Below, piece by piece: positions 1 through 64,000 of a stretch of 64,000 nucleotides of DNA. The position numbers were made by a program, and so were the translations under genes. Location of the stretch: contig CAMBPQ010000005.1 in the NCBI GenBank assembly GCA_945869735.1, positions 6,733-70,732 of the forward strand. The letters run 5' to 3'. The notes under the pieces were generated by a model, which saw only the letters and a program-made list of their open reading frames with translations, had not been told where the DNA came from and did not search any database. Source of the stretch: Planctomicrobium piriforme (GTDB lineage Bacteria; Planctomycetota; Planctomycetia; Pirellulales; UBA1268). Numbering within the stretch: the stretch's first letter is position 1; every line of letters begins with the position of its first letter.

Positions 1-5
1 TGGGT

Positions 6-629
6 GTGCCGGGCAGCGGCGCACCGGAGGTCGCTGCCGCCGTGGCCGACGCGGTGATGGGCCGCGTGATCCACGCCCCCGCACCACTCCCGCTCCCAAC
101 GCGAGCCGAGGCTGGGCTGCCTGCCGGTGGCGCGGCGATGCGTTGGCGAAAAATGCTGGCGGCGTGGGCCGAGCCGCTGGACCGGGCCAGCTGGGACGAC
201 GACCCGCATCCCGTCATCGCCGACTATTGGTTTGACGAACTCGCCCTCACGGCGGCGGACGACCTTGAGCCCGCCGACCTCGCGGGGTTCGAGGCCGACT
301 TCACCAGTCAAGCCGACGGCATTGTCGCCCCGCAGGTCGCGATCATGCTCGTGGCCGATCAGGCCGCGCTCACCGAACGGATCGCATTTCGCAGCCGCCA
401 TTCCCATCTCCACACCAACGTGTTTGGTGATCTGGCCGTGCGCATGGCTGACGTGTCTGACTGCGACCGCGCCGCCGCGCTGGTGATGTTTCAAGGCCGG
501 CTCGCCCGCCGCCTGCGCTGCCTGGACGGCCGTGGCCCACGGTCTCCCAAGGCCGTGATCACGGTCGACGCCAGCGACCTCGGCCAGGCGATTGCCGAGG
601 CGACCGCAGCCGTCGAGGCGATGCTTTGA
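6..629 (+). CDS. hypothetical protein (N-terminus may lie outside the window)
   Basis: 207-aa ORF with codon usage like its neighbours. Its TGA (627-629) overlaps the panC start (TTG 626 or ATG 629). I recognise no motif. Confidence 0.4.
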   Translation: MPGSGAPEVAAAVADAVMGRVIHAPAPLPLPTRAEAGLPAGGAAMRWRKMLAAWAEPLDRASWDDDPHPVIADYWFDELALTAADDLEPADLAGFEADFTSQADGIVAPQVAIMLVADQAALTERIAFRSRHSHLHTNVFGDLAVRMADVSDCDRAAALVMFQGRLARRLRCLDGRGPRSPKAVITVDASDLGQAIAEATAAVEAML

Positions 630-1513
630 TGGCTGGCACGACTGGGGAGCGGCCCGCGACGGCCCGCGTGATCGCCGAGCCGGCAGCGATGCGGGCGGAA
701 ATCCTCACCGCCCGCGCCGCGGGACGGCGGATCGGGTTTGTGCCGACGATGGGGGCCCTGCATGCCGGGCACGTGAGCCTCGTCGATCGGGCCGCGGCCG
801 AATGCGACGACGTCGCCGTGTCGATCTTCGTGAACCCCACGCAGTTCGGTCCGCACGAAGACTACGCTGATTACCCGCGGACGCTCGAGGCCGATGCGGA
901 GACACTGCGGGATCGACACGTCCGCTGGATCTTCGCGCCCGAGGCCGAGAGCATCTATCCGCCGGACTGGGCCACGCGGATCATGATCGACGGCCCCGCA
1001 CGCCGCTTCGAGGGGGAGATTCGACCAGGGCACTTCTCCGGCGTGGCAACGGTCGTCTGCCGGCTGTTCCTCGCCGTCCCCGCCGACGTCGCCTACTTCG
1101 GGGCGAAGGACTGGCAACAGACGCTCGTGGTGAAGCGGATGGTTCGCGATCTCGGCCTGCCGATCGAGGTCGCCGTCTGCCCCACCGTTCGCGAGCCCGA
1201 TGGCCTGGCGATGAGCTCCCGCAACGCCTATCTTTCGCCCGCGGACCGCAGCCGGGCGACCGCGCTGGCCGAAAGCCTTGCACTCGCCGAGCAGATGTGG
1301 ATCGCCGGCGACGGGCCCACTGCGCTCGAGCGCGCAATGCGCGACCATCTCGGATCGCGGGGTGTCACCGTTGACTACGCCGCGGTCGTCGACAGCGAGT
1401 CGCTGGAGCCGCTCGCCGGCGCCGCTACCGCCGTGGCGCTGGTCGCGGGCCGTCTGGGCAGCACGCGGCTGATCGACAATCGCCAGTTGCCGCCCCGCCG
1501 TGGTACCGGCTGA
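626..1513 (+). CDS. panC: pantoate--beta-alanine ligase (pantothenate synthetase)
   Basis: GFVPTMGALHAGHVSLV (HxGH nucleotidyltransferase motif), FVNPTQFGP and AMSSRNAYL are typical PanC signatures. Length is 295 aa. Confidence 0.9.
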   Translation: MMAGTTGERPATARVIAEPAAMRAEILTARAAGRRIGFVPTMGALHAGHVSLVDRAAAECDDVAVSIFVNPTQFGPHEDYADYPRTLEADAETLRDRHVRWIFAPEAESIYPPDWATRIMIDGPARRFEGEIRPGHFSGVATVVCRLFLAVPADVAYFGAKDWQQTLVVKRMVRDLGLPIEVAVCPTVREPDGLAMSSRNAYLSPADRSRATALAESLALAEQMWIAGDGPTALERAMRDHLGSRGVTVDYAAVVDSESLEPLAGAATAVALVAGRLGSTRLIDNRQLPPRRGTG

Positions 1514-1524
1514 CAGGAGCCCAG

Positions 1525-2533
<1,009 letters not shown>

Positions 2534-2553
<20 letters not shown>

Positions 2554-3253
2554 CGGCGGCCCCGACAGCGGTGACATTGAAGCTCTGCTGGCCGTCGGGA
2601 ACTTTCCTGACGTGACCAGCGTCTTATCAATCAGCTTCTTATTAGTTTGGATTCGGCACGTGGTCAACGGCACCGCCAACCCGCACACCACATCGGATGA
2701 CGCCGTCATCGACCACGACCTCGTGGTCCGGGCGATGGCAGGCGAACGCGATGCGTTTGCGAGTCTCGTCGAGCGACACCACGCGCGGATTCTCGCCATG
2801 CTTGAAAGGCTCTCGGGCTGCGCCGAGCAGGCCCGTGACCTCGCGCAGGAGACCTTTGTATCGGCCTACCGCCACCTCGCTTCGTTTCGCCACGACAGCA
2901 GGTTCTCAACCTGGCTGCATGCCATTGCCTGCAACCAGGCGGCGACGGCAGCCCGGCGGCGACGGCCTGTGGCGTCGCTCGACGCGCCAGGACGGGACGG
3001 CGGGGCGGCCCACGAACCGTACGCCCCACTGCTCCATGTCGGCGCCCGGCTGGAGCAGGCCGAACTCCGGACCCGCGTCAAGGCGGCCCTCGCTCAACTC
3101 GACGAACGGTATCGCAAGGTGGTCGTGCTCTCCGACATGCAGGGCGAATCGTACGAGGAGATCGCCACCGCGCTCGACATCCCAATCGGCACCGTCCGCA
3201 GCCGGCTCCACCGCGGCCGCACGCAACTTCGCTCCCTGCTCGCGACCGAATAA
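2534..3253 (+). CDS. ECF-type RNA polymerase sigma factor (true start probably downstream of 2534)
   Basis: Region 2 reads ERDAFASLVERHHARILAMLERL...DLAQETFVSAYRHLASFRHDSRFSTWLHAIACNQ. Region 4 HTH reads ESYEEIATALDIPIGTVRSRLHRGR. The ORF-track start overlaps the lgt 3' end. Confidence 0.85.
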
Positions 3254-3263
3254 GGCGACCATC

Positions 3264-4403
3264 GTGAACCGTCCGACACCGGAACATCCAGCGTCCCTAC
3301 TCGCGTTCGACGATCCACGGATCAGCGAATGGATCGACGGTCGCCTCGTGGCAAGCGACGCAGACCTCGTGGCCCGGGCCGTGGCGGCTTCTCCGGAGTT
3401 GACCCGATTCGTCGACGACCTGCGGTTGCTGAAGGCCACCGTCGCAGAAGTCGAGGCCGCTCAACCGCCCGCTGGGTTTGTGCGGACGGTGATGGAGGCG
3501 GTGGCCAGCGAGTCGCCGGTCGGTGCGGGGGACGATCCAGCTGTCGAGGCGGAGTGGCAAAGGCTCGAGGCCGAGCGGATTGCCCAAGAAATCGAGGAGG
3601 CCCGCGATGATGTGACCAGCGCCGAACGGCAGCAGCATCGGCCGCCTTGGACGTGGCTGGCGATGCTGGCATCGCTCGCGGCCGGGGTGCTCGTGGCGGC
3701 TGGGCTCAACCTCCTCCCGCGACAGGGTGGCCGCGAGGTCGCCATGGCGCCAGACGGCGCGCCCACACGCGATACGCAGGCGATCTCGGAGCGTGATGAC
3801 GTGCTCTGGCCTACTGGTTCCGAAATAGCAGATAAAGGTAAGGAGGCTGGTGCTGGTGCTGGGATGGTTGCTGGAGTGGCCGAAATAAAAGCAGGTAAGG
3901 CGGCTGCTTCTGGTGCTGGGATGGCTCCTGGGATGGCTGCGGGGGGGCGTGCTCGGGCCGAAGCGGCTGCGGCGGCGGTCGACGAGCTCGTGGTGATGGT
4001 CGATGGACCGCGGGGGCGGGCGACGCTGGCGAGGCTCCTCGAAAAGAGTGGCCTCGGCAGTGGCCGCGGCGAAGCGGCGGCGGCTCTCGAAGAGAACTGG
4101 CTCGAAGTGGCAGCGGCCGCCCCGGCAATCGAGGCCTTCAAGGCTGCCCTCGGCGGACTGGCGGAGGGCGGGGTGCGGCTGCCAGAGGCGGACAAGTCGT
4201 TGGCCCTGGCACAGGCCGCCCGTGCGGTCGATTTCGGCGCGGACGCCAGCGACCGGCTGGCTCATAAACAATCTGAACTCCGCCGCCTGGCCGACGACAC
4301 CATCCGCCGCCTCGTCATCCGGATCGTCGCCGACGACGAACAGTTGCCAGCCGCCCCCGCAGCGGCCAAAACCTCTCCCACTCCAAGCGATCTCGAGGAA
4401 TGA
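3264..4403 (+). CDS. putative single-pass membrane anti-sigma factor
   Basis: It lies directly downstream of the ECF sigma gene. GTG 3264 is in frame with track ORF 2697..4403, whose 5' part merely overlaps the sigma gene in another frame. One TM segment (WTWLAMLASLAAGVLVAAGLNLL) is followed by an Ala/Gly-rich periplasmic part. There is no HxxxCxxC zinc motif. Confidence 0.55.
   Translation: MNRPTPEHPASLLAFDDPRISEWIDGRLVASDADLVARAVAASPELTRFVDDLRLLKATVAEVEAAQPPAGFVRTVMEAVASESPVGAGDDPAVEAEWQRLEAERIAQEIEEARDDVTSAERQQHRPPWTWLAMLASLAAGVLVAAGLNLLPRQGGREVAMAPDGAPTRDTQAISERDDVLWPTGSEIADKGKEAGAGAGMVAGVAEIKAGKAAASGAGMAPGMAAGGRARAEAAAAAVDELVVMVDGPRGRATLARLLEKSGLGSGRGEAAAALEENWLEVAAAAPAIEAFKAALGGLAEGGVRLPEADKSLALAQAARAVDFGADASDRLAHKQSELRRLADDTIRRLVIRIVADDEQLPAAPAAAKTSPTPSDLEE
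3820..3936 (+). repeat. in-frame tandem duplication (about 60 bp + 57 bp), visibly lower GC, inside the anti-sigma CDS
   Basis: ccgaaatagcagataaaggtaaggaggctggtgctggtgctgggatgg is followed by ccgaaataaaagcaggtaaggcggctgcttctggtgctgggatgg. Together they encode SEIADKGKEAGAGAGMVAGVAEIKAGKAAASGAGMAPGM. Confidence 0.7.
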
Positions 4404-4714
4404 CCGCTTCCGAACAGCCCGCCGACGATGCAGCTCAGGGCAGGGCGTACTCGGTTCCCGGGTGCGTGACGATCCGCTGTCGCCAGCACGGTCCGCTGGT
4501 CGTCGAGATGCCAGCCGAGGGGGGCCTGCGGCTGCGGGTAACCGACCATGAGGGGCGCGAACTCCCGCTACCCGACCACAAGCGGGCCGTAGCCCTCTGC
4601 CGCTGCGGCCAGACGGCGACCAAGCCTTTTTGCGACGGCTCTCACAAGACCGCCGGGCAAAAGAGTACCGGCGACCATCCAGAGGCCCGGGCGCCTTCGG
4701 CTTCGGATGCGTGA
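4400..4714 (+). CDS. CDGSH iron-sulfur domain protein
   Basis: CRCGQTATKPFCDGSHK matches the CDGSH 2Fe-2S signature C-x-C-x2-(S/T)-x3-P-x-C-D-G-(S/A/T)-H. The start ATG overlaps the anti-sigma stop (ATGA at 4400-4403). Confidence 0.8.
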   Translation: MTASEQPADDAAQGRAYSVPGCVTIRCRQHGPLVVEMPAEGGLRLRVTDHEGRELPLPDHKRAVALCRCGQTATKPFCDGSHKTAGQKSTGDHPEARAPSASDA

Positions 4715-4725
4715 CGCCTTTGGCG

Positions 4726-4761
4726 CCAGGAAGCCCGGAGCGCGAGCAATGGGTATGCGGG
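4726..4761 (+). repeat. solo copy of the ~40-nt family-B motif
   Basis: ccaggaagcccggagcgcgagcaatgggtatgcggg resembles gtcaggaagccccaagcgcgagcgcggggtatccggg at 18843 and 19070. It lies just 3' of the CDGSH gene. Confidence 0.5.
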
Positions 4762-4918
4762 TGGTGGGTCTGTTCCGCCTACGGGAAATGTAAGGCAGAC
4801 GGAACCTGTTCCCAGGAAACCACTTAGGTCATGCAGGGGCGAGAAAAAAAGGAACGCAAAAGGCCAGAACGATCTGGACTGTCCCGCCAAACACCTGTAG
4901 GGTTGAGAGGCTCGGCGC

Positions 4919-7459
4919 TTGGAAATCGTCCGACAGAACGCCCCGGAAGGCATGATGTCTCACCAGCGGTCAAACTTCTACCAGCGGCACAGCATCGGGA
5001 TCATGGCCGTTCTGGTCTTCCTGATGCCCTTGGTGGTGATCGGGGCCATCAAGGCCAAGAGCAACAACCGCAACGACGTCAAAGGCTGGCTGCCGGCGGA
5101 ATACCCGGAAACCCAGACGTACCGTTTTTTCCGCCAAAACTTCCAGGGCGAGGAGTTCATCCTCGTCAGTTGGGAAGGCTGCACGATGGCCGACCCCCGG
5201 CTGGAGATGCTGGCCAAAAAACTGCTCCCGCCCCCGGAGGAAGCCTCGCGGATCGATCGGCCGCTCTACTACAAAACCGCCCAGACCGGCCCCAGGGCCG
5301 TCGAGCGGATGGGCCAGGATCCCCTCAATCTGGGTCGCGAGGAGGCGATCGCCCGCCTGACCGGGGCCCTGATCGGTCCGCCGCCGCCGGGGGTGGAGGC
5401 TGGAGCGGACGGGGACGACCTCGACCAGCGGAAGACCTGCCTCGTGCTCACCCTGGCCGATGCCGCCCGGGCGAATCTCCACGGCGCAATCGACGAGATC
5501 CGGAAGGTCGCCGTCACCGAATGCGGGATCCCGGACGCGGGCCTGCACATGGGCGGCCCGCCGGTCGACAACGTCTCGATCGACAAGGCCGGACAGACGA
5601 GCGTCACGATCCTCTTCGGCCTGTCGCTCGTCGTCGGCGGTATCGTCAGTTGGTGGAGCCTCAAGAGCAAGACACTCGTGGCAATGGTGATTGCCTCAGG
5701 CGTCTACAGCATGTTCGCGAGCCTGGCCGTCGTCTGGTATTCGGGCTTTCCAGTTGACGCCATCCTGCTCACGATGCCGTCGCTGGTCTACGTCGCGACC
5801 ACTTCGGGCGCGATCCATCTGGCCAACTACTACCGCGACCAGCTTGCGGAGACGGGTGTGCAGGAAGGCGCCGCCGGCCGTGCCGTGCACCACGCGCTCT
5901 TGCCGCTCTCCCTCGCGACGGGCACGACCGCCATCGGCCTCGCCACGCTCGCGGTCAGCGAACTGGTGCCGATTCGCATGTTCGGTATCTTCTCGGCCAT
6001 AGGCGTCGTGGTGAGCTTCCTGATCCTCGTCACGTTCATGCCGGCGGCGCTCGAACTCTTCCCACCGAAACTCAAGGTAGGGATGCTCGCCGGCGACGAA
6101 AACTCGGTCGGTTGGAAGCCGGTCGAGTCGAGCCGGTGGTGGGCGGCGGGCCAATGGATCACCCAGCATCATGCCCTCGCGACTGCCGTCTGCCTCATCG
6201 TGATGGCGGTCGTGGGCTACGGCATGACGCAGGTCGAGAGTAGCGTGCAGTTGATGCGGCTCTTCTCGCGGAAGGCCCAGATCCGTACCGACTATGCCTG
6301 GCTCGAGAGCCATCTGGGCCCCTTGGTGCCCATGGAAATCCTCGTGCGCATCGACGAGAAATGTCCGCTCAACTTTCTTGAACGGATGGAACTGGTCGAC
6401 GAGATTCAGCGGGAGATCGGCAGCCTCGACGCGGTGGGCAGCTCGTTGTCGACCGTCACGTTCGGCCGTAACCTCGAGGGCGGCAGTGCGGGCGAGGGAC
6501 TGCGGGCCAAGCTCGCCCGCAGCACGCTCAACAAAGCTCTGGTGCGGCACCGCGACGATTTCCTGGCCGGCGACTACCTGCGTGAGGCGAAGGTCGCCGA
6601 CTCCGCAGGATTCCCCCGGCAGCAGGAACTCTGGCGGATCAGCGCTCGCGTGAGCGCGATCCAGGAGGTCGACTACGCCCTCTTCAAGGCCGACCTCCAG
6701 AAGAAGATCGATCCAGTGCTCACCCGGCTCGATGGCGATGGCGTTAGCGGCATCGCGGTCGACTACACAGGGCTCGTGCCGCTGGTCTACAAGGCCCAGC
6801 ATTCCCTCCTCGAAAACCTCAAGATCGGGTTCATCTTCGACTTCGCGATCATCGTCGTGGTCATGATCCTCCTCTGCCGGGCCACATCGGCCGGGCTGGT
6901 GCTCCTGCTACCGGCGGCTTTTCCTGCGGTGGTGGTGTTTGGCTTCATGGGCTGGGGCAACGCCCTGTTGAAATCGATGCATGCGGGCAACCTGTTCATC
7001 GACATCGGCAGCGTGATGGCGCCGAGCGTGGCTCTCGGCGTGACCGTCGACGACGTCGTTCACTTCATGCTCTGGTTTCGCCGCGGCATCGCCGACGGCC
7101 TCGACCGCAAGCAGGCCACGATGCTCGCCTACAAGGGCTGCGCCCGGGCGATGTACCAGAGCTGGGGCGTGATCGGCATCGGGCTGTCGGTCTTCTCGCT
7201 GTCGCCGTTTGGTCCGACACAGCGGTTTGGACACATGATGCTCGCGATGCTCACGGTCGCTCTGGTGGGCAACCTCGTGCTCATGCCTGCCATGCTCTCG
7301 GGACCTCTCGGCGGCTTGTTCGCCTGGAGCGTGCACCGCATCGAGCGGAAGAAGGCCGCCCAAGCCGGCCGCCGCTACGTGATCCCCAATTCCGGTAGCG
7401 ACGCCCTCCCTGCTCCCCATGTCGCGCCCGGGCCGGCGAAGCAGGTCGTGCACGCCTGA
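4919..7459 (+). CDS. MMPL/RND-superfamily membrane transporter (HpnN-like architecture)
   Basis: 846 aa with two blocks of about 5-6 TM helices separated by large soluble loops and an N-terminal single TM. This is the typical MMPL layout. The likely start is MMSHQRS near 4949. Confidence 0.7.
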   Translation: MEIVRQNAPEGMMSHQRSNFYQRHSIGIMAVLVFLMPLVVIGAIKAKSNNRNDVKGWLPAEYPETQTYRFFRQNFQGEEFILVSWEGCTMADPRLEMLAKKLLPPPEEASRIDRPLYYKTAQTGPRAVERMGQDPLNLGREEAIARLTGALIGPPPPGVEAGADGDDLDQRKTCLVLTLADAARANLHGAIDEIRKVAVTECGIPDAGLHMGGPPVDNVSIDKAGQTSVTILFGLSLVVGGIVSWWSLKSKTLVAMVIASGVYSMFASLAVVWYSGFPVDAILLTMPSLVYVATTSGAIHLANYYRDQLAETGVQEGAAGRAVHHALLPLSLATGTTAIGLATLAVSELVPIRMFGIFSAIGVVVSFLILVTFMPAALELFPPKLKVGMLAGDENSVGWKPVESSRWWAAGQWITQHHALATAVCLIVMAVVGYGMTQVESSVQLMRLFSRKAQIRTDYAWLESHLGPLVPMEILVRIDEKCPLNFLERMELVDEIQREIGSLDAVGSSLSTVTFGRNLEGGSAGEGLRAKLARSTLNKALVRHRDDFLAGDYLREAKVADSAGFPRQQELWRISARVSAIQEVDYALFKADLQKKIDPVLTRLDGDGVSGIAVDYTGLVPLVYKAQHSLLENLKIGFIFDFAIIVVVMILLCRATSAGLVLLLPAAFPAVVVFGFMGWGNALLKSMHAGNLFIDIGSVMAPSVALGVTVDDVVHFMLWFRRGIADGLDRKQATMLAYKGCARAMYQSWGVIGIGLSVFSLSPFGPTQRFGHMMLAMLTVALVGNLVLMPAMLSGPLGGLFAWSVHRIERKKAAQAGRRYVIPNSGSDALPAPHVAPGPAKQVVHA

Positions 7460-7562
7460 GTCGACCCTCACGGAGCCCCCATCGCTCCCCCGATTGGGCT
7501 CCCAGAAGCGGAGCCGCACAAGCGACACGACTGTGTCACGCTGGTGGTGCTAGAGTTGGAGC

Positions 7563-8792
7563 ATGACGACTCACTCTCCCACCGCTCCCGTCACCGGCCT
7601 GCCGATGGCGACCGTGGTGCTCAAGCCCAAGCGGGCCCGGCCGTTCTTCGGCCGCCACCCCTGGGTCCTCGACTCCGCCGTGCTCAAGGTCGATGGCCAG
7701 CCCGCCGATGGCGACGTGGTCGATCTGGCCACGCACGATGGCAACTTCGTGGCCCGCGGCCTCTGGAACTCGCAGAGCCGGCTGCGGGTGAGGCTCTATG
7801 CCTTCAACGCCTCCATCAAACTCGACGCTGACCTGTGGCGCGGCCGCATCGCCGCGGCCGTGGCCTTACGGACGGTCCTCGGCCTCGATGACCGCACCGC
7901 CGCCGTCCGGCTGATCAACAGCGAGGGGGACGACCTCTCCGGCCTGATCGTCGACCGCTACGGTGACTACCTCGCCGTGCAGGTGACGGCACTGGCGATG
8001 GCAGAACGGCTCGACACGATCTGCGACGCGCTGGAATCGACCGTCACTCCCAAGGGTATCCTGCTCCGTGGTGCGGAGCGGGGGCTCGCGAAGCTTGAGG
8101 GCCTCGCGCTCGTCGACCGCGTCGTCCGCGGCTCGGCACCGAGCGGCCCAATCTTCGTCCACGAGCACGGTCTGAAGTTCGGCGTCGATCTCGCCGAGGG
8201 ACAGAAGACGGGCTACTACATCGATCAGCGGGACAACCGGCAGGCGGCAGCTCGGTATGCCCAGGGCCGCCGCGTGCTCGACATGTTTTGCTACTCCGGC
8301 GGCTTCGCGGTGGCCTGCGCCGTCTCCGGCGCCGCCCGCAGCGTGCTGGCCGTCGACTCCAGTGCCAAGGCCGCGGCGCTTGCCCGCGCGAATGCCGACT
8401 TGAACGGCGCGGCCAACGTGACGGTCGACACGATCGACGCCTTCGAGAAACTCGACGCCTTGGCCGCGGCGGGCGAGCGGTTCGGGATGGTGATTCTCGA
8501 CCCACCGAAGTTTGCTCGCAGCCGCTCGAGTGTCGACGACGCCCTGCGGGCCTACCACCGCATCAATCGGGTGGCCGTCGGCCTCCTCGAACCAGGCGGC
8601 ATCCTCGTCACCTGCTCCTGCTCGGGATCGGTGTCGCGAGAGGACTTCCTGCAAATGCTCTCCGGCGTAGCCCAGCGGTCGGGACGACCGATCCAGTTGC
8701 TGGAGTGCCGCGGCGCAGCGGCCGATCATCCCGTCAGCGCCAGCTGCCTCGAGGGTGAATACCTCAAGTGCGTCATCGCCCGCGTGGCGTGA
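7563..8792 (+). CDS. rlmI: class I SAM-dependent rRNA (cytosine-C5) methyltransferase, RlmI-like
   Basis: N-terminal PUA-like part (VLKPKRARPFFGRHPWVLDSAV), QKTGYYIDQRDNR, SAM-binding VLDMFCYSGGFAV and the DPPKFA motif. Confidence 0.75.
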   Translation: MTTHSPTAPVTGLPMATVVLKPKRARPFFGRHPWVLDSAVLKVDGQPADGDVVDLATHDGNFVARGLWNSQSRLRVRLYAFNASIKLDADLWRGRIAAAVALRTVLGLDDRTAAVRLINSEGDDLSGLIVDRYGDYLAVQVTALAMAERLDTICDALESTVTPKGILLRGAERGLAKLEGLALVDRVVRGSAPSGPIFVHEHGLKFGVDLAEGQKTGYYIDQRDNRQAAARYAQGRRVLDMFCYSGGFAVACAVSGAARSVLAVDSSAKAAALARANADLNGAANVTVDTIDAFEKLDALAAAGERFGMVILDPPKFARSRSSVDDALRAYHRINRVAVGLLEPGGILVTCSCSGSVSREDFLQMLSGVAQRSGRPIQLLECRGAAADHPVSASCLEGEYLKCVIARVA

Positions 8793-8800
8793 CGGCGGGC

Positions 8801-9139
8801 CTCCCATCAGAAAGCTCCAAGCGCAAGCACGGGGAATACGGGCGGCCTCGAGTCGATCCCGTATTCGTTCGCGAGTTGTGCTTCGGCGTCAGAAAGCCCC
8901 AAGCGCGAGCGCTGGGAATACGGGCGGCATTGATTCGGTACCGGATTGGATCGCCGGTCGGTGGCATGCTCGCCACCGGGGGATTTTGCTACAGGATGCC
9001 CGCTTGGCCTACGGAGTATCAATCGTGAGTCGCAAAGATTCCCCGGCGTCTGCGCGTGCCTCCGACCGGCTCCTCACGATCTGGAGACTGCGACTCCCGT
9101 CAGGCAGCCCCAATCGCGAGCGCGGAGAATACGTCCGCC
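8801..9139 (+). repeat. family-B repeat locus (three 40-nt motif copies plus one ~170-bp core)
   Basis: Motif copies are at about 8801-8846, 8885-8928 and 9094-9139. The core at 8929-9093 is homologous to 18885-19066. A 9-bp perfect hairpin GAATACGGG/CCCGTATTC lies at 8834-8876. Confidence 0.75.
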
Positions 9140-9226
9140 ACCCCATCCCGCTCCGCACCACGCCCACGGCTTGCCACCCGCATTCCCGGAACCCACCCGC
9201 TCCCCGTCTCGGGCTTTCCCGAGCCG

Positions 9227-9502
9227 TCACGCCCGCCGCAGCCGCGTGTACTCGTCCATCGTGACGGTGGTGATTTCGCCATCGTCACGGGCCAGGATCA
9301 GCACGTCGCTGTAGACCTTGTCGTCGCCGCTCCTGCGAAAGTGAAGCCCGTGCCGCCGCCGCTCGCGATGCAGCACACTGCCCACGGTCTTCGTGCTCCA
9401 GTTCAGCGACGAGCCGACTGTCACCCCATGGATCACCTCCACGCGGTCGCCCGGCTCGAGTTGCTCGTAGAGGCTCCGCGCCTCGTATTCCTCTGGCGTC
9501 AT
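9227..9502 (-). CDS. small hypothetical protein
   Basis: 91-aa ORF lying 6 bp downstream of ilvC on the same strand, with plausible codon usage and no motif I recognise. Confidence 0.4.
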   Translation of the reverse strand: MTPEEYEARSLYEQLEPGDRVEVIHGVTVGSSLNWSTKTVGSVLHRERRRHGLHFRRSGDDKVYSDVLILARDDGEITTVTMDEYTRLRRA

Positions 9503-9508
9503 GAAGGA

Positions 9509-10513
9509 TCACACTTCCTTGCTGTCGATCCACTTCATCATCTTCCGGAGGCCGCGACCGGTCTCCGTGAGCTTGTGCTCCCGCTCGCGGCGGCGGGTCG
9601 TCTTGAACATCGCGGCGCCGCCGCGGTTCTCGAGGATCCAATCGCGGGCGAACTCACCCGAGCGGATCTCCTCGAGGATCTTCTTCATCTCGGCACGGGT
9701 CTCGTCGGTGATGATCCGCTTGCCACGCGTGTAGTCGCCGTATTCGGCGGTGTTCGACACGCTGTAGCGCATGTACTCCAGACCGCCCTGATAGAAGAGG
9801 TCGACGATCAGCTTCATCTCGTGGAGGCACTCGAAATAGGCCATTTCCGGCTGATAACCCGCCTCGACGAGCGTGTCGAAGCCCGCCTTGATGAGTTCTG
9901 AAACGCCTCCGCAGAGCACCGCCTGCTCGCCGAAGAGATCGGTCTCGGTCTCCTCCGCGATCGTGGTCTCGATCACGCCGCCGCGGGTGCCGCCGATGCC
10001 CTTGGCATAGGCGAGGCCGATCTTCTTGGTCTCGGAGCTCGCGCCAGGGCCCATCGCGATCAGGCAGGGCACGCCGCCCCCCTTCACGTATTCGCTGCGC
10101 ACGAGATGACCGGGGCCCTTCGGGGCCACGAGCAGAATATCGTGGCCCGGGGGAGCCTCGACCTGGCCGAAGTGAAAGTTGAAGCCGTGGCTCGCCATCA
10201 GCACGGCACCCTTCTTCAGGTTTGGCTTGATCGACGCCTTATAGACGTCGCCCTGCAGTTCGTCGGGCAGGAGGATGTTGATGACGTCGGCCTGCTTGAC
10301 GGCCTCCTCGACGCTCACCGGCGCGAAGCCGTGGCTCTTGGCAAGCTCGTAGTTGGGGCCACCCGGCCGCTGGGCCACGATGACGGTCAGGCCGCTGTCG
10401 CGGAGGTTCTGGGCCTGGGCGTGTCCCTGCGAGCCATAGCCGATGATGGCGATGGTCTTGCCTGCAAGGGCCTTCAGGTCGGCGTCGGCATCGTAATAGA
10501 TCGTGGCAGCCAA
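9509..10513 (-). CDS. ilvC: ketol-acid reductoisomerase (NADP+)
   Basis: [21 protein letters not shown] (Rossmann motif), [20 protein letters not shown] and EYGDY are class I KARI signatures. Length is 334 aa. Confidence 0.95.
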
Positions 10514-10574
10514 GGGTTCACTCCGATATGGGAAAGCGGGTCAAGGATGGGAAAGGGAAGGCGCGGCCGAGGCA

Positions 10575-11132
10575 TCAGGCCAGCGACTCACCTACGGGTG
10601 CGGAATCTGCGGGGCGGGCCCCGTCGGCGGCCTCGGTGGTTTCGCGGGTCGGTGGGCTTCCCCTGACCATCGCGATCCGGCCGGTGCGAACGAGTTCGAG
10701 GATGCCGTGGGGCCGCATCACCTCAACGAAGCCCTCGAGCTTCTTTTCAGTGCCCGAGAGTTCGACGATCACGCTGTCGGCGGCGACATCGATGATGTGC
10801 CCGCGGAAGATGTCGGCGAGTTCCTTGATCTCGGCCCGTGCGGGGCCAGCGAGGGCGGCGATCTTGATCAGGAGCAAGTCACGCTCCACGTAGTTGCGGC
10901 TGCTGATGTCGTCGACCCGGACGACCGTGACGATCTTCTCGAGTTGCCGACGCACCTGATCAAGCACGCGGTCGTCACCGCGAAGAACGAACGTCATCCG
11001 CGAGAAATGCGGATCCTCGGTCTCACCGACCGCGAGGCTGTCGATGTTGTAGCCCCGCGATGCCAGCATGCCCGACACATGTGCAAGCACGCCGGGGACG
11101 TTCTGGACGGTGGCGGAAAGGACATGGCGCAT
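10575..11132 (-). CDS. ilvN: acetolactate synthase small (regulatory) subunit
   Basis: N-terminal ACT domain MRHVLSATVQNVPGVLAHVSGMLASRGYNIDSLAVGETED. It lies upstream of ilvC. Confidence 0.9.
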   Translation of the reverse strand: MRHVLSATVQNVPGVLAHVSGMLASRGYNIDSLAVGETEDPHFSRMTFVLRGDDRVLDQVRRQLEKIVTVVRVDDISSRNYVERDLLLIKIAALAGPARAEIKELADIFRGHIIDVAADSVIVELSGTEKKLEGFVEVMRPHGILELVRTGRIAMVRGSPPTRETTEAADGARPADSAPVGESLA

Positions 11133-11310
11133 GGCTGGCTCGCGACGGGCTCCGGGCCGGGATCGGCAGGCGGGGCGCCGGGCAAAGCCGCCGCTGCAGA
11201 GGCAGGTCGGAGTCTAGTAAGGGCAAACCCTCGCGTTCAAGCCTCGACCGCGGTTTTCCGGGCCGCAGGGGGGCGGGAATGCGTCGGCGGACGCGGACGG
11301 CGGACGCACG

Positions 11311-11338
11311 TTGACAGAGGGGGGGAAAAGCCGATAGT
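11311..11338 (+). promoter_or_regulatory. candidate sigma-70-type promoter for rpsB-tsf
   Basis: TTGACA (11311-11316), 16 nt, then GATAGT (11333-11338), about 75 nt upstream of the rpsB start. This is sequence resemblance only. Confidence 0.3.
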
Positions 11339-11412
11339 TTGCGGTGCTCGGAGTACGCGAGGCTCCGTGGCCCCTGTGTCGTTCCCCCCTGACCCCAGCG
11401 AGCGAGAAGAGC

Positions 11413-12216
11413 GTGTCGAACGTCTTGGCCCAGGAACTGATTGAAGCCGGCGTCCATTTTGGCCATCGTGCCAGCCGATGGAACCCGAAGATGAAGCCCT
11501 ACATCCACGGGCGCCGGAACCTGATCCATATTATCGACGTCCGCGAAACCATCCGCGGGCTCCTGCGGGCCAGAAAGTATCTCAAGCAGGTCTCCTCGAC
11601 CGGCAGCTTGATCCTGTTCGTCGGGACCAAGCGCCAGGGTGCCGAGGCCGTGGCCCGCGAGGCCGCCCGCTGCGGCATGCCTTACGTCAGTGACCGCTGG
11701 CTCGGGGGCACGCTGACCAACTTCCGCACGATCCGCAACCGTCTGGCCCGCCTCGAGGAACTCGAGACCCTGATCCCGTCAGAGGCGTTTGGCTCGTATT
11801 CGAAGAAGATGCAGTCGTCGCTCCGCCGCGAGCACCGCAAAATGCTCCGTAACCTCGGCGGCATTCGCACACTGTCCAGACTGCCTGAGTGCCTCGTCAT
11901 ATTCGATCCCAAAAAGGAAAAGAACGCGGTCAGCGAGGCCCGCAAAATGGGCATTACGACCGTGTCGCTGATCGACACCGACTGCGATCCTGATCTCATC
12001 GACCTCCCGATCCCTGGCAACGATGACTCGATCCGCTCGATTGAACTGGTCGCCTCCCGGTTGGCCGATGCAGTCCTTGAGGGCAAGTCCCAGTCGGCGA
12101 CCGAAACTCAGGTGTCGGCCGAGGGTGCCGAGGGCGTGGTCGAGGGCGAAGGCAAACTGAAGCCCAGGGGCCGGCCGATGGTCGCCAAGCGTTCGGTGTC
12201 GAAGCCGAAGACCTGA
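11413..12216 (+). CDS. rpsB: 30S ribosomal protein S2
   Basis: [23 protein letters not shown] and the conserved S2 core. GTG 11413 is in frame within track ORF 11344..12216. Confidence 0.95.
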
Positions 12217-12350
12217 CCAACGCGGCAGCGGATGTTCAGTCTGTTCGGGCCTGCCACCGGCCTGCTCAGGGTCGACTCCTCGGTCAGCCCGCGAGACTTG
12301 CACTCTCCACCCGCATTCGTTGAACCACGCTCCCCAGGAGAAGGAAACCC

Positions 12351-13193
12351 ATGGCTGAGATCACCGCAGCGGCCGTCATGGCCCTCAGGGAAAAGACCGG
12401 CCTGCCGATGATGGAGTGCAAAAAGGCACTCGCTGAATGCGGCGGCAACACCGAGCAGGCCGTCGATTGGCTTCGCAAGCAGGGCATCAAGACCCAGTCG
12501 ATGCGGGCCGATCGGGAGACCTCCTGCGGCCGCCTGGCCGTGTTTGCCGACCCGTCGAAGGGCGTTGGCACGATCATCGAACTGAAGTGCGAAAGTCCGC
12601 CGGTGGCCGGCAGTGATGATTTCAAAGCGCTCGCCAACGACATCGCCAAGACGCTGGCGCTCGGCCCGGGCGCCGCGACGCCGGCCGACCTGCTCGCACA
12701 GAAGAGCCTCGCGCATCCCGACCGCACCCTCGGCGAACTCAAGGACGATCTCTTCAACCGCATGCGAGAGGTCTTCGAACTCTCAAGAATCAAGCGGATC
12801 GACGGCCCCTGCGGCGGCTATGCCCACCACGACGGCTCCAAGGCCGCGTTGATTGAGATCGCGGGCAACACGTCGGCAGCGAACGCCGGCGAAGTGGCGA
12901 AGGACGTCGCGATGCACGTGGTCGCCCTGGCGCCCCAGGCGATCCGCAAGGAGGATCTCGATCCCGCGGTTGTCGAGAAGGAGCGGGCAATCCTCACCGA
13001 GGCAGCCCGCAACGAAGGCAAGCCAGATAACATCATCGCCAAGATGATCGAGGGCCGGCTGCGAAACTTCTTCAGCCAGTGCGTGCTCCTCGAGCAACCA
13101 TTCGTGAAGGACGACAAACAGTCGGTGGGTCAGTTCGCGAAGGCGGCCGGCCTGGAGATCACGTCGGTGGAGAACTGGAGGCTGGGTGGGTGA
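12351..13193 (+). CDS. tsf: translation elongation factor Ts
   Basis: N-terminal UBA-like MAEITAAAVMALREKTGLPMMECKKALAECGGNTEQAVDWLRKQG. It follows rpsB. Confidence 0.95.
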   Translation: MAEITAAAVMALREKTGLPMMECKKALAECGGNTEQAVDWLRKQGIKTQSMRADRETSCGRLAVFADPSKGVGTIIELKCESPPVAGSDDFKALANDIAKTLALGPGAATPADLLAQKSLAHPDRTLGELKDDLFNRMREVFELSRIKRIDGPCGGYAHHDGSKAALIEIAGNTSAANAGEVAKDVAMHVVALAPQAIRKEDLDPAVVEKERAILTEAARNEGKPDNIIAKMIEGRLRNFFSQCVLLEQPFVKDDKQSVGQFAKAAGLEITSVENWRLGG

Positions 13194-13296
13194 TGGTTTG
13201 GGAGGCGACGCCAGTGCCGCCCGTTGCAGCGGACCTGCGGCTGCTGACCGTTTCTGGCCTGGTGGTTGATCGTCGCGAAAGCATCCCGAGGGAGCG

Positions 13297-14037
13297 ATGG
13301 ACAAGACGCCTTATCGCCGCGTGCTCCTGAAACTCTCCGGCGAGAGCTTCGCCCGGACGGGTGAGCGGGGCATCTCGATGGATGAGGTGGTCCACATCGC
13401 CCGGCAGACGGTGCAGGCGGTGGCGCGAGGTGTGGAACTGGCCGTCGTGATCGGTGGCGGCAACATCCTTCGCGGCGGCTCGTTTACAGCCGGCAATGCC
13501 GCGATCCAGGAGGCGACGGCCCACTATATGGGAATGCTCGCCACGGTGATCAACGGCCTGGCACTTCAGGACGCGCTCGAGAGTCTGGGTGCGCAGACGC
13601 GGCTCATGACGGCGATCCGCATGGACGGCGTTGCCGAACCTTACATCCGTCGCCGAGCCCGGCGGCATCTGGAGAAGGGGCGGATCGTGATCCTCGCCGC
13701 GGGTACCGGCAGCCCGTTCGTGACGACCGACACCGCCGCGGCACAGCGGGCGCTCGAACTGGGCGCCGATATTCTCATGAAGGCCACCCGGGTGGATGGC
13801 GTCTACTCCGACGACCCCGAGAAGAATCCACACGCGGTGCTCTATGGCGAACTCTCCTACCAGCAGGTGCAGCAGCAAAACCTGCGGGTGATGGACGGCA
13901 CGGCGATCTCGCAGTGCATGGAGCACGGGATGCCGATCCTCGTCTTCAACTACCGTCGCGACGGCAACATCGAGCGGGCGGTCGCGGGCGAGCGGATCGG
14001 CACGATCGTCGGCTCCCGGCGACAGGGCGACGCCTGA
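13297..14037 (+). CDS. pyrH: UMP kinase
   Basis: [24 protein letters not shown] and [19 protein letters not shown]. Confidence 0.95.
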
Positions 14038-14095
14038 GGCAGCCTCGCGGCCGACCAGGGCGTATACTCGCGGGCCTCCCGCACCTCAAGGAGCC

Positions 14096-14662
14096 ATGCC
14101 GATGCCCCTCGACGACATTCTGCTCAACGCCGAAGAACGGATGGAGAAGGCGGTGGACGTCTTTCGCCACGCGCTTACCGGTATCCGCACGGGCCGAGCC
14201 AATCCTGGCCTGGTCGACACCCTGCGGGTCGAGGTCTACGGCTCGCCCACGCCCATCAAGGCGCTCGCGAGCGTCGGCGCACCCGAATCCAATCAGATCG
14301 TCGTTCGTCCATTCGATCCCGGAACGCTCAAGGACATCGAGAAGGCGATCCAGGCCAGCGACCTGGGCCTCAACCCACAGAGCGACGGCCGGCTGATCCG
14401 GATCGTGATCCCGCCGCTCTCCGCCGACGTCCGCAAGAAGATGTCGGCCCGCATTCGCGATCTTGCCGAGGAGGCCAAGGTTGCGATCCGCAACGTCCGC
14501 CGCGACGCCAACAAGGCAGCCGACACCGAGAAGTCGGATGGCGACCTCACGGAAGACGACTGCGAGCGGTGCAAGGAGGACGTTCAGGAGCTCACCAAGA
14601 AGTATGAGGGGAGTGTCGGCGACCTCGCGAGAACGAAGGAATCCGAGGTCATGGAGCAATGA
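14096..14662 (+). CDS. frr: ribosome recycling factor
   Basis: RTGRANPGLVDTLRVEVYG, IPPLSADVRKKM and IRNVRRDANK. Confidence 0.95.
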   Translation: MPMPLDDILLNAEERMEKAVDVFRHALTGIRTGRANPGLVDTLRVEVYGSPTPIKALASVGAPESNQIVVRPFDPGTLKDIEKAIQASDLGLNPQSDGRLIRIVIPPLSADVRKKMSARIRDLAEEAKVAIRNVRRDANKAADTEKSDGDLTEDDCERCKEDVQELTKKYEGSVGDLARTKESEVMEQ

Positions 14663-14690
14663 CACGCCCCGCGCCTGCGCACCACCGGCC

Positions 14691-15431
14691 ATGATCGAGG
14701 TTTTTGATCTCGTCAAGGAATATCGCTCCGGCGACGGTGCGACCGTGCGGGCCGTCGACGGCGTCTCGTTTGTCGTCCATCCGGGGGAGATGGTGGGCCT
14801 GCTCGGCGGTAATGGCGCCGGCAAGACCACCACCATGCGGATCCTGGCAACGCTGCTGAAGCCCACCGCAGGCACGGCCTCGATCGCCGGACACGACGTA
14901 CGCACCGAACCGCTCGCCGTTCGCGGCCGGCTCGGCTACGTCTCGGCGACGACTGGCGTGCCCGACCGGCTCACGCCCCGAGAGGTTCTCGCGTCGTTTG
15001 GCAGGCTCTACGGGCTGCGCCGCGGCCACCTTGCGGACCGGATCGATTCGCTTTCCGCCACACTCGACCTCGGCGGCTTTATCGACCGGCCGTGTGGCCG
15101 CCTCTCGTCGGGGCAGCGTCAGCGCGTGTCGCTGGGGCGGGCGCTGGTCCACGATCCGCCGGTACTCGTGCTCGATGAACCGACCAGTGCGCTCGACGTG
15201 CTCGGCTCCCGGGACCTGCTCGCGTTACTCGACCGCCTCCGGGACGACGGCCGCACGATCCTGCTCTCCACCCATCGACTGCACGAGATCGAGCGTCGCT
15301 GCGACCGCTTTCTGGTTATCAGCGGCGGCCGCATCCTCGCGGACGGAACCCGCGAGGCGCTCGTCGCCGGCCACGAGGGTGGCCTCGAGGCGGCATTCTT
15401 CGCAGCCGTTGCACCGGAGGCGCGGCTGTGA
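14691..15431 (+). CDS. ABC transporter ATP-binding protein
   Basis: Walker A GGNGAGKTT, signature LSSGQRQRV, Walker B VLVLDEP and H-loop STHRL. ATG 14691 is in frame in track ORF 14463..15431. Confidence 0.9.
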   Translation: MIEVFDLVKEYRSGDGATVRAVDGVSFVVHPGEMVGLLGGNGAGKTTTMRILATLLKPTAGTASIAGHDVRTEPLAVRGRLGYVSATTGVPDRLTPREVLASFGRLYGLRRGHLADRIDSLSATLDLGGFIDRPCGRLSSGQRQRVSLGRALVHDPPVLVLDEPTSALDVLGSRDLLALLDRLRDDGRTILLSTHRLHEIERRCDRFLVISGGRILADGTREALVAGHEGGLEAAFFAAVAPEARL

Positions 15432-17608
15432 ATGCACGTGAACCGGAGGCCGCGGGTGGCTGGCCGGCACGGCTGGCGATCGCCCGCCGCGATCTCTTGG
15501 AGTTTGTCAGGGACCGGCGCGCGCTCTTCATCACGCTGGTGATGCCGATGGCGATGTATCCGTTGCTCGCCCTGTCGAGCACGCTGGGCATCCGCACCGC
15601 GATCACCGAACTCGACAGGCGGGAGGCTACGTCGCAGCTGTCCTTGGCACTCTCCGGCCCCGATGCCGGAGCGTTCGCAACACACATCGACGCCGTCGCA
15701 CGTCGGGCCGACGGACAACCCGACGGCTGGCCCGGCAACCTGTCTGTGCGCGTCGTCGACGCCGACGCGGCACGCCGACTGATCGATGAGGGGGCGGCGA
15801 ACGCCTGGATCGACGTCACGGACGGCACCGTCGCGGGGCTTACTGGCGAGGGCACCATGCCACTCGACGTGAGGCTCTCGACTGTCCACGCGGCCGACCA
15901 CCGGACCAAAGATCATGTCATGGCGGTGATGCGTGGAGTGGCCGACACCGCGCGGCTTGCCCGACTCGGCCGGGCCGGTCTGCCAGAGAGCCTGCTCAAG
16001 CCGCTCCGCATTGATTTCAGTGGCGGCCTGCCGGCGTCGGCCCCTGCCTTCCACGACGTTTTGCCGATGACGGTCGCGGCGGTCCTCGTGCTCCTGGCGC
16101 TGCTGACGGCGACCGGCGCGTTCTATCCCGCCATCGATGCGATCGCGGGGGAGAAGGAACGGGGCACGATCGAGACCCTGCTGCTCGCGCCCTGCACGGC
16201 GCTCGACGTTGTCGCTGGCAAGTTCCTCGCCGTATTCGCCGTCACACTCGCGACGCTCGTGGCCAACGCCCTGTCGATCGCACTGACTGCGACGGTGCTT
16301 GTGCGGGTGCTCCCGGCCGGCTCCTTCGATGGGCTGCGGTCGGCCGGCGTGACTGGCTGTGTGATCGTCACCATCGCGGCCTACGTCGGCGTTGCGGCCA
16401 TCGCGGCGGCACTGTGCCTCGCGGTGACCGCGGCCTCCCGCAGCGCGAAGGAGGCACAAAACACGCTCACGCCGGTCGTGATGCTGATCGCGGCGCTTGC
16501 CGGGTCGGCACTGCTGCCGGGCACGGCGTCGAGCCGCTGGCTCCCCGCGGTACCGTTCGCAGGACAGGTCGCCGTAGCGCGATCGGCACTCGTCGTCGCA
16601 GACCGAGGCACGTCTGACGCCGACCGGAATGCCGCAGAGGGCGCGCCGCAGTTGGGGACCGTCGGCATCGGCCTCGCCACCTCGCTCCTCTCCTCCGCCG
16701 CGCTCGCCTGGCTGCTCCTGCACATCACCGCGGCGCTCGTGTCGAATGAGGAGCTCCTGTTTCGCGGACCCGACGCGGCAACGAGCGGGTTGCGCCGGCC
16801 CGCTCCGCGGAGGTCACCCACTGCCTGGCAGGGCTTCGCCGCGGCGCTCGCGGGCTTCACGGCGCTATGGTACGCCCAGGGGCTCGCACCGGTCGATTTC
16901 GTGCCGGCACTCCTGACCCAGCAGGCCATCGCTGTGCTCCTGCCGCTCGCGGGAATCGCGTGGTGGCAGCGGGTCGATGCCCGAGCGACCTATGCGCTCC
17001 GCTGGCCGGGAACGGCGGCCGTGGCCGGGGCCGCTCTGATCGGCAGCGGGCTGTTTGTCGTGGGAGCTGCGGTGGCCCTCGCCGCCTGGGGCACCGATGT
17101 GTCGCCCGAGGCGCGAAGCCTCGCGGAGCGGCTGATCAACCTCATCCGCGACAACCCTTCGTGGCTGGCGGTGCTCGTTCTCGCAGCGATGCCCGCGGTC
17201 TGTGAGGAACTCCTTTTCCGGGGGTGGGTGCTTTCCGCCCTGGCCGGCGACCGCCCGACGCCGCGCCGCGCCATCGCCGCCGTCGCGGCGCAGGCCGCGG
17301 TCTTCGCCGCGTTTCATCTCTTGCCCGAGCGGATGCCGCAGACCTTCGCGCTGGGGATCGCACTGGGCTGGATGACACTCGCCACGCGGAGCATCCTGCC
17401 GGCGATGATCGCCCATGCCGCACACAACGCCACACCCGTGGTGCTCGTGGCAATCGCATCGCCAGACGACCTCTCCGCCATCGAGCTGGGTACGGCATCC
17501 GGACTTCCACCCTGGGCGACGGCGGTGGCGATAGGATGTCTCGTTGGCGGCGGCCTGCTGCTGGCCGTCGCGCGGCACGGACGCACTTCAAGGGACTCAC
17601 GGACATGA
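15428..17608 (+). CDS. ABC-2-type permease fused to a C-terminal CPBP (CAAX/Abi) intramembrane metalloprotease domain
   Basis: The N-terminal half is an ABC-2/NatB-like polytopic permease. The C-terminal third carries the three CPBP motifs EELLFRG, FHL(x)PE and HAAHN. The GTG start overlaps the ATPase stop (GTGA at 15428-15431). Confidence 0.7.
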   Translation: MNAREPEAAGGWPARLAIARRDLLEFVRDRRALFITLVMPMAMYPLLALSSTLGIRTAITELDRREATSQLSLALSGPDAGAFATHIDAVARRADGQPDGWPGNLSVRVVDADAARRLIDEGAANAWIDVTDGTVAGLTGEGTMPLDVRLSTVHAADHRTKDHVMAVMRGVADTARLARLGRAGLPESLLKPLRIDFSGGLPASAPAFHDVLPMTVAAVLVLLALLTATGAFYPAIDAIAGEKERGTIETLLLAPCTALDVVAGKFLAVFAVTLATLVANALSIALTATVLVRVLPAGSFDGLRSAGVTGCVIVTIAAYVGVAAIAAALCLAVTAASRSAKEAQNTLTPVVMLIAALAGSALLPGTASSRWLPAVPFAGQVAVARSALVVADRGTSDADRNAAEGAPQLGTVGIGLATSLLSSAALAWLLLHITAALVSNEELLFRGPDAATSGLRRPAPRRSPTAWQGFAAALAGFTALWYAQGLAPVDFVPALLTQQAIAVLLPLAGIAWWQRVDARATYALRWPGTAAVAGAALIGSGLFVVGAAVALAAWGTDVSPEARSLAERLINLIRDNPSWLAVLVLAAMPAVCEELLFRGWVLSALAGDRPTPRRAIAAVAAQAAVFAAFHLLPERMPQTFALGIALGWMTLATRSILPAMIAHAAHNATPVVLVAIASPDDLSAIELGTASGLPPWATAVAIGCLVGGGLLLAVARHGRTSRDSRT

Positions 17609-18732
17609 GCGGCGAACCGTGGATGGTGGGATTCCGGCGGGCCGCGGTGGCGAGCGGCATCGTGGTGGTGACATGCCTGATGGTGGCGATCTTCGAGGGC
17701 AGCCTGCGAGGCGAGCCCGCGGCGACGACACCGCGGGTCTTAAAGGTCGCGATCGCACCGATTGCCTCGGCGGTCGAGTGGCAGAACGATCAGCCGACGG
17801 GTGCCATGATCGACATCTGGAAGGAAGTTTCCCGACGGCTGGGCATCTCCTCGGAGTTCATCCGCGTCAAGACATTCGTCGAACTCATGGACCTGGTCCG
17901 GGAGGGGAAGGCCGACGTCTCGCTCGGGCCGCTGGCCATCACCGAAGAACGCGAAAAAATGTTCGATCTGACGCATCCCGTCTTCCACTCCGGCATGCGG
18001 ATCGCCGTGCGGCAGCGGAATGAAAGCGGGTTGGTGTCCGCTGTGCGGTCGATGCTGTCGTGGAAGCTCCTACAACTCATCGGGCTGGCCGTGGCCCTGG
18101 GTGTCGTCTCCGGCCACCTGCTCTGGTGGTGTGAACGAGGCCGCAATCCCCGCTCGTTTCCCCCGGACTATCCCCGCGGCGTCGGCGAGGCGATCTGGTG
18201 GATCATCTCGACGATCGTCACGGGCGGCTGCGACGACAAACACGTCGATGGCCCCCTCGGCCGAATCCTCGCCTTGTTGTGGATGATCGGCGGCATCGGC
18301 CTGATCGCCACCTTCACCAGTGTGCTCACGGCGACGATGACGGCCGAGCGTGTCACGGGCATGATTCAAGGCCCTCGCGACCTCGCGGGCCGGTCGATTG
18401 GCTGCCAGGAGGGCTCGGTGACCGTGTAGACGATCCGCCAACGTGGGGGTTTCCCGCAGGAGTATGCGACCATCCTCGATGCGATCGATGCGCTCGAACT
18501 TGGCATGGTAGACGCGGTGGTCGGCGAGGCTCAGACGCTGATGTACGTCATCAACGAGTCGGGAAGGAACGAGGTGAAGCTCGTCGGCCCGATCTTTGAC
18601 TCCTTCGACTACGGCCTGGCGCTGCCGACGAGCAGCCCGCTCCGCGAGGAACTCAATGCGGTGATCCTGCAACTGCGGGAGGACGGCACACTCACCCGCA
18701 TTCAGGAAACCTGGCTGGGCGTTCACGACTAG
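17605..18732 (+). pseudogene. GluR0-type ligand-gated ion channel (SBP lobe 1, M1, P-loop, M2, SBP lobe 2) interrupted by an in-frame TAG at 18427-18429
   Basis: Track ORFs 17224..18429 and 18505..18732 are in the same frame and are separated only by one TAG. Family-3 solute-binding lobes (ADVSLGPLAITEEREKMFDLTHPVF ... VDAVVGEAQTLMYVI ... YGLALPTSSPLREELN) flank a two-TM pore module (GEAIWWIISTIVTGGCDD). The ATG overlaps the upstream stop (ATGA at 17605-17608). Confidence 0.7.
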
Positions 18733-18840
18733 AGCGCATTCGAGTTACGTGGAACGCCGGCTCGGGGGCGGCAAAAGTCTCGTCGCTCTCTCGCCGCGGC
18801 GGCTCAGGCGCTCCTCGAGCGTTTGCCGACCCCCTTGCCT
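18730..18840 (-). repeat. family-A dispersed repeat, copy 1
   Basis: TAGAGCGCATTCGAGTTACGTGGAACGCCGGCTCGGGGGCGGCAAAAGTCTCGTCGC...GCTCCTCGAGCGTTTGCCGACCCCC. It starts on the TAG stop of the channel gene and abuts family B. Confidence 0.85.
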
Positions 18841-19160
18841 CCCGTCAGGAAGCCCCAAGCGCGAGCGCGGGGTATCCGGGCTGCATCGATGCGGTGCCGG
18901 ATTGGTTCACCGGCGGTGACATGCTCGCCGCCGGGGGATTTTGCTCCAGGATGCTCGGGTGGCCGACTGGGGAATTGCTTGAGAGTCGCAAAGATTCCCC
19001 GGCGTCTGCGCGTGCCACGCCCGGCTCCTCACGATCGGGAATCGGGTGGGTCACCGTGGGTGTTGCTTCCCGTCAGGAAGCCCCAAGCGCGAGCGCGGGG
19101 TATCCGGGTCGCATCGAGACGGTGCAGGATTGGTTCGCCCGCGGACGCTCAAAGGCCTGG
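18841..19160 (+). repeat. family-B repeat locus (about 1.3 tandem units of ~228 bp)
   Basis: The 40-nt motif cccgtcaggaagccccaagcgcgagcgcggggtatccggg occurs at 18841 and again at 19069. The intervening core is homologous to 8929-9093. Confidence 0.8.
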
Positions 19161-19449
19161 TGGCTCCCGCTCCACAAAACCCGTCCAGACCACAGATGTG
19201 ATCGCCCTGCGCGGCGGCCGTTTACCGCTCTGCCCATGAAAAACCCGGATGGACCGAGAAACTTTCTGGAAGTAGGTTTCGAGGATCGCGTTGGGGGTGA
19301 GGCCGGGAGCATGCCACTGTCGCCGATCGGCCTAGGAACGGGCAACATCGGCTGCGGTCGCCTGCGGCAGCCGCCAGCCGTTGTGGATTCCAGCAGCGCG
19401 GCGACATACTGACGCCCCCTTATTCCATCCTATTTCGGAGTCACGGTTC

Positions 19450-19914
19450 ATGGGCCTCATCAAGGAATTTCGCGACTTCGCCATGCGCGGCAACGTCATC
19501 GACCTCGCCGTCGGCGTCGTGATCGGCAGCGCCTTCGGCAAGATCATCAGTTCGCTCGTCGCCAACATCGTCATGCCGCCACTGAACCTGCTGACGAGCA
19601 AGTTTGGCGTGAACTTCAACGATCTGGCCTGGCGGGTGCGGATGGAGTCGCCAAAACTCCTTGCCGACGGCACGGCCGAGATGAAGGACGGCAAGCCCGT
19701 GATGCTGCTGCAGGACTACCCGATCCTGAACTACGGGCCGTTCATCCAAGCGGTCGTCGATTTCCTGCTCGTCGCCGCGGCCATCTTCCTGGTCGTGAAA
19801 CTCATCAACACGGCCAAGGCCCGGTTCGACGAGAAAAAGGACGAGGCTCCGGCCGCCCCGCCGGAGGATGTCATGCTCCTGCGCGAAATCCGCGACGTCC
19901 TCGTGAAACGGTAG
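19450..19914 (+). CDS. mscL: large-conductance mechanosensitive channel
   Basis: [37 protein letters not shown] is the canonical MscL N-terminus. ATG 19450 is in frame in track ORF 19381..19914. Confidence 0.9.
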
Positions 19915-19915
19915 C

Positions 19916-21370
19916 GTGCCGATGGGCTTCTGCGACGACTCCTTCCTGCTGTCGAACGACGTCGCAGCGGACCTCTTCCACCGGGTAGCCGACCGGCGTC
20001 CGATCGTCGACTACCACTGCCACCTCAGCCCCCAGGACATCGCCGCCGACCGGCGGTTCGAAAACCTGCATGCCGCGTGGCTGGAGGGCGACCACTACAA
20101 GTGGCGGGCAATGCGGGCCGACGGCGTGCACGAGGATCGGATCACGGGCTCCGCCTCGCCCCGCGAGAAGTTTCAGGCGTGGGCGGAAACGGTGCCCCAC
20201 ACGCTGCGGAATCCGCTCTTCCACTGGACTCATCTTGAGCTCCGGCGGCATTTTGGCATCGCTGATCTTCTCGAAGGCCCGTCGGCCGAGGCGATGTGGA
20301 CTGAGGCCAACCGCCAGCTCACCACCGGGCCACTGACAGCGCGGGGCATCCTCGACGCGATGCATGTCGAGTTCGTCGGTACCACCGACGATCCGGCCGA
20401 TAGCCTCGACGCCCATCATCAGATCGCCCGCTCGGGATTGAGGGTGCGCGTGGTGCCCACCTTCCGCCCAGATGCGGCGGGCAAGGTGCGGCAGCCCGAG
20501 CGGCTCAAAGCCTGGGCGAAGCGGCTCTCCGACGCCGCGGGCATCGCGGCCGACACGTATGCCGGCCTGCTCGCCGCGCTGGCGACACGTCATGACGACT
20601 TCGCCGCCGCCGGCTGCCACGCGACCGACCACGGGCTCGAATCACTTGCCGCAGCCGACTGCACCGACACCGAGGCCGCGTCGATCTGGCGCCGCGCCCT
20701 GGCTGGCACGCCCGCCACCGCGGACGAGGCCGACCGTTTTGCGACTTCGATCGTGCTCCATGTCGCCCGGCTCAACCACCAGAAGGGCTGGGTGACGCAG
20801 TTGCACCTCGGCCCCTTTCGTGACCCGAATCCATCGCTCGCCAAGCGGCTCGGCGCCGACGCCGGCTGCGACACGATCGGCGACGCCCGTCAGGGCCCGG
20901 GCCTCGTCCGCTTCCTCGGCACACTTGCCGCCGAAAACAGTCTCGGTCGCACGATCCTCTACAACATCAACCCCGCCGACAACGCCCTCTTCGCCGCCCT
21001 GCCAGGCTCGTTTCAGGACGGCATCCTGCCCGGCAAGATCCAGTGGGGCAGCGGCTGGTGGTTCATGGATCAGGAGCGGGGCATGCGGGACCAGCTGAAC
21101 ATGCTCTCCGACCTGGGACTGCTCTCCCGGTTCGTGGGCATGGTGACCGACTCGCGGTCGTTCCTCTCCTATCCCCGGCACGAATACTTCCGGCGGATCC
21201 TCTGTGATCTCCTCGGCACGGACGTTGCCACCGGCCGACTGCCAGACCGCCGCGACTGGCTCGACGCCCTCGTCGCTGCCGTGTGCGATGACAACGCCCG
21301 CGGCATGTTCGCGGCCGAACGGAGCGAAATGCTGCCGTGCCCCCGTCCGACACTCGAGACTCGCTCGTGA
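19916..21370 (+). CDS. uxaC: glucuronate (uronate) isomerase
   Basis: PIVDYHCHLSPQDIA, HYKWRAMRA, NPLFHWTHLEL and WWF..Q are UxaC hallmarks. Length is about 480 aa. Confidence 0.9.
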   Translation: MPMGFCDDSFLLSNDVAADLFHRVADRRPIVDYHCHLSPQDIAADRRFENLHAAWLEGDHYKWRAMRADGVHEDRITGSASPREKFQAWAETVPHTLRNPLFHWTHLELRRHFGIADLLEGPSAEAMWTEANRQLTTGPLTARGILDAMHVEFVGTTDDPADSLDAHHQIARSGLRVRVVPTFRPDAAGKVRQPERLKAWAKRLSDAAGIAADTYAGLLAALATRHDDFAAAGCHATDHGLESLAAADCTDTEAASIWRRALAGTPATADEADRFATSIVLHVARLNHQKGWVTQLHLGPFRDPNPSLAKRLGADAGCDTIGDARQGPGLVRFLGTLAAENSLGRTILYNINPADNALFAALPGSFQDGILPGKIQWGSGWWFMDQERGMRDQLNMLSDLGLLSRFVGMVTDSRSFLSYPRHEYFRRILCDLLGTDVATGRLPDRRDWLDALVAAVCDDNARGMFAAERSEMLPCPRPTLETRS

Positions 21371-21506
21371 GAAACCCATGAGAATGCTGTGAGGATTTCA
21401 TGAGGGTTTCATAAAACTCCTGTGAGGGGCGGGAATATCGCGAGTTGTCCCGGGCGGGCTCACGAAATCGATACCTATTCCAGCCAGATTGGAGCAGTAA
21501 GATCGA

Positions 21507-22220
21507 ATGAGCGATCTACAGCTTCCGTGTCCCGAACCGCAGGAGAGTGACATGACTTCGGTATCAGGTGGACAGAGCGAGTTGCGATGGTCGCCCAGGT
21601 TGAAGGGCGTCGTTCGTCGCGCTAGGGGTGATTTGAGCGGAAGCGCTCAAGCCGCCAGCATGGCCATGGGCCAAATCAAAGTAATCGAGCTTCGCAAACT
21701 GAGCGGGCAAGGTTTCGACGAGGCGTATCTCGAGAAGATAAGTCAGACGCTCAACTCGGGGGCTTCCAAGAGGTTCCAGGCGGTAGCGAGCAGCGAATCG
21801 TCTGCCTCGTCCAAGGGCTGGTGGATTGCCGCCGGAATCGCCGCGGCGACCGGCTGTCTCGCCTGCTGTCTCGCCTTCGGCGCGTTCTGGGCGTCACGGG
21901 GGCCGGCCCACAGCGTCTCGGGCACGCTGCTGTTGATGCGTACCCCCATCGTCGGAGCCGACGTCGTCTTCCATCCGACCAAGTCCGGGGGGAAACCCGC
22001 CCGGACCACCACGGGCGAGGACGGCTCATTTCGGATTGCGGGCCTGTTGCCAGATGCCTACAAGATCACGATCGATCCGGGCGAATCCAACGGTTCAATG
22101 TTCCCGGTTTCGTACGGTAGCGCTTCGACGACCCCGCTCATGCTCAATGTCTTCCGAGACAGGGACATGAAGCAGGTGAGGGTGAATACGATGACCCACC
22201 CAACGCGGAAAAAGACCTAG
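21507..22220 (+). CDS. hypothetical single-TM protein with C-terminal carboxypeptidase-regulatory-like beta-sandwich
   Basis: TM segment WWIAAGIAAATGCLACCLAFGAFWA. The C-terminal part VSGTLLLMRTPIVGADVVFHP...GEDGSFRIAGLLPDAYKITI resembles CarboxypepD_reg repeats. The gene is visibly lower in GC than its neighbours. Confidence 0.5.
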   Translation: MSDLQLPCPEPQESDMTSVSGGQSELRWSPRLKGVVRRARGDLSGSAQAASMAMGQIKVIELRKLSGQGFDEAYLEKISQTLNSGASKRFQAVASSESSASSKGWWIAAGIAAATGCLACCLAFGAFWASRGPAHSVSGTLLLMRTPIVGADVVFHPTKSGGKPARTTTGEDGSFRIAGLLPDAYKITIDPGESNGSMFPVSYGSASTTPLMLNVFRDRDMKQVRVNTMTHPTRKKT

Positions 22221-22387
22221 AGCGGGTTCGACTCACGTGGATCGCCGGCTCGAGGGCGGCAAAAATCTCGTCGCCGGGGCGAGCATACGCCCAAGGCTCC
22301 TCGAGCGTTCGCCGACCCCCTCACCTACCCCCTCCAAGGTGCCCGTTCCGTTCAACCAAAGGCAGATGCGCTCGATCCACGGGGTCA
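22218..22387 (-). repeat. family-A dispersed repeat, copy 2 (fills the whole space between two convergent genes)
   Basis: TAGAGCGGGTTCGACTCACGTGGATCGCCGGCTCGAGGGCGGCAAAAATCTCGTCGCCGGGGCGAGCATACGCCCAAGGCTCCTCGAGCGTTCGCCGACCCCC... It ends in CGATCCACGGGGTC, which is inverted relative to GACTCACGTGGATCG at the left end. Confidence 0.8.
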
Positions 22388-23332
22388 GCGGGACGGCCTC
22401 CGACTGACCGCGAACCGCACCCGAACGTCGGGATGCGTGGTGTAGAGCCGGTGCCGTTCGCCGTCGAAGATAAGCGTGCCGCTTGAACGCTTCGGATGCG
22501 CGTCGTCAGCCGGCAGGATCGGATTGCCCGTGTACTTCGTCCAGTGGACAAGGTCGTCGCTGACCGCGATGCAGGTCTGCCACCGGCGCCGGTCTGGATC
22601 GGGGCTCGCGTGGTAATACGCGTAATAGCGGCCTTCGAACTGCACAATCTGGTCGACGGCGATCCCATGTGCGTCGTAGGGTTCCGGACCGCAGGCGAGC
22701 ACGGGGTCGTCACTGACGTTGGTGAACGTGCGGAGGTCACGTGACGTGGCCAGCCAGACGCCATCGTCGCGACGCTCATAGAACAGGTGCCACACGCCCC
22801 GCTCAAGCCAGACCGTGGGTGTGCCCCGCGGGCCTGGGGGAATCGGCTCGCCAGACACCAGTCGGATATCGAGGGAACCACACGACCGCCATTCGACACC
22901 GTTTCGCGACACGAGCAGGTGGGCCACGTCATCTTCCCCCTCGGCAACCATCCGGAGCAGTTCACCCGAGCGCGAGCGGCTCTTGACGACGCACACATCC
23001 TCGATCCAGCGGTCAGCAACCAGCGGCCCCGACGACGACCGCGTCCAGTTGAGGCCATCGGGGCTCGTGGCGTGGCCGAGCCGGCGCACGGGATCGCGGT
23101 CGGGGTTGGAGCCGGTGTACCAGAGATGCCAGCAGCCGCCGTGCCGCATGATCCAGCCCCGCTCACGGAGGTCGCGATCCCACGCATTGGGGCCGCCTCC
23201 GGTAAAGAGCGGCGCTGCCGAGGCCGGTCCGAAGTCGACGAGCACCGCCGGGAACGGCCCTGCTCCGGCCGCCGCCGGCGCGAGCAGCGTGATCAAGGCG
23301 AGTGCGGCGACCAGGCGAGCGAATGTCGTCAT
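22385..23332 (-). CDS. secreted beta-propeller glycoside hydrolase-like protein (GH43/GH130-type fold)
   Basis: Signal peptide MTTFARLVAALALITLLAPAAAGA. Repeated blade motifs WHLWYTG, WHLFYE and YYAYYHA. The start at 23332 was chosen inside the longer track ORF. Confidence 0.55.
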   Translation of the reverse strand: MTTFARLVAALALITLLAPAAAGAGPFPAVLVDFGPASAAPLFTGGGPNAWDRDLRERGWIMRHGGCWHLWYTGSNPDRDPVRRLGHATSPDGLNWTRSSSGPLVADRWIEDVCVVKSRSRSGELLRMVAEGEDDVAHLLVSRNGVEWRSCGSLDIRLVSGEPIPPGPRGTPTVWLERGVWHLFYERRDDGVWLATSRDLRTFTNVSDDPVLACGPEPYDAHGIAVDQIVQFEGRYYAYYHASPDPDRRRWQTCIAVSDDLVHWTKYTGNPILPADDAHPKRSSGTLIFDGERHRLYTTHPDVRVRFAVSRRPSR

Positions 23333-23421
23333 GGCGGCATCATACGATCCGCGGCAGGTACCATGGACCTGCGTGGCCGGCCCTTGGTGCCTGCCGCGGT
23401 TCTTTTCCAGAGCGTCGTCGC

Positions 23422-24825
23422 ATGTCTTCCTCGCCCCGTGGCCGATCACTGTTCGGGCAACTCGTCCTGCCCGTTGTGGGGCTCGTGCTCGCAGCGGTCC
23501 TCGGCAACGTCGCTTTTTCCGCCTGGCTGGCCGTGCGGAGATCGTTCGCAGCCGCCCGCGCCAGCCACGAACGGGTCGTCGAGGCACTGGAGGGTTCCCG
23601 AGTCTCTCTTTCCCCGCAGGTGCTCGACGCGCTCTACCGGTTGACCGGCAGCCACTTTGTCATCTGGAACATGGCCGAGGACACGCTCGGGCTTTCGACG
23701 CTCGAACCAGCCGACCTCGACGACGTTGCTGCTGCTTTTCGCTCCTCCGGCCCAAGCGCCGTGGTCATGATCGATGGGCGGCGGCATTCCGTCGGCGTGG
23801 CGCGGGCGGCTGGCGTCCGTCCCGAGCGTGTCTTCGTCTTGTCGCCGATCCAAGGAGCCCTCGAATCGACGGTTGCCGCCGCCTGGCCCGTGCTTGCCGT
23901 CGCCGCCGCCACACTCGCGGTGCTGGTGCCACTGGGTCTCGCGACCACCGGCCGCCTCGCGCGGCGAATCTCCGCGGTCGAGCGGCATGTCGAGCGGATT
24001 TCCCACGGCGAGTTCGGCACAACGCTCGAGGATGCTGCCGCCACCGAGGGCTCGCCTCGCGACGAGGTCGGACGGCTCGTCGCCGGCGTCAACCGCCTCA
24101 GCGCCGAACTCGACAGCCTGCGGAACACGGTCGTGGCCGGCGAACGGCAGCGGCTGCTCGGCCAGTTGGCCGCCGGCTTCGCGCACGAGCTCCGTAACGC
24201 CATCACCGGCGCCCGACTCGCCATCGACCTGCATCGCCGCCGCTGCCACTCCGGCACCACCGGCGGCACCGTGGACGAAAGCCTCACGGTGGCCTGTCGC
24301 CAACTCGACATCGTCGAAGAGGAGGTCCGCGGCCTCTTGGCGCTCGGCACACCTTCCGACACGTTGCCGACGCCTGTCGACCTCGACGCCCTCGTTGGTG
24401 AGGTCCGCGACCTGACAGCGCCACGATGCGAACACGCAGGAGTGCGGCTCGACTGTGGACCAGCCGTCGCCGTCGCCGTCATCGGCCGCCACGATGCCCT
24501 CCGCGCGGCCCTCGTCAATCTGGCACTCAACGCCATCGATGCCGCCGGCCGCGGGGGCCACGTCACCCTGCGCGGTGAGGTGGATGACCGCGGCATCCGG
24601 ATCGTGGTCGAGGACGACGGCCCAGGACCACCTGCTGCACTCGCCGCGACGCTCCACGAGCCATTCGTCACCGGCAAGCCGGAGGGCGTGGGGCTGGGGC
24701 TCGCGGTGGCCAAGGCCGTCGCCGAGCAGCATGGAGGCCGGCTCGAGTGGGGCCGAATCGACAACCACACGCGGTTCGTGATCGGGCTGCCCTTGTCGAC
24801 CATGCAGGACGGATGCCGCGCATGA
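23422..24825 (+). CDS. sensor histidine kinase (2 TM, HAMP, HisKA, HATPase_c)
   Basis: H-box FAHELRNAITG, N-box LVNLALNAIDA, G1 VEDDGPG and G2 GVGLGLAV. The HAMP-like linker is RLARRISAVERHVERISHGEFG. Confidence 0.85.
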   Translation: MSSSPRGRSLFGQLVLPVVGLVLAAVLGNVAFSAWLAVRRSFAAARASHERVVEALEGSRVSLSPQVLDALYRLTGSHFVIWNMAEDTLGLSTLEPADLDDVAAAFRSSGPSAVVMIDGRRHSVGVARAAGVRPERVFVLSPIQGALESTVAAAWPVLAVAAATLAVLVPLGLATTGRLARRISAVERHVERISHGEFGTTLEDAAATEGSPRDEVGRLVAGVNRLSAELDSLRNTVVAGERQRLLGQLAAGFAHELRNAITGARLAIDLHRRRCHSGTTGGTVDESLTVACRQLDIVEEEVRGLLALGTPSDTLPTPVDLDALVGEVRDLTAPRCEHAGVRLDCGPAVAVAVIGRHDALRAALVNLALNAIDAAGRGGHVTLRGEVDDRGIRIVVEDDGPGPPAALAATLHEPFVTGKPEGVGLGLAVAKAVAEQHGGRLEWGRIDNHTRFVIGLPLSTMQDGCRA

Positions 24826-24835
24826 GGGGCCGACA

Positions 24836-26194
24836 GTGAGCCAGATCCTCGTCGTCGACGATGAACCGGCGATCGGCTGGAGCCTCCGGGAGATGCTCTC
24901 GGACGACGGCCACGACGTCGTCCTCGCCGCAAGTGTCGCTGAGGCGTTTCTGGCCTGCGGCCGCGTGATCCCGGATCTCGTCCTGCTCGACGTCCGGCTG
25001 CCGGGCCGAGACGGCATCTCGGCGATCCCCGAACTGAGGTCGGCCGCGCCTCACGCCCCAGTGATCGTGATGACGGCGTTCGGCGACCTCGATACAGCGG
25101 TCCGAGCCGTGAGGGCCGGGGCGTTCGACTATCTCGTGAAACCCTTCAACCTCGATCACGTGGCGACTGTGGTGGCCCGCGCACTGGCGGAGCGGTCTCT
25201 CCGCGATGAGCCGCCGGCCACCGCCGACGCCGACATAGGCACGCTCGTCGGCTCCTCAGCTGCGATGCAGGAGGTCTACCAGCGGATCGCACTGGTCGCC
25301 GACAACGATCTGCCGGTTCTGGTCACGGGCCCGTCGGGCAGTGGCAAGGAGTTGGCCGCCCGCGCGATCCATGCCCACGGCCGTCGCCCCGATCGCCCCT
25401 TCGTGGCCACGAACCTCACGGCGCTGGCGCCGGGAGCCGTGGCCGCCGAGCTCTTCGGGCACGCCGATGGTCGTCCAGGGCTCGTCGCGGCAGCAGCTGG
25501 CGGCACACTCTTCCTCGCCGACATCGAGGCTGCGCCCCCGGACGTGCAGAGCAGTCTCCTGCGGCTCCTCGAATCGAAGGAGGTCGACGTGCGGGTGATC
25601 GCCGCAACCAAGCGCGATCTGGGCGGTCTCACGGCAGCCGCGTTTCGCCGCGACCTTCTCGATCGGCTCCACGTGGTCGAGATCGCAATGCCGGCGCTCA
25701 AAGAACGGCGTGATGACATCGAGCCTCTGGCCCGCTGCCTGCTGGCCCGCTGCCTCGCCGCCAATCCGCAGGGGACAGCCGCCGTCATGTCCCGTGAGTT
25801 TCTCGAGGCCCTCGCTAGCCGCGACTGGCCGGGGAACGTCCGGGAACTGCGGCATGCCGTCGAGCATGCCGCAGTCGTGGCCCGCGGCGGCGTGCTGCGA
25901 CCAGAGCACCTGCCGCCTCCGGGACGTCCGGCAGCGGCCGCCGAAAACAGCCTCGAGGCGGCAGCCGTCGGCGTGGGAGCTGCAATCAAAGAGTGGGCAG
26001 CCTCCGCACGGGCCGCCTTCAACCCCCTGCCGGAGCCGGACCTTCACCATCGGACCATGCAGCTCGTCGAGGCGACACTGCTCCGCGAGGCACTCGCCCA
26101 CACGGGCGGTAACCGCACGGCCGCCGCAAAGCTGCTCGGCCTCGACCGGGCCACCCTGCGGACAAAGCTCCGGCTGCTTGGAATCGACGACTGA
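24836..26194 (+). CDS. NtrC-family response regulator (REC, degenerate AAA+, Fis-type HTH) lacking the GAFTGA loop
   Basis: REC domain ILVVDDEP...LLDVRLPGRDG...KPF. Walker A GPSGSGKE, R-finger FRRDLLDRL and sensor II WPGNVREL. The HTH is GGNRTAAAKLLGLDRATLRTKLRLLGI. Confidence 0.85.
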   Translation: MSQILVVDDEPAIGWSLREMLSDDGHDVVLAASVAEAFLACGRVIPDLVLLDVRLPGRDGISAIPELRSAAPHAPVIVMTAFGDLDTAVRAVRAGAFDYLVKPFNLDHVATVVARALAERSLRDEPPATADADIGTLVGSSAAMQEVYQRIALVADNDLPVLVTGPSGSGKELAARAIHAHGRRPDRPFVATNLTALAPGAVAAELFGHADGRPGLVAAAAGGTLFLADIEAAPPDVQSSLLRLLESKEVDVRVIAATKRDLGGLTAAAFRRDLLDRLHVVEIAMPALKERRDDIEPLARCLLARCLAANPQGTAAVMSREFLEALASRDWPGNVRELRHAVEHAAVVARGGVLRPEHLPPPGRPAAAAENSLEAAAVGVGAAIKEWAASARAAFNPLPEPDLHHRTMQLVEATLLREALAHTGGNRTAAAKLLGLDRATLRTKLRLLGIDD

Positions 26195-26305
26195 CCGTGT
26201 GGGGCCAGGGGTGGTGAAAAGTTCACCGCCCGCGGTGGAGGATTCACCGCGCGAGCAGCCGCCGCGGGTCGATACCCTGAGGGAAGCCCTTCAGGACCAA
26301 TCAGC

Positions 26306-27394
26306 ATGCCCGCTCCCACACCCCCGCGGCGCGGCTTCTCGCTCGTCGAGTTGCTCGTCGTGATCGCGATTATCGCCACGCTCATCGGCCTGCTCCTGCC
26401 GGCGGTCCAGAGCGCGCGGGAATCGGCACGGCGAACGTCGTGCGCCAACAATCTGCGGCAACTTCCCCTGGCCTTTCATGCCTACGAAGCCGCGCAGAAG
26501 TTCCTGCCGCCGCTCAAGCGTTCGAGCAACTGCGTTGCGACGCCAAACAACGAAGCTCGGATGGCTCAGCGGAGCTGGGCGCCCGATCTGCTGCCCTACC
26601 TCGAGGAGACGGCACTGGTGGCCAGCTACGATCTGTCACGAAACTGGTGGGAGAACGCCGACGGCAGCGCTCCGACCGGGGGCACGACGGGGGTGCTCGA
26701 CGAAGGCGTCACAGGCAACCGCGGCCTCGTGCGCATCCAGTTGCCAGCGCTCCAGTGCCCATCGTCACCGATGCCCAATCGGATCCAAGACAAGATCGCG
26801 AGTCCCCGCAAAACCGGCGCCTGCACCGATTATTTCGTGGTTGCGGGGACGGGCACGAGTTTCAACACGGCTGCTTCGCTGCCGACCGGCACCGTGGCTG
26901 CGGCACCGGGGCCGATGGAAGAGTGGTCCGGTTGCGTCGCCACCAACAATGCCAAGCGTCCGAAGAACACGCTGGCCAAGATCACCGACGGCCTCTCGAA
27001 GACGATCCTGCTCGCGGAATGCGCGGGCCGCGAGGACGTGTGGCGCGATCGCACACGCTACCCGGCCAACGCGGATGACGTGTCGGGAAATACTGCATGC
27101 GCTCGGGCGCGGGGGGGCGCATGGGCGACGAACGATAACCCCCACGCCTTCGGCGAAAGCCTGGTCAGCGGCTGCACCAAAACAAACAGTCCGACCGCGG
27201 GCTCGATTCCGCCGGCGTTGATGCGGGTCAACGGCTCCAACGAATGGGGCTGGCTGATCTACGCCTTCCACACCGGCGGGGCGAACATCGCCATGGCCGA
27301 CGGATCGGTGCGGTTCGTGGCGGAGGACACGTCGCTGCAACTCCTCGGCCAACTCGCCACCCGGGCCGGCGGCGAGGCGGTTTCGCTCGACTGA
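26306..27394 (+). CDS. DUF1559-family protein with type IV pilin-like N-terminal methylation motif
   Basis: [46 protein letters not shown] is the stereotyped Planctomycetota DUF1559 N-terminus. The C-terminal part reads [16 protein letters not shown]. Confidence 0.85.
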
Positions 27395-27403
27395 TAATAC
27401 GGG

Positions 27404-27598
27404 TCACACCTGAGCCTCTCGGATGAGCGACGGCTCGTCGAGGGAGGCGCGGTTGCTCCAGTGGTGGTCACGGAACCACAGCCACAGCCGCTCGTCAGGA
27501 TTCCGTTCCGGGGAATACGGCGGCAGGAACAGCGGCGACCCTCGGTAAGCCAATCCGGGGCCGCCAAGAGACAACCCGTACTCCCCGCGGTCGCGTGA
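27404..27598 (-). mobile_element. relic of an IS630/Tc1-mariner-family (DDE_3) transposase C-terminus
   Basis: The minus-strand frame reads SRDRGEYGLSLGGPGLAYRGSPLFLPPYSPERNPDERLWLWFRDHHWSNRASLDE...*. LPPYSPE(L/R)NP(I/D)E is the signature around the third catalytic residue of IS630 transposases. No upstream part of the gene is present. Confidence 0.55.
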
Positions 27599-27771
27599 GG
27601 GGCTGCCCGTGTCCCGACCATCGGCAGGACATCGAGCCCTGACGCGCGAGGCTTCAGTGGGAGCCGTATGACACCGGCTGCTTTCCCCCGACTCAGGACA
27701 GCCGTAGACTACTGGGCGGGTGTCGGCGCCGCCGACGCGTTCGATTCTTCAGTGCTTAACAGGGGCAGTCC

Positions 27772-28209
27772 ATGGACATTCTTGGTGAGATCTTGAAGCA
27801 GGTGCTCGAAGGCGCGGCCCAGCAGCAGCAACAGCCCCCGCAACGTCAACCGCAGGCCCAGCCCCAGCAGCGGCCGCAGCAGCCGCCCCAGGGCATGCCC
27901 TCGCCCAACGACCTCTCGGACATCCTCACCCAGATCTTCGGCGGCGGCGGAGCCCAGAAACTTCCCGATGTCGTCAAGCAGTTCGAGGAGAAAGGGATGC
28001 GTGATCAGGTCGACTCGTGGGTCCGCACCGGACCCAACAAACCGGTCGACCGGCGGCAGGTCGAAGATGCCTTCGGCCAGCGCGAGCTCGAAGACATCGC
28101 CAGTTCGAAGGGCATCGACCGCGACCAACTCGCGGAAGTGCTTGCCAAGTACATCCCCAGGATCATCGACGAGTTGACCCCGTCCGGCCAGCTGCCGTCA
28201 CGGCGTTAG
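27772..28209 (+). CDS. YidB/DUF937-family protein with Gln/Pro-rich linker
   Basis: VDSWVRTGPNKPVDRRQVEDAFGQRELEDIASSKGIDRDQLAEVLAKYIPRIIDELTPSGQLP matches the YidB C-terminal pattern. Confidence 0.7.
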   Translation: MDILGEILKQVLEGAAQQQQQPPQRQPQAQPQQRPQQPPQGMPSPNDLSDILTQIFGGGGAQKLPDVVKQFEEKGMRDQVDSWVRTGPNKPVDRRQVEDAFGQRELEDIASSKGIDRDQLAEVLAKYIPRIIDELTPSGQLPSRR

Positions 28210-28380
28210 AGCGCATTCGACCGACGCGGAGCGTCGAGATGACAATCTGGAAAACGTAGCCGCGGGGGTCGGCGAACGCTCGAGGAGCGTCGGGCCGCCG
28301 CGGCCCACAGCGACAATCCGCCGGACCGCGCGACGAGACTTTTGCGGCCCCCGAGCCGGCGATCCACGTCAGGCTGGTGC
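28207..28380 (+). repeat. family-A dispersed repeat, copy 3 (divergent centre)
   Basis: It starts on the yidB-like TAG as TAGAGCGCATTCGACCGACGCGGAGCGTCGAG. The core is GGGGGTCGGCGAACGCTCGAGGAGC...GACGAGACTTTTGCGGCCCCCGAGCCGGCGATCCACGTC. Confidence 0.8.
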
Positions 28381-28524
28381 GCACGAAAGCGGCTAGACAG
28401 GCCCTTCCCGTAGCGCCCGCCTCTTTGTGTGGCGAACGCTATCGGTCGGCCCGGGCGGACGATCGGCCGCGGACATATACTCGGGTCGTTCGACTCTTTC
28501 CTTACCGCAGGACGCCGGTCCCCC

Positions 28525-29715
28525 ATGCATGCGTCTTACGCCCGGTCCGCTGGTGTTTTGAGCGGACTGATGGTCGTCATCGTGATGCTATTGGCCGGCA
28601 TGCCGGCACTGGCCACGGAGCCACCGCGGGACTGGTCGGGCGTGGAACTGGCCTGGCAAAACGATCCCCGCGCCGCCTCGGATGCGGCGCTACCGGTCGA
28701 TCCGCAGCCAGCGCGGCGGCCGTCGCGGCGGGCCCAGCGCCGGGGCACTCGCCGCGGATTCCAGGAGTCGGCAATCGTGCCACAGCCCGGCCTGGAGAAC
28801 GGCACACGAGCGGACCAAGAGTCCGCGGCAGCGGACGGACTCGATTCGAGCGGCACGATCCTGATGCCGCTGGCGACGGCAGATGCGACGCGCGGCGTCG
28901 TTGTCCACCGCGATCAGCCCTACGGCGACGAGGGCCACCCCCGACAGCGGCTCGACGTTTACCTCCCGGACAACTGTAGTGGCGGCGGACTGCCACTGGT
29001 GATCTGGATTCATGGCCCTGACTGGAGAAACGGCACGAAGGCCGACTGCCCCATCGCCTGGCTGGCGAGGGAAGGCTATTCTGTGGCGAGCGTAGGCTAT
29101 CGCATGAGCGACGAGGCGATCCACCCGGCTCAACTTGACGACTGCCGCGCGGCCGTTGAATCGCTCGTCGCCGCCGCCGAGACGTGGAGCGTCGATCCGA
29201 CACGACTCTGCGTGGCAGGGCATGCCGCTGGCGGGCATCTCGCCGCACTCGTCGGCTTCGCACCTGCCGCGCGTGGGCCCGTGCGGGAGGCGGCGGAAGC
29301 AGGCGGTGTGCTTCCCTCCGGCCCCGCCGCCGTGGTCGTCATCGGGGCGCCCGTCAACCTCACCACCCTCGGAAGCACGCACGACCGCGCCGGTTCGCCC
29401 GCCAGCCGTCTGATCGGCGGCCCGCTTCAGGAGTTTCGCGAGGCGGCGCAGCGGGCCAGCCCCCTCGCCCACGTGTCCGCCGATGATCCGCCGACGCTGA
29501 TCGTGCACGGCGAGCACGATGAAGGTGTGCCCGTCAATCAAGCCGTGCTCCTTGATAAGACGCTCAGGGCCGCCGGCGTCGACAGTACGCTGGTGATCCT
29601 CGACGCTGAGACGGCACGGCCGGCCCTCGATCAGGGCTCGCCCGCCGGAACGGCGCTCCTTGAGTTCCTCGACCGGGTGATCGGCCCGGGCACCGCCCAG
29701 ACCACCCGCAAGTAG
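28525..29715 (+). CDS. secreted alpha/beta-hydrolase-fold protein, probably catalytically inactive
   Basis: Signal/TM segment LSGLMVVIVMLLAGMPALA. The esterase/lipase-type fold has HGPDW in place of HGGGW and GHAAGGHLA in place of GxSxG. Confidence 0.7.
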   Translation: MHASYARSAGVLSGLMVVIVMLLAGMPALATEPPRDWSGVELAWQNDPRAASDAALPVDPQPARRPSRRAQRRGTRRGFQESAIVPQPGLENGTRADQESAAADGLDSSGTILMPLATADATRGVVVHRDQPYGDEGHPRQRLDVYLPDNCSGGGLPLVIWIHGPDWRNGTKADCPIAWLAREGYSVASVGYRMSDEAIHPAQLDDCRAAVESLVAAAETWSVDPTRLCVAGHAAGGHLAALVGFAPAARGPVREAAEAGGVLPSGPAAVVVIGAPVNLTTLGSTHDRAGSPASRLIGGPLQEFREAAQRASPLAHVSADDPPTLIVHGEHDEGVPVNQAVLLDKTLRAAGVDSTLVILDAETARPALDQGSPAGTALLEFLDRVIGPGTAQTTRK

Positions 29716-29924
29716 CCGCGCCGCACGACCCGGAGGGTCGGCAGATGCGCTCCAGACGGTGCCGCACGCCCTGCCCGCCAAGTTTGTGCAGTTGTCGTGC
29801 CCTGCCGCCGATAGTTTCCCCTGTGCCGGACGCCTCCGGCACGGCAGCCCGCCGGCAGATTCCTGCCGTTTCGTGGCCGTCTCTTTCTCCACCGTCACCA
29901 TCAGACCACGGATCCGCACCCCCC

Positions 29925-30794
29925 ATGCCGTCGCCCCGTCGCAAGCCATCCGCCGCCGTGCAAAACCCACTCGAGACGTACCTCCGGGACATCAACGAGA
30001 CGGCGCTGCTCACCGCCGACGACGAGAAGCGGTTGGCGAGGGCGATCGCACAGGGGGATGCCCTCGCCCGTGACCACATGGTCCGGGCCAACCTCCGCCT
30101 CGTGGTCAACATCGCCCGAGGCTACGCCAATCGTGGCCTCCTCCTGCCCGACCTCATTGAGGAGGGCAACCTCGGACTGCTGCGAGCCGTCGAGGGCTTC
30201 GACCCCACGATGGGCACGCGGTTTAGCACCTACGCGAGCTACTGGATCAAGCAGTCGATCAAGCGGGCGCTGATCAACTCCGGGAAGACCATCCGGATTC
30301 CCGCTTACATGGTCGAACTACTCTCGAAGTGGCGTCGGGCCACCATGCGGCTCAGCGACGCACTGAGCCGTCCACCCACGCCGGAAGAAGTGGCACGGAG
30401 CCTCGGGCTCGCCCGCAAGAAACTGCCGATCATCGCGAAGGCGATTCACGTGCATCAGTCGACGCCGCAGACGGAGCCCGCGGAAGGTGGCTGGTCGCTG
30501 GGCGAACTCATCCGCGACGAGAATGCCCGCTGTCCAGCGGACGTCTTCCTCGACGAAGACACCCTGCGGCACGTGCTCAAGCGGATCGATGAACTCGACC
30601 AGCGGGCCGGGACGATCATCAAGCTCCGTTTCGGACTCACCGGATCCGAGCCGATGACGCTCAAAGAGATCGGCGTGGTGCTGGGCCTGACGCGGGAGCG
30701 GGTCCGCCAGATCGAATCAGAGACGCTCGCTAGCCTGGCCATGGAGATCGAAGGCGTGCCGCGGGCGAAGATCCGGTTGCGTCACGGCGCCTAA
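29925..30794 (+). CDS. RNA polymerase sigma factor, sigma-70 family (RpoD/RpoS-like, no region 1.1)
   Basis: LETYLRDINETALLTADDEKRLA, NLRLVVNIARGY, EEGNLGLLRAVEGFDP..G.RFSTYASYWIKQSI and region 4 LKEIGVVLGLTRERVRQIE. Confidence 0.85.
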   Translation: MPSPRRKPSAAVQNPLETYLRDINETALLTADDEKRLARAIAQGDALARDHMVRANLRLVVNIARGYANRGLLLPDLIEEGNLGLLRAVEGFDPTMGTRFSTYASYWIKQSIKRALINSGKTIRIPAYMVELLSKWRRATMRLSDALSRPPTPEEVARSLGLARKKLPIIAKAIHVHQSTPQTEPAEGGWSLGELIRDENARCPADVFLDEDTLRHVLKRIDELDQRAGTIIKLRFGLTGSEPMTLKEIGVVLGLTRERVRQIESETLASLAMEIEGVPRAKIRLRHGA

Positions 30795-30814
30795 CGCTGC
30801 ACACTGGCCGCACT

Positions 30815-31327
30815 ATGGACCTCGCCCGTCATATCCGTCCGATTCCCGACTTCCCGAAGCCGGGCATCCTGTTCCGCGACATCACCCCGCTGCTCGCCGA
30901 CGCCGATGCGTTTCGGGCGGCGATTGAAGCAATGGCCGAGCCGTGGCGGTCCGCAAGCGTCGAGGCCGTCGCCGCGGTCGAGGCCCGTGGCTTCCTGTTC
31001 GCTGGCCCCCTGGCGCTGGCACTGGGCGTGGGTGTGATCCCGGTGCGAAAGCCCGGCAAACTCCCCGCCGATACGATCTCGCATGAATATGAGCTGGAAT
31101 ACGGCCGCGATCGGCTGGAGATGCATCGGGGCGTGCTGCCGAGCGGTGCCGGCGTGCTGGTGGTGGATGACGTGCTGGCGACGGGCGGCACAGCGGCGGC
31201 CTGCATGAAACTCATCGCGGCAGGGGGTGGCCGTGTCATCGGCTGTTCGTTCCTGGTCGAAATCGCGCCGCTGGGCGGCCGTGAGCGGCTCGCGCCGCAT
31301 CGCATTGAAAGCGTGATCATCTACTGA
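30815..31327 (+). CDS. apt: adenine phosphoribosyltransferase
   Basis: IPDFPKPGILFRDITPLL and the PRPP motif VLVVDDVLATGGTA. Confidence 0.9.
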   Translation: MDLARHIRPIPDFPKPGILFRDITPLLADADAFRAAIEAMAEPWRSASVEAVAAVEARGFLFAGPLALALGVGVIPVRKPGKLPADTISHEYELEYGRDRLEMHRGVLPSGAGVLVVDDVLATGGTAAACMKLIAAGGGRVIGCSFLVEIAPLGGRERLAPHRIESVIIY

Positions 31328-32442
31328 TGCCGCCGCTCTCGCGCGTCGTCGTGGCCATGTCAGGGGGCGTCGATTCGAGCGTTGCAGCCGCGCTGTTGGT
31401 GGAGGCTGGCCACGACTGCGTCGGCGTCTTCATGCGGCATGCATCTCCCGCTCTGCCCGTCGGTGATCCAGCAAATCCGCTCGCGCTTTTACCTGCACGG
31501 CCGGGGCACCAGGGATGTTGCAGCCCGACAGACGCCCTCGACGCACGCCGGGTGGCCGACCGCCTCGGCATTCCGCTCTATGCCCTCGACCTCACGCCCG
31601 ACTTCGAGCGGATCATCGACGACTTTACAGCCGAGTATGGCCGCGGACGCACGCCGAATCCCTGCGTGCGGTGCAACTCCTGGGTGAAGTTTGGCCGGCT
31701 CTTCGAGCACGCCCACGCGATCGGCGCCTCGCACGTGGCCACCGGCCACTACGCCCGGGTCATGCAGGGGCCGAATGGTCCGCAGCTGAGCCGCGGCCGC
31801 GATCCCGCCCGCGACCAGTCGTACGTGCTCTTTGACATCCGACCCGACCGCCTGCGACGGATGCTCCTCCCCGTCGGCGACCTGCCCAAAACGGAGGTGC
31901 GGGAACGGGCGACGGCGCTGGGACTCGTCACGGCCGACAAGCCCGACAGCCAGGAAATCTGCTTCGTCGCTCCGGGGGAGCACGCCCGTCTTGTGGCCCA
32001 CCGCCTCGGAGGGTCGCGAGCTGGCGAGATCGTCGACATCTCTGGCTGCGTGCTGGGGCGCCATGCCGGCATCGAGCACTTTACCGTCGGCCAGCGGCAG
32101 GGGCTCGGCATTGCAGTGGGCGTGCCGCTGCATGTGGTCCGGATCGAAGCCGACACCTGCCGGATCGTCGTCGGCCAGCGGACGGACGTGCCCGAGCACG
32201 AGCTCACGGCAGCGGCGGCGTCCTGGCTCTCCGAACCGCCCACGGAGCCTTTCGAGTGCCTGGTGCAGTGCCGCGCACAGCGGGCGGCGTCTGAGGCCGT
32301 GGTCACGCCGCTCGCAGGCAACCGATTCACCGCCCGGTTCACAGGCGGCGCAGACCGCTCGCCGGGGCCCATCTCCCCGGGCCAGCCGGCGGTCTGCTAC
32401 GCCGGCGACCGACTCCTCGGAGGCGGCTGGATCGTGGAGTAG
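31327..32442 (+). CDS. mnmA: tRNA 2-thiouridine(34) synthase
   Basis: PP-loop VAMSGGVDSSVAA, PNPCVRCN, ATGHYAR and DQSYVL. Confidence 0.9.
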   Translation: MPPLSRVVVAMSGGVDSSVAAALLVEAGHDCVGVFMRHASPALPVGDPANPLALLPARPGHQGCCSPTDALDARRVADRLGIPLYALDLTPDFERIIDDFTAEYGRGRTPNPCVRCNSWVKFGRLFEHAHAIGASHVATGHYARVMQGPNGPQLSRGRDPARDQSYVLFDIRPDRLRRMLLPVGDLPKTEVRERATALGLVTADKPDSQEICFVAPGEHARLVAHRLGGSRAGEIVDISGCVLGRHAGIEHFTVGQRQGLGIAVGVPLHVVRIEADTCRIVVGQRTDVPEHELTAAAASWLSEPPTEPFECLVQCRAQRAASEAVVTPLAGNRFTARFTGGADRSPGPISPGQPAVCYAGDRLLGGGWIVE

Positions 32443-32514
32443 TGGTGGGTTTTTCCCGGCCGAAACCGCTGCTTTGCCCCTGCCGGCGGGCGAACTAGTC
32501 TTGAGAGCTCGGGA

Positions 32515-33504
32515 TTGTCCCCGCAAACTCGTGCCCGGAGACCGCTTGTGAACGATCAGCCTGCTGCACTATCCACCGAAATGCTCGCGGGCGCCGCGGT
32601 CATCCTCGGGCTCGTCGCCCTGACGATGCTCCTGCTTATCTTCAATTACGGACAGCTCTGGTTCCAGGCCTACTGGTCGAAGGCGCCGGTGACATTTCTC
32701 GAGCTCCTCGGCATGAGTCTCCGCAAGGTCAACGCGCGGACGATCGTCCAAGCCCAGATCATGGCGACGCAAGCCGGTCTGGGCGACGACATCACGCCAC
32801 GCCGGCTCGAGGCCCACTCCCTCGCCGGCGGCGACGTGCCCCGGGTGACCCGAGCCCTGATCGCCGCCCAGCGGGCCGACCTCGACCTCGACTTCGACCG
32901 CGCCTGTGCGATCGACCTCGCCGGCCGCGACGTTCTCGACGCCGTGCAGACGAGCGTGAATCCCAAGGTCATCGACTGCCCCGATATTGCCAGCGGTAAG
33001 ACGACGCTCTCGGCGGTGGCCAGAAACGGCGTGGAGCTCAAAATCCGGGCGCGGGTCACCGTCCGGACAAACCTCAAGCAGCTCATCGGCGGCGCCACCG
33101 AGGAGACAATCATCGCTCGCGTCGGCGAGGGTATCATCACCTCGATCGGATCCGCCGAGAGCCACTTCGAGGTGATGGAGCATCCCGACAAGATTTCAAA
33201 GGCGGTGCTCCAGCGGGGCCTCGACGCACAGACCGCCTTCCAGATCGTATCGATCGACATCGCCGACATCGAGGTGGGCGAGAACATCGGCGCGCGGCTG
33301 CAGGCCGATCAGGCCGAGGCCGACACCCGCGTGGCCCGTGCCAAGGCGGAGGAGCGCCGCAGCGTCGCGATCGCCCGGGAGCAGGAGATGAAGGCCTCCA
33401 CCGCGGAAAACCGTGCCCGCCTACTCGAAGCCGAGTCACTCGTCCCGAAGAGCATCGGCGAAGCCTTTCGGGCGGGGCGGGTGGCTGGCCACCAGCAGGC
33501 ATAG
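32515..33504 (+). CDS. floA: flotillin-like protein FloA (UPF0365/YqfA family)
   Basis: [29 protein letters not shown], the SPFH-like core and the C-terminal coiled [19 protein letters not shown]. The start could instead be the internal Met near 32581. Confidence 0.8.
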
Positions 33505-33510
33505 CATCAA

Positions 33511-33644
33511 GCCTAAGGTTCTCGAGCGCATCTACCTTTGGGGGGTCGGCGAACGCTCGAAGAGCCTTGGGCGTATCCTCGCCCCGGCGACGAGACTGTT
33601 GCCGCCCCCGAGCCGACGATATCCGGAAGTCGAATGCGTTCCAG
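33511..33644 (+). repeat. family-A dispersed repeat, copy 4
   Basis: GCCTAAGGT...GGGGGTCGGCGAACGCTCGAAGAGCCTTGGGCGTATCCTCGCCCCGGCGACGAGACTGTTGCCGCCCCCGAGCCGACGATATCCGGAAGTCGAATGCG. Confidence 0.85.
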
Positions 33645-33833
33645 TCTTCCACATCGCGTCAGGTTGACCAGTCTTCCTACCCTTCCATTCGGCACAGTCC
33701 GGGAAATGAGTCAAACCCTGACGGCACCGTCTGCCGATGAAAAGATTGTGGAGACGGTGAACGTCAGGATGACGGCCGGGCCGGTTGGCCCAGCCCGCCG
33801 CTCCGCAAGGCCCACGGCAAGGGAGCGTGCCCC

Positions 33834-34079
33834 ATGGCGATGCGTCAGTTGCGTGTCTACGCTGAACCAGACCTGAATCTCCGGGACTTCGCGGCGGTCG
33901 AGGCCACTTCCGACTCTGGCGTGCGGGTGTCGCTCGGCGAAGTGCTGCCGCTTTTGCAGGATGCGATGGCCAGCAATCGCACCTGGCTCGCCGATTTCGC
34001 CGATGACGAAATCACGATCACGTCCGACCTGCATGACGTGCTCCAGGCCTACCGCCATTTCCGGCGGCCCGGCGCCTGA
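33834..34079 (+). CDS. small hypothetical protein
   Basis: 81-aa ORF upstream of the XRE/cupin regulator, with acceptable codon usage and no motif I recognise. A competing short ORF (33706-33876) overlaps its start. Confidence 0.3.
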   Translation: MAMRQLRVYAEPDLNLRDFAAVEATSDSGVRVSLGEVLPLLQDAMASNRTWLADFADDEITITSDLHDVLQAYRHFRRPGA

Positions 34080-34205
34080 GTTGCTCCCCAGCATGGAGGG
34101 TCTCGGCGGGGAGCCACGGGGGTCGGGACTCGCCCGGTCACATGCCGGCTGGATGAAAAGACCCCTCTTGCGAGCGACCTCTTTCGGGGCCATACTTTTC
34201 GGCCC

Positions 34206-34832
34206 ATGACAAGCACCGTGAATCTTGCCGATCTGGGCCGCTGCGTGAAGGCGGTTCGCCTTGCCAACCGCATGACCCTCGATGAGGTCGTCGCGCAAAC
34301 GGGCTTTACCGTCAGTTGGCTTTCCAAACTCGAGAACGGGCAACTTTCGCCGTCACTCGAAGGACTCGTGCGGCTCGCCGACGCCTTACAGTGCGGCGTC
34401 GATAGCCTCGTCGAGGGGCTCTCGGTGCCGCCGCGGTTTGTGACGGTGAAAAAGGGATCTGGCCGCCTCGACGGCGGACGGAATGGGAAGCCAGGACCTG
34501 TCGCCGAACAACTTGCCGACGGCTGGCATGCCCGAGCAATGGATCCGGAAATCCTCCACCTCCCGCGTTCCGTGACCAGGCTCCGTCCGGAGAACCATCG
34601 AGGCGAGCGGTTTCTGATGGTGCTCGAGGGCGATGTGAAAATCACCTATGGCGACGACCTGATCCACCTCGCGCCGGGAGACAGCCTGTATCTCTGCGCG
34701 ACTGTGCCTCACGCTATCACGGCGGCCGGACGGGGGCCCGCCAAGGTGCTCAGCGTGTCGTGTGAGACGTCCCCAAATGGCCATGCCCAAAATGGAAGAG
34801 CCGCGAAGGCGTCGCGGTCAGCGGACCGCTGA
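34206..34832 (+). CDS. XRE-family HTH transcriptional regulator with C-terminal cupin domain
   Basis: The HTH is MTLDEVVAQTGFTVSWLSKLENGQLSPSLEGLVRLADAL. The cupin part is FLMVLEGDVKITYGDDLIHLAPGDSLY. Confidence 0.8.
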   Translation: MTSTVNLADLGRCVKAVRLANRMTLDEVVAQTGFTVSWLSKLENGQLSPSLEGLVRLADALQCGVDSLVEGLSVPPRFVTVKKGSGRLDGGRNGKPGPVAEQLADGWHARAMDPEILHLPRSVTRLRPENHRGERFLMVLEGDVKITYGDDLIHLAPGDSLYLCATVPHAITAAGRGPAKVLSVSCETSPNGHAQNGRAAKASRSADR

Positions 34833-34853
34833 GTCTCGCAACGTCTGGGCATC

Positions 34854-35402
34854 TCATCCATCAACGGGATCGACGGGGCTCGGCAGGATCAACTGCCAAA
34901 ACTCGAGATCGAGCCAGCGGCCGAACTTGAATCCCGCCTCGCGGACCGTCCCGCAGCAGCGAAAGCCGAGGGAACTATGGAGGGCGACGCTCGCCACATT
35001 GGTGGCGTCGATCCCGGCAATAAGCATGTGGATATCATGCTTCTCGGCCTCGACGACGATGGCCTGGAGCAGTTGCTTTCCGATGCCTCCGCCTCGAAAT
35101 CGCTCGTCGACATAGACCGAATGCTCCGCCGAGTACTTGTAGGCGGCCCGCGGACGAAATGGGCCCCAGGTGGCGAAGCCGGCGAGCAGGCCCGGCTCCC
35201 ATTCGATGCCGAGCACAGGAATCTCGTCGCGCTGTCGCTGCTCGAACCACTCCCGCATCACTTCCTCCGAACGTGGCGTGTATTCGTAGAGGGAGGTCGA
35301 GTGGAGGATCGCATCGTTGTAGATCGTCTGAATTGTAGGCAGATGGGCCGCCGTGCAACTGATGATGGCGCGGCGCGGCGGCGGGAGCTTGTGGCGGGGC
35401 AT
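34854..35402 (-). CDS. GNAT N-acetyltransferase (phosphinothricin acetyltransferase-like)
   Basis: YEYTPRSEEVMREWF, AYKYSAEHSVYV, RGGGIGKQLL and GFKFGRWLDLEFWQL. Start 35402 avoids overlap with actP. Confidence 0.85.
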   Translation of the reverse strand: MPRHKLPPPRRAIISCTAAHLPTIQTIYNDAILHSTSLYEYTPRSEEVMREWFEQRQRDEIPVLGIEWEPGLLAGFATWGPFRPRAAYKYSAEHSVYVDERFRGGGIGKQLLQAIVVEAEKHDIHMLIAGIDATNVASVALHSSLGFRCCGTVREAGFKFGRWLDLEFWQLILPSPVDPVDG

Positions 35403-35409
35403 CGGAGCA

Positions 35410-37155
35410 CTAGCGGCGAAGAGAGGCGGGAGCGGGGGTGAGCAACGAGACGACGACGAGCGTGAGAAATCCAAGCGGGATGGTGATGAGCGCGGGCTGG
35501 CTGAAGGGCGTCAACGCCAAGTCGCGGGACAATCCGTAGACCTTCTCGAAGGTGTCGGCAGACAGCAGGATCCAGGTCAGCGACGCCAGCATACCCACCG
35601 TGACCGCGGCCACGATCCCCTGCCGCGTCGTCCGTGGCCAGAAGAGCAGCATCACGAGCGCCGGCAGGTTGGCGCTCGCCGCGATGTTGAACGCCCAGCC
35701 CACCAAGAAACTAACGTTGAAGTTCCTGAACAGGATGCCAAGGACCATCGCCACCATCCCCAGCCCCACGGCAGCGAGCTTTCCGCAGCGAATCTTCTCG
35801 TGGTCTGTCATACGGACACCGCACACGTTCTCGACGAGATCGTGGGCCACGGCGCCGCTGCCAGCCATAATCAGCCCGCTGACGGTGCCCAGCACGGTCG
35901 TGAACGCGATCGCCGAAATGATCGCGAACAGCGTCTCGTTGAACGTCTTGGCCAATAACGGGGCCGCCATGTTGGTGTCGGTCGGATCGAGGGCCCCCGA
36001 CGTCATCGCGCCGAGGCCAAGGTAGAGCGTGAGCACGTAGAACACACCAATGACCGCGATCCCCACGACGGTGCTCTTGCGGGCGGCAGCGGCATCCTTA
36101 ACGGTGTAGTAGCGAATGAGAATGTGGGGCAGCGATGCCGTGCCGCAAAAAAGCGCAAGCATCAGGCTCACGAAGTCGAGCCGGTCGGGGAGGTTTCCCG
36201 AGGCCAACCCCTTGAAGAAGCCGCCGGGCTTGAGCAGTTCCGTCCCGGGCCGCTCCACGGGCGTGTAGGTCGTATGCACGCCTTCGGAGTCGGCATGCTT
36301 CTTCGTGGCCCAGGTCACGATCGTCGAGTCCTCGAGGGTCGCAAGGTAGGCGAGGGGCCCGAGCGGCCCGGTCGATTCCTGCCCCGCGAACCGCTCCGGT
36401 AGCCGGATGATCGTGCCGACGGGCCGGAGGTCGTGATCCCGCGACTGCGGCTGGCCATCGACCAGCACCGTACCGTCGGGGCGGACGGTACGGATCTGCG
36501 GCGTGAGGTTTTCCGATCCCTCGCGGCCGGCGTTCACGGCGAGCCCCCGGCCGAGGATCAGCACCGTGAGCACGCCGCAGAAGAAGACCAGCAGCGATCC
36601 CTTGATGAACTGCACCCAGGTGGTCGAGACCATGCCGGCCGTGACCACGATCAGGGTCACCGTCACCCCCACCAGGATCACCCCTGCCTCGTGGGGCAGG
36701 CCGAGGAGAGGCTTGATGAGCGACCCAGCCCCGACCATCTGGGGGATCAGGTAGAAGACGCTCACGACCAGCGTGGAGATGGCGACGGACAGTTTAATGC
36801 CCCGGCTGTTGAAGCGGCTGTCGAGTGCGTCGGCAAACGTGAACTTCCCGAGCGCCTTGATCGGCTCAGCGATCACGAACAGCGCTACCACCCAGCCGGC
36901 GAGAAACCCGATCGAATAAAGAAAGCCGTCGTAGCCCGAGAAGGCGATCATCCCGCAGATGCCGAGGAACGAGGCGGCTGACAGGTAGTCGCCAGCGAAC
37001 GCGATCCCGTTGACGAACCAGTGAATCTGTCCGTGGGCGGCGTAGTAGCCGCTGGCCGACTGGCCCTTCCGCCCCAGGAAGAACGACAGACCGATCACGC
37101 CCAGGACGAAGGTGGCGAAGATCGTGACCGCGGCAATCGATGTTTCATGAAGCAT
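35410..37155 (-). CDS. actP: cation/acetate symporter (SSS family)
   Basis: 581-aa polytopic protein with the N-terminal pattern GYYAAHGQIHWFVNGIAFAGDYLSAASFLG. It is preceded by a DUF485 gene, as in yjcH-actP operons. Confidence 0.8.
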   Translation of the reverse strand: MLHETSIAAVTIFATFVLGVIGLSFFLGRKGQSASGYYAAHGQIHWFVNGIAFAGDYLSAASFLGICGMIAFSGYDGFLYSIGFLAGWVVALFVIAEPIKALGKFTFADALDSRFNSRGIKLSVAISTLVVSVFYLIPQMVGAGSLIKPLLGLPHEAGVILVGVTVTLIVVTAGMVSTTWVQFIKGSLLVFFCGVLTVLILGRGLAVNAGREGSENLTPQIRTVRPDGTVLVDGQPQSRDHDLRPVGTIIRLPERFAGQESTGPLGPLAYLATLEDSTIVTWATKKHADSEGVHTTYTPVERPGTELLKPGGFFKGLASGNLPDRLDFVSLMLALFCGTASLPHILIRYYTVKDAAAARKSTVVGIAVIGVFYVLTLYLGLGAMTSGALDPTDTNMAAPLLAKTFNETLFAIISAIAFTTVLGTVSGLIMAGSGAVAHDLVENVCGVRMTDHEKIRCGKLAAVGLGMVAMVLGILFRNFNVSFLVGWAFNIAASANLPALVMLLFWPRTTRQGIVAAVTVGMLASLTWILLSADTFEKVYGLSRDLALTPFSQPALITIPLGFLTLVVVSLLTPAPASLRR

Positions 37156-37180
37156 GGCACTGCCCGCGAAGGGCCTCCCG

Positions 37181-37426
37181 TCAGCGGCCGGATCGCAGGA
37201 CCATGTAGGCGACCGCCAGTACGAACGCAGCGGCGATAAGGCCCATGCCGTAGACGATCGCGAGGTTCACGCCAAAAAACGGCCGCAGCGACAGGAGGTC
37301 GGGCCGCACGAGCACCAGCCCCATGAAGCCGATGTAGAGCAGCACATACACCCAGAAGAGCGCGAGCCCCAGCCCGCTCGCCGGCGGTGATCCTGGCGAT
37401 TGATGGTGCTGTTGCGATTCCGACAT
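37181..37426 (-). CDS. DUF485 (YjcH-like) small inner-membrane protein
   Basis: Two TM helices (LALFWVYVLLYIGFMGLVLV and LAIVYGMGLIAAAFVLAVAYMVL), directly upstream of actP. The Met at 37426 was chosen within the longer track ORF. Confidence 0.7.
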   Translation of the reverse strand: MSESQQHHQSPGSPPASGLGLALFWVYVLLYIGFMGLVLVRPDLLSLRPFFGVNLAIVYGMGLIAAAFVLAVAYMVLRSGR

Positions 37427-37557
37427 GGGCGCCCCCGGAAGGTCATCCGTTCGCCGCGCGATGGCACCGCGCGAGGCCGGCACAGGATACACCGGCGGGC
37501 CACGAGAACACGGGTGGTTCAGGGAGCCGCGGGTCAGAATGCCGCGTTGTCCTTTTT

Positions 37558-38260
37558 TTACCAGCAGGAGCGGCCTGCTCCGCGACCGGAAAGAGCAGTC
37601 GCGGCTCGGGAACATTGCCTGTAAGCCGGCGGGCGGACGCCCCTGGGCCACAGAGTGCGGCCGTCGATCATGGGCTTGGCCGACAGCTTCCCGCCAGCGA
37701 GCTGCACGAACGTCGGCAGCAGGTCGACCGTTCCGGCCATGGTGTCACACACGCTTGCCGCGGCGATGCGGCCGGGCCACCAGGCGATCGTGGGCACGCG
37801 CACGCCTCCTTCCCAGGTGCTTCCCTTGGAGCCCCGCAACGGGACCGCGCTGCCTCCATCGGTCCCGTTCGTCGCGCCAGAGCGGCACCACCCGTTCACC
37901 CGTAGCAGCCGATGGACGCTGCATGTCGTTGGAATACGGGATTCCGAAATAGTGGTCGAAGCCCTGCCTGGTCGGCAGGAACTCCGGCTGGTCGCCGAGG
38001 TGCCACTTGCCGACGCAGGCAGTGGCGTAGCCCTCGGCCCGCAGGCCATGAAGCCTTCCGGAGTGATAATCCTTTCCCCTCACGAACATCAGCCCCACCG
38101 TATTGGTCCCGGAAGGCAACCGTAAACGGGTGTTCCGCAGGACGGTCGAGGTTCGGCGTCGAGAGTACGGGAATCCCGTGGGCTGCGATGTCGCCGTAGC
38201 TCTGGTCGTCGGTCATCACATAGATGATGTTGGGTCGCCTGCGGGAGGTCCGGCGGGCCG
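37558..38260 (-). pseudogene. frameshifted, shortened sulfatase relic
   Basis: Sulfatase-like segments lie in three different minus-strand frames: [25 protein letters not shown] (N-terminal), [37 protein letters not shown] (middle) and [23 protein letters not shown]...VDLLPTFVQLAG (C-terminal). The total span is about half a normal sulfatase, and no CxPxR motif or signal peptide remains. Confidence 0.7.
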
Positions 38261-38272
38261 AAGCGGCCCAAT

Positions 38273-38318
38273 GCTCCTCGAGCGTTCGCCGACCCCCTTG
38301 CCTCCCTCACTCAGTTCA
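38273..38318 (-). repeat. family-A repeat, truncated copy 5
   Basis: GCTCCTCGAGCGTTCGCCGACCCCCTTGCCTCC, directly at the 5' edge of the sulfatase relic. Confidence 0.6.
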
Positions 38319-38401
38319 CCAACTCGTCGCTCCATCGATCCAAGCATCGCTATCCCAGAATCGCTCGAGCGGTCGGTCGGGGTGCCGGCCGCACGGAGTC
38401 A

Positions 38402-39550
38402 CTACGGGCCCTCGATCGCAGCGATGACCTTGGCGTAGGCCGCTACCCGATCCTCGGTGTTTTTCATGGTGCGGATTTCGAGCAGCATCGGTCGCAGCCC
38501 GGCGGCCCAAGCTCCGTCTTTCGTGATCCGCGCGGCGGCCTTGGCCCGCAACTCATCGGCGTCGCATCCGGTGGCGGCGGCAGCCGCAGCCACGACGCTC
38601 CGCAGATACTCCGCGGCCTGCACGTCGGCGTTGGGTGTGGTTGGTACGTCGAACCGGCCCAGGGCCCAGGCGATTCCCTCGGCCATGTGCTTCTGGAACA
38701 TCGGCTCTTTCCAGGTGGCATCGTTGTGACCGAAGTTCGTGGAGAAGACCCGACCCTTGCCGTACTCACGCACCCATGACACCGGCACGTGCCATGGCTC
38801 CTTGGGGCTGCTCCCCTGCATGTCGAGGCTCACGAGGACACGCAGATTTTCAGGCTTATACCGCTGATCGTATTGATAGATCTCGTCCTTCCAGCGGAAT
38901 CGCTCGGGAAACATTGCCGCCACCCGGTGGCCCGGCTCATGCACGACGAAGGCGTGTTCGCCACCGCCGTTCCACGGGTGGCCCGCAAAACAGCCACCGA
39001 CCATCTCGATGTAGGCGTCGGAACTCTTCAGGGTGTCGGTGGCCGCATGAAATCCGATAAACGCCTTGCCCGACCTGATCCAATCGAGAAAGCCCGTGAT
39101 GTCAGGCAGAGGCAGTTCACCCGTGGTGCTCGCGAAGATAATGCCGTCGAAGGTGGCGAGCGACTCGGGCGCAAAGACTTTTGCGAACTGTTCCTCGAGA
39201 GCGTTTTGCCAGACAACGTCGGCCTCTCGAAATCGCTGCTGCTCGGCCTTGAAGGTGTCTTCCTGTTTTTTCCAGTCGTCGTCGCCGACGTCCTTGCCAC
39301 GCTGTGGTGCCTTCGGCTGCTGCGGCCGTCCCGGCGGCAGCCGCAGAAAATCGACATGGAACAGGCCACTGGAGCGGCCCAGTTCCTCGAGCACGGGCTC
39401 CGCTGTGTTGATCGAGGCATGACGGAAGCCGGTCGTGACGGTCACGACGAGCAGCCGGGCCGGCCGGGCCGTCTCCGCCGCGAGGCCCCCCCTCGGGATC
39501 GCCGCCACGAGCACGACGAAAAACGGCCACCAACGAATATTGACCATCAT
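38402..39550 (-). CDS. ThuA-domain (trehalose-utilisation-like) secreted protein with C-terminal helical extension
   Basis: [45 protein letters not shown] and EIYQY are the ThuA pattern. The signal peptide is [18 protein letters not shown]. Confidence 0.75.
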
Positions 39551-39822
39551 TGCTCTCCGATGCGCCACAGGGAATCGTGGGTCTCGAGCACGATCCTACC
39601 GTCGACGATCACAGGCGACGAACTGTACACATGGCGATTCTTCGGCAATTCCTTCCCAGCGCGGTCAAGGCGGACGACGGTGTTCTTGGTTTCCCCCAAG
39701 TCTGTCCGGTTTGCATGGGAAGCAGAGATTTCGCGGCCGTGCTCCCGCCTTGCAGACGCGGCAGGCGCGGTGTCGAATATCACTCTCACCATGTTGTCAC
39801 CGTCAGCACAGGAGCCCTTCCC

Positions 39823-41028
39823 ATGGCCAAGAAGTCCGTCGCCGCGCTCGATCCCCAGGGAAAGACAGTCCTCGTCCGGGTCGACTTCAACGTCCCACAG
39901 GACGACACCGGGGCGATCACCGACGACCGGCGGATCCGGATGGCCCTGCCGACGATCACCTCCATCCTTGACCGGGGCGGCAAGGCGATCCTGATGTCAC
40001 ACCTCGGCCGGCCGGCGGGCAAGGGCTTTGAACAGGCGTTTTCACTGGCGCCGGTGGCCGCGTGGCTCGGCGAACTGCTCGGCAAGCCCGTCACGCTCGC
40101 CTCCGACACCGGCGGCCCCGATTCCCATGCCAAGGCCAGGGCCCTGCCCGCGGGCGGCGTGCTCGTGCTGGAGAACGTGCGGTTCAACAAGGGGGAAAAG
40201 AAGGGGGACGACCAGGCCTACGTCGCCGGCCTTGCGACCCTCGCGGACGCCTACGTCAACGACGCCTTCGGCACCTGCCATCGCACCGAGGCGAGCATGC
40301 ACGCCGTGCCGATGGCGATGAAGGCACTCGGCAAGCCCGCCGTCGTCGGCTTCCTCGTCGAGAAGGAGATTCAATACCTCGCCGACGCCATTCGCCACCC
40401 CAAGCGGCCGTTCGTGGCGATCCTCGGCGGCAAGAAGGTCTCTGACAAGATCGCCGTGATCGAGAATTTGCTGGCCATCTGCGACCACGTGTTGATCGGA
40501 GGCGCGATGGCCTACACCTTCTCGCTCGCCCAGGGCGGCGCGACGGGCAAGTCACTCGTCGAGCCGGACAAGGTCGCGCTCGCGAAGGAACTTCTGGCGC
40601 GGTCGGAGGGAAAGCTCGTCTTGCCCGTCGACACGCACTGCGCCGACGACTTTTCGGCAAGCGCCACCAAAAAGGTGGTCAAGGCCGGGGAGATTCCCGA
40701 CGGCTTCGAGGGCCTCGACATCGGGCCCGAGACGGCGAAACAGTATGCGGGAATCATCCGCACGGCCGGCACGGTCGTTTGGAACGGCCCGATGGGCGTG
40801 TTTGAAATGCCCCCTTTCGACGCCGGCACCAAGGCTGTCGCCGACGCGGTGGCCGCGGCCACCGCCAGCGGCGCCATCACGATCATCGGCGGCGGCGATT
40901 CGGCTGCTGCCGTCGAGCAACTCGGCTACGCCAACAAGGTGAGCCACGTCTCGACAGGCGGCGGCGCATCGCTCGAGATGCTCGAAGGCAAGGCCTTCGA
41001 GGCCGTGGCAGTGCTCGACGACACCTGA
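39823..41028 (+). CDS. pgk: phosphoglycerate kinase
   Basis: [26 protein letters not shown] and [14 protein letters not shown] lies 8 nt upstream of ATG 39823. Confidence 0.95.
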
Positions 41029-41077
41029 ACGACCTCCGGCTGGTGTTCCATGGAAGTCATCTGACACCGACGCGGTT

Positions 41078-42268
41078 TCACATCGACGCGGTGTCGCTGG
41101 CCTCGGGCTCGGCGGCACGCTGCGCCGCCAGCCGTTGCTGAGCCCGCTGGGCGTAGTTGCGGTCATGATCGCTGAGTGACTCAAGCGGCACGGTGAGCGT
41201 CTGGCCGGCGGAATCGAGCACGCACGTACCGTCCGCACGGACATCGACCAGCGCGGCGACGACGGCATAGCCGCCGCTCCGGTCGATCCAGCGGCGCAGC
41301 GGTTCGCCAGACTCCCCTGCCCCATCGAAGGGGTCGGCCTCCGGAGCAGGCGGTTCTGCAGCAGGCGGTTCCTCGGTGAGAGGTTCGTCCGCCGGTAGAT
41401 CCACGGCCGGGGCCTCCTCGTCGACCACGGGAGCCTCTCCGGCATCCGCGTCGCCTGGCTCCACATCGACCTCGACGGCATCCTCGGTCTCTACCGGCTC
41501 GGCAGCAGCAGCAGGCGAGGAGCCGTCTTCGAGTTCTGAAGGTGCTTCGTCGAACGGCTTACTGACCGCCGCAGTATCCTCTGCATCTTCAAAAAGGTTA
41601 GGTTCCTCAGGCTCCACTGGAAGAGCGGGTTCAGCGGGAGCGGGTTCGGCGGGTTCCACGGGCTCGGTCGGATTTCCATCCTCCGGCGCGGCAGCGGGCT
41701 CGTCGGCCGGTTCGGTGGAGGCGTCCACCAACGGCTTCTCGGCATCAGCAGCCGCTGGCTCGTCGGCGGCAACCATTTCCTTCGCATCGGCCTCAGAAGC
41801 CTCCGTGGCCGGGGTCTCGGCCTGCGGTTCGAGAGGGGCGGGGGCGGGTTCAGTTTTCTGCGGCTCTTCTTCGGCAAGCGCCGTGGTCTGTTGAACCTCG
41901 ACAGGAACGGGTTCGCTCGCTGGCTGAAGCGTCGGCAGAGCCATATCCGGCGGTGCGACCGAAGGCTGCGCCGCAGGAGCGGCGGGTGGGGCTTCCACGG
42001 CCGGCTCGCCGACCGACACGATTTCGTCCGCCACGACCGACGCCGCGTGACAGCCACAACCTGATGCGCTCGTTGCGTCGCCCTGCCACCCATCGACGAC
42101 GACGTCCGACACCACCACCATCCCGCACTCGCGCGGCGGCGGACAGGTGACGACGCACGGCCGTGGGGCACGAGAGGCGCGTCGCAGATACCAGCACGCA
42201 CGGGCCGTGTCTGTCGTCATGGCAAGCGAAAGAACACCGACCAGAAAGGCATGCAAACAGCGACGCAC
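41078..42268 (-). CDS. secreted acidic Pro/Glu/Ala-rich protein with C-terminal SHD1-like domain
   Basis: N-terminal signal LHAFLVGVLSLAMTTDTARA, a long low-complexity PAEPA/EEP tract, and the C-terminal RRWIDRSGGYAVVAALVDVRADGTCVLDSAGQTLTVPLESLSDHD, which resembles SLA1-homology-domain-1 modules. Confidence 0.5.
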   Translation of the reverse strand: MRRCLHAFLVGVLSLAMTTDTARACWYLRRASRAPRPCVVTCPPPRECGMVVVSDVVVDGWQGDATSASGCGCHAASVVADEIVSVGEPAVEAPPAAPAAQPSVAPPDMALPTLQPASEPVPVEVQQTTALAEEEPQKTEPAPAPLEPQAETPATEASEADAKEMVAADEPAAADAEKPLVDASTEPADEPAAAPEDGNPTEPVEPAEPAPAEPALPVEPEEPNLFEDAEDTAAVSKPFDEAPSELEDGSSPAAAAEPVETEDAVEVDVEPGDADAGEAPVVDEEAPAVDLPADEPLTEEPPAAEPPAPEADPFDGAGESGEPLRRWIDRSGGYAVVAALVDVRADGTCVLDSAGQTLTVPLESLSDHDRNYAQRAQQRLAAQRAAEPEASDTASM

Positions 42269-42349
42269 GAGTCACCTCGGAGAAGGGTGGAAACCGGAGC
42301 CCTCTCTAGGCTACCCCGCATTTCCGGCCGATCAAACCCGCCCGAAGCT

Positions 42350-42391
42350 AAAAACGACGGGGGCCGGCGTGGCATGCGCCACACCGGCCCC
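42350..42391 (-). terminator. intrinsic-terminator-like hairpin downstream of nrdJ
   Basis: GGGGCCGGCGTGGC-ATGC-GCCACACCGGCCCC forms a 13-bp stem with one mismatch and a 4-nt loop. On the minus strand it is followed by CGTCGTTTTTAG. Confidence 0.6.
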
Positions 42392-42642
42392 TCGTGGATC
42401 GAACCCGCCAGCCGCCTGCGAACGGGGTAAAGCAATGCGAGAATGACGCGGATCGTGGCCGCGTGCAGGGCACGGGACCTTCAGGGAATCCGGGTCAACG
42501 CAACGGGTTTGGAACCTCCGACGGAACGCGGCAGCGGGTCGAATGTCAACGGCACTGTCTTCGACCCAGCTTGCGTTCTCACTTCATCCGTTCCGTGGCT
42601 GCCTTCCATCCGTTCCAACCTGCACAATCCACCCGTCACGAT

Positions 42643-45726
<3,084 letters not shown>

Positions 45727-46228
45727 GGAAAGCTCCTAGGGCTGGTGAAAACGGGACGTCGGATCAGGAAATCAGCAAACGAGGAAAGTGTCGGACATCG
45801 AAAGTATACGTGTGTATATCATATCTCCAAACGGTCATCGGCCCGCGACGGGGCGGTCCATGAATCGTTCAGGCTGCCAAAATGGCTCGGCCGGGGCGAT
45901 CGTCAGAAAGCAGCTCCTTCTGCATGCTATCGCAAGATGTTGTGGTCGCCGGTCTCATGACCCCTTCCTGTGGGCCGGGGCGTGAATGTAGCGTGAGCGT
46001 TTAGTGAGTCAAGCAAGTTTCCGGCGACCCTCAAATCGGCCGTGAAACAGGCCCTGCCGGGGTGCGCCGGCCGTGCCGGCACCGCATGGCAAAAACCACC
46101 CACACGAGGGGTTTCCGGCATGTGGTCGCCGCCGGCCCTTGCGAATGCGACAATGCCGGCAGCAGGGACGGCGGAAAAGGAAGCGGATTCCCACCGGTTC
46201 CAGACCCGAAACCACAGGAGTTGCTGCC

Positions 46229-46786
46229 ATGCCCCCGTCCCTCCTTTCCCGCCGCTCCCTCGACGGTATCCGCGTACTCATGCTGGTCGGGGACGACTAC
46301 GAAGACCTCGAACTCTGGTATCCAAAACTCCGCCTCGAGGAGGCTGGCGGGCACGTCACGCTGGCCGGCGCGATGCAGGGCCGCACCTTCTCCGGCAAAC
46401 ACGGCTACCCGTGCACGAGCGACGCCATGATCGGTGACATGGAAGCCGACGACTTTCACGGCATTGTCATTCCCGGCGGCTGGATGCCCGACAAACTCCG
46501 CCGGGATGAGAAGGTGCTCGATCTCGTCCGCTATTTCGCGGCCCAGGGCAAGCTCGTCGCGGCTATCTGCCACGGGGGATGGATCCCGATCTCGGCCGGT
46601 GTGTACCGGGGCGTCCGCGTCACCGGCAGCCCCGGCATCAAGGACGATCTCGTGAATGCCGGGGCCATCTGGGAGGACACCCAGGTGGTGGTCGACCGCC
46701 ACTATGTGTCGAGCCGCAAACCGGCTGATCTGCCCGCCTTCATGGCGGCGATCGTGGATATGCTGGCCGGCGTGGTTGCCGTGTAG
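46229..46786 (+). CDS. DJ-1/PfpI-family protein (intracellular protease/amidase type)
   Basis: EDLELWYP, FHGIVIPGG, the nucleophile elbow AAICHGG and VVVDRHYVSSRKPADLPAF. GGAG precedes ATG 46229. Confidence 0.85.
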   Translation: MPPSLLSRRSLDGIRVLMLVGDDYEDLELWYPKLRLEEAGGHVTLAGAMQGRTFSGKHGYPCTSDAMIGDMEADDFHGIVIPGGWMPDKLRRDEKVLDLVRYFAAQGKLVAAICHGGWIPISAGVYRGVRVTGSPGIKDDLVNAGAIWEDTQVVVDRHYVSSRKPADLPAFMAAIVDMLAGVVAV

Positions 46787-46795
46787 GATAGATGC

Positions 46796-47293
46796 ATGAG
46801 CCGCACCAACGAACTCCAACTCGCAGCTGTGAAGGCGCGGGTTCGCGAAGCTGGCATGCGCTGCACGGCCGCCCGTCTGGCCGTGATGCAGCACCTCGAT
46901 GCTGCCCTCGGTCCACGCACCCACGCGGAGGTTTCCGAGGCGCTCTCCGACCGAGGATTCGATCGCACCACGATCTACCGCAACCTCACGGAGCTCACCG
47001 AGGCGCGGCTCGTCACCCGCGTCGAACTCGGCGATCACGTGTGGCGGTTCGAAGTCAAGCGGCGTGGCCTCCATGGGGGTGCCGCGGAGGATCATCCGCA
47101 CTTCGTCTGCACCACCTGCGGAGAGGTCTCCTGCCTCGACGACGTCCGCGTGGCCATCACGCCGCATCCCCGGCAGCGGCCTGCCGACGATGCCCGCAGG
47201 AAAAAAACGCGGTCTCGCGCCGCAGACCACACGGTGGGCATCCACTCGGTGACCGAGGTGCTGCTCAAGGGCCGATGCGGGGACTGCGGCTGA
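46796..47293 (+). CDS. Fur-family transcriptional regulator
   Basis: The winged helix is RCTAARLAVMQHLDAALGPRTHAEVSEAL...TIYRNLTELTEARLV. Metal sites are HPHFVCTTCG and a C-terminal CGDCG. Confidence 0.8.
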   Translation: MSRTNELQLAAVKARVREAGMRCTAARLAVMQHLDAALGPRTHAEVSEALSDRGFDRTTIYRNLTELTEARLVTRVELGDHVWRFEVKRRGLHGGAAEDHPHFVCTTCGEVSCLDDVRVAITPHPRQRPADDARRKKTRSRAADHTVGIHSVTEVLLKGRCGDCG

Positions 47294-47519
47294 CGCACCT
47301 GCACGCTCGCTCGGGAGGGGTTGCCCGTGCCCTCTCGCAGGGCTGTGGAAGCAAGCGCAGCAAGGATTGCGAAGCGCCGCTTCCACCACAGAGAGCGGCG
47401 GGCTGGAGGCCCGCCGCGAACGTCCTGCGAAAGGGCACGGGCAACCCCGACCCACGCAAAACGTCGATTCATCGGCCATCGCCGTGCCCGCCAGGATCGG
47501 AGCCGCCGCAGGCGGTTGC

Positions 47520-48554
47520 TCAATACCACACGCCCGCGCGGACGAGAAACGTGTCGGCCGGACGAACGTCGGCCGTGTCGGTGAGGTAATACTCGACCAG
47601 GCGGCCGGTCACCCAGCCGGTCTCGAGCCGCCACGTGATGCCGAGGTCGGCCGGCCGCCGCTCCCAGCCCACGAGCAGCCGGTAGTCGTGGTACACGACT
47701 ACGTCGTTGGCGCCGCTGTCGCGGCGGACTGCCCACTGGTTGCCGCCGAACTCACCCGCGACATAGACCCACTGCGCCGCGCGGCTGCTCTCGGCCACTC
47801 GCCAGGCGAGCCGCGGCCGCGGGAAGATGAGCTCGTGCCGCTGGTCGTCGGACGGCGTCCAGAGGATGCCGCCAGCGGGCAGCATGTTGACATCGTAGCG
47901 GTCGAGGTAGATCACCCCGGCGACGACCCGCACCTCGTCGGTCGCCTCCCACGCCCCGAACCCATGGCCCGTGATCCGGAAGGCCTGTGGCGTGTCGTTG
48001 ACGAAATCGCTGTACCAGCCCGGGGCGACAGCGAGGTCAACGCCGAATCGCGCGCCGATCTTCCGCATCCACCGCGCCTGGATCCACGACTCGTAAAGCT
48101 GTGACGGCAGCCCCGAGTCCGTCGGCCCTGGCACCTCGTCAACGAATGTCGTGCCAAAGCCGGGGGTCACCAGCAGCGGCGAATCGACTGTCGGGGCCGG
48201 CATACCGATCGTGAGGCTCGTGTCGAGCGTCGTCAGCCCCAGGCCGTCGGCGCCCAGACGGGGCAGCTCCGTTGTCGTGAAGATCGCCTGCTGGAGCGGA
48301 CCCGGCTTCGCGCCCGGCGGCAGCTTGCGGCCCGCCGGTGGCTCAAACTCCTGCCGCGGCTGCCCCGGTGGCGCCACGTCGTCGGGCAGGAGCGGCTCGG
48401 TGAGATCCTGAGGGTCGCCGAGCGCCGCCAGGCGGATCCGCGCGAAGAACTCCTGCTCCACTGGCGGCAGCGGCGTGACACGGCCGGCATCGGCCGCCGC
48501 CGTCGCCGTCGCGGACAACATACAGAGCACGGCGATGAGCGACAGCCGCATCAA
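47520..48554 (-). CDS. putative outer-membrane beta-barrel protein (paralogue 2, possibly BBP7/DUF1551-like)
   Basis: Signal peptide MMRLSLIAVLCMLSATATAAA. Alternating amphipathic strands and a C-terminal aromatic residue (..RAGVWY). It is clearly homologous to the upstream gene (PLLVTPGFG, GVIYLDR, WTPSDD, FPRPR..WR.AE, GEFGGN.W). Confidence 0.55.
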   Translation of the reverse strand: MMRLSLIAVLCMLSATATAAADAGRVTPLPPVEQEFFARIRLAALGDPQDLTEPLLPDDVAPPGQPRQEFEPPAGRKLPPGAKPGPLQQAIFTTTELPRLGADGLGLTTLDTSLTIGMPAPTVDSPLLVTPGFGTTFVDEVPGPTDSGLPSQLYESWIQARWMRKIGARFGVDLAVAPGWYSDFVNDTPQAFRITGHGFGAWEATDEVRVVAGVIYLDRYDVNMLPAGGILWTPSDDQRHELIFPRPRLAWRVAESSRAAQWVYVAGEFGGNQWAVRRDSGANDVVVYHDYRLLVGWERRPADLGITWRLETGWVTGRLVEYYLTDTADVRPADTFLVRAGVWY

Positions 48555-49735
48555 TACGCCAATCCCAGCCTAAACATGATCGTGCTGGGCAGGTCGACGA
48601 TCTGCGGCGGCCCGTCGACGTAAAAGAGTTGCCGGTAGAAGACGTAGCCGATCTCGAAGTTGCCCGCCATGCCCGTCTGCGCCATGGGCACGAACTCGGT
48701 GCCCAGCGCGATGCGGATGTCGTTGTAGTCGAAGGGGGTGATCATGTTGTAGTTGGACGTGCTGCGGCGAAACGTCCAGGCACCGCCGCCGTACTCACCC
48801 GAGAGATAAGCCCACCAGGCGCGTTTCTGCGTCTCGGCATACCGCCACGACGCCCGCGGTGCCGGGAAGAAGATGTCGTAGCGCGAGCGGTCGTTGGGCG
48901 TCCAGGTGGCGCCGAGCGCTGGCAGGAGTTTCACCTGGTTGCGGTCGAGGTAGATGATGCCCGCCTTGGCCTGCCAGGTGGGCGTGAGTTGGAGCGTGCC
49001 GATGGCGCGACCCATGAGTCGCCAACTCTCCCAGACGAGCACATCCCAGTTGGTATAGATGCCGACGCGGATCCCCAGCTCCGCTCCCCACAAGGGCGAG
49101 AACTTCGGATTCCAGGCCGCGTCGACGAAGACGTCGTAGGTGTTGGGGGGCAGGTCGGCCAACTGGGTCTGCGTGGTCTCTGGGCCGTCCCAGAGCTGCA
49201 GCCCGAAGCCGGGCGTGATGAGCAGCGGCGCATGGTTGATGTTGGCGGGCGAGTTGTGGAAAAAGGGCAGCGCGAATGTGGCGGTGGTGTCGAGTTCGTT
49301 GACGCCGACGTTGAGGTCGTTGCCGTCGCCGAGCAGGTAGGCCCAGCTGCCGCGCACGCCTTGAAAGACGTGCATCGTCTGCTGGTACGCCGCGCTCTGG
49401 GTGGGGGAGCCGGTGGGAAAGAGCGCGGCCTGCTGGGGCGGCGCCTGCGGCGGCACAAGCGACGGCGCGGCGGTCGAGTAGCCTGGATAGCCAGGCTGGC
49501 CGGCGATCGCCGATGGTGCCCAGGTCGACGACGTCGGACCGGGCGAGGGAAATACCTGCGAGGCCTGCGGCGCGTACGCGTCCCACGTCGGGGGCGGTGG
49601 CGAGAGCGGTGCCTGCGCGATGCGGTCGAGCGACGAGGCTGCCGGCGGCGGCAGATAGGACGTTTGCGCGGAGGCGCTTCCGGCTGCTGAAAATAGCAGG
49701 GCGATCGCCAGCACAAGTGAGACAGCCAACCGCAT
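48551..49735 (-). CDS. putative outer-membrane beta-barrel protein (paralogue 1)
   Basis: Signal peptide MRLAVSLVLAIALLFSAAGSASA, a Pro/Gln-rich linker, and the same conserved blocks (PLLITPGFG, GIIYLDR, WTPNDR, FPAPR..WR.AE, GEYGGG.W). It ends ..LGLAY. The ATG at 49735 has GGAG 10 nt upstream, whereas the track starts at GTG 49744. Its stop overlaps the downstream start by 4 nt. Confidence 0.55.
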   Translation of the reverse strand: MRLAVSLVLAIALLFSAAGSASAQTSYLPPPAASSLDRIAQAPLSPPPPTWDAYAPQASQVFPSPGPTSSTWAPSAIAGQPGYPGYSTAAPSLVPPQAPPQQAALFPTGSPTQSAAYQQTMHVFQGVRGSWAYLLGDGNDLNVGVNELDTTATFALPFFHNSPANINHAPLLITPGFGLQLWDGPETTQTQLADLPPNTYDVFVDAAWNPKFSPLWGAELGIRVGIYTNWDVLVWESWRLMGRAIGTLQLTPTWQAKAGIIYLDRNQVKLLPALGATWTPNDRSRYDIFFPAPRASWRYAETQKRAWWAYLSGEYGGGAWTFRRSTSNYNMITPFDYNDIRIALGTEFVPMAQTGMAGNFEIGYVFYRQLFYVDGPPQIVDLPSTIMFRLGLAY

Positions 49736-49748
49736 GCCGAGCACGCTC

Positions 49749-49784
49749 CTGCGAACCGCCGGAAGACTGCGAACCGCCGGAAGA
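49749..49784. repeat. perfect 2 x 18-bp tandem repeat in the 5' leader of the barrel operon
   Basis: ctgcgaaccgccggaaga ctgcgaaccgccggaaga, 14-49 nt upstream of ATG 49735 on the coding (minus) strand. Confidence 0.85.
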
Positions 49785-49897
49785 GCCCGGTGGCAGCGAA
49801 CTCATCGGAAGAGACAAAGGGAAATACGGGGGGTACCACGCACGCTCCAGGGGAATCAAGCCCGCGAGGAGGCATCGCGGGTCGCGAAATCGCGTCT

Positions 49898-50162
49898 GCC
49901 TAAGGTGCAGCGTCGAGATGGCACCTTGGAGGAGGTAGGCGAGGGGGTCGGCGAACGCTCGAGGAGCCTCGGGCGTATCCTCGCCCCGGCGACGAGACTT
50001 TTGCCGCCCCCGAGCCGGCGATCCACGCAAGTTGGATGCGCTCTCGCAGCGGTGTGGAGAGGGGGTCGGCGAACGCTCGAGGAACCTCGGGCGTATCCTC
50101 GCCCCGGCGCCGAGACTTTTGCCGCCCCTGAGCCGGCGATCCACCCACTTCGCATGCCGTCT
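49898..50162 (+). repeat. family-A dispersed repeat, copies 6 and 7 in tandem
   Basis: Two head-to-tail units span 49898-50046 and 50047-50162. Each reads GGGGGTCGGCGAACGCTCGAGGA(G/A)CCTCGGGCGTATCCTCGCCCCGGCG(A/C)CGAGACTTTTGCCGCCCC(C/T)GAGCCGGCGATCCAC.... Confidence 0.9.
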
Positions 50163-51002
50163 AGAATCCGTCTGTTACGGAGGCTTCCCAGCTTGACACA
50201 AACACCTTCCTTCGCGACCGATCCGGTCGATCCGCAGCGACTGAAGCGCGCCACGGGCCTCACGACGGTGGAGGTGCTCGCGGAGGCCTGCTCCACAATG
50301 GATCGAGCCCGAGAGATCGTGGCGGATCCCGCCTGCCCTCTGCCCGCCGCCATCGTCGCCGATCGGCAGACGCTCGGCCGCGGGCGGCGGGCGGCCCGCT
50401 GGTGGCAGCCGCCGGGAAGCCTCGCCGTGAGCCTCGTGGTCGACGCCGCCGCGGGCCCGCGGCCGATCTGGTCGCTCGCCTGCGGCGTGGCAGTCGCCGA
50501 GGCGATCCGGTCGCTCGAGCCGAACGTCGCGGCCGTCGTGCGCTGGCCCAATGACGTCGAAGTCGATGGCCGCAAGCTCGCCGGCATTCTCGTCGAGGCA
50601 TCGCCGACGGGCCGGACCATTTTCGGTATCGGGGTGAACACGACTGGGAGCGTGCACACCGCGCCGAAAGGGCTGCGGCACAGGCTCGTGACACTTCCCG
50701 ATCTCACGGGCAGGACACTGCCGCGGCAGAGACTCCTCGACGCCCTCGTGCCGCGGCTGCTCAGACTACTCGTTGACCTTGAGGCCGATCCCAACGCTCT
50801 TGAGTCGCGCTACCGGTCGCTCTGCGCATTAAACGGCACATTCGTCCGCGTGCACTCCCCAACCGGCGTGCACGCCGGCACCTGCAGAGGCATCGCGGCA
50901 GACGGGGCGCTGGTGCTCGACACCGAAGCCGGTCTGGTGCTCCTGCGCTCCGGGAGCCTCACGCCCCCGGGCGACGAATGGCGCGGCGACGCGGCAGGCT
51001 GA
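50154..51002 (+). CDS. birA: biotin--[acetyl-CoA-carboxylase] ligase
   Basis: ADRQTLGRGRRAARWWQPPGSLAVSLVV (the GRGRxGRxW-type biotin-binding loop), WPNDVEVDGRKLAGILVE and IFGIGVN. The start is uncertain, because ATG 50154 lies inside the last family-A repeat. Confidence 0.75.
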   Translation: MPSRIRLLRRLPSLTQTPSFATDPVDPQRLKRATGLTTVEVLAEACSTMDRAREIVADPACPLPAAIVADRQTLGRGRRAARWWQPPGSLAVSLVVDAAAGPRPIWSLACGVAVAEAIRSLEPNVAAVVRWPNDVEVDGRKLAGILVEASPTGRTIFGIGVNTTGSVHTAPKGLRHRLVTLPDLTGRTLPRQRLLDALVPRLLRLLVDLEADPNALESRYRSLCALNGTFVRVHSPTGVHAGTCRGIAADGALVLDTEAGLVLLRSGSLTPPGDEWRGDAAG

Positions 51003-52056
51003 CGACGCGGCGGGCCCGCATGGCGACAACACAGATCTCGCGGCCGCCCGTCGAGAGTTGCCGCGCCCGTGGCTCGTAGCCCCATGACCGGATCTCCGCC
51101 AGCCAGCCCGTGATTGCTACGGCCCGCGACCAGTCGGGCAGCTTGAGGGTGGCGATAATGCCCTTGGGACGGCCGCGGCCCTCGACCACGATCCTGGCAA
51201 GGGCCGCCATCGTGCTCGTGGGGTCGATGTTCATGTCGGCCAGCAGCCAGTCACACCCCTTGAACCGTCTGAGTTGCACCTCGCGAGCGCGCATCCGCCA
51301 TTGCGCGAACCGTGGATGCCTCGCCACGCGTTCGTCAACGAGCGCCGCGTCGACGCCAATCACATCAAGCCCCGCCTCGAGCAGCCGCAGGCATGCGCCA
51401 CCCGGCGCAGCGCCGAGTTCGATCGCCCGCTCGCCCGGTTCGAGCGTCACCTCGAAGGTCGCGAGCGCCTCGCCGAGCTTGAGCCACGCCCGCGACACCT
51501 TGTCGTCACCGAGGCTGCCCGGATAGAGGCCGCCCGGCCACGTGCTCGCCGGCGTAGCCGCACGATGCCAGCCCACCCACCAGCGTTCGGCCGAGTCGAG
51601 CACACAGTCGAGGACAAGGTCACCGGGCCGCGCGACCGGATCGGGCAGTGACAAAAGCCCGCAGGCCTCGGCGACCATCTCGCGGACAAGAGCAACAGGC
51701 AGGTCGCTCCGCGGATCGCGAGCCCAGACATGAACGTTGTCCCACGCGGTGTCGGCCACGAGACGCCGAACTCCCGCGGCACACGCCCGAGCGGAGTCGC
51801 CGGTCACCTGACCAAGCGAACGGACAGCCGCGCGGGCAAAGACGAGGTCGGGAAAGAAGTCATCCGGAGGGTCAAACCCGTCGGGGCCGATGCGGAACGT
51901 CATGGCGCCCCGTCGCCATGCCCCCCGAGTGAAGCCCGGGAGAACTTCCGCCTGACGCAGAGTCAGCGCGGATTCGGCCCCGCCCTGGCAGGAAAAGAGC
52001 AGGAAATCGCCGCGGGGCGACGGAGCGGGTGTCAGGGGGGTGGTCGGGGCCGGCAT
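50959..52056 (-). CDS. FtsJ-like SAM-dependent rRNA 2'-O-methyltransferase (RlmM-like)
   Basis: SRAWLKLGEAL...AIELGAAPGGACLRLLEAG..VIGVD...WLLADMN...ATLKLP parallels the RlmM C-terminal catalytic domain. The 3' end overlaps the birA 3' end by 44 bp. Confidence 0.6.
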   Translation of the reverse strand: MPAPTTPLTPAPSPRGDFLLFSCQGGAESALTLRQAEVLPGFTRGAWRRGAMTFRIGPDGFDPPDDFFPDLVFARAAVRSLGQVTGDSARACAAGVRRLVADTAWDNVHVWARDPRSDLPVALVREMVAEACGLLSLPDPVARPGDLVLDCVLDSAERWWVGWHRAATPASTWPGGLYPGSLGDDKVSRAWLKLGEALATFEVTLEPGERAIELGAAPGGACLRLLEAGLDVIGVDAALVDERVARHPRFAQWRMRAREVQLRRFKGCDWLLADMNIDPTSTMAALARIVVEGRGRPKGIIATLKLPDWSRAVAITGWLAEIRSWGYEPRARQLSTGGREICVVAMRARRVVSLPRRRAIRRPGA

Positions 52057-52079
52057 CAGCCAATGGTACCAACGAAATT

Positions 52080-52115
52080 AGGCCGGCCCGGGCGCCCAAG
52101 GGCCCGGGCCGGCCT
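52080..52115. other. very stable GC hairpin between the micro-ORF and the rlmM-like gene
   Basis: AGGCCGGCCCGGGC-gcccaagg-GCCCGGGCCGGCCT forms a 14-bp perfect stem, 24 nt upstream of the rlmM-like start codon. Confidence 0.6.
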
Positions 52116-52322
52116 TTCTCGTCTGAGCGTGGACGCTCCAAGTGCTCCGGTTTGGGGCGGAAACCGCCCGTCGGCCGAAGGTCGGAGCGAAGGAGGCAGG
52201 CCACCAGAGGCGACCCACCGGACCTCACGAATGAGATCCCGGCGTCTCACCGCGTCGAAATGATCCCTGGGAGATGATCTTCTAGAGAGGATCTCCTGGA
52301 GGGAATCACTTCAACGGATGAT

Positions 52323-52385
52323 TCAGCCGTGACCCTTCTTCTTCTTGGCGACCTTCTTGGCAGCCTTCTTCTTCTTTTTCGCCAT
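52323..52385 (-). CDS. candidate micro-ORF encoding a 20-aa poly-lysine peptide (MAKKKKKAAKKVAKKKKGHG)
   Basis: ATG 52385 is preceded by AAGGAG (52394-52399) with an 8-nt spacer, and the ORF ends at TGA 52323-52325. It is too short for the ORF track. Confidence 0.35.
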   Translation of the reverse strand: MAKKKKKAAKKVAKKKKGHG

Positions 52386-52762
52386 GGAAATGGCTCCTTG
52401 CCGTGAGCATCCTGAAAGGTTCTCACATCCACTCCCCCGGATACTCTTGGGAGGGGAGTGGACGACGTTTCAGCACGAAGAAGATGGTGATCACTCACCA
52501 TCGACCCCACACCGATGGAATAGTTGTGGTGGATGCACGCGAAAACTGTCAAGAGAACTTCTTGGAAAAAATCGATTTTTTTCCAGCGATTGTTCGCCGC
52601 GATCGTGCGTGGCGAGGTCTCGGTAGTCTGCGAGTGCTGCTCGCACGGGACGCAAGCGGCGTGTGTGCGGTCGATCGCACGTTGGTATCATCGCCTCTTG
52701 TTGGTCGTTTTCTTGCTTGTTGATGTATCTGTCTTCTCTACGAGGTGCCGCGAGCCGCAGCC

Positions 52763-53965
52763 ATGGAGTCGAAGAGCCTACGCACCGCCCGCCGCATGCG
52801 GGCCCTCGAGCCATCGGCCACGCTTGCCATGGCGGCCCGCGCCTCGGCGATGACCGCGGCCGGCATCGACGTTATCGATCTCTCGGTGGGCGAACCTGAC
52901 TTTCCCACCCCCGCGCACATCTGCCGGGCTGCCGAGGAGGCGATCCGAGCCGGGAAGACGAAATACACGCCCGCCGCCGGCATCCCTCAGCTCCGCGCCG
53001 CCGTCGCCGCCGACTATTCCCGCCGCACGGGCCTGGCCGTGTCGCCGGCGCAGGTTGTCGTCTCCAACGGGGCCAAGCACTCGCTTCACAACGTGTTTAC
53101 CGCACTGCTCGACGAGGGAGACGAGGTAATCGTGCCCACGCCCTACTGGGTGAGCTATGCGGAGCTCATCAAGCTCGCCGGGGCCAAGCCTGTGCTCGTC
53201 GAAACACGGATCGAGGACGACTTCAAGCTCTCGCCCGCGGCCCTCCGGGCGGCCCTTACGCCCCGATCGCGGATGCTCCTCCTCTGTTCGCCGAGCAACC
53301 CGACGGGCGTCGTGTATTCGGCTGAGGAACTCGGGGCCCTGGCCGACGTCGCGATCGAACGCGACCTCGCCGTCGTCTCAGACGAGATCTACGACCAGCT
53401 CGTCTACGACGGCCGCGCGAGCGTCTCTTTTCCCACGCTCCGGCCCGGGCTTGAGCACCGCACCGTGGTGGTCGCTGGTGTGAGCAAGACCTATTCGATG
53501 ACCGGCTGGCGGATCGGCTGGACGATCGCCCCCGAACCGCTCTCCAAGGCGATCGCCAATCTCCAGAGTCAGGAGACGAGCAACCCCGCGAGCGTGAGTC
53601 AGCATGCCGCCGTGGCCGCGCTCACCGGCCCGCAGGAGTGCGTGGCCGAGATGTGCCGGGCGTTCGAGCGCCGGCGGGACTTCGTGGTCCGGCGGCTCGA
53701 ATCACTGCCGGGTATCCGGCTGCCGGAGATCGGCGGCGCGTTCTACGCCTTTTTCGACATCCGCCAGCCGCTCGAGCGAATGCGCTCCGCCGGCATCGGC
53801 ACCAGCACGGCCTGGTGCGAGGCGCTCTTGGAGCAGAAGCACGTGGCGCTCGTTGCGGGCAGCGCGTTCGGCGCTGAAGGTCACGTCCGCATGTCGTTCG
53901 CGGCAGCGGAGGAGAAATTGGCCGCGGGGATCGACCGGATCGCCTCATTCCTTGACGCCAGCTGA
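52763..53965 (+). CDS. pyridoxal-phosphate-dependent aspartate aminotransferase (class I)
   Basis: DLSVGEPDFPTP, the YTPAAGIP.LR motif, the PLP lysine context SKTYSMTGWRIGW and NP.S..Q.AA. Confidence 0.9.
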   Translation: MESKSLRTARRMRALEPSATLAMAARASAMTAAGIDVIDLSVGEPDFPTPAHICRAAEEAIRAGKTKYTPAAGIPQLRAAVAADYSRRTGLAVSPAQVVVSNGAKHSLHNVFTALLDEGDEVIVPTPYWVSYAELIKLAGAKPVLVETRIEDDFKLSPAALRAALTPRSRMLLLCSPSNPTGVVYSAEELGALADVAIERDLAVVSDEIYDQLVYDGRASVSFPTLRPGLEHRTVVVAGVSKTYSMTGWRIGWTIAPEPLSKAIANLQSQETSNPASVSQHAAVAALTGPQECVAEMCRAFERRRDFVVRRLESLPGIRLPEIGGAFYAFFDIRQPLERMRSAGIGTSTAWCEALLEQKHVALVAGSAFGAEGHVRMSFAAAEEKLAAGIDRIASFLDAS

Positions 53966-53981
53966 CACGAGCCACCACGCC

Positions 53982-55202
53982 ATGGCCGCCGACGCCCCAT
54001 CGCCACGCGGGGATGCCGTGTATCTCGACCACGCGGCCGCCACACCTCTGCGGCCCGAGGTGGCTGCCGCCATGCAGGAGGCCGCGGGCACCGCGTTTGC
54101 CAACCCGTCGAGCCCTCATGCCGCCGGCCGCCGGGCCCACGCTGCCCTCGAGGACGCCCGTGAGCGGATCCTCGCGGCGATCGGATGCAACACCAGCGGC
54201 CCCCACCGCGACCGACTCGTGTTCACCAGCGGGGCGACCGAGGCCAACCGGCTCGGCGTAGTCGGTGCGGCCGCCGGACTCAGCGGGTGCATCGCCTGGT
54301 CGGCCCGCGATCATTCGAGCGTTGCCGCGGCCGCCCAGGATCTCGTGGATCAGGGATGGGCGGCGACCTCCCTGGAGCTCGACGAACGCGGTGCGGTGGC
54401 GGCGGCAGGGCGATTTGTGGAGGCGCTGCCCGCCGATGGCCGGGCCATCCTCTGCACAACCCCCGTCTGCGGGCAGACCGGCATCTGTGACTGGCGCGAG
54501 CCGCTCCCCGGCTGGATGAGGTCTCATCCGCGGCTGCTCGTGCATGCCGACGCGACGCAGGCGGTCGGCTGGGCCGAGGTCCCGTTCCGGGATCTCGCCG
54601 CGATGACCATCGCCTTCGCCCCGCACAAGTTCGGCGGCCCGCGGGGGATCGGCGGCCTCGTGGTCCGCAGCGGGATTCAGATCGAACCGCTCGTGCCAGG
54701 GCCTCAGGAGTTGGGCCTGCGGGGCGGCACGGAGCCGACTTGTCTTGCCGTGGGATTCGCGCGGGCCGTCGAACTGGCCGTGGCAGAGCGCGCCGAGACG
54801 ACCCAGCGGCTGACACGGCTACGGGACCTCTTCGAATCCCGCCTGGCGACGGCGGCCGCCGCTGCCGGCCTCGGCCTCTGCGTGGTCGGGAAGACATCTG
54901 ATCGCGCCCCACACATTTCGACCGTGGCGATCTCCGGTTGCGACCGACAGGTGATCGCGATGGCCGCCGATCTTGCGGGCGTCTGCCTGGCGACCGGCAC
55001 GGCATGCGCCAGTGGATCGAGCGAGCCGAGCCCGGCCGTCGCCGCGCTCGGCATGCCGGCCTGGGTCACACACGGGGCCGTTCGCATCAGCTTCGGACGG
55101 AGCACGTCGGAGCAGGACGTCCTGGCCGCGAGTGAACGGCTCATCGCGGTGTTCCGCGGGATCGCGACGGGCGGCCTTCACCCCGCGCCCCGGCACCGCT
55201 AG
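53982..55202 (+). CDS. cysteine desulfurase (class V aminotransferase, IscS/NifS-like)
   Basis: YLDHAA.TPL, NPSSPH, FTSGATEAN, the PLP lysine in FAPHKFGGPRGIG and the catalytic Cys loop ATGTACASGSSEPS. Confidence 0.85.
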   Translation: MAADAPSPRGDAVYLDHAAATPLRPEVAAAMQEAAGTAFANPSSPHAAGRRAHAALEDARERILAAIGCNTSGPHRDRLVFTSGATEANRLGVVGAAAGLSGCIAWSARDHSSVAAAAQDLVDQGWAATSLELDERGAVAAAGRFVEALPADGRAILCTTPVCGQTGICDWREPLPGWMRSHPRLLVHADATQAVGWAEVPFRDLAAMTIAFAPHKFGGPRGIGGLVVRSGIQIEPLVPGPQELGLRGGTEPTCLAVGFARAVELAVAERAETTQRLTRLRDLFESRLATAAAAAGLGLCVVGKTSDRAPHISTVAISGCDRQVIAMAADLAGVCLATGTACASGSSEPSPAVAALGMPAWVTHGAVRISFGRSTSEQDVLAASERLIAVFRGIATGGLHPAPRHR

Positions 55203-55278
55203 GCTTCCTAAAGGTGAGCGCTGGCAGGGACGCCCGCGAGTGGTGATTCCACGGGGCCCCGGTTCGGGGCGTCATCCC

Positions 55279-56145
55279 ATGGCGGTGTCTCGAAAATCGC
55301 GTGTTCAGGTGCAGACGCCCCGGGCGGGGATCGACGCCGCCGCATTGGCTCGACGGGAACTGCTCGCCTTGCTGTCGGCCGCCGCCGGCACGCGGGTCGC
55401 CGTCTACCAGCCACTCGTGCTGGTGCGGCCCGATGCCGCAACGGATCTGCTTGGCGACATCCGCAATGTCTGTCTGGGGTCTACCTCCGACGGAAACGCC
55501 ATCGCCGATGGCCGGGAACTCGGATCGATGCTCGCCACTGCCGAGGCCCACGACCGCCTTGATCGACTCCACGCCCGCCTGCTCTCGAAGCCATTCCTGC
55601 TCGTGCGGGGCGTCGATCGCCTCGCCTCGCCTCACTGCCAGCACCTCTTCGCAAGATTGCTCGATGCCGCCGCGGAAGCCGGCACGCTGGTCTGCGTGTC
55701 ACTGGCCCGGACGCCGGTCGCGGCGGGGCTTGAGGCGGCACTCGAGTCGCGGCTTTCCGCCGGCATGGTGCTCTCCCTTCCAGCGGCCGACCGGAGCCTC
55801 GATCGGGATGCTGGCATGGTGCCATCACGATCCATCGCCAGCCTGATTCGGTCGACGGCGCGGCATCACGGCATCGCCGCCGAGGTGCTCATTGGCCATG
55901 GCCGTCAGCAGTGCGTGGTTCGCATCCGCAGCGTGGCGATGTATCTGGCCCGGCGGCTGACGATCCACAGCCTGGAGGAGATTGGCAAGGCTTTTGGCGG
56001 CAGACAGCACACCACCGTGATGCGGAGCGTCCGCAGCGTAAACAAGTGGATCCGTGCCGATCACGGCTTCGCGCAGGACGTGGAAAAAATTGTGGGGGAA
56101 CTGCGGGCACCACGGCTCCGTCGCCGCAGGCATCCGGCGGGATGA
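55279..56145 (+). CDS. DnaA-like protein: DnaA domain IV plus a degenerate AAA+ core without Walker A/B
   Basis: The C-terminal VRIRSVAMYLARRLTIHSLEEIGKAFGGRQHTTVMRSV is a DnaA DNA-binding-domain signature. The central LLVRGVDRLA...GTLVCVSLARTP...LESRLSAGMVLSL aligns to the DnaA box VI-VII region. No GxxGxGKT is present. The gene occupies the dnaA position upstream of dnaN. Confidence 0.7.
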   Translation: MAVSRKSRVQVQTPRAGIDAAALARRELLALLSAAAGTRVAVYQPLVLVRPDAATDLLGDIRNVCLGSTSDGNAIADGRELGSMLATAEAHDRLDRLHARLLSKPFLLVRGVDRLASPHCQHLFARLLDAAAEAGTLVCVSLARTPVAAGLEAALESRLSAGMVLSLPAADRSLDRDAGMVPSRSIASLIRSTARHHGIAAEVLIGHGRQQCVVRIRSVAMYLARRLTIHSLEEIGKAFGGRQHTTVMRSVRSVNKWIRADHGFAQDVEKIVGELRAPRLRRRRHPAG

Positions 56146-56675
56146 CGCCCGACGCACGCGTGTGAGTTCACTGTTGAGTGGGTGGTTCGAAACGGCCGGC
56201 CGCCGAACCGACAAAAGAACCCGCCGCTGCGGCACCAGAAAACCAACCAGCACCGCCTCGTGTGTGGGCATGTTGCTGAAAAGCCCATGCCGGGCAACCC
56301 ACTGCCACCATGCATCCTCATGATGCCTGACCGTCACCGGTTCACCATTCAACCAACAGACCATGCACATCGACGTCCTGTCGAAATATCGCATTTTTTA
56401 GGCGAATAGTCGGCGGTTTTTGCCCCTCACTGCGAGCGTTGTTGGTTTTCGAACGGGAGCCGTTCGCTGGTCGGCTGTTTCTTCTTACCTTGAATACTCT
56501 TTCCTGTTGTCTCCTTTCATTACGTAATGACAAAAATCCAGCCAGCATTCCGCGTTCAATCGGCCCTTGGCCGTCCGCGGCATGCACGCCGGGGGCATTT
56601 CAGCAGGCTCTTTTTCGGGTACAGTAAGGGGCTTCGGGATTCACTGTGAGTACCGGGAAAGGATCGAGATCGTCG
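56146..56675. other. candidate replication origin / regulatory spacer between the dnaA-like gene and dnaN
   Basis: This 530-bp non-coding gap is much longer than other gaps in the window. It has the lowest-GC stretch seen locally (56478-56540), the perfect palindrome TCATTACGTAATGA (56517-56530), the hairpin CGAACGG-GAG-CCGTTCG (56451-56467) and three AACCAAC heptamers (56241 +, 56351 +, 56441 -). Confidence 0.35.
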
Positions 56676-57788
56676 ATGAAGATTCGCTGCCCGAAGGAGC
56701 CACTCCTGGCCGCACTGCAAAGTGCCACGGCGGTCGTTCCCACGCGTTCGCCCAAGCCGGTGCTTACGAACGTGAAACTTGAGGCCACCCCAGGGGGCGT
56801 GGTCCTTTCGGCGACGGATCTCGAGGTCGGCATTCGGATTGAAATCGAGGGTGTGGAGATATCGGCTCCCGGTGCGGTTCTCCTACCGAGCACCCGTCTG
56901 ATGGCGATTGTCCGTGAGAGTGGGCCTGGTACCGTGTTCGATATTCATTCCGACGGCACGGCCACCGTGGTCAAGGCGCCGCGGAGCGAGTTTCGTCTGC
57001 CGGCCGAGGACCCGCTCGAGTTTCCCTCGGTGGCCACGTTTCCGACGGGTGAGTATTTCGAACTCGCGACTCCACTGGTCCGCGAGTTGGTGAAGCGGAC
57101 CGTGTTTGCGACCGACAGCGAGTCGAGCCGCTACGCCCTGGGTGGCGTGTTGGTCGAGTTCTCACAGCCGGGAGTGATTGCGGTTGGCACTGACGGCCGC
57201 CGGCTGGCGAAGATGCAGGGGCCTGCCGAGGCGCGGGATGGTGCGCAGGCCGACGCGCAGCCGATTGTGCCGGCCCGCGCGATGCAACTGATCGAACGCT
57301 GTCTCGGTGGCGGCGATCAGACTGTCCACCTCGCTGTCCGTTCCAACGAGATTCTCGTCAAAACTGGGGGCACGACGATTTCGGCCCGCCTCGTCGAGGG
57401 CCGCTTTCCCAGATGGCGAGATGTCTTCCCCGAGCGGCCCGACGCGGTCCGCGTGCAACTCGTGGCGGGACCGCTACTGGCGGCTGTGCGGCAGGCCGCA
57501 ATCGTCACCAGCGAACAGTCAAAGGGAGTCGACTTCTCGTTCGAATCAGGGCAGCTGGTGCTCTCGGGTCGGTCGGCGGAGAGCGGCGAAAGCCGGGTTG
57601 AACTGCCGATCGACTATTCCGGGGCCACCGTCAGGATCAAACTCGACCCCCGCTTCATGGCCGACTTCCTCCGTGTGCTCGACCCTGCTGCGACCGTGGC
57701 TGTCGAAATCACCGATGCACAAAGCGCTTGCGTCTGTAGCACCGAGGACGGGTACGGCTACGTCATCATGCCACTCGCGGCCGACTAA
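56676..57788 (+). CDS. dnaN: DNA polymerase III subunit beta (sliding clamp)
   Basis: MKIRCPKEPLLAALQSATAVVPTRSPKPVLTNVKLEA is the typical clamp N-terminus, the length fits three domains, and the protein ends in YVIMPL. ATG 56676 is in frame in track ORF 56646..57788. Confidence 0.9.
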   Translation: MKIRCPKEPLLAALQSATAVVPTRSPKPVLTNVKLEATPGGVVLSATDLEVGIRIEIEGVEISAPGAVLLPSTRLMAIVRESGPGTVFDIHSDGTATVVKAPRSEFRLPAEDPLEFPSVATFPTGEYFELATPLVRELVKRTVFATDSESSRYALGGVLVEFSQPGVIAVGTDGRRLAKMQGPAEARDGAQADAQPIVPARAMQLIERCLGGGDQTVHLAVRSNEILVKTGGTTISARLVEGRFPRWRDVFPERPDAVRVQLVAGPLLAAVRQAAIVTSEQSKGVDFSFESGQLVLSGRSAESGESRVELPIDYSGATVRIKLDPRFMADFLRVLDPAATVAVEITDAQSACVCSTEDGYGYVIMPLAAD

Positions 57789-60671
<2,883 letters not shown>

Positions 60672-60730
60672 GGTTGTATTGCTGAAAGGCGGCGGGGGCG
60701 AGATTCGGCAGGTCAAAAAGAGCCATCCCG

Positions 60731-62035
60731 TTGTCAAGAAATATCATTCCAGCCCCCAGCCGTATGCTCCCCGTCATGCTCACACTCCCCCGGTTTTCGT
60801 TCGGCGTCGGCGACCGGTTCGCGCACGAGGCTGAGGCACAACTCGCGGCCTTCGAGCGGCTCTCGGCCGCCGGTGTCGTTGTGGCACCGGTCTGGAACAA
60901 GTCGAACCGGGAGCACTCGTTCATCAGCAGTGAGCCGGCGAGCGTCCGCGCCGCAGCCGCAAAGGCTGTGGCGGCCCGCGGCTGGCCCCATCCCTGGTTT
61001 GTCGATGCCGACCACATCCGACTCGACACGGTGGAGCGATTCCTCGACTCGAGCGACTTCTTCACGATCGACGTCGCTGACTCGATCGGTAAGCCAGCGG
61101 CCGACGCCGACGTCCGGGCCATTGTGGCCCGGCACCCGGAGCTCGCCCGACCCGTCGCGGTGCCCGGCGTCGCCGAGGCGATTGACCTCTCGGAGGAGTC
61201 GCTGACCACGATTGCGCGGAAGTACCTGCTTGCCTGCCGGGAGGCCGGCGAGATCCACCGGCATATTCGCTCCCGCCGCGGCGACGACGTGGTGATCGAG
61301 GTGAGCATGGACGAGACCGACGAGCCGCAGACGCCGCCAGAGTTGCTCGTCATTCTCGCGCTGTTGGCCGACGAGAATATTCCACTGCAGACGATCGCCC
61401 CCAAGTTCACCGGGCGGTTCAACAAGGGAGTCGACTACGTTGGCGATCTTGGTCGGTTCGAGCGGGAGTTTTCTGACGACGTAGCCGTCTGTGGCTTCGC
61501 GGTGGATCGCTACGGACTGCCCGGGTCGCTGAAGCTTTCGGTGCACTCCGGCAGCGACAAGTTTTCCCTCTACCCCATCATCCGCCGGACGCTCACCGCG
61601 AGCGGCGCCGGCGTGCACCTGAAGACGGCCGGCACGACCTGGCTTGAGGAGATGATCGGTCTGGCCGAGGCTGGGGGAGATGGCCTCGCGCTCGCGCAGG
61701 AGATCTACGCCTACGCCTTCGACCACGTCGACGAACTCTGTGGTCCCTACGCCTCGGTGATCGATATCGAGCAGAAAAAACTACCGCCGCCGTCCGAGGT
61801 GGCCTCGTGGGATGGTCCGCGGTTTGCCGCGGCGCTTCGGCACGTGTCGACAAACCCCGTCTTCAACCCTCACATGCGGCAGCTCGTGCATGTGTCGTTC
61901 AAGGTGGCGGCCCGGCAGGGCTCGCGGTACACCGACCTCCTGGTCGCCAACCGTGACATCGTCGCGAAGCAGGTGACGGAGAACATCTTCGAGCGCCACC
62001 TCCGCCCGCTGTTCCTGCCAGGCCAGAAGCCATGA
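60731..62035 (+). CDS. tagaturonate/fructuronate epimerase-like protein (UxaE family)
   Basis: SFGVGDRFAHE, APVWNKSNREH and WFVDADHI fit my recollection of the UxaE family. The sugar-acid context supports the call, but it is not verified by search. Confidence 0.5.
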   Translation: MSRNIIPAPSRMLPVMLTLPRFSFGVGDRFAHEAEAQLAAFERLSAAGVVVAPVWNKSNREHSFISSEPASVRAAAAKAVAARGWPHPWFVDADHIRLDTVERFLDSSDFFTIDVADSIGKPAADADVRAIVARHPELARPVAVPGVAEAIDLSEESLTTIARKYLLACREAGEIHRHIRSRRGDDVVIEVSMDETDEPQTPPELLVILALLADENIPLQTIAPKFTGRFNKGVDYVGDLGRFEREFSDDVAVCGFAVDRYGLPGSLKLSVHSGSDKFSLYPIIRRTLTASGAGVHLKTAGTTWLEEMIGLAEAGGDGLALAQEIYAYAFDHVDELCGPYASVIDIEQKKLPPPSEVASWDGPRFAAALRHVSTNPVFNPHMRQLVHVSFKVAARQGSRYTDLLVANRDIVAKQVTENIFERHLRPLFLPGQKP

Positions 62036-62847
62036 AATCCGCGGTCACCCTCTGTCTTGTGCCCGAGGCTCGACGGGGACCGTTCGTCTTTCATGGCAGC
62101 CTCGCGGCGGGCTGTCGGGCGGCTGCTGAGAGTGGCTTCGATGGCGTCGAGATTTTTCCTGCGTCGGCCGATGACATCGCGACCGTGGCCGTGCGGCCGG
62201 TGCTGGTGGCGCACGGTCTTACGCTGGCGGCCGTCGGCACCGGGGCCGGGTGGGTGAAGCATGGCCTGCACCTCTGCCACGCTGATCCGTCGGTCCGTGG
62301 GAGGGCGCAGAACTTCATCGCCGGCATCATCGACGTGGCGGGCGAACTGGGTGCGCCGGCGATCGTCGGCTCGATGTAGGGCAAGAGCGACGCGGGCGTG
62401 CCCCGTGACGTAGCGCTTGCCCTCTTAGCCGATGCGCTTGGCGACCTCGGCGTCTGCGCGGCCCGCCACGGGCAGTCGCTCCTCTACGAGCCGCTCAATC
62501 GCTACGAGACCGACCTCTTCAACCGGCAGGCCGATGCGGCGGCATTTCTCGAGAGCCGGGGTATTGCCGATGTCAGGCTGCTCTGCGACCTGTTTCACAT
62601 GAACATCGAGGAAGAGGATCTCGCCTTGGCGATCGTCGCCTGCGGCGGGCGGGTGGGCCATGTGCACTGGGCAGACTCCAACCGCCGGGCCGTCGGCCTC
62701 GGCCACACCGACGTCGGTTCCGTCGTCGCCGCCCTGCGGGCGATCCACTACGACCGGTTTCTCTCGGCCGAGGTGCTACCGCTGCCGTCGGCCGAGGAGG
62801 CCGCCCGCCGCACAATCATGAGCATCCGCCAGCACGTCCTTGCCTGA
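62032..62847 (+). pseudogene. sugar phosphate isomerase/epimerase (xylose-isomerase-like TIM barrel) interrupted by an in-frame TAG at 62377-62379
   Basis: Track ORFs 62032..62379 and 62398..62847 share one frame. The conserved blocks GFDGVEIF, APAIVGSM*GK, LLYEPLNRYETDL, DLFHMNIEE and GHVHWADSNR run across the stop. Confidence 0.7.
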
Positions 62848-62864
62848 CCCACGGAGATCCCGCC

Positions 62865-63317
62865 ATGCTCAACGGCTCCCTCGTCCACCCGGAGATTCTC
62901 CGTATCCTCGCCACGTCGGGGCACCACTCGAAGGTGTTGATCGCAGACGGCAACTATCCGGCCGCCAACAAGCGCGGGCCCCGCGCCGAACTCGTGTCGC
63001 TGCAGTTGATGCCCGGCGTGCCAACGGTGGCACAGGTCTTCGAGGCGCTGCTCGGCGCCGTGCGGATTGACGAGGTGTTTACCATGGGTGTCGATCGAGC
63101 CGACTCCTATGCCGCGGCGACTCCCGGCGACCCGCCGGTCTGGGCCGACTATCGCCGGATTCTCGCCGCCCTGAAATCGCCCTGCCAGCTTGAGCCGATC
63201 GTGAAATGGGACTTTTACAAGGCCGTCGCGTCGGAAGACCATGTGCTTACGATCCAGACGGCTGACACGCAGCCCTGGGCCAATCTGATTGTGTCCCTTG
63301 GCTGCCGCACGTTTTGA
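62865..63317 (+). CDS. RbsD/FucU-family sugar mutarotase
   Basis: LVHPEILRILATSGHHSKVLIADGNYP is the RbsD/FucU N-terminal signature. Length is 150 aa. Confidence 0.8.
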   Translation: MLNGSLVHPEILRILATSGHHSKVLIADGNYPAANKRGPRAELVSLQLMPGVPTVAQVFEALLGAVRIDEVFTMGVDRADSYAAATPGDPPVWADYRRILAALKSPCQLEPIVKWDFYKAVASEDHVLTIQTADTQPWANLIVSLGCRTF

Positions 63318-63326
63318 GAGGATCCC

Positions 63327-63881
63327 ATGCAGACACGCCTGCTCGGCACGACCGGTCTTGAGGTGCCTATCCTGGCCTTCGGCGCCAGTTCCCTCGGCCA
63401 GGAGTTTCGCTCTGTCACGCTCGATGAGGCGCTGGGAAGCGTGGCGGCCGCCCTCGACTGCGGCCTCAACTACAACCAGTACACGCTACAGAACACCCGG
63501 TTTGTCGACGAGACAATTCCCTTCCTCAAAACGAAGGGGATCGGCGTCATGAACGCCGGTCCCTTCAGCGCCCGGCTGCTCACCGACGCCCCGCTTCCCG
63601 CCTGGCTCAAGGAGCCGGAGGAGGTCAAGGCGGCGGCCCGCGCGGCGGCCGAACTCTGCCGCAGCCGCGGCACGCCGCTGGCAAAGCTCGCGCTGCAGTT
63701 CGCTCTGGCCAACCCCGATATCGCCACGACCGTCGCGGGCAGCGCCAACCCGCGGAACATCCGCGATTGGGCGGCGTGGGCCGCCGAGCCGCTCGACGCC
63801 GATCTCCTTCTCGACGTGCAGGCGATCTTCGCGCCGGTGAAGAACCGTGGCCACCTCGAAGGCCTCGCCTGCAACAACTGA
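63327..63881 (+). pseudogene. aldo/keto reductase with large internal in-frame deletion
   Basis: The AKR N-terminus (LLGTTGLEVPILAFGASSLG...AALDCGLNY) joins directly to the AKR C-terminal third (QYTLQN...KGIGVMNAGPFSARLLT...LALQFALANPDIATTVAGSANP). The protein is 184 aa where more than 300 are expected, and the segment that carries the catalytic tetrad is missing. Confidence 0.65.
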
Positions 63882-63888
63882 CCTGCCC

Positions 63889-64000
63889 ATGCGTATCGAC
63901 GCTCACCAACACTTTTGGAAATACTCGGCCGCCGAGTACCCGTGGATCGGCGGAGACATGCAGCGGCTCGCGCGGGATTTTCTACCCGTCGAGCTCGCGG
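63889..64000 (+). CDS. amidohydrolase-2-family protein (lactonase-like), 3'-truncated by window end
   Basis: MRIDAHQHFWKYSAAEYPWIGGDM is the typical metal-binding HxH start of amidohydrolase_2 / L-fuconolactonase-type enzymes. Confidence 0.6.
   Translation, partial: MRIDAHQHFWKYSAAEYPWIGGDMQRLARDFLPVELA

Follow-up and report, generated by a model that had tools for sequence, protein, structure and literature searches.

Intergenic family-B repeats of a Pirellulales genome fragment resemble REP/BIME mosaic elements with hairpin arms of the Y1-transposase-associated type

Six copies of a motif of about 40 nt, spread over three intergenic sites, occur in a 64,000-nt stretch of DNA from the planctomycete Planctomicrobium piriforme, hereafter the window. 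A sequence-only reading of this DNA named the repeat family B, described it as a motif that frames a core, and took it for a 3'-UTR element (a terminator, a stabiliser or a source of sRNA) rather than random debris. The locus thus raises the question of what kind of element recurs here, and whether it serves the genes that precede it. We consider it probable (about 0.72) that family B represents a cluster of REP/BIME-like (REPIN-like) mosaic repeats. This assignment draws on the anatomy of the elements, their high copy number in related genomes, their placement in intergenic regions at the 3' ends of genes, their presence or absence among relatives, and the match between their architecture and that of hairpins already described.

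A repeat search of the window (family D3) places the 40-nt motif at 4720-4759, 8801-8840, 8883-8922, 9094-9133, 18839-18878 and 19067-19106. All six copies are intergenic and share 65-100% identity with the reference copy, which confirms the number of copies first noticed and shows their coordinates to be good. The 22-nt core of the motif, AGCCCCAAGCGCGAGCGCGGGG, has five matches at three or fewer mismatches, against 0.01 expected by chance, and one 38-mer recurs without a single difference at 18843 and 19071. When the 64 kb were searched without filters, a covariance model built on the full element returned E<0.01 only at these six sites. Tandem Repeats Finder, run on the window, did not report the family-B arrays. 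Similarity between neighbouring units extends past the 40-nt motif (family D1), with periods of 82, 211 and 228 nt; the layout is therefore a head-to-tail array of units and not a motif bracketing a core, as had been proposed.

Family B is abundant beyond the window. A scan of one genome per species with a degenerate form of the 22-mer found it in at least 100 stretches, nearly all of them from Planctomycetota MAGs; among the matches listed are the Pirellulales MAG LejiaB_66_22, the Planctomycetia MAG LakeFargette_MAG_67_38, a Planctomycetaceae MAG, several Phycisphaerae and two Bryobacterales. The matches occur on both strands and in arrays, and many of them lie less than 50 nt from contig ends. 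The fetched DNA alone holds at least 130 arms in LejiaB_66_22 and at least 94 in the LakeFargette MAG. LejiaB_66_22 aligns with positions 40079-47299 of the window at 89-96% identity over 7 kb, which identifies the window DNA as that of a close relative of this MAG. The convergent intergenic region 47296-47515 of the window and its counterpart in locus L014 contain unrelated repeats in each genome, between flanks that are about 94% identical.

The related genomes reveal the canonical form of the repeat. In it, a hairpin element about 125 nt long begins with the 40-nt motif as its left arm (L), followed by a 56-nt loop and an inverted right arm (R). The R arm reads CCC[A/G]TCGCTCGCGCTCCGGGCT, with the reverse complement AGCCCGGAGCGCGAGCGATGGG, and is slightly different from L. 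In 60 L-R pairs the two arm starts lie 77-80 nt apart, with one subfamily at 88 nt. Arrays of near-identical units have periods of 127, 135 and 151 nt; they end in a unit truncated after the L arm, and the second array of the window likewise ends in a truncated unit, made of an L arm and linker. Other lineages display compact forms, in which 37 nt separate L-L perfect palindromes and 28-35 nt separate the members of L-R pairs. Some arrays alternate as L>R<L>R<L>. Solo arms are common, as are head-to-head L-L doublets and joins between an arm and another module.

In the consensus structure L pairs with R at 21 positions. The outermost predicted position holds A-U in 23 copies and G-C in 10, and the next pair inward is G-C in 24 and G-U in 18; these changes in the outer pairs match the arm ends of two MAG lineages, CAGGA.../...TCTTG and CGGGA.../...TCCCG. 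Over the cells of the stem, G-U combinations number about 41 against about 12 for A-C or C-A, the counts being of non-independent events. The excess of G-U over A-C suggests that one strand folds, and is compatible with folding as single-stranded DNA or as RNA. A stem that stays paired through lineage-specific changes, and tolerates G-U more than A-C, is also among the points in favour of selection for an RNA element in the 3' UTR.

Seen against the canonical unit, the window resolves into the parts collected in Table 1. The copy at 4720 differs by one mismatch from the R-arm consensus and by five from the L-arm consensus, and the model matches it on the minus strand; this gives the element a polarity opposite to that of the other five copies, contrary to the claim that all six read the same way. 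The compact unit scores 25.6 bits with model R1 over 8801-8892, and in the DNA fold of the unit GAATACGGG pairs with CCCGTATTC. The element at 9094, which had been taken to end at 9139, is a full-length unit that extends to about 9227, where the convergent gene 9227-9502(-) has its stop. Its R arm is degenerate and carries an 8-nt insertion, and the unit can be aligned with 44 canonical elements; its score of 66.4 bits with model R1 is that of a copy which formed part of the training set. The truncated unit that closes the second array is 90% identical to 18835-18916 (family D1).

Table 1. Family-B elements and the fused family-A copy in the window
Element	Position	Strand	Composition and remarks
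Solo R-type arm	4720..4762	-	Directly 3' of the stop of the CDGSH gene; plus strand reads GCCAGGAAGCCCGGAGCGCGAGCAATGGGTATGCGGGTGG
Solo R-type arm, match of model R1	4720-4843	-	21.1 bits
Compact L-R unit	8801..8884	+	L arm (core 8813-8834), short loop, degenerate R-like arm CCCGTATTCGTTCGCGAGTTGTGCTT
Long unit	8885..9093	+	L arm (core 8895-8916), linker GGGCGGCATTGATTCGGTACCGGATTGG..., module H hairpin at about 8954-9069
Full-length canonical unit	9094..9227	+	L arm (core 9106-9127), 56-nt-type loop, degenerate R arm
Family-A copy fused to the next unit	18729..18840	+	Families D7, D12 and D16; 3' end ...GAGCGTTTGCCGACCCCCTTGCC
Long unit	18841..19068	+	L arm (core 18851-18872), linker, module H hairpin at about 18910-19024, tail
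Truncated last unit of the array	19069..19145	+	L arm (core 19079-19100) and linker only

The two long units of the window share more than their arms. The segments 8887-9133 and 18839-19110 align at 78.6% over 266 nt, so that the homologous core reported at the two loci, with its invariant stretch, holds; their linker is common to other loci as well. The core that follows the linker is here called module H. Fourteen long-form copies were compared, two from the window, seven from LejiaB loci and five, obtained by a 20-mer scan, from three JGI metagenomes. The H consensus folds into one long imperfect hairpin of about 115 nt with 34 pairs, in which the centre varies and the arms hardly change over the 14 copies, drawn from at least four sources. 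The near-invariance of the arms speaks for a selected RNA, but none of the pairs of the consensus hairpin shows a compensatory change in the 14 copies, and the covariation sought in the core thus did not appear. Nor does the pair of 7-bp hairpins survive that had been described as kept at both loci although the arm sequences differ. The two are different registers of one GC-rich stretch, and in both registers the 14 copies contain no compensatory change. Module H behaves like a further palindromic building block, and it is not demonstrably a structured RNA. A candidate ORF of 20 codons, starting from the conserved ATGCTCG of the core, was rejected: a 1-nt indel shifts the frame in one copy, and the variation is not 3-periodic.

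Modules are joined in more than one way. Family A is indeed fused to family B at 18840/18841, and the same junction of a family-A end with an L arm recurs at no fewer than 13 other loci; in some cases the family-A end joins another module instead. These joins between family A, the L arm and other modules are a mosaic, as in BIMEs.

The main rival to the mosaic-repeat reading holds that family B is a selected RNA element of the 3' UTR, acting at each site as a transcription terminator, an mRNA stabiliser or a source of sRNA. The position of the clusters relative to genes speaks in its favour: they lie 3' of stop codons, occur more often than expected between convergent genes and are scarce in divergent promoter regions. 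Genes in the related loci were called with a crude GC3-based predictor, which left 43 of 147 clusters classifiable. Among these, 18 are convergent, 23 tandem and 2 divergent, on a background in the same loci of 19% convergent, 62% tandem and 19-26% divergent regions (p=5e-4 for the convergent enrichment, p=0.007 to 0.0004 for the divergent depletion). The polarity of the elements, on the other hand, follows no such rule. In tandem contexts 14 elements are co-oriented with the genes and 8 are anti-oriented, a difference that is not significant (p=0.29), and polarity within contigs, which served as a proxy for the replication strand, is mixed and no more uniform than chance would have it (p=0.33). 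A bias of orientation relative to the upstream gene is thus not supported, and for orientation this is the outcome that the sequence-only reading had itself named as a refutation. The observation that copies lie 3' of genes stands as a preference for 3' ends, which is seen in the 18 convergent clusters out of 43, and fails as a link between element orientation and the upstream gene; within the window itself one copy is inverted.

The sites are not conserved either. Orthologous loci were fetched through RlmI homologues, and one of them, L114, is collinear with positions 1-18730 of the window at 83-89% identity. The gap after rlmI measures 434 nt in the window and 87 nt, with a single degenerate arm, in L114; it is 27 nt long and empty but for a small GC hairpin in L116, and 363 nt long with a family-A copy in L117. 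The R arm that follows the CDGSH gene in the window is missing in L114. After the channel gene, where the window carries the composite of families A and B, L114 has 60 nt and then a convergent DUF480 gene, and its collinearity with the window ends at 18730, exactly at the start of the composite. Collinear relatives lack each of the three window sites, retain only a remnant of it or carry another repeat in its place, which shows that none of the three is a conserved cis-element of the gene before it, be it rlmI, the CDGSH gene or the channel gene. Between genes, the DNA of these relatives has diverged too far for a target-site or excision footprint to be resolved.

Signals expected of a dedicated RNA element were sought in the elements themselves. 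A pattern scan found no hairpin followed by a T-run within 4720-4762, 8801-9227 and 18729-19145, and no promoter pattern inside the family-B elements. A search of the window against Rfam, which had been put forward as a check, gave no match to family B at the gathering score, and none that was relevant in 8700-9300 at E<=10. Single copies fold with energies only modestly better than those of shuffled sequences, with z-scores from -0.5 to -2.9, the last value being that of the DNA fold of the long unit 8885..9093; single-sequence folds of whole clusters have weak z-scores, give register-dependent structures and are uninformative. Tandem amplification with identical spacers is, moreover, typical of repeats and not of regulatory sites. 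The claim of a 3'-UTR element that is more than random debris therefore divides: the elements are not random debris and do prefer 3' ends, but their orientation, the conservation of their sites, the terminator scan, Rfam and the lack of covariation all go against it. Selection for an RNA function at each site appears unlikely on this evidence. E. coli REPs both terminate and stabilise transcripts (background in PMC6006769 and PMC3733652), a precedent that has been counted in favour of the RNA element. By analogy with them, a terminating or stabilising side-effect of family B is possible, and would be secondary to its nature as a dispersed repeat.

An origin as a classical MITE appears still less probable. 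Such an element would be a deletion derivative of a DDE-type IS, with the L and R arms as terminal inverted repeats of about 33 bp, moved in trans with duplication of the target site. The imperfect inverted ends of about 33 bp, the variable interior, the length of about 125 nt, the multiple copies and their presence or absence among relatives would all suit an element of this kind. Set against these is that none of the fetched loci has a transposase gene between its L and R arms; the ORFs between distant or inverted arms in L073 and L086 are housekeeping genes, for EF-P, a radical-SAM protein, Usp and FolD, and no direct duplication is seen beside the ends of 54 aligned copies. The common occurrence of solo arms, L-L doublets and joins between arms and modules fits the modularity of REPs and BIMEs better than a unit bounded by terminal inverted repeats, and the arms match Y1-associated hairpins. 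Finally, the regular spacing, the single orientation within an array, the position of copies after ORFs and the long ORFs that overlap the clusters (8755-9264 and 18823-19239) might recall a CRISPR-like array, integron attC sites or a protein-coding repeat, but we regard all of these as very improbable, since the intervening "spacers" are homologous or identical to one another, which excludes CRISPR, periods of 127-228 nt are too short for gene cassettes, no integrase or cas gene lies nearby, the overlapping ORFs fail the GC3 frame test and the indels between copies are not multiples of three.

The architecture of the arms is one of the grounds for reading family B as a REP/BIME-like mosaic. 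On the plus strand an arm consists of the foot C-A-G-(A/G), AAG or G, CCCC, AA, GC, GCGA or GCAA, GC, GC and GGGG. In the folded arm the 5' foot is followed by a stem of 4 bp, a 2x2 internal loop, a second stem of 2 bp and a GNRA loop. In 180 of 195 L arms (92%) and 92 of 98 R arms (94%) this last loop is GCGA or GCAA. The bases before the stem vary with the lineage: GAAG in the window, LejiaB and LakeFargette, AGAG in Phycisphaerae and Bryobacterales, and CCAG in the CAWBOY MAG. Copies from Phycisphaerae and Bryobacterales have a foot of exactly CAGA or CCGA immediately 5' of the G; the foot in the window is CAGA+AA (copies at 8801 and 8883) or CAGG+AA, that is, displaced by 2 nt. Structures associated with class 3 TnpA_Y1 proteins are described as a CnGA foot, a 4-bp stem, a 2x2 internal loop, a 2-bp stem and a tetraloop (Quentin et al. 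2018, PMC6006769, Table S1). Examples are ACGAGCCGGAAGCGTGAGCGACGGG of Planctomyces limnophilus and CAGAGCCGCGACCGTTAGGGAGCG of Solibacter usitatus, the latter with about 600 copies; class 3 structures are also found in Legionella (PMC6006769).

A second group of hairpins connects the arms with Y1 transposase genes. The Rfam family Acido-Lenti-1 (RF01687) has a gathering threshold of 37 bits, and the positive controls L061, L101-L103 and L108 score 37-56 bits. In all five loci fetched, Acido-Lenti-1 copies lie within about 150 nt of a Y1 gene resembling subclass 1.2. They stand inverted on both sides of this gene in four of the five (L061, L101, L103 and L108); in L102 the upstream copy alone reaches the threshold. 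The inverted pairs that flank Y1 genes suggest that Acido-Lenti-1 is a recognition hairpin of the transposase rather than a free-standing sRNA. Locus L061 brings this system next to family B. Here two inverted matches of the Acido-Lenti-1 model surround an IS200-like Y1 gene (93 bits to PF01797, 82 bits to NCBIfam IS200, signature Y---Q--HH), and an exact L arm is found about 50 nt outside the flanking hairpins. In L102 the hairpin that flanks the Y1 gene, which belongs to Acido-Lenti-1 on the opposite strand, is identical to the L arm at 19 of 22 positions. L054 has a RAYT-like gene whose 3' end overlaps a doublet of exact L arms with a CAGA foot; the gene product scores 59.5 bits against NCBIfam REP_Tyr_transpos (cut-off 80) and has Thr in place of the catalytic Tyr.

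Searches for an enzyme dedicated to family B gave the following results. Neither the window nor any of the 119 loci, which are genome fragments, contains a Y1 gene with exact L or R arms on each side. No class 3 gene (NHVH ... YV[VI]xEQ) was found among six-frame ORFs of the fetched genome fragments, either by regular expression or by profile, and the Y1 profile, run on all six-frame ORFs of the fetched DNA, matched only the loci that had been selected for Y1, apart from the weak match in L054. A tblastn search with the Y1 protein of L061 matched L061 only; the window and the loci of LejiaB and LakeFargette gave no match either to it or to the Y1 profile. A metagenome scan for an L arm followed by N{20,50} and GCCCCGGAGGGGCG, the second flanking hairpin, gave 0 matches. 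Other matches were set aside: a weak tblastn match at 24766-24936 of the window is spurious, being antisense within a histidine-kinase/response-regulator pair; the RAYT homologues of the L054 protein in L118, a Pirellulales MAG, carry a different REP; and the homologue in L119 has no REP. That no such enzyme was found in these fragments is the weak point of the REP/BIME-like reading, against which the lack of a GTAG tag and the modest folding energies also count.

These observations allow a mechanism to be outlined for the REP/BIME-like reading. The arms may be, or may formerly have been, recognised as folded single-stranded DNA by a Y1 HUH enzyme of the IS200/RAYT type, which would spread them. 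They pair into REPIN-like doublets and combine with the linker, with module H and with family A, and the units are amplified locally, head to tail, and turn over quickly. Arrays might grow by unequal recombination or slippage between direct copies of an arm. Any terminating, mRNA-stabilising or protein-binding role would probably be a by-product, as it is for REPs and BIMEs of E. coli. One could go further and regard the L and R arms, the Acido-Lenti-1 hairpin and the class 3 structures with a CnGA foot as one ancient family of guide hairpins, with the consensus AG-CCNNNNGC-GNRA-GCNNNNGG, on which domesticated Y1 HUH enzymes would act throughout Planctomycetota and Acidobacteriota. This Pirellulales lineage would then have built the L-loop-R and L-linker-H composites, and selection for a functional RNA or DNA structure, instead of recent spread, would account for the near-invariant 115-nt H. 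This extension is speculative, and we hold it to be doubtful.

The nature of family B has practical consequences. Many contigs end in the motif, and the repeat thereby explains the poor assembly of these MAGs. Annotators should be cautious about calling overlapping ORFs or "sRNA" genes at family-B clusters. The results extend an intergenic organisation of REP/BIME style to an uncultured clade of Pirellulales, and tie this clade to the little-studied Y1 HUH proteins of class 3 and subclass 1.2. If the cognate enzyme were identified, a two-armed unit with fixed mismatches would offer a convenient substrate for the study of strand-specific hairpin recognition.

Comparison with known systems places family B at differing distances from each. 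With MITEs such as Correia/NEMIS and ERIC it shares units of about 125 nt, inverted ends, long hairpins, an intergenic position and frequent co-transcription at 3' ends; it differs in that no target-site duplication or parent IS is seen, and in that its arms also occur solo and in other combinations. The first hairpin of Acido-Lenti-1, read on the opposite strand, is similar in having xTAG, an 8-bp stem and a GNNA loop, and the family occurs in Planctomycetaceae loci beside exact L arms, as in L061. Its stem, however, is perfect, and its second hairpin, GCCCCGGAGGGGC, is absent from the window. The family-B copies of the window give no match to its model, neither at the gathering score nor, in 8700-9300, at E<=10. 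The class 3 structures are closer. Their architecture equals that of the arms, the Planctomyces limnophilus entries are close in sequence, and the taxa are the same, Planctomycetes and Acidobacteria, the 22-mer matching Bryobacterales MAGs as well. The differences lie in the foot, which is displaced by 2 nt in the lineage of the window (AA before G), and in the L-loop-R unit, the arrays and module H, which are not described for class 3.

Among REPs, BIMEs and REPINs of E. coli and Pseudomonas, with their RAYT/TnpA_REP proteins, four differences from family B can be named. The 5' tetranucleotide of family B is not GTAG or GTGG; its arms are separated by a 56-nt loop of conserved length and not by a few bases; its mosaics include the 115-nt H and family A; and no RAYT gene flanked by exact family-B arms was found in the fetched fragments. 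Family B and these elements alike are short, GC-rich, imperfect palindromes, present in many copies and extragenic. Both come in two slightly different inverted variants, as do the Y and Z REPs, form mosaic clusters with other modules and tandem arrays of alternating arms, and vary in presence among relatives. The preference of family B for convergent or co-directional intergenic regions has its counterpart in REPs, which are reported to be enriched in convergent and depleted in divergent intergenic regions (PMC3733652). On this reading family B belongs to a known kind of repeat; its nearest counterparts are BIMEs and the Y1-associated hairpins of class 3 and subclass 1.2, and its composite units are specific to this lineage.

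Collinearity between the window and L114, a relative's locus fetched through its RlmI homologue, extends over ~18 kb at 83-89% identity and stops at window position 18730 (L114 20778), the exact start of the composite of repeat families A and B. Past this point L114 carries a DUF480 gene, in convergent orientation, that is missing from the corresponding place in the window, and a rearrangement at the repeat cluster is hinted at. The ligand-gated channel/SBP gene (window 17224-18731) contains an in-frame TAG at 18427-18429, which may mark a pseudogene or a site of recoding, or may be an error of sequencing; its L114 orthologue (19653-20780) is uninterrupted.

Family A, with the consensus ...GGCTCGGGGGCGGCAAAAGTCTCGTCGC...GCTCCTCGAGCGTTCGCCGACCCCCTTGCC, occurs in both orientations in the window (see table), and at its 3' end it adjoins either the L arm, the ~40-nt hairpin motif of family B, or an alternative module, ACCTCCTCCAAGGTGCCATCTCGCCGCTCCACCAAAGGCAGATGCG. 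The gap between convergent genes that holds a long inverted repeat in the window is occupied instead by a reversed family A copy and an L arm in the ~94% identical LejiaB locus. The site downstream of rlmI is filled by a family A copy in the relative L117. In another relative, L116, it is empty, with just one small GC hairpin, CGGGGCACGGGTCGCCCCG, between two convergent stop codons (4234-4260). This hairpin may be a native bidirectional terminator, and may represent the kind of site that repeats colonise.

Repeat and coding sequence overlap in locus L054, where an L-arm repeat encodes the last ~14 codons of a RAYT-like protein. The subclade of this protein (P0241, P0242) displays Thr in place of the catalytic Tyr (IDTIHANPV versus IDYIHxNPV), and GPGRIR in the position of GPGYDRN.

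Coordinates of repeats, Acido-Lenti-1 matches and transposase-like genes
Feature	Sequence	Position	Strand or note
Family A	window	18729-18840	
Family A	window	22217-22329	
Family A	window	38266-38306	
Family A	window	28207-28382	reverse complement
Family A	window	33536-33653	reverse complement
Family A	window	49909-50173	reverse complement
Inverted repeat GGGGTTGCCCGTGCCCT...AGGGCACGGGCAACCCC	window	47316-47460	between convergent genes
RAYT-like gene	L054	6184-6780	-
Y1 gene	L102, L103/L104	3001-3450	
Acido-Lenti-1	L061	3489-3534; 4077-4122	-; +
Acido-Lenti-1	L101	2828-2873; 3507-3552	-; +
Acido-Lenti-1	L102	2911-2957	-
Acido-Lenti-1	L103	2911-2956; 3494-3539	-; +
Acido-Lenti-1	L108	9928-9973; 10506-10551; 10652-10697	

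The Y1 gene of L102 and L103/L104 is flanked by a gyrA-like gene (DNA_topoisoIV) and gyrB. The same placement in two different Planctomycetaceae MAGs suggests that this copy is domesticated and vertically inherited.

IS200-like Y1 genes of ~150 aa with the signature Y---Q--HH, in Planctomycetaceae and Pirellulales loci, have Acido-Lenti-1 (RF01687) within about 150 nt. An inverted pair brackets the gene in L061, L101, L103 and L108, and L102 has an upstream copy only. Read on the opposite strand, Acido-Lenti-1 is a REP-type hairpin (xTAG, an 8-bp stem and a GNNA loop) together with a second hairpin, GCCCCGGAGGGGC. Listed in Rfam as a candidate sRNA, Acido-Lenti-1 looks like a transposase recognition structure and not a free-standing RNA gene.

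Follow-up and report, generated by a model that had tools for sequence, protein, structure and literature searches.

A segregating premature amber codon, with predicted loss of function, in an ionotropic glutamate receptor-like channel gene of lake Planctomycetota

We analysed a 64-kb stretch of planctomycete DNA (64,000 nt, hereafter the window) and found that the 375-codon frame at 17605-18732 on the + strand, closed by its normal terminal TAG at 18730-18732, is a prokaryotic gene of the ionotropic glutamate receptor (iGluR) type that is interrupted by one premature TAG. The reading we favour, to which we assign a probability of roughly 0.82, is that the gene belongs to an iGluR clade of lake Planctomycetota, that its intact form would be an amino-acid-gated channel encoded in a conserved operon, and that the window carries a young null or near-null TAG allele of it. 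The features of the gene, with the evidence for each, are:

17605..18429, + strand: 5′ portion of the iGluR-like gene, codons 1-274 and the premature TAG (translation, Pfam)
17620..17703, + strand: N-terminal hydrophobic helix, residues 6-33 (AF2 secondary structure H6-33, sequence)
17734..18030, + strand: S1 segment, residues ~44-142, with the motif GPLAITEEREK (Pfam, HMMER alignments, clade invariance)
18061..18135, + strand: M1 transmembrane helix, residues 153-177 (AF2 H153-177, Lig_chan match)
18175..18252, + strand: re-entrant pore helix 191-206 and filter loop (AF2, Ion_trans_2, GluA4 alignment, clade invariance)
18253..18357, + strand: M2 helix, residues 217-251, equivalent of the eukaryotic M3 (AF2 H217-251, HMMER alignment to GluA4)
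18427..18429, + strand: premature amber codon, codon 275 (orthologue alignment, nucleotide table of loci)
18430..18732, + strand: 3′ remnant, predicted untranslated, codons 276-375 and the normal TAG (SBP_bac_3, PDB alignments)

The original prediction had assigned the frame to the GluR0-type family, with a signal or transmembrane segment followed by S1, M1, P, M2 and S2, and Pfam order, AF2 helices and PDB alignments all bear this out. With X put in for the stop, the profile search that had been proposed as a check detected SBP_bac_3 at residues 56-372 (E 1.6e-23), ending 3 residues before the end of the frame, and this match is split by Lig_chan at 167-271 (1.6e-11) and by Ion_trans_2, likewise inserted within it, at 193-246 (1.1e-6). 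The resulting order is S1 lobe, M1, pore loop, M2 and S2 lobe, preceded by a single N-terminal hydrophobic helix that is predicted to be a signal anchor or signal peptide. The 100 residues past the premature TAG matched SBP_bac_3 even when searched alone (9e-5); the 3′ remnant encodes the greater part of S2 (lobe 2) and the chain's return into lobe 1. Translation, Pfam and AF2 revealed no amino-terminal domain (ATD), no M4 and no C-terminal domain (CTD) in the frame.

Among solved structures, the best relative of the ligand-binding domain (LBD) was the Nostoc punctiforme GluR0-homologue 2pyy (5.8e-29, HMMER against PDB), while GluA1-4 matched across S1-M1-P-M2 at ~1e-18 and eukaryotic iGluR chains made up about 50 of the best 60 PDB rows. 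From the AF2 model, which was built on a 20-sequence alignment (pLDDT 67.5, pTM 0.47; 75-87 for the M1 block), we took the helix order alone. In a Foldseek search with this model, AMPA/kainate LBD-TMD chains ranked first; the TM-scores were low (0.31-0.42), a consequence of the poorly modelled arrangement of the domains.

Residues that hold the ligand in iGluRs are present on both sides of the lesion. R116 (17950-17952) aligns with the arginine that binds the alpha-carboxylate ('plaiteERE' versus 'pltitlvRE'; HMMER, 2pyy and GluA1-4); it is invariant in the clade, and arginine occupies the aligned site in 145 of 150 superfamily representatives. E308 (18526-18528) aligns with the Asp/Glu that binds the alpha-amino group (2pyy and GluA alignments) and is also clade-invariant, with D/E in 138 of the 150 representatives; lying 3′ of the premature TAG, it would be untranslated in the TAG allele. 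At the other end of the transmembrane block, M2 finishes in FTSVLTATMTAE, which HMMER aligned with the SYTANLAAFLTVE gate motif of GluA4. About 110 columns of the clade alignment are invariant, among them R116, E308 and T206-D215. By homology, the intact form would be a tetrameric amino-acid-gated cation channel whose S1 and S2 lobes grip an alpha-amino acid, R116 holding its carboxylate and E308 its amino group. Closure of the clamshell would pull on M2; the counterpart of the SYTANLAAF gate is LTATMTAE, at the end of this helix.

The pore lacks the K+-channel signature T-x-V-G-Y-G-D, as had been predicted: the translated P loop reads TIVTGGCDDK. STIVTGGCDD lies at 18211-18237, with TGGCDD at 18220-18237 (T206 G207 G208 C209 D210 D211) followed by KHVDG, and AF2 places helix 191-206 and then a loop at this motif. 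The loop IVTGGCDD aligns with 'fmqqGCDi' of GluA4 (AMPA QQGCDI). Since TGGCDD has no TVGYG carbonyl ladder and resembles the AMPA/kainate QQGCD loop, the intact channel is probably cation-selective without being K+-selective. The motif had also been presented as odd, a view that did not hold: TGGCDDKHVD is invariant throughout the lake Planctomycetota clade (mostly Pirellulales), and GGC[DE]-type pores occur in 21 of 150 superfamily representatives, against 81 with GYG at the aligned position. A non-K+ pore is thus normal for the family, and of a kind already catalogued as Group 2 of the prokaryotic iGluRs.

Comparison with characterized receptors places the gene more precisely. GluR0 of Synechocystis PCC 6803 (slr1257), a glutamate-gated K+ channel, falls in 'Group 1' of Ger et al. 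2010 (PMC2950845). The planctomycete gene shares its layout (signal/anchor, S1, M1, P, M2, S2, ~370-400 aa, no ATD, no M4), together with the ligand-binding Arg in S1 and the acidic residue in S2. It differs in its P loop, where TGGCDD replaces TVGYGD and the feature behind the K+ selectivity of GluR0 is missing, and in the interrupting TAG of the present copy. 'Group 2' of the same study comprises prokaryotic iGluRs with a non-K+ pore, from cyanobacteria and proteobacteria, that are nearer to eukaryotic iGluRs than Group 1 is (PMC2950845). By that definition the planctomycete protein is a member, on its topology (S1/S2 on either side of two TM helices and a P loop that has no K+ signature), its non-K+ pore, its AMPA-like QQGCD alignment and its eukaryotic PDB matches. 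What sets it apart is its phylum, Planctomycetota, which is mentioned 0 times in PMC2950845, the clade-specific invariant TGGCDDKHVDG, and an operon or fusion with ABC-2/CPBP genes (described below) that is absent from that paper; identity to non-planctomycete GGC[DE]-type representatives is ~30-38%. With AMPA/kainate receptors (GluA1-4, GluK2), the GCD and T..L.A..T.E(R) positions of pore and gate align and the gate motif is partly identical, FTSVLTATMTAER aligning with SYTANLAAFLTVER (HMMER). The planctomycete protein nevertheless has no ATD, M4 or CTD, is only 18-22% identical to these receptors, and carries Gly at the Q/R position of the pore, where they have Gln/Arg, with Asp at +3 and +4. 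An acidic residue at +4 is widely conserved in iGluRs (PMC12226733). A literature search for Planctomycetes together with iGluR found no paper combining them. Among protein clusters, at least 672 match at E <= 1e-30.

The lesion itself proved to be as predicted. Translation gave a single '*', at codon 275 (TAG 18427-18429), and homology continues in frame past it to an extent that chance does not explain: intact 375-aa proteins, in 26 clusters, match at 97-99% identity with 100% of the length covered. One nucleotide separates the TAG from a sense codon: alleles of the same population have CAG (Gln275), so that the change is C-to-T at 18427. When the orthologues were aligned at this position, as had been proposed, every intact allele from the same population had Gln (CAG), and more distant orthologues had Q, P, G or A. 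In the nucleotide table, T at 18427 is present in the window and in eight further loci (L001-L008; ERZ27265264/5, ERZ27280192/257/287, SRR13558452/3 and ERR3719150), and C in 17 retrieved intact loci. In total, about 66 contigs of the species-level population carry CAG (across protein clusters P0001-P0026), and the TAG allele is found on about 15 of about 80 contigs. Gene callers have also called the 274-aa ORF on other assemblies (P0031, P0032). Our scan of GTDB representatives covered species other than that of the window; its best match, the Pirellulales MAG LejiaB_66_22, was 92% identical.

A sequencing or assembly error in one record, the organism really having CAG, was the possibility raised with the original prediction. 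The TAG does differ from the majority allele by a single base, and metagenome-assembled sequences can hold consensus errors. The same T, however, is shared by 8 or more further assemblies, which belong to three accession series and were produced with different pipelines (ENA MEGAHIT-style k141 contigs, Logan), and it sits on at least 4 linked haplotypes. Random errors would not strike the same site repeatedly, and we give an error of any kind almost no credence.

The haplotypes further suggest how the TAG allele came about. All TAG haplotypes have A14900, C15856 and C16527 in common and vary at 15787, 15829, 16045, 17018, 17200, 17719 and 17742, making at least 4 related haplotypes; because they share the former sites and differ elsewhere, the allele appears to have had a single origin and then spread. 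The nearest intact alleles differ from TAG alleles at 18427 alone or at one or two further sites (DNA). Past the TAG, the 3′ remnant equals the intact alleles at all sites but 18521 (C in a single locus, the intact L087; T in the window and in 24 loci), and the TAG alleles have zero variable sites there. Against orthologues, dN/dS was 0.1-0.4, and 0.11-0.28 for codons 276-375. The mutation is thus observed directly in independent assemblies, and the sequence comparisons indicate a real, young, segregating allele with a predicted loss of function.

TAG could also be decoded, by a suppressor tRNA, pyrrolysine or efficient near-cognate read-through, to give a full-length functional channel. In bacteria, tRNA-Gln misreads UAG at a low level, and such misreading would put precisely the wild-type Gln back at codon 275; the allele also persists on several haplotypes without further decay. 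The missing decay is uninformative, though, since the observed diversity (32 variable sites in 4.2 kb) leaves less than one extra change expected in 303 nt. Moreover, TAG terminates complete MnmA, DJ-1 and MscL genes in the window as well as the iGluR-like gene itself, with the same TAG-A context at 18427 and 18730; MnmA has all three domains and 375 of 377 residues. Stop-codon usage in the window was, roughly, TGA 32, TAG 11 and TAA 2. No tRNA gene was found within the 64 kb, and the orthologues hold an ordinary variable residue (Q/P/G/A) that calls for no special amino acid. A six-frame scan for stop-separated ORF pairs was too noisy at 66% GC, and a filter on codon-position GC was used instead; applied to ORF pairs, it found no further in-frame amber in the window. 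Two same-frame TAG-separated pairs, at 32440 and 46784, were complete unrelated genes (MnmA/FloA and DJ-1/Fur). Within the 64-kb window, then, the marks of UAG recoding (UAG not used as a terminator, multiple in-frame UAGs, a tRNA-CUA) were all absent. Judged from this window, the genome uses TAG as an ordinary stop, and functional decoding at codon 275 is very unlikely.

With TAG acting as a stop, the transition from CAG to TAG at Gln275 would end translation after 274 residues. The product would comprise the N-terminal helix, S1, M1, the pore loop, M2 and ~25 residues past M2, and would lack almost all of S2. Because it could not form the ligand-binding clamshell, we infer a null or near-null allele. 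Rescue by an S2 fragment translated on its own was considered and rejected: the first in-frame start, ATG 18505, gives 75 aa without residues 276-300, and this fragment has no export signal, whereas S2 would have to be extracytoplasmic. The persistence of the TAG on several haplotypes and in several projects would also be expected of an allele that is mildly deleterious or partly rescued by read-through.

Alternatively, the 274-aa product might have a function of its own, as a ligand-independent pore, a dominant-negative form or a regulatory subunit of the ABC-2/CPBP protein encoded upstream, and the allele might be maintained for it. S1, M1, P and M2 are intact in the truncated product, the allele is not rare (~15 of ~80 contigs), and the upstream partner genes are still intact. 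On the other hand, an S2-less version was seen in 0 of 61 related genomic loci, contig ends aside, S2 is strongly conserved, and from established iGluR structure S1 alone cannot make the bilobed domain that gates an iGluR. We regard a maintained function of the short product as highly improbable, and prefer the null or near-null reading.

Two genes upstream complete the module to which the channel gene belongs:

14691..15431, + strand: the module's first gene, an ABC transporter ATPase of 246 aa (Pfam ABC_tran 2.7e-31, synteny)
15428..17608, + strand: fusion of an ABC-2 permease with a CPBP (Rce1-like) intramembrane protease, 726 aa (Pfam, NCBIfam, synteny)

The ATPase, which is likewise called as 246 aa on other contigs, has its stop overlapping the GTG start of the permease by 4 nt (GTGA, 15428-15431), and the TGA of the permease::CPBP gene overlaps the ATG of the iGluR-like gene by 4 nt (ATGA, 17605-17608). 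Synteny of the three-gene module holds in 45 of the 55 Planctomycetota loci that could be assessed, and the iGluR-like gene is the last cistron of this conserved operon of ABC ATPase, ABC-2 permease::CPBP protease and iGluR. In some relatives, permease::CPBP and iGluR form one polypeptide of 1101-1113 aa (four independent contigs; P0122, P0124). The 726-aa neighbour matches nearly the full model of NCBIfam NF041647 ('ABC transporter permease subunit/CPBP intramembrane protease'; E 4e-118), at 395.9 bits against a curated cut-off of 435; the family description includes no linkage or fusion to an iGluR-like channel, and a literature search for CPBP/ABC-2 together with iGluR found no paper combining them. 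Downstream of the iGluR-like gene lies an 82-nt direct repeat that has no Rfam match and folds no more stably than shuffled sequence does (z -0.2 to -0.9).

Because of the 4-nt overlaps, the synteny in 45 of 55 loci and the single-polypeptide fusions on four contigs, the channel may physically belong to an ABC-2 transporter/CPBP protease machine instead of being a stand-alone chemoreceptor, an idea we hold tentatively, at slightly less than even odds. If it is true, an extracellular amino-acid signal would gate or regulate the transporter or protease, or else ATP-driven export would be linked to the flow of ions; no iGluR is known to have been described with such an architecture. The TAG allele that segregates here would then amount to a naturally occurring knock-out of the machine's sensor arm.

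As a predicted natural loss-of-function variant of a prokaryotic iGluR homologue, the TAG allele by itself changes little for the field. It would offer a ready-made natural knock-out for population studies, and it carries a warning for annotation, the 274-aa and 75-aa ORFs being called separately in public assemblies. For the evolution of iGluRs, the clade may matter more than the allele: within a minimal bacterial receptor of two TM helices it retains an invariant AMPA/kainate-like GGCDD loop together with a SYTANLAAF-like gate, and it is tied genetically, in some lineages covalently, to an ABC-2/CPBP protein. The intact CAG allele could show which ions a eukaryote-like pore loop selects when it is set in a bacterial scaffold.

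The gene for the prokaryotic ionotropic glutamate receptor (iGluR) homologue comprises 375 codons with a sole internal stop, TAG at codon 275 (18427-18429), and it ends in a second TAG at 18730-18732. With X placed at the stop, Pfam matched SBP_bac_3 to residues 56-372 (1.6e-23), split by Lig_chan (167-271, 1.6e-11) and Ion_trans_2 (193-246, 1.1e-6). The 100 residues past the TAG matched SBP_bac_3 by themselves (9e-5), and intact 375-aa relatives exist. Translation and domain searches thus bore out three points of the original prediction: an in-frame amber codon in a GluR0-type gene, the family and its layout (also recovered as AF2 helices for M1, the pore and M2), and homology continuing for 100 codons beyond the stop. 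No NCBIfam match passed its threshold; those below it were to periplasmic binders of amino acids, among them GlnH and the Lys/Arg/Orn binding protein. In public assemblies, the 5′ part of the TAG allele is called as a 274-aa protein and 18505-18732 (+) as a separate 75-aa ORF lacking a Pfam match; the split into two ORFs is an annotation artefact of the nonsense allele.

Among 5.8 billion proteins searched, 26 clusters held intact 375-aa relatives with 97–99% identity along the full length, and two clusters of 274-aa proteins (P0031 and P0032; 13 contigs, up to 202 kb) were 100% identical and ended exactly at the stop of the window. Position 275 is Gln in all near-identical intact sequences and Q, P, G or A in remoter orthologues, which answers the earlier question of what occupies the TAG position. 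We retrieved the DNA of 25 loci to compare the alleles. The TAG was present in ENA assemblies ERZ27265264, ERZ27265265, ERZ27280192, ERZ27280257 and ERZ27280287 and in Logan assemblies SRR13558452, SRR13558453 and ERR3719150, and CAG in many 'GROS21' ENA assemblies as well as ERR114..., ERR3719149 and SRR19430202. By contig counts (∼15 TAG vs ∼66 CAG), TAG is the minority allele. Only 7–8 sites vary across the 1128-nt gene; the stop codon arose by a C-to-T transition at 18427, and 3′ of it the TAG alleles have no variable site. Over 4.2 kb (14605-18832), TAG-bearing sequences share A14900, C15856 and C16527, but vary at 15787, 15829, 16045, 17018, 17200, 17719 and 17742, so that at least four haplotypes can be told apart. 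Their nearest intact haplotype (L012) comes from run ERR3719149, numbered next to the TAG-carrying ERR3719150. The TAG cannot be a base-call error, because assemblies made independently carry the identical base at 18427 on several linked backgrounds, where an error would not recur. It is a real allele that arose once and later spread or recombined. Sites 17719 (G/A) and 18427 (T/C), 708 bp apart, occur in all four combinations among the sampled sequences: the window and L008 have G-T, L001-L007 have A-T, most intact loci have A-C and L087 has G-C. This pattern points to recombination, or else recurrent mutation, over that interval in the population.

Is the TAG decoded? TAG ends not only the iGluR gene but also the neighbouring MscL mechanosensitive channel gene (19381-19914, +), and the complete genes for DJ-1/PfpI and for MnmA (whose three domains all match, as far as residue 375 of 377). 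A rough coding-frame filter counted 32 TGA, 11 TAG and 2 TAA stops in the window. Near-cognate read-through, which would insert the wild-type Gln, may occur in traces, but functional rescue is very improbable, given this normal termination at TAG, the lack of any tRNA gene found within the 64-kb window, the ordinary, variable residue that the TAG replaces, and a following base (A) that is the same at the premature and natural TAG codons. Nor could restart rescue the receptor: the 75-aa product from the first in-frame start 3′ of the TAG (ATG 18505) should be unable to rebuild the extracytoplasmic S1S2 domain, as it lacks residues 276–300 and any export signal. Overall, the evidence says that the TAG is not decoded; as a nonsense polymorphism, it is genuine but ordinary.

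We estimated dN/dS against orthologues from related MAGs (L025, 92% identity; L026, 74%; L028, 72%), obtaining 0.24–0.39 for codons 1–274 and 0.11–0.28 for codons 276–375. The region behind the TAG was under purifying selection until very recently. In GTDB representative genomes, all 61 family loci gave a continuous protein match, save where contig ends cut them.

By sequence, the ligand-binding lobes find their best solved relative in 2pyy, the 'ionotropic glutamate receptor bacterial homologue' of Nostoc punctiforme (5.8e-29), and S1-M1-P-M2 aligned to GluA1-4 at ∼1e-18 (HMMER). In this alignment, GluA 'pltitlvRE' corresponds to 'plaiteERE' of the planctomycete protein, including R116, SYTANLAAFLTVER to FTSVLTATMTAER, and the pore loop 'FMQQGCDI' to 'IVTGGCDD'; E308 matches the acidic S2 position that contacts the amino group of the ligand. 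G207 falls at the Q/R position, with D210 at +3 and D211 at +4 counted from it; the AMPA receptor +4 site, which we take to be the Asp of QQGCD, aligns with D210. Under either numbering (D211 or D210), an Asp stands at +4. Acidic residues at this site are widely conserved across iGluRs (PMC12226733). The AF2 model, consulted solely for topology (pLDDT 67.5), has helices at 153–177 (M1), 191–206 (pore helix) and 217–251 (M2), a loop at 207–216 and nothing after S2. Foldseek ranked AMPA, kainate and delta LBD-TMD chains at the top (probability 1.0, low TM-score). Because of these alignments, topology and ranking, we conclude that the protein is a minimal receptor of GluR0 architecture whose pore is eukaryote-like, not K+-channel-like.

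The pore reads STIVTGGCDD (TGGCDD, 18220-18237), and TGGCDDKHVD (T206-D215) is invariant in all aligned clade members, down to 56% identity. The pattern [VI]TGGCDDK occurred at 61 loci in 185,579 species genomes; nearly all of these loci carry a Planctomycetota/Pirellulales label, and their record names suggest that most come from lake MAG sets. An exhaustive HMMER search yielded 672 clusters (50% identity) at E ≤ 1e-30 and 2728 at E ≤ 1e-10; pore types were scored at the aligned loop in the best 150 representatives.

Pore types among the best 150 representatives
K+-type GYG: 81
GGC[DE]: 21
TQAEEMP: 12
TGE[YH]GD: 6
GGDAEK: 4
VGG[AT]DNK: 3
other: ∼20

Prokaryotic homologues P0121-P0269 include at least six recurrent loop types (GYGD, GGC[DE]NK, TQAEEMP, TGE[YH]GD, GGDAEK and VGG[AT]DNK). 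Several K+-type members among them are 600–730 aa long with extra N-terminal regions, and P0236 is a 2362-aa protein with five matched stretches. To our knowledge, no GGC[DE]-class member has been characterised electrophysiologically, and we found no such report in the literature searched. Prokaryotic iGluRs were previously divided into Group 1, with a K+ filter, and Group 2, without a recognisable one and closer to eukaryotic receptors (Ger et al. 2010, PMC2950845). That K+ selectivity is unlikely, as originally predicted, remains a reasonable inference, but the motif is no oddity of this gene, since it is clade-invariant and typical of a known class; it looks odd only against GluR0. What is new is the planctomycete clade added to the known prokaryotic iGluRs.

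The gene is the last of three overlapping cistrons (module 14691-18732):

14691-15431, +, ABC ATPase, first cistron
15428-17608, +, ABC-2 permease::CPBP/Rce1-like intramembrane protease, second cistron
17605-18732, +, iGluR, third cistron

Stop and start codons overlap by 4 nt within the module, the iGluR ATG sharing ATGA (17605-17608) with the upstream TGA. The second protein matches NF041647 at 395.9 bits, under the 435 cut-off, and frr (ribosome-recycling factor) lies directly upstream in sister contigs. The order ATPase-permease::CPBP-iGluR was found in 45 of the 55 Planctomycetota family loci that, among L025-L085, have enough upstream sequence; the 10 without it are probably paralogues. 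In remoter relatives, permease, protease and channel form one polypeptide of 1101–1113 aa (L088, 3001-6306; L089, 3001-6342). Four contigs (two from JGI, one each from ENA and Logan) carry the 1113-aa fusion (P0122) in identical form, and both it and the 1101-aa fusion (P0124) keep the GGC[DE]NK loop. Kept gene order and fusion argue for a functional, and probably physical, coupling of the iGluR to the ABC-2/CPBP protein. We found no paper linking CPBP or ABC-2 with iGluRs in the literature searched.

Just downstream of the iGluR gene lies an 82-nt direct repeat (18835-18916 and 19063-19144; 90% identical, 228 nt apart); Rfam has no match for it, and its fold is not significant. In other samples, contigs follow the window to ∼19030-19060 and then diverge into different neighbourhoods (L001 into DUF58/MoxR and L002 into FKBP/peptidase M50, where the window has MscL/UxaC), and many assemblies end in this region. 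The repeat is probably either a dispersed element at which assemblies break or are mis-joined, or the site of a genuine rearrangement. MscL, 3′ of the repeat, and UxaC (glucuronate isomerase, 19916-21370, +), 2 nt after it, are ordinary context genes.

By analogy with iGluR biology, the intact protein would tetramerise, bind an alpha-amino acid between S1 and S2 and open a cation pore that is not K+-selective; domain order, conservation of ligand-binding and pore residues, and the operon and fusion are the observed parts of this model. For the TAG allele, the CAG-to-TAG change in multiple populations and the normal use of TAG as a stop are observed. Translation would end at codon 275 and leave a 274-aa protein without S2, which could not be ligand-gated and would represent a null allele, one that cells apparently tolerate enough for it to persist in about one fifth of assembled contigs. 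The locus is of interest chiefly for an AMPA-like pore kept by a minimal bacterial receptor and for its linkage to ABC-2/CPBP, which the original prediction had not raised.

Follow-up and report, generated by a model that had tools for sequence, protein, structure and literature searches.

Among the described bacterial repeats, those closest to the element reported here are the Correia elements of Neisseria (CREE or NEMIS) and the ERIC or IRU sequences of enterobacteria and Vibrio. Correia elements are non-coding sequences of 100-160 bp with terminal inverted repeats (TIRs) of 26-27 bp and a duplicated TA, which occur in many copies near genes and form a long hairpin when transcribed. It is their TIRs that are conserved and cleaved by RNase III, and an IHF site is carried in addition; to our knowledge, the transposase that mobilises them is not known. 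ERIC/IRU sequences are imperfect palindromes of ~127 bp located in transcribed intergenic regions, and their reported effects on mRNA stability depend on orientation. Moreover, RNA-level effects, such as stabilisation through the 3'-UTR and processing, have been reported for both Correia and ERIC elements. Stowaway-type MITEs are normally most conserved at their termini, and REP/BIME sequences are thought to stabilise upstream mRNA. In PMC3733652, REPs are described as units of 20-40 nt with a GTAG or CGTC head that are linked to RAYT transposases.

The repeat examined here, Family A, recurs in a stretch of 64,000 nucleotides of planctomycete DNA, the whole of which was analysed and is referred to as the window. 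It resembles Correia elements in size, non-coding nature, TIRs of 26-27 bp, TA flanks, multiple copies near genes and a long hairpin, but it has no sequence relationship to them and resides in another host phylum; furthermore, in contrast to the conserved Correia TIRs, what it keeps best lies in its interior, an 85-nt rod that contains tandem G.A pairs and outlives the TIRs. With ERIC/IRU it has in common the imperfect palindrome and a striking conservation between species, whereas its defined TIRs and its insertion polymorphism between relatives set it apart from ERIC, which is without clear TA duplication or IS630-like target. The likeness to MITEs of IS630/Tc1-mariner elements (Stowaway-like) extends to a probable TA duplication, CTAG preference, TIRs, small size and foldback; unlike these, Family A is most conserved in the middle, and no cognate IS630-family element with matching TIRs was found. 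REP/BIME sequences are likewise high-copy intergenic palindromes at gene 3' ends, but Family A exceeds them fourfold in length and possesses TIRs with TA beside them. A comparison with Rfam, suggested by the sequence-only reading of this DNA, gave no family that matches: nothing was found over the whole window at gathering thresholds, and nothing below E 8 over 49800-50250. No description of Family A was found in Rfam or in the literature searched, and we regard it as a bacterial MITE family of its own, probably one that duplicates TA, with Correia and ERIC elements as its nearest counterparts. In mechanistic terms, it is probably a non-autonomous DNA transposon (MITE) of ~160 bp that targets TA and carries a structured core.

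At least seven dispersed copies in 64 kb had been counted from the letters, and a scan with a core 26-mer and a covariance model now agree on seven. Matches to the 26-mer GGGGGTCGGCGAACGCTCGAGGAGCC with three or fewer mismatches lie at 18809 (-), 22295 (-), 28264 (+), 33541 (+), 38272 (-), 49943 (+) and 50061 (+); no shuffled control out of 100 gave any match, 0 copies being expected per 64 kb. Run with filters off, the covariance model returned the same seven loci and no others, with 57-99 bits for the six complete cores and 26 bits for a truncated one, and its reverse-strand scores were 16 bits or less. The seven sites are those already listed, with refined extents. The copies measure 120-190 bp, full ones ~160 bp, contain no Pfam or Rfam match, and amount to about one copy per 9 kb of the window.

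The highest-scoring copy (49886..50045, +, 99.2 bits) begins with a degenerate left TIR (GAAATCGCGTCTGCC...) and continues through a spacer and the 85-nt core (49934-50019) into a right TIR (...GGATGCGCTCTC); its left end is 57 nt away from GGGGG, and its right end 29 nt away from GAGCC. It is followed by a copy without left TIR or spacer (50047..50163, +, 81.2 bits; core 50052-50137), the right TIR of which ends ...GCCGTCTA, then G. The two had been described as a head-to-tail pair, and indeed a 118-nt tandem duplication is present (49938-50055 and 50056-50173, 86% identity), of which both copies are the products. A biotin-protein ligase gene (Pfam match BPL_LplA_LipB) starts at 50193, 29 nt past the end of the second copy. 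The full-length copy at 22218..22375 (-, 91.4 bits), with both arms recognised, has convergent genes on either side, one of which, the plus-strand gene 21564-22220, takes its stop codon from the TAG at 22218-22220. The copy at 28207..28394 (+, 57-66 bits), in which the flanking TA dinucleotides at 28207-28208 and 28393-28394 are counted in, is a full member of a subfamily with an extra internal hairpin, and its TAG at 28207-28209 is the stop codon of yidB. Around 38 nt have been lost from the left arm and spacer of the copy at 33521..33643 (+, 73.6 bits), which lies 17 nt past the floA stop codon. Only core and right TIR are left at 18730..18843 (-, 82.2 bits), the left arm being replaced on the 5' side by a Family B repeat unit; here the TAG at 18730-18732 is the stop codon of a plus-strand gene ending at 18732. 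The truncated copy at ~38245..38368 (-, 26.3 bits, E = 0.0014) lacks the 3' third and runs from a left TIR (TCGAGCGATTCT...) through the spacer and the 5' two-thirds of the core into a sulfatase-like gene fragment. Gene calls place every copy in the window between genes, as had been proposed. The additional statement that copies sit mostly at gene 3' ends does not apply to the tandem pair, which has divergent genes on its two sides and precedes the one for biotin-protein ligase.

Family A is not confined to this organism. Among the matches listed, over 108 loci in genomes and over 120 in metagenomes carry the core; they come from planctomycete MAGs and lake metagenomes, and all genome loci among them bear a Planctomycetota label. 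The core is common to MAGs labelled as different orders, and the set of loci analysed contains 221 copies.

The ends of the element are sharply defined. Full copies have 27-bp imperfect TIRs beginning GAGCGCAT and end as TA-GAGCGCAT...ATGCGCTC-TA; the start of the TIR can also be given as GAGCGCATCT, with the element bounded as TA-GAGCGCATCT...AGATGCGCTC-TA. The TIRs stand at fixed distances from the core, the TAG of the left end 57 nt before GGGGG and the CTA of the right end 29 nt past GAGCC, and in six copies of one MAG (L007, L045, L047, L052, L092 and L105) the similarity stops exactly at TAG...CTA. These TIRs, sharp ends and fixed spacing bear out the imperfect inverted repeats that had been seen around several copies, and the outermost TA noticed earlier flanks the full copies, usually inside CTAG. 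In L007, the terminal TAGAGCGC resembles a tRNA D-arm, a likeness judged coincidental.

Most copies are flanked as C-TA...TA-G. The inner G and C are constant, and the outer bases vary independently of each other, being mostly C on the left and G, A or T on the right; this indicates that the TA is duplicated and that the element itself terminates in G...C. Moreover, at least five copies have unequal bases outside the TA at their two ends (for example TTAG...CTAG; CTAG...CTAA or CTAT). A 2-bp TA duplication would therefore fit the flanks, whereas a 4-bp CTAG duplication would not; alternatively, the TA may belong to the repeat. Mismatches between the arms are strand-symmetric, with 38 of G.T type and 33 of A.C type, as expected of TIRs that act at the DNA level. 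CTAG is scarce in the window (16 observed versus 198 expected), and element ends account for four of these 16. Of the recognisable ends, 30 of 60 on the left and 32 of 72 on the right provide, with their terminal TAG, the stop codon of the gene next to them.

Comparison with relatives shows sites with and without the element. The syntenic loci L129-L132, with the same gene order and FloA proteins 91-93% identical, have no copy in a shared 21-kb block in which the window has four, and from the absence of all four it follows that Family A copies are insertions. At the yidB site, L129 reads CGG-TAG-CAGG and the window CGT-TAG-[element]-TAG-ACAGG; the site orthologous to 22218..22375 is in L129 an intergenic region without the element, and that of 33521..33643 is empty in both L129 and L131. 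Five further comparisons of filled and empty sites were obtained (L076 and L149 versus L057, L001, L065 and L217; L243 and L048 versus L047; L222 versus L176; L214 versus L046). All empty sites come from relatives only 80-90% identical in DNA, and the TA junction is visible only at the yidB site and, less cleanly, in L243/L047; at the others the intergenic sequence has been replaced rather than simply interrupted. The search for target-site duplications advised by the sequence-only reading has accordingly a divided outcome: a single TAG against TAG-element-TAG at yidB and a compatible pair in L243/L047 speak for them, but at 80-90% identity these relatives provide no clean pair at the strain level. 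Among ~20 contigs of the window organism, no insertion polymorphism was seen, all carrying identical copies.

The 85-nt core is an imperfect palindrome that forms a rod-like hairpin, in which GGC/GCC, tandem G.A, GGGGG-U-CGGC/GCCG-CCCCC and an internal loop lead to a further helix. There, a covarying G-C/C-G pair is flanked by another two tandem G.A pairs, and a variable terminal hairpin follows; in some subfamilies an extra hairpin is inserted. The pairing of GGGGG(T)CGGC with GCCGCCCCC, deduced earlier from the letters, is confirmed. The inner hairpin CGAGGA..TCCTCG deduced with it is not conserved: covariation pairs CGAGGAG with CGACGAG in a tandem G.A helix, with the variable terminal hairpin as a separate unit. 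No subfamily other than that with the UAUCCUCG loop allows CGAGGA/TCCTCG pairing, and the covariation of pair 30-62, which is G-C in 71 copies and C-G in 28, contradicts it. Compensatory changes, the proposed sign of a conserved fold, appeared in two independently drawn sets, affecting 14 of 25 pairs in the first and 18 of 31 in the independent metagenome set. In the first set, 93.5% of cells are paired versus 30-58% when the partners are slid, and none of 500 shuffles reached the observed values. Two of the three tandem G.A pairs give way to Watson-Crick pairs (G-C/C-G or U-A/C-G) in some subfamilies, and the remaining one (A2 columns 31-32 with 60-61) is kept in 88 of 89 and 88 of 91 copies. 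Folding predictions put the minimum free energy of the core at -50 kcal/mol (z = -2.8 and -3.7) and that of a full copy at -81.7 kcal/mol (z = -4.3). A small 5' hairpin in the spacer was predicted in single sequences and, by eye, found no consistent support across copies.

An excess of G.U over A.C mismatches in the core (50:12), which would have pointed to an RNA strand, is discounted, as it arose because the loci had been selected on an exact 23-mer of the 5' half. In a reciprocal design, in which each half of the core was scored in the set selected on the other half (the metagenome set having been chosen on the 3' half), 9 mismatches of G.U type stood against 11 of A.C type, so that the core carries no strand-specific mismatch signature once the selection bias is removed. 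The same unbiased scoring of the 5' half in 110 metagenome copies gave 79 mismatches in 2530 positions, 44 of them at two covarying sites.

Notably, the conservation of the Family A core outlasts that of the mobile ends: four orthologous pairs show 82-99% identity in the core and 46-81% in the former arms. The state of the arms is continuous from intact to unrecognisable (both present in 64 copies, none in 58, partial in 80), and the core persists throughout. The core is also oriented with respect to genes. Between tandem genes, sense and antisense copies number 22:7 and 23:7 in two independent sets (45:14 together), and the upstream gene is co-oriented with the core in 55:21 and 65:17 cases (p = 1e-4 and 9e-8); copies with intact arms are already biased, at 38:9. 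Many genes with no relation to one another, cysS, metG, ribD and bcp among them, have an arm-less copy 20-60 nt ahead of their start codon, and a riboswitch function for such copies was discarded on account of this unrelatedness. Scans gave no sigma-70-like promoter in the element, and a sigma-70 or sigma-54 promoter in the spacer, considered for its nTGGCA motif, was rejected on unfit spacing and the negative scan. No terminator-like site was detected in 49700-50300 on either strand, nor is there a T-run past the rod in the consensus.

The history favoured here, in which Family A is probably a TA-targeting MITE, would run as follows. A DDE transposase supplied in trans would recognise the two 27-bp imperfect TIRs (5'-GAGCGCATCT...), and the element would be excised and pasted into TA, which would be duplicated, with a preference for a CTAG context as in IS630/Tc1-mariner elements. 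In this genome of 67% G+C, TA and above all CTAG are rare and concentrated in TAG stop codons, and insertions would for this reason fall at gene ends, where a terminal TAG contributed by the element would restore the stop codon. If transcribed together with the gene upstream of it, the core may then act as RNA, e.g., as a 3'-UTR stabiliser or a processing hairpin; this would account for the retention of one orientation by hosts once the arms have decayed. The general proposal of a structured, MITE-like, TA-targeting dispersed repeat is upheld by the ends, the flanking bases, the empty sites and the compensatory changes.

The enzyme that moved Family A is, we infer, IS630/Tc1-mariner-like, although the relic in the window that had suggested the connection does not provide it. 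This relic (27404-27574) is a genuine DDE_3 fragment of the IS630 family (PF13358, 30.9 bits), the own end of which is TA-ATACGGGTCACACC; relatives in L253 and L255 end TA-(A/T)ACGGGTCACAC, and these ends are unrelated to the Family A TIR, so that the relic is not its source. Homologues of the relic, sought as a cognate transposase by tblastn over all loci, by homologue search and at two relic loci, were all degraded DDE_3 fragments, the ends of which are unrelated. The related loci, 2 Mb in total, contained as DDE_3 genes only copies of this relic in strain contigs of the window organism, and no autonomous partner with the same TIRs was found there, in MAG and metagenome contigs that assemble IS copies poorly; arm-only termini, tried as marks of a full IS, were chance matches inside coding sequence only. 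Since the sole IS630-family relic at hand mismatches the TIRs, and since the TIR of Family A begins GAG, an IS5-family transposase (IS427, IS1031 or ISL2 groups, with ends that begin GAG or GG) has to be considered in its place. Several IS5 subgroups, relatives of PIF/Harbinger, have ends beginning GAG or Ga/g and duplications of 2-4 bp in the ISfinder family table. There is also a precedent in MITEPsy1, an IS5-related MITE that inserts at CTAG or YTAA (PMC3189936). However, the unequal bases outside the TA in at least five copies argue against a 4-bp CTAG/YTAR duplication, and strict TA duplication is, according to PMC2170065 and its reference Tenzen & Ohtsubo 1991, a property of IS630-family elements, IS630 itself preferring CTAG; an IS5 origin is hence unlikely. 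Far more improbable, to the point of being nearly dismissed, is a REP/BIME family that a RAYT (Y1 HUH) transposase has dispersed, a site of the attC type found in integrons, or an intrinsic terminator family, to all of which intergenic 3'-end palindromes with a variable terminal loop bear a superficial likeness. The unit is 85-160 nt long rather than 20-40 nt and lacks a conserved head of the GTAG or CGTC kind; its TIRs are long, with TA on their outer sides; copies lie on both strands among housekeeping genes, without a one-way cassette array or visible R'/R'' (GTTRRRY) boxes; and no U-tract follows the hairpin.

A different matter is what keeps the core. An RNA-level role, as in the MITE history above, may be suspected, the orientation bias relative to genes being the only observation that points to RNA, and it can be extended to the view that the core is a host-beneficial structured RNA, i.e., a generic UTR module with affinity for a protein or an RNase, which would be under selection and have a specific molecular function not yet known for any MITE; the MITE would be only its vehicle, and most surviving copies would be domesticated. 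This view is plausible, though less likely than not: it draws on the identity of orthologous cores against that of their arms, the few mismatches in the 5' half outside the covarying sites, the one tandem G.A pair that is almost never replaced, the modular nature of the optional hairpin, the orientation bias of copies whose arms are intact, and the arm-less copies in front of unrelated genes. Nevertheless, the functional diversity of neighbouring genes makes a ligand-specific riboswitch unlikely, mismatches bear no strand-specific signature, heavily decayed cores would escape a detection that needs a conserved core, and gene conversion among hundreds of copies could equally keep the cores alike; the orthologous pairs L017/L022 and L085/L030 differ by whole subfamily-specific blocks. 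A palindrome that works as DNA, either as a site for a nucleoid, recombination or replication protein or as a cruciform or single-stranded hairpin, would produce compensatory changes equally and would suit both the symmetry of mismatch types and the precedent of the IHF site in Correia elements. But a symmetric DNA site does not predict the strong orientation bias to the upstream gene in two sets, orientations are mixed along the window (18730-, 22218-, 28207+, 33511+, 38273-, 49898+) instead of following one strand throughout, and asymmetric features (the bulged U, G.U, and G.A rather than C.U) are kept on one strand, all of which renders a DNA-level role improbable. More speculatively, the 85-nt rod may be an undescribed functional RNA module of freshwater Planctomycetota, spread by the MITE and then domesticated, for instance as an element recognised by a protein or RNase through which mRNA 3' ends are set, or as an insulator of neighbouring genes. 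Such a module, although doubtful, would explain the near-invariant core, the almost never replaced G.A pair, the persistence past TIR loss and the sense bias of 3:1 to 4:1.

Planctomycete genomes are poorly charted for mobile and non-coding elements. Family A is dense and often supplies stop codons, and it coincides with contig breaks in metagenome assemblies, so that it affects both gene calling and MAG contiguity in a widespread freshwater lineage; its covariance model can be used for annotating the family. It is also a clear example of how a high G+C content can channel insertion into TA towards TAG stop codons. With an interior far better conserved than the ends needed for transposition, this MITE offers a tractable system for asking about RNA-level retention of bacterial MITEs.

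The seven Family A copies that the sequence-only reading had located in the window are all genuine, as a 26-nt core seed matches seven times and has no match in shuffles. A covariance model (R1), trained on 72 related copies and searched against the window with filters off, recovered the same seven and no others, scoring 57-99 bits for six complete cores, 26 bits for one truncated core and at most 16 bits on the opposite strand of these copies, whose orientations follow no single strand. Rfam contains no match to Family A at gathering thresholds and nothing meaningful up to E = 10. Two copies on the + strand form a tandem pair, the first (49886-50045) with a degenerate left arm, core and right arm and the second (50047-50163) with core and right arm only; the duplicated units (49938-50055 and 50056-50173) are 118 nt long and 86% identical. 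This pair is not unique, because cores are also tandem or clustered in other genomes, with 2-3 per 400 nt and some inverted, as in the loci L030 (6910-7080), L151 (11859-12077), L098 (5694-6084) and L182 (785-967). Exact-protein matches assign the window to an abundant freshwater planctomycete and provide its gene calls. According to these, the pair separates two divergent genes, of which the one on the - strand (48551-49735) encodes a 394-aa protein of unknown family and the one on the + strand (50193-51002) a biotin-protein ligase; hence the earlier placement of the copies mostly at gene 3' ends applies to the others but not to this pair. At three window copies (18730, 22218 and 28207), the terminal TAG is the adjacent gene's stop codon. 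The window also carries dnaA, dnaN, dciA and gyrB consecutively (55279-60671), and therefore probably spans the region of the chromosomal replication origin.

Full copies of Family A have a constant geometry, with 57 nt from the left-end TAG to GGGGG and 29 nt from GAGCC to the right-end CTA, and they end on either side in an imperfect inverted repeat of 27 nt (TAGAGCGCATCT-nnnn-TACGTGTAGCG and complement). Among six copies of one MAG (loci L007, L045, L047, L052, L092 and L105), similarity stops exactly outside TAG...CTA. The terminal inverted repeats suspected from several window copies, and the defined ends of a mobile element, are thus both seen, at constant distance from the core. The mismatches by which the two arms differ are strand-symmetric (38 of G.T type vs 33 of A.C type, plus many transversion mismatches), which indicates that the arms behave as DNA-level inverted repeats. 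The terminal motif CTAGAGCGC recurs near position 7461 of L007 in a tRNA D-arm-like sequence, GTAGCTCAGCCTGGCTAGAGCGC, a recurrence judged coincidental. Outside the ends, C usually precedes the left TA and G follows the right TA; exceptions are T on the left and A or T on the right, the two sides varying independently of each other around a constant inner G and C. This pattern would fit a 2-bp TA duplication, termini 5'-G...C-3' and CTAG as the favoured target, and the independent variation of the outer bases argues against a 4-bp CTAG/YTAR duplication. TA is the insertion site duplicated by IS630-family elements, and IS630 itself favours TA inside CTAG (PMC2170065; reference therein Tenzen & Ohtsubo 1991).

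Evidence of insertion comes from syntenic relatives (L129-L132), reached via FloA homologues (91-93% identical), all four of which have the window's gene order over ~21 kb. In this shared block, R1 detects no Family A copy in the relatives vs four in the window. The yidB-esterase site has the sequence ...CGG-TAG-CAGG... in L129 and ...CGT-TAG-[element]-TAG-ACAGG... in the window; the floA and carboxypeptidase-like sites likewise contain no Family A in the relatives, the surrounding spacer having diverged. By blasting copy flanks against all loci, further filled/empty pairs were obtained: L076 and L149 vs L057, L001, L065 and L217; L243 and L048 vs L047; L222 vs L176; and L214 vs L046. In the window organism, ~20 contigs at strain level share an identical set of copies with no insertion difference, and so give no sign of recent activity in that population.

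The genome's composition bears on where such insertions land. In the window, TA occurs at 38% of its expected frequency and CTAG 16 times vs 198 expected (0.08), with four of the 16 being Family A ends; TTAA stands at 0.14 of expectation, and GATC and TCGA occur roughly three times as often as expected. When all loci are taken together, 30 of the 60 left ends and 32 of the 72 right ends that could be tested have a terminal TAG serving as the neighbour's in-frame stop. Such rarity and these counts suggest that a TA- or CTAG-seeking transposase would be steered, in a 67% G+C genome, onto TAG stop codons, which would be regenerated because Family A begins with G. Target choice explains the 3'-end placement, and selection is not needed.

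An IS630/Tc1-family transposase relic in the window had been linked tentatively to Family A. Its ORF (27404-27574, - strand; containing ...LFLPPYSPERNPDERLW...) is a genuine DDE_3 fragment (Pfam, 30.9 vs a cut-off of 28.6 bits), and its nearest relatives are likewise fragments of 100-156 aa. As the source of Family A, however, it fails: together with its terminal repeat it spans 27396-27574 (-), and neither its own end, TA|ATACGGGTCACACC (27396-27410), nor the ends of related relics in the planctomycete contigs L253 and L255 resemble Family A GAGCGCATCT. These related relics are always degraded, with intact-looking ends. In 2 Mb of Family A-bearing loci there is neither a DDE_3 gene besides the relic nor an arm-only terminus, so that it is target behaviour by itself that points to an IS630-type mobiliser. 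An IS5-family enzyme remains a rival, as ISfinder includes IS5 subgroups whose ends begin with GAG and which duplicate 2-4 bp.

RNAalifold and a manual model concur that the core folds into a rod. From the outside inwards, it comprises GGC/GCC, a tandem G.A/A.G pair, GGGGG-(bulged U)-CGGC with GCCG-CCCCC, G.U and A-U pairs, a small internal loop, U-A and C-G pairs, two tandem G.A pairs separated by one Watson-Crick pair, a G-C and a C-G pair, and a variable terminal hairpin (GGGCG-UAUCCU-CGCCC, GGGCC-GCCGC-GGCCC, UGUGGCC...GGCCACA and others). This fold is borne out by compensatory changes in two independent sets. In the first (114 copies), standard pairs fill 93.5% of cells vs 30-58% with partners slid, both-sided changes occur at 14 of 25 pairs, the central pair occurs as G-C (71 copies) or C-G (28), and none of 500 shuffles attains the observed values. 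In the second (109 copies drawn independently from metagenomes), compensatory changes occur at 18 of 31 pairs. One subfamily of this set has G-C/C-G instead of one tandem G.A/A.G pair (CTCGCGGAGC...GCGACGCGAC) and another has U-A/C-G in place of the outer one, replacements that confirm the pairing register. Replacement almost never affects the innermost tandem G.A pair (non-standard in 88/89 and 88/91 copies). Some subfamilies have an extra inserted hairpin (…GCGACAAUCCGAAGGACCGCGAAGCGGCGAC…). The core has a predicted stability of -50 kcal/mol; a full copy, whose predicted structure is closed by the arms, reaches -81.7 kcal/mol.

Whether the fold acts as RNA was approached through strand signals. 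An initial G.U to A.C excess in the core (50:12) is withdrawn as proof of an RNA strand, because selecting loci on the exact 5' half removes A.C-creating changes; when the scoring of each half was confined to copies selected by the opposite half, the mismatch types were without strand signal (9 G.U-type vs 11 A.C-type). Orientation is biased in both the genome and the metagenome sets: sense to antisense between tandem genes is 22:7 and 23:7 (p = 0.005 for the latter), co-oriented to opposed relative to the upstream gene 55:21 and 65:17 (p = 9e-8 for the latter), and convergent to divergent contexts 22:8 and 25:7. The bias holds regardless of arms (38:9 with intact arms, 37:11 with none). Since DDE cut-and-paste should not sense transcription, the bias suggests that copies influence transcripts, or are influenced by them, in a way that depends on orientation. 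Neither a sigma-70-like promoter nor a hairpin-plus-U terminator is detectable in the element.

The core outlasts the arms. Terminal 10-mers grade continuously from perfect to random-like (both arms in 64 copies, partial in 80, none in 58), and core identity within four orthologous pairs, their members coming from different MAGs, is 95, 99, 88 and 82%, vs 46-81% for the former arm regions and 53-96% for the flanking, mostly coding DNA. Arm-less copies often lie 20-60 nt upstream of start codons of unrelated genes, including cysS, metG, ribD, a peroxiredoxin and dehydrogenases; this unrelatedness led to rejection of a ligand-specific riboswitch. The core is maintained either by selection or by gene conversion among copies. 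Two pairs (L017/L022 and L085/L030) differ in subfamily-specific blocks, including a G-C/C-G swap, which would fit gene conversion as well as in-place compensation. That the core is a domesticated RNA module is possible, though we consider it less likely than not.

Repeats may also mark rearrangements. In the window, a sulfatase-like N-terminal fragment (37745-38245, -) is joined to the truncated Family A copy. At this position in L129 and L130, a gene of 1519 aa is flanked by DUF485 and ThuA, a difference that indicates a deletion or rearrangement in the window lineage with its breakpoint within that copy. A second family, Family B (unit ...CCCGTATTCCCCGCGCTCGCGCTTGGGGCTTCCTGACGGGAG...), is both tandem and dispersed, at 8797-9130 and 18835-19150 (read on the - strand) and in the loci L004, L009, L019 and L091. 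Its tandem period is 82 nt in the window and 127 nt, three times over, in L009. At 18843, as well as in L004, L009 and L019, it abuts the Family A core on its 5' side with nothing in between. The strain contig L121 has one 82-nt unit fewer than the window; the 202-kb contig from which it comes agrees with the window as far as 19255 and is unrelated beyond that point, through rearrangement or else chimeric joining at the repeats. Many strain assemblies of the window organism end at ~18950, inside this Family A/B cluster.

At least 221 copies of Family A were counted across all loci examined. A 23-mer of the core 5' half, searched in one genome per species, gave at least 108 loci, and among the matches listed every one is a MAG labelled Planctomycetota (Pirellulales, Planctomycetia, Planctomycetaceae and a few Kuenenia); a 21-mer of the 3' half gave at least 120 loci in JGI metagenomes. 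Literature on planctomycete MITEs or RNA motifs yielded no description of it. Apart from an identified autonomous partner, Family A has the features used here to define a bacterial MITE, and it would constitute a new family of such elements. Correia/NEMIS, which has TA duplication, 26-bp inverted repeats (27 in Family A), hairpin RNA and an orphan transposase, and ERIC, with its cross-species conservation and orientation-dependent effects, are closest in behaviour. Neither is related to Family A in sequence, and conservation in Family A is centred on the interior of the element rather than on its ends.

Follow-up and report, generated by a model that had tools for sequence, protein, structure and literature searches.

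A conserved, apparently ATPase-dead DnaA paralog beside dnaN in one family of Pirellulales

Introduction

DnaA is nearly universal and essential in bacteria, and in the well-studied species it is regulated by an ATP cycle. Proteins derived from DnaA are also known, among them Hda and HdaA, and more than one DnaA may be encoded by the same genome. In the Planctomycetota, 'Ca. Kuenenia stuttgartiensis' has three dnaA genes, and its origin lies at the one that adjoins dnaN/gyrB (PMC7709395).

The window analysed here is a stretch of 64,000 nucleotides (G000:C5:6733-70732) from Planctomicrobium piriforme (Planctomycetota, order Pirellulales), whose assembly (G000) comprises 3.17 Mb in 128 contigs, is 95% complete and has a GC content of ~67%. 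In this genome the gene 5' of dnaN encodes a short DnaA-like protein of 288 residues. It resembles the DnaA initiator (TIGR00362) in domain III, by profile and by fold, in the helix-turn-helix of domain IV (GGRxHTTV, 1j1v fold) and in its position 5' of dnaN, and it differs in that domains I and II are missing, as is all of domain IIIb (lid and sensor II), no GxxGxGK[TS] P-loop is present and Walker B has no acidic pair. As in Hda/HdaA, its AAA+ domain derives from DnaA, and it is not itself the initiator but would probably regulate it. However, Hda has Walker A with ADP binding and an N-terminal clamp motif and no domain IV, whereas the short protein has domain IV, no Walker A and no clamp motif that was seen. 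The likeness to 'Ca. Kuenenia stuttgartiensis' lies in several DnaA paralogs within one planctomycetal genome, one of them adjoining dnaN-gyrB, but PMC7709395 describes no ATPase-dead paralog functional in domain IV only. A literature search found no description of such an ATPase-dead DnaA paralog elsewhere, which does not prove its absence.

The nearest system is the DnaA1 protein of other Pirellulales, with which the short protein shares direct lineage, aminotransferase-X-dnaN synteny and the absence of domain I. DnaA1 keeps a P-loop, a lid and a detectable Bac_DnaA domain, while the short form has lost all three. Judged from its sequence, the short protein is best described as a conserved, apparently ATPase-dead DnaA paralog, derived from DnaA1, confined to one family and being lost.

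The locus and the boundaries of the short gene

The original prediction had described a 288-aa ORF directly upstream of dnaN, DUF721 and gyrB, and both the ORF and its neighbours were confirmed, DUF721 being the DciA domain. The features of the locus, in window coordinates, are as follows.

54018..55202, + strand: aminotransferase class V, cysteine desulfurase-like (Pfam Aminotran_5 1.9e-35; synteny)
55279..56145, + strand: short gene, a DnaA1-derived paralog (ATG 55279, TGA 56143-56145; 288 aa)
55279..55401, + strand: N-terminal 41 residues, without DnaA domain I/II (no DnaA_N match; alignment with DnaA1/DnaA2)
55402..55773, + strand: degenerate AAA+ domain IIIa, residues ~42-165 (HHalign 99.9%; Foldseek matches to DnaA domain III; predicted beta strands)
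55774..55833, + strand: linker, where the domain IIIb lid/sensor II (~45-70 aa) is deleted (alignment gap versus DnaA1/DnaA2)
55834..56106, + strand: DnaA domain IV helix-turn-helix, residues ~186-276, FGGRQHTTV kept (Pfam, TIGR00362, Foldseek)
56146..56645, no strand: intergenic, short gene to dnaN (scanned for DnaA boxes and conserved motifs)
56646..57788, + strand: dnaN, beta clamp (Pfam DNA_pol3_beta, three matches)
57859..58117, + strand: DciA (DUF721) domain, helicase operator (Pfam DciA 4.4e-12, in ORF 57307-58152)
58194..60671, + strand: gyrB (ORF list, synteny)

ORF 55279-56145 thus lies between the aminotransferase gene and dnaN-dciA-gyrB, and an aminotransferase in this place, ahead of DnaA1, the short gene or dnaN, is a conserved feature. 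Between dnaN and gyrB (window 56646-58152) the DciA gene is present and recF is absent; there is no DnaC/DnaI loader, in keeping with the order. The gene 3' of gyrB, at window 60731-62035 (+), encodes the tagaturonate epimerase UxaE (Pfam 1e-51), an enzyme not usually encoded near gyrB.

The frame of the short gene stays open in the 5' direction to a TTG at 54973, which would give a product of 390 aa. This R/P-rich extension showed no similarity to DnaA in any frame and resembles other spurious frames of the GC-rich genome. The homologs all begin at the corresponding Met, with lengths of 278-332 aa, and the proteins of G000, G022 and G023 have an identical start and are each exactly 288 aa long. 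That a frameshift or a longer 5' end might restore Walker A and domain I, which would have undone the original prediction, was ruled out on the following points. Searching the window from 53000 to 56700 with DnaA1 and DnaA2 by tblastn in all frames matched only the short gene and nothing upstream of it. What lies upstream is the aminotransferase, in a different frame, and the metatranscriptome contigs that cover the gene are free of indels. About 35 genomes of one family carry the short gene with the same length and start, so it is not an assembly artefact, and this conservation strongly supports the gene being more than a product of chance.

Two further observations were made on the gene itself. 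An ENA protein of 310 aa (P0004) is ~98% identical to the window protein in its C-terminal half and unrelated in its N-terminal half, and may be an assembly chimera or a recombinant variant. In addition, a perfect 12-nt inverted repeat (GGGCGTCATCCC/GGGATGACGCCC) at 55267-55278 and 56139-56150 exactly flanks the start and stop of the gene. The repeat is partly conserved, present in G022 and not in G023, and is probably coincidental or a terminator-like stem. A mobile-element origin as the driver, which the repeat could bring to mind, was rejected on this partial conservation and on the vertical inheritance of the gene in the DnaA1 lineage.

Domain make-up of the short protein

Domain IV was the only Pfam domain detected in the short protein (Bac_DnaA_C, E 4.2e-20). 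No Pfam match to Bac_DnaA (PF00308) was obtained even at E<=1, and none to DnaA_N (PF11638), with only 41 residues preceding domain III. The NCBIfam model TIGR00362 matched residues 185-273 only, at 88.6 bits, below the whole-protein cut-off of 343.9 bits. HHalign was used to compare a DnaA profile (A4) with a profile of the short family (A3), built from 10 homologs that share 62% identity on average. The two aligned with a probability of 99.93% and an E value of 2.7e-36 over 235 columns, spanning the Walker A region, domain IIIa and domain IV.

A similar conclusion comes from structure prediction. AlphaFold2, given the alignment of the family, produced a model (mean pLDDT 73.5) with a five-strand alpha/beta core, with predicted strands at residues 46-49, 73-77, 106-110, 137-141 and 163-165, followed by a helical domain IV. 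In a Foldseek search of the PDB, DnaA structures ranked first (8btg, 1l8q, 2hcb, 3r8f); the DnaA-box-bound domain IV of DnaA, 1j1v, was matched with an rmsd of 0.9 A over 94 residues, and further matches included DnaA domain III (8bv3, 2z4r) and Hda (3sc3). The predicted fold of the short protein is therefore DnaA domain III/IV-like in the model, and the original reading of its C-terminus as domain IV and of its middle part as the AAA+ core was borne out, the latter by HHalign and Foldseek though not by PF00308.

The nucleotide-binding motifs are missing, as had been proposed. The P-loop region (residues ~45-60) reads PLVLVRPDAATDLL, and in the profile alignment the GxxGxGK[TS] segment is missing or falls in a gap. 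In the Walker B region (residues ~102-110), which reads FLLVRGVD, the acidic pair is replaced, compared with LLILDGMD/LLVIDD in the aligned sequences. The absence of the lid and sensor II was likewise upheld, with a deletion of 45-70 aa in the alignments with both DnaA1 and DnaA2. To judge from these motifs, the short protein can most probably neither bind nor hydrolyse ATP in canonical fashion. Other parts have been kept. Domain IV is among the most conserved parts of the family, with GGRQHTTV retained and its R, H, T and T columns invariant, and the domain III remnant also holds many invariant columns, including the Arg (R158) of a box VIII-like motif, ESRLSAG.

A full-length DnaA2 elsewhere in the genome

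The original prediction implied that a functional initiator might be missing, and here it did not hold. A search of the whole genome found a second DnaA of 517 aa, called DnaA2, on contig C18 (L001/L003:11195-12748), which matches TIGR00362 with an E value of 1.6e-86. It carries Walker A (GPSGVGKTHL), Walker B (LLVIDD), a lid (Hda_lid match) and domain IV; its domain I match is weak. The neighbours on C18 are DXS, IspA and XseB, with no dnaN among them. Full-length DnaA2 was present in 24/24 genus genomes in the first draw, including those without the short gene, and its orthologs occur across the genus and the order. Since an intact, ATP-binding, full-length DnaA2 is encoded on C18, replication initiation is most likely licensed in the usual way, by DnaA2.

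One feature of this DnaA2 is an unusual recognition motif in domain IV, GRRSHSTV in place of GGRDHTTV, while the short paralog has the canonical-like GGRQHTTV. On these motifs, the two proteins may recognise different boxes.

With DnaA2 at hand, the idea that the short protein is the only DnaA of the organism, initiating replication without ATP, has almost nothing left to recommend it: it draws on the position 5' of dnaN that dnaA usually occupies, and is contradicted by the motif-intact DnaA2 of G000 and of genus members, including those without the short gene, and by the absence of the short gene from about half of the genus.

DnaA1 and the origin of the short gene

Five other families of Pirellulales have, immediately 5' of dnaN, a gene for a DnaA-like protein of ~370-420 aa, termed DnaA1 (L027-L031; for example L027:2226-3329 and L030:2213-3442). 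These proteins match PF00308 with E values of 1e-12 to 1e-30 and have an intact P-loop (e.g. PLVFYGPAGVGKTHL), a lid and domain IV, without domain I; Walker B is already altered in some of them (DGMD, ENL). The genomes that carry DnaA1 also encode a full-length DnaA2 elsewhere. The order Pirellulales thus has two DnaA paralogs, DnaA1 adjoining dnaN and DnaA2 at another place. In G032 (L030) an aminotransferase lies 5' of DnaA1, the same arrangement as that of the short gene in G000.

By maximum likelihood (IQ-TREE, LG+C20), the short family fell with DnaA1 in a clade with support of 100/98, on a long branch (1.85), and DnaA2, including the C18 protein of G000, formed a separate clade with support of 100/100. 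Because the tree groups the short family with DnaA1 and apart from DnaA2, the short protein is taken to be a degenerate DnaA1 and not a broken copy of the initiator lineage. The proposal that a DnaA without its ATPase holds the dnaA slot is therefore true in this genome, but the slot itself belongs to the DnaA1 lineage, which is without domain I even when intact.

Distribution, loss and selection

The short gene was found in 36/68 genomes of the genus, and in 16/30 of those at least 90% complete. The comparison of syntenic loci that had been suggested gave the order aminotransferase-DnaA1-dnaN, with no DnaA-like gene in the slot in half of the genus. In four genomes without the short gene (G013, G016, G021, G024) the aminotransferase lies ~570 bp 5' of dnaN, and no DnaA-like remnant was detected between the two. 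In a survey of 301 genomes from the order, copies of the short form (E<=1e-20) came only from family f1, where they occur in 5 genera. Within this family, the DnaA1 of g21 looks intact (G223: Walker B LLIIDDFD and a linker of lid length), g19 has the short, degenerate form (G166, G212), and g18 has none (G318, G139).

Four copies of the short gene contain one in-frame stop each, TAG or TGA (G020:C4:13797-14516, G050:C35, G054:C338 and G348:C27), which fits either pseudogenes in progress or assembly errors. The dN/dS values of the short gene were 0.24 for G000-G022 (dS 0.21), 0.39 for G000-G023 and 0.35 for G022-G023, and those of dnaN were well below them, at 0.02-0.05. The short gene is thus under purifying selection that is weaker than that on dnaN. 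Taken together, the sequences suggest a stepwise reduction of a dispensable paralog, in which domain I was lost order-wide, then Walker A/B and the lid in family f1, and then the whole gene in many genomes.

In one freshwater metatranscriptome, three short contigs derived from RNA match portions of the short gene and of the spacer to dnaN at 99+% identity. They lend weak support to transcription of the gene, as Logan contigs are without strand or level information and DNA contamination of RNA libraries is possible.

DnaA boxes and the origin of replication

No DnaA-box cluster was found near the short gene or dnaN, and the intergenic region 56146..56645 held neither such a cluster nor a conserved motif. 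Nor was one found near DnaA2 on C18. Genome-wide scanning for TTATCCACA with one mismatch gave a single cluster of at least 3 in 600 bp, at C40:20762-20804 (locus L043:8750-8830), made of four tandem ~21-bp repeats bearing TGTGGATAA. These repeats lie in the spacer between tRNA-Gly and tRNA-Thr, within a tRNA-Thr/Gly/Tyr/Thr operon 5' of tufB, secE and nusG. The cluster is unlikely to be oriC; it could be a datA/DARS-like DnaA-binding element or merely a repeat.

Cumulative GC skew reaches its minimum at C5:~50.5 kb, some 11 kb away from the short gene. The skew is weak, with a mean absolute value of 0.024 per contig, and comparably large shifts are seen within many contigs, so that oriC cannot be placed from the GC skew of this assembly.

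Proposed function and alternatives

The reading that we prefer, with a probability of roughly 55%, is that the short protein is an ATPase-dead, DnaA1-derived paralog that binds DnaA-box-like sites without ATP and modulates DnaA2. Both the binding to DNA and any effect on DnaA2 we infer from sequence. Domain IV would bind the sites with no need of ATP, and the conserved domain III remnant, in which the box VIII-like Arg is kept, would modulate DnaA2, which it might do as a competitor for boxes or as a cap or poison of DnaA2 oligomers. Regulation of promoters with DnaA boxes would be an alternative within the same proposal. A role as a DNA-binding modulator is suggested by the conservation of domain IV, a dN/dS below 1 and the persistence of the family over several genera. 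Counting against it are the loss in about half of the genus with no obvious consequence, the in-frame stops, the relaxed constraint and the lack of a DnaA-box cluster nearby and of any clamp-binding motif that was seen.

One form that such modulation might take is that of an ATP-independent 'dead DnaA', made of domain IV and a remnant AAA+ domain, which would be a natural dominant-negative or modulator of DnaA2, for example by occupying boxes or capping filaments at the origin. This is put forward only tentatively, and we would sooner doubt than expect it; if true, the 'dead DnaA' would be a naturally evolved counterpart of experimental ATP-free DnaA variants.

The same losses, stops and elevated dN/dS, together with the presence of an intact DnaA2, are what would be expected of a functionless remnant in slow decay, an ATPase-dead derivative of DnaA1 that persists as deletion is slow. 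Against such decay stand a dN/dS of 0.24-0.39, which is well above that of dnaN yet clearly below 1, the conservation of length and start across genomes, the strong conservation of domain IV and of the domain III remnant, and the spread of the degenerate form over 5 genera of the family, a sign that it has persisted for long. Decay is a serious rival, though we consider it a good deal less likely than modulation of DnaA2.

DnaA itself acts as a transcription factor in many bacteria. The short protein could accordingly be imagined as a transcription factor of the DnaA-box type, whose intact and conserved domain IV targets promoters, such as those of dnaN or of DnaA-regulon genes, apart from the origin. 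The location of the gene 5' of dnaN would suit this role, but no DnaA-box-like sites were found in the region upstream of dnaN and no target genes were identified, and we regard it as rather improbable, more so than decay.

The original prediction had raised the question of an Hda-like or SeqA-like regulator. For a SeqA-like one, nothing was found in support. An Hda-like negative regulator would stimulate ATP hydrolysis by DnaA2 (RIDA), perhaps through contact with the DnaN clamp, and derivation from the AAA+ domain of DnaA, the conserved Arg in the box VIII-like motif and the proximity to dnaN would all be compatible with it. The fit is nevertheless poor: Hda binds ADP through Walker A and has no domain IV, the reverse of the short protein, and the N-termini of A3, judged by eye, contain no clamp-binding motif of the QL[SD]LF type. 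A function of this kind is very improbable.

Significance

For those who work with these genomes, the place adjoining dnaN in Pirellulales is commonly taken for 'dnaA', yet it can be empty or occupied by a degenerate paralog. Annotation and origin-finding tools that use the gene next to dnaN would choose the wrong dnaA, and origins may lie away from the gene of the functional initiator. A lineage that keeps a DNA-binding DnaA paralog, apparently without its ATPase, under purifying selection would amount to a natural experiment in which the binding of DnaA boxes is separated from the ATP switch. Should the short protein indeed modulate DnaA2, it would be a new kind of regulator of initiation, built from the initiator itself.
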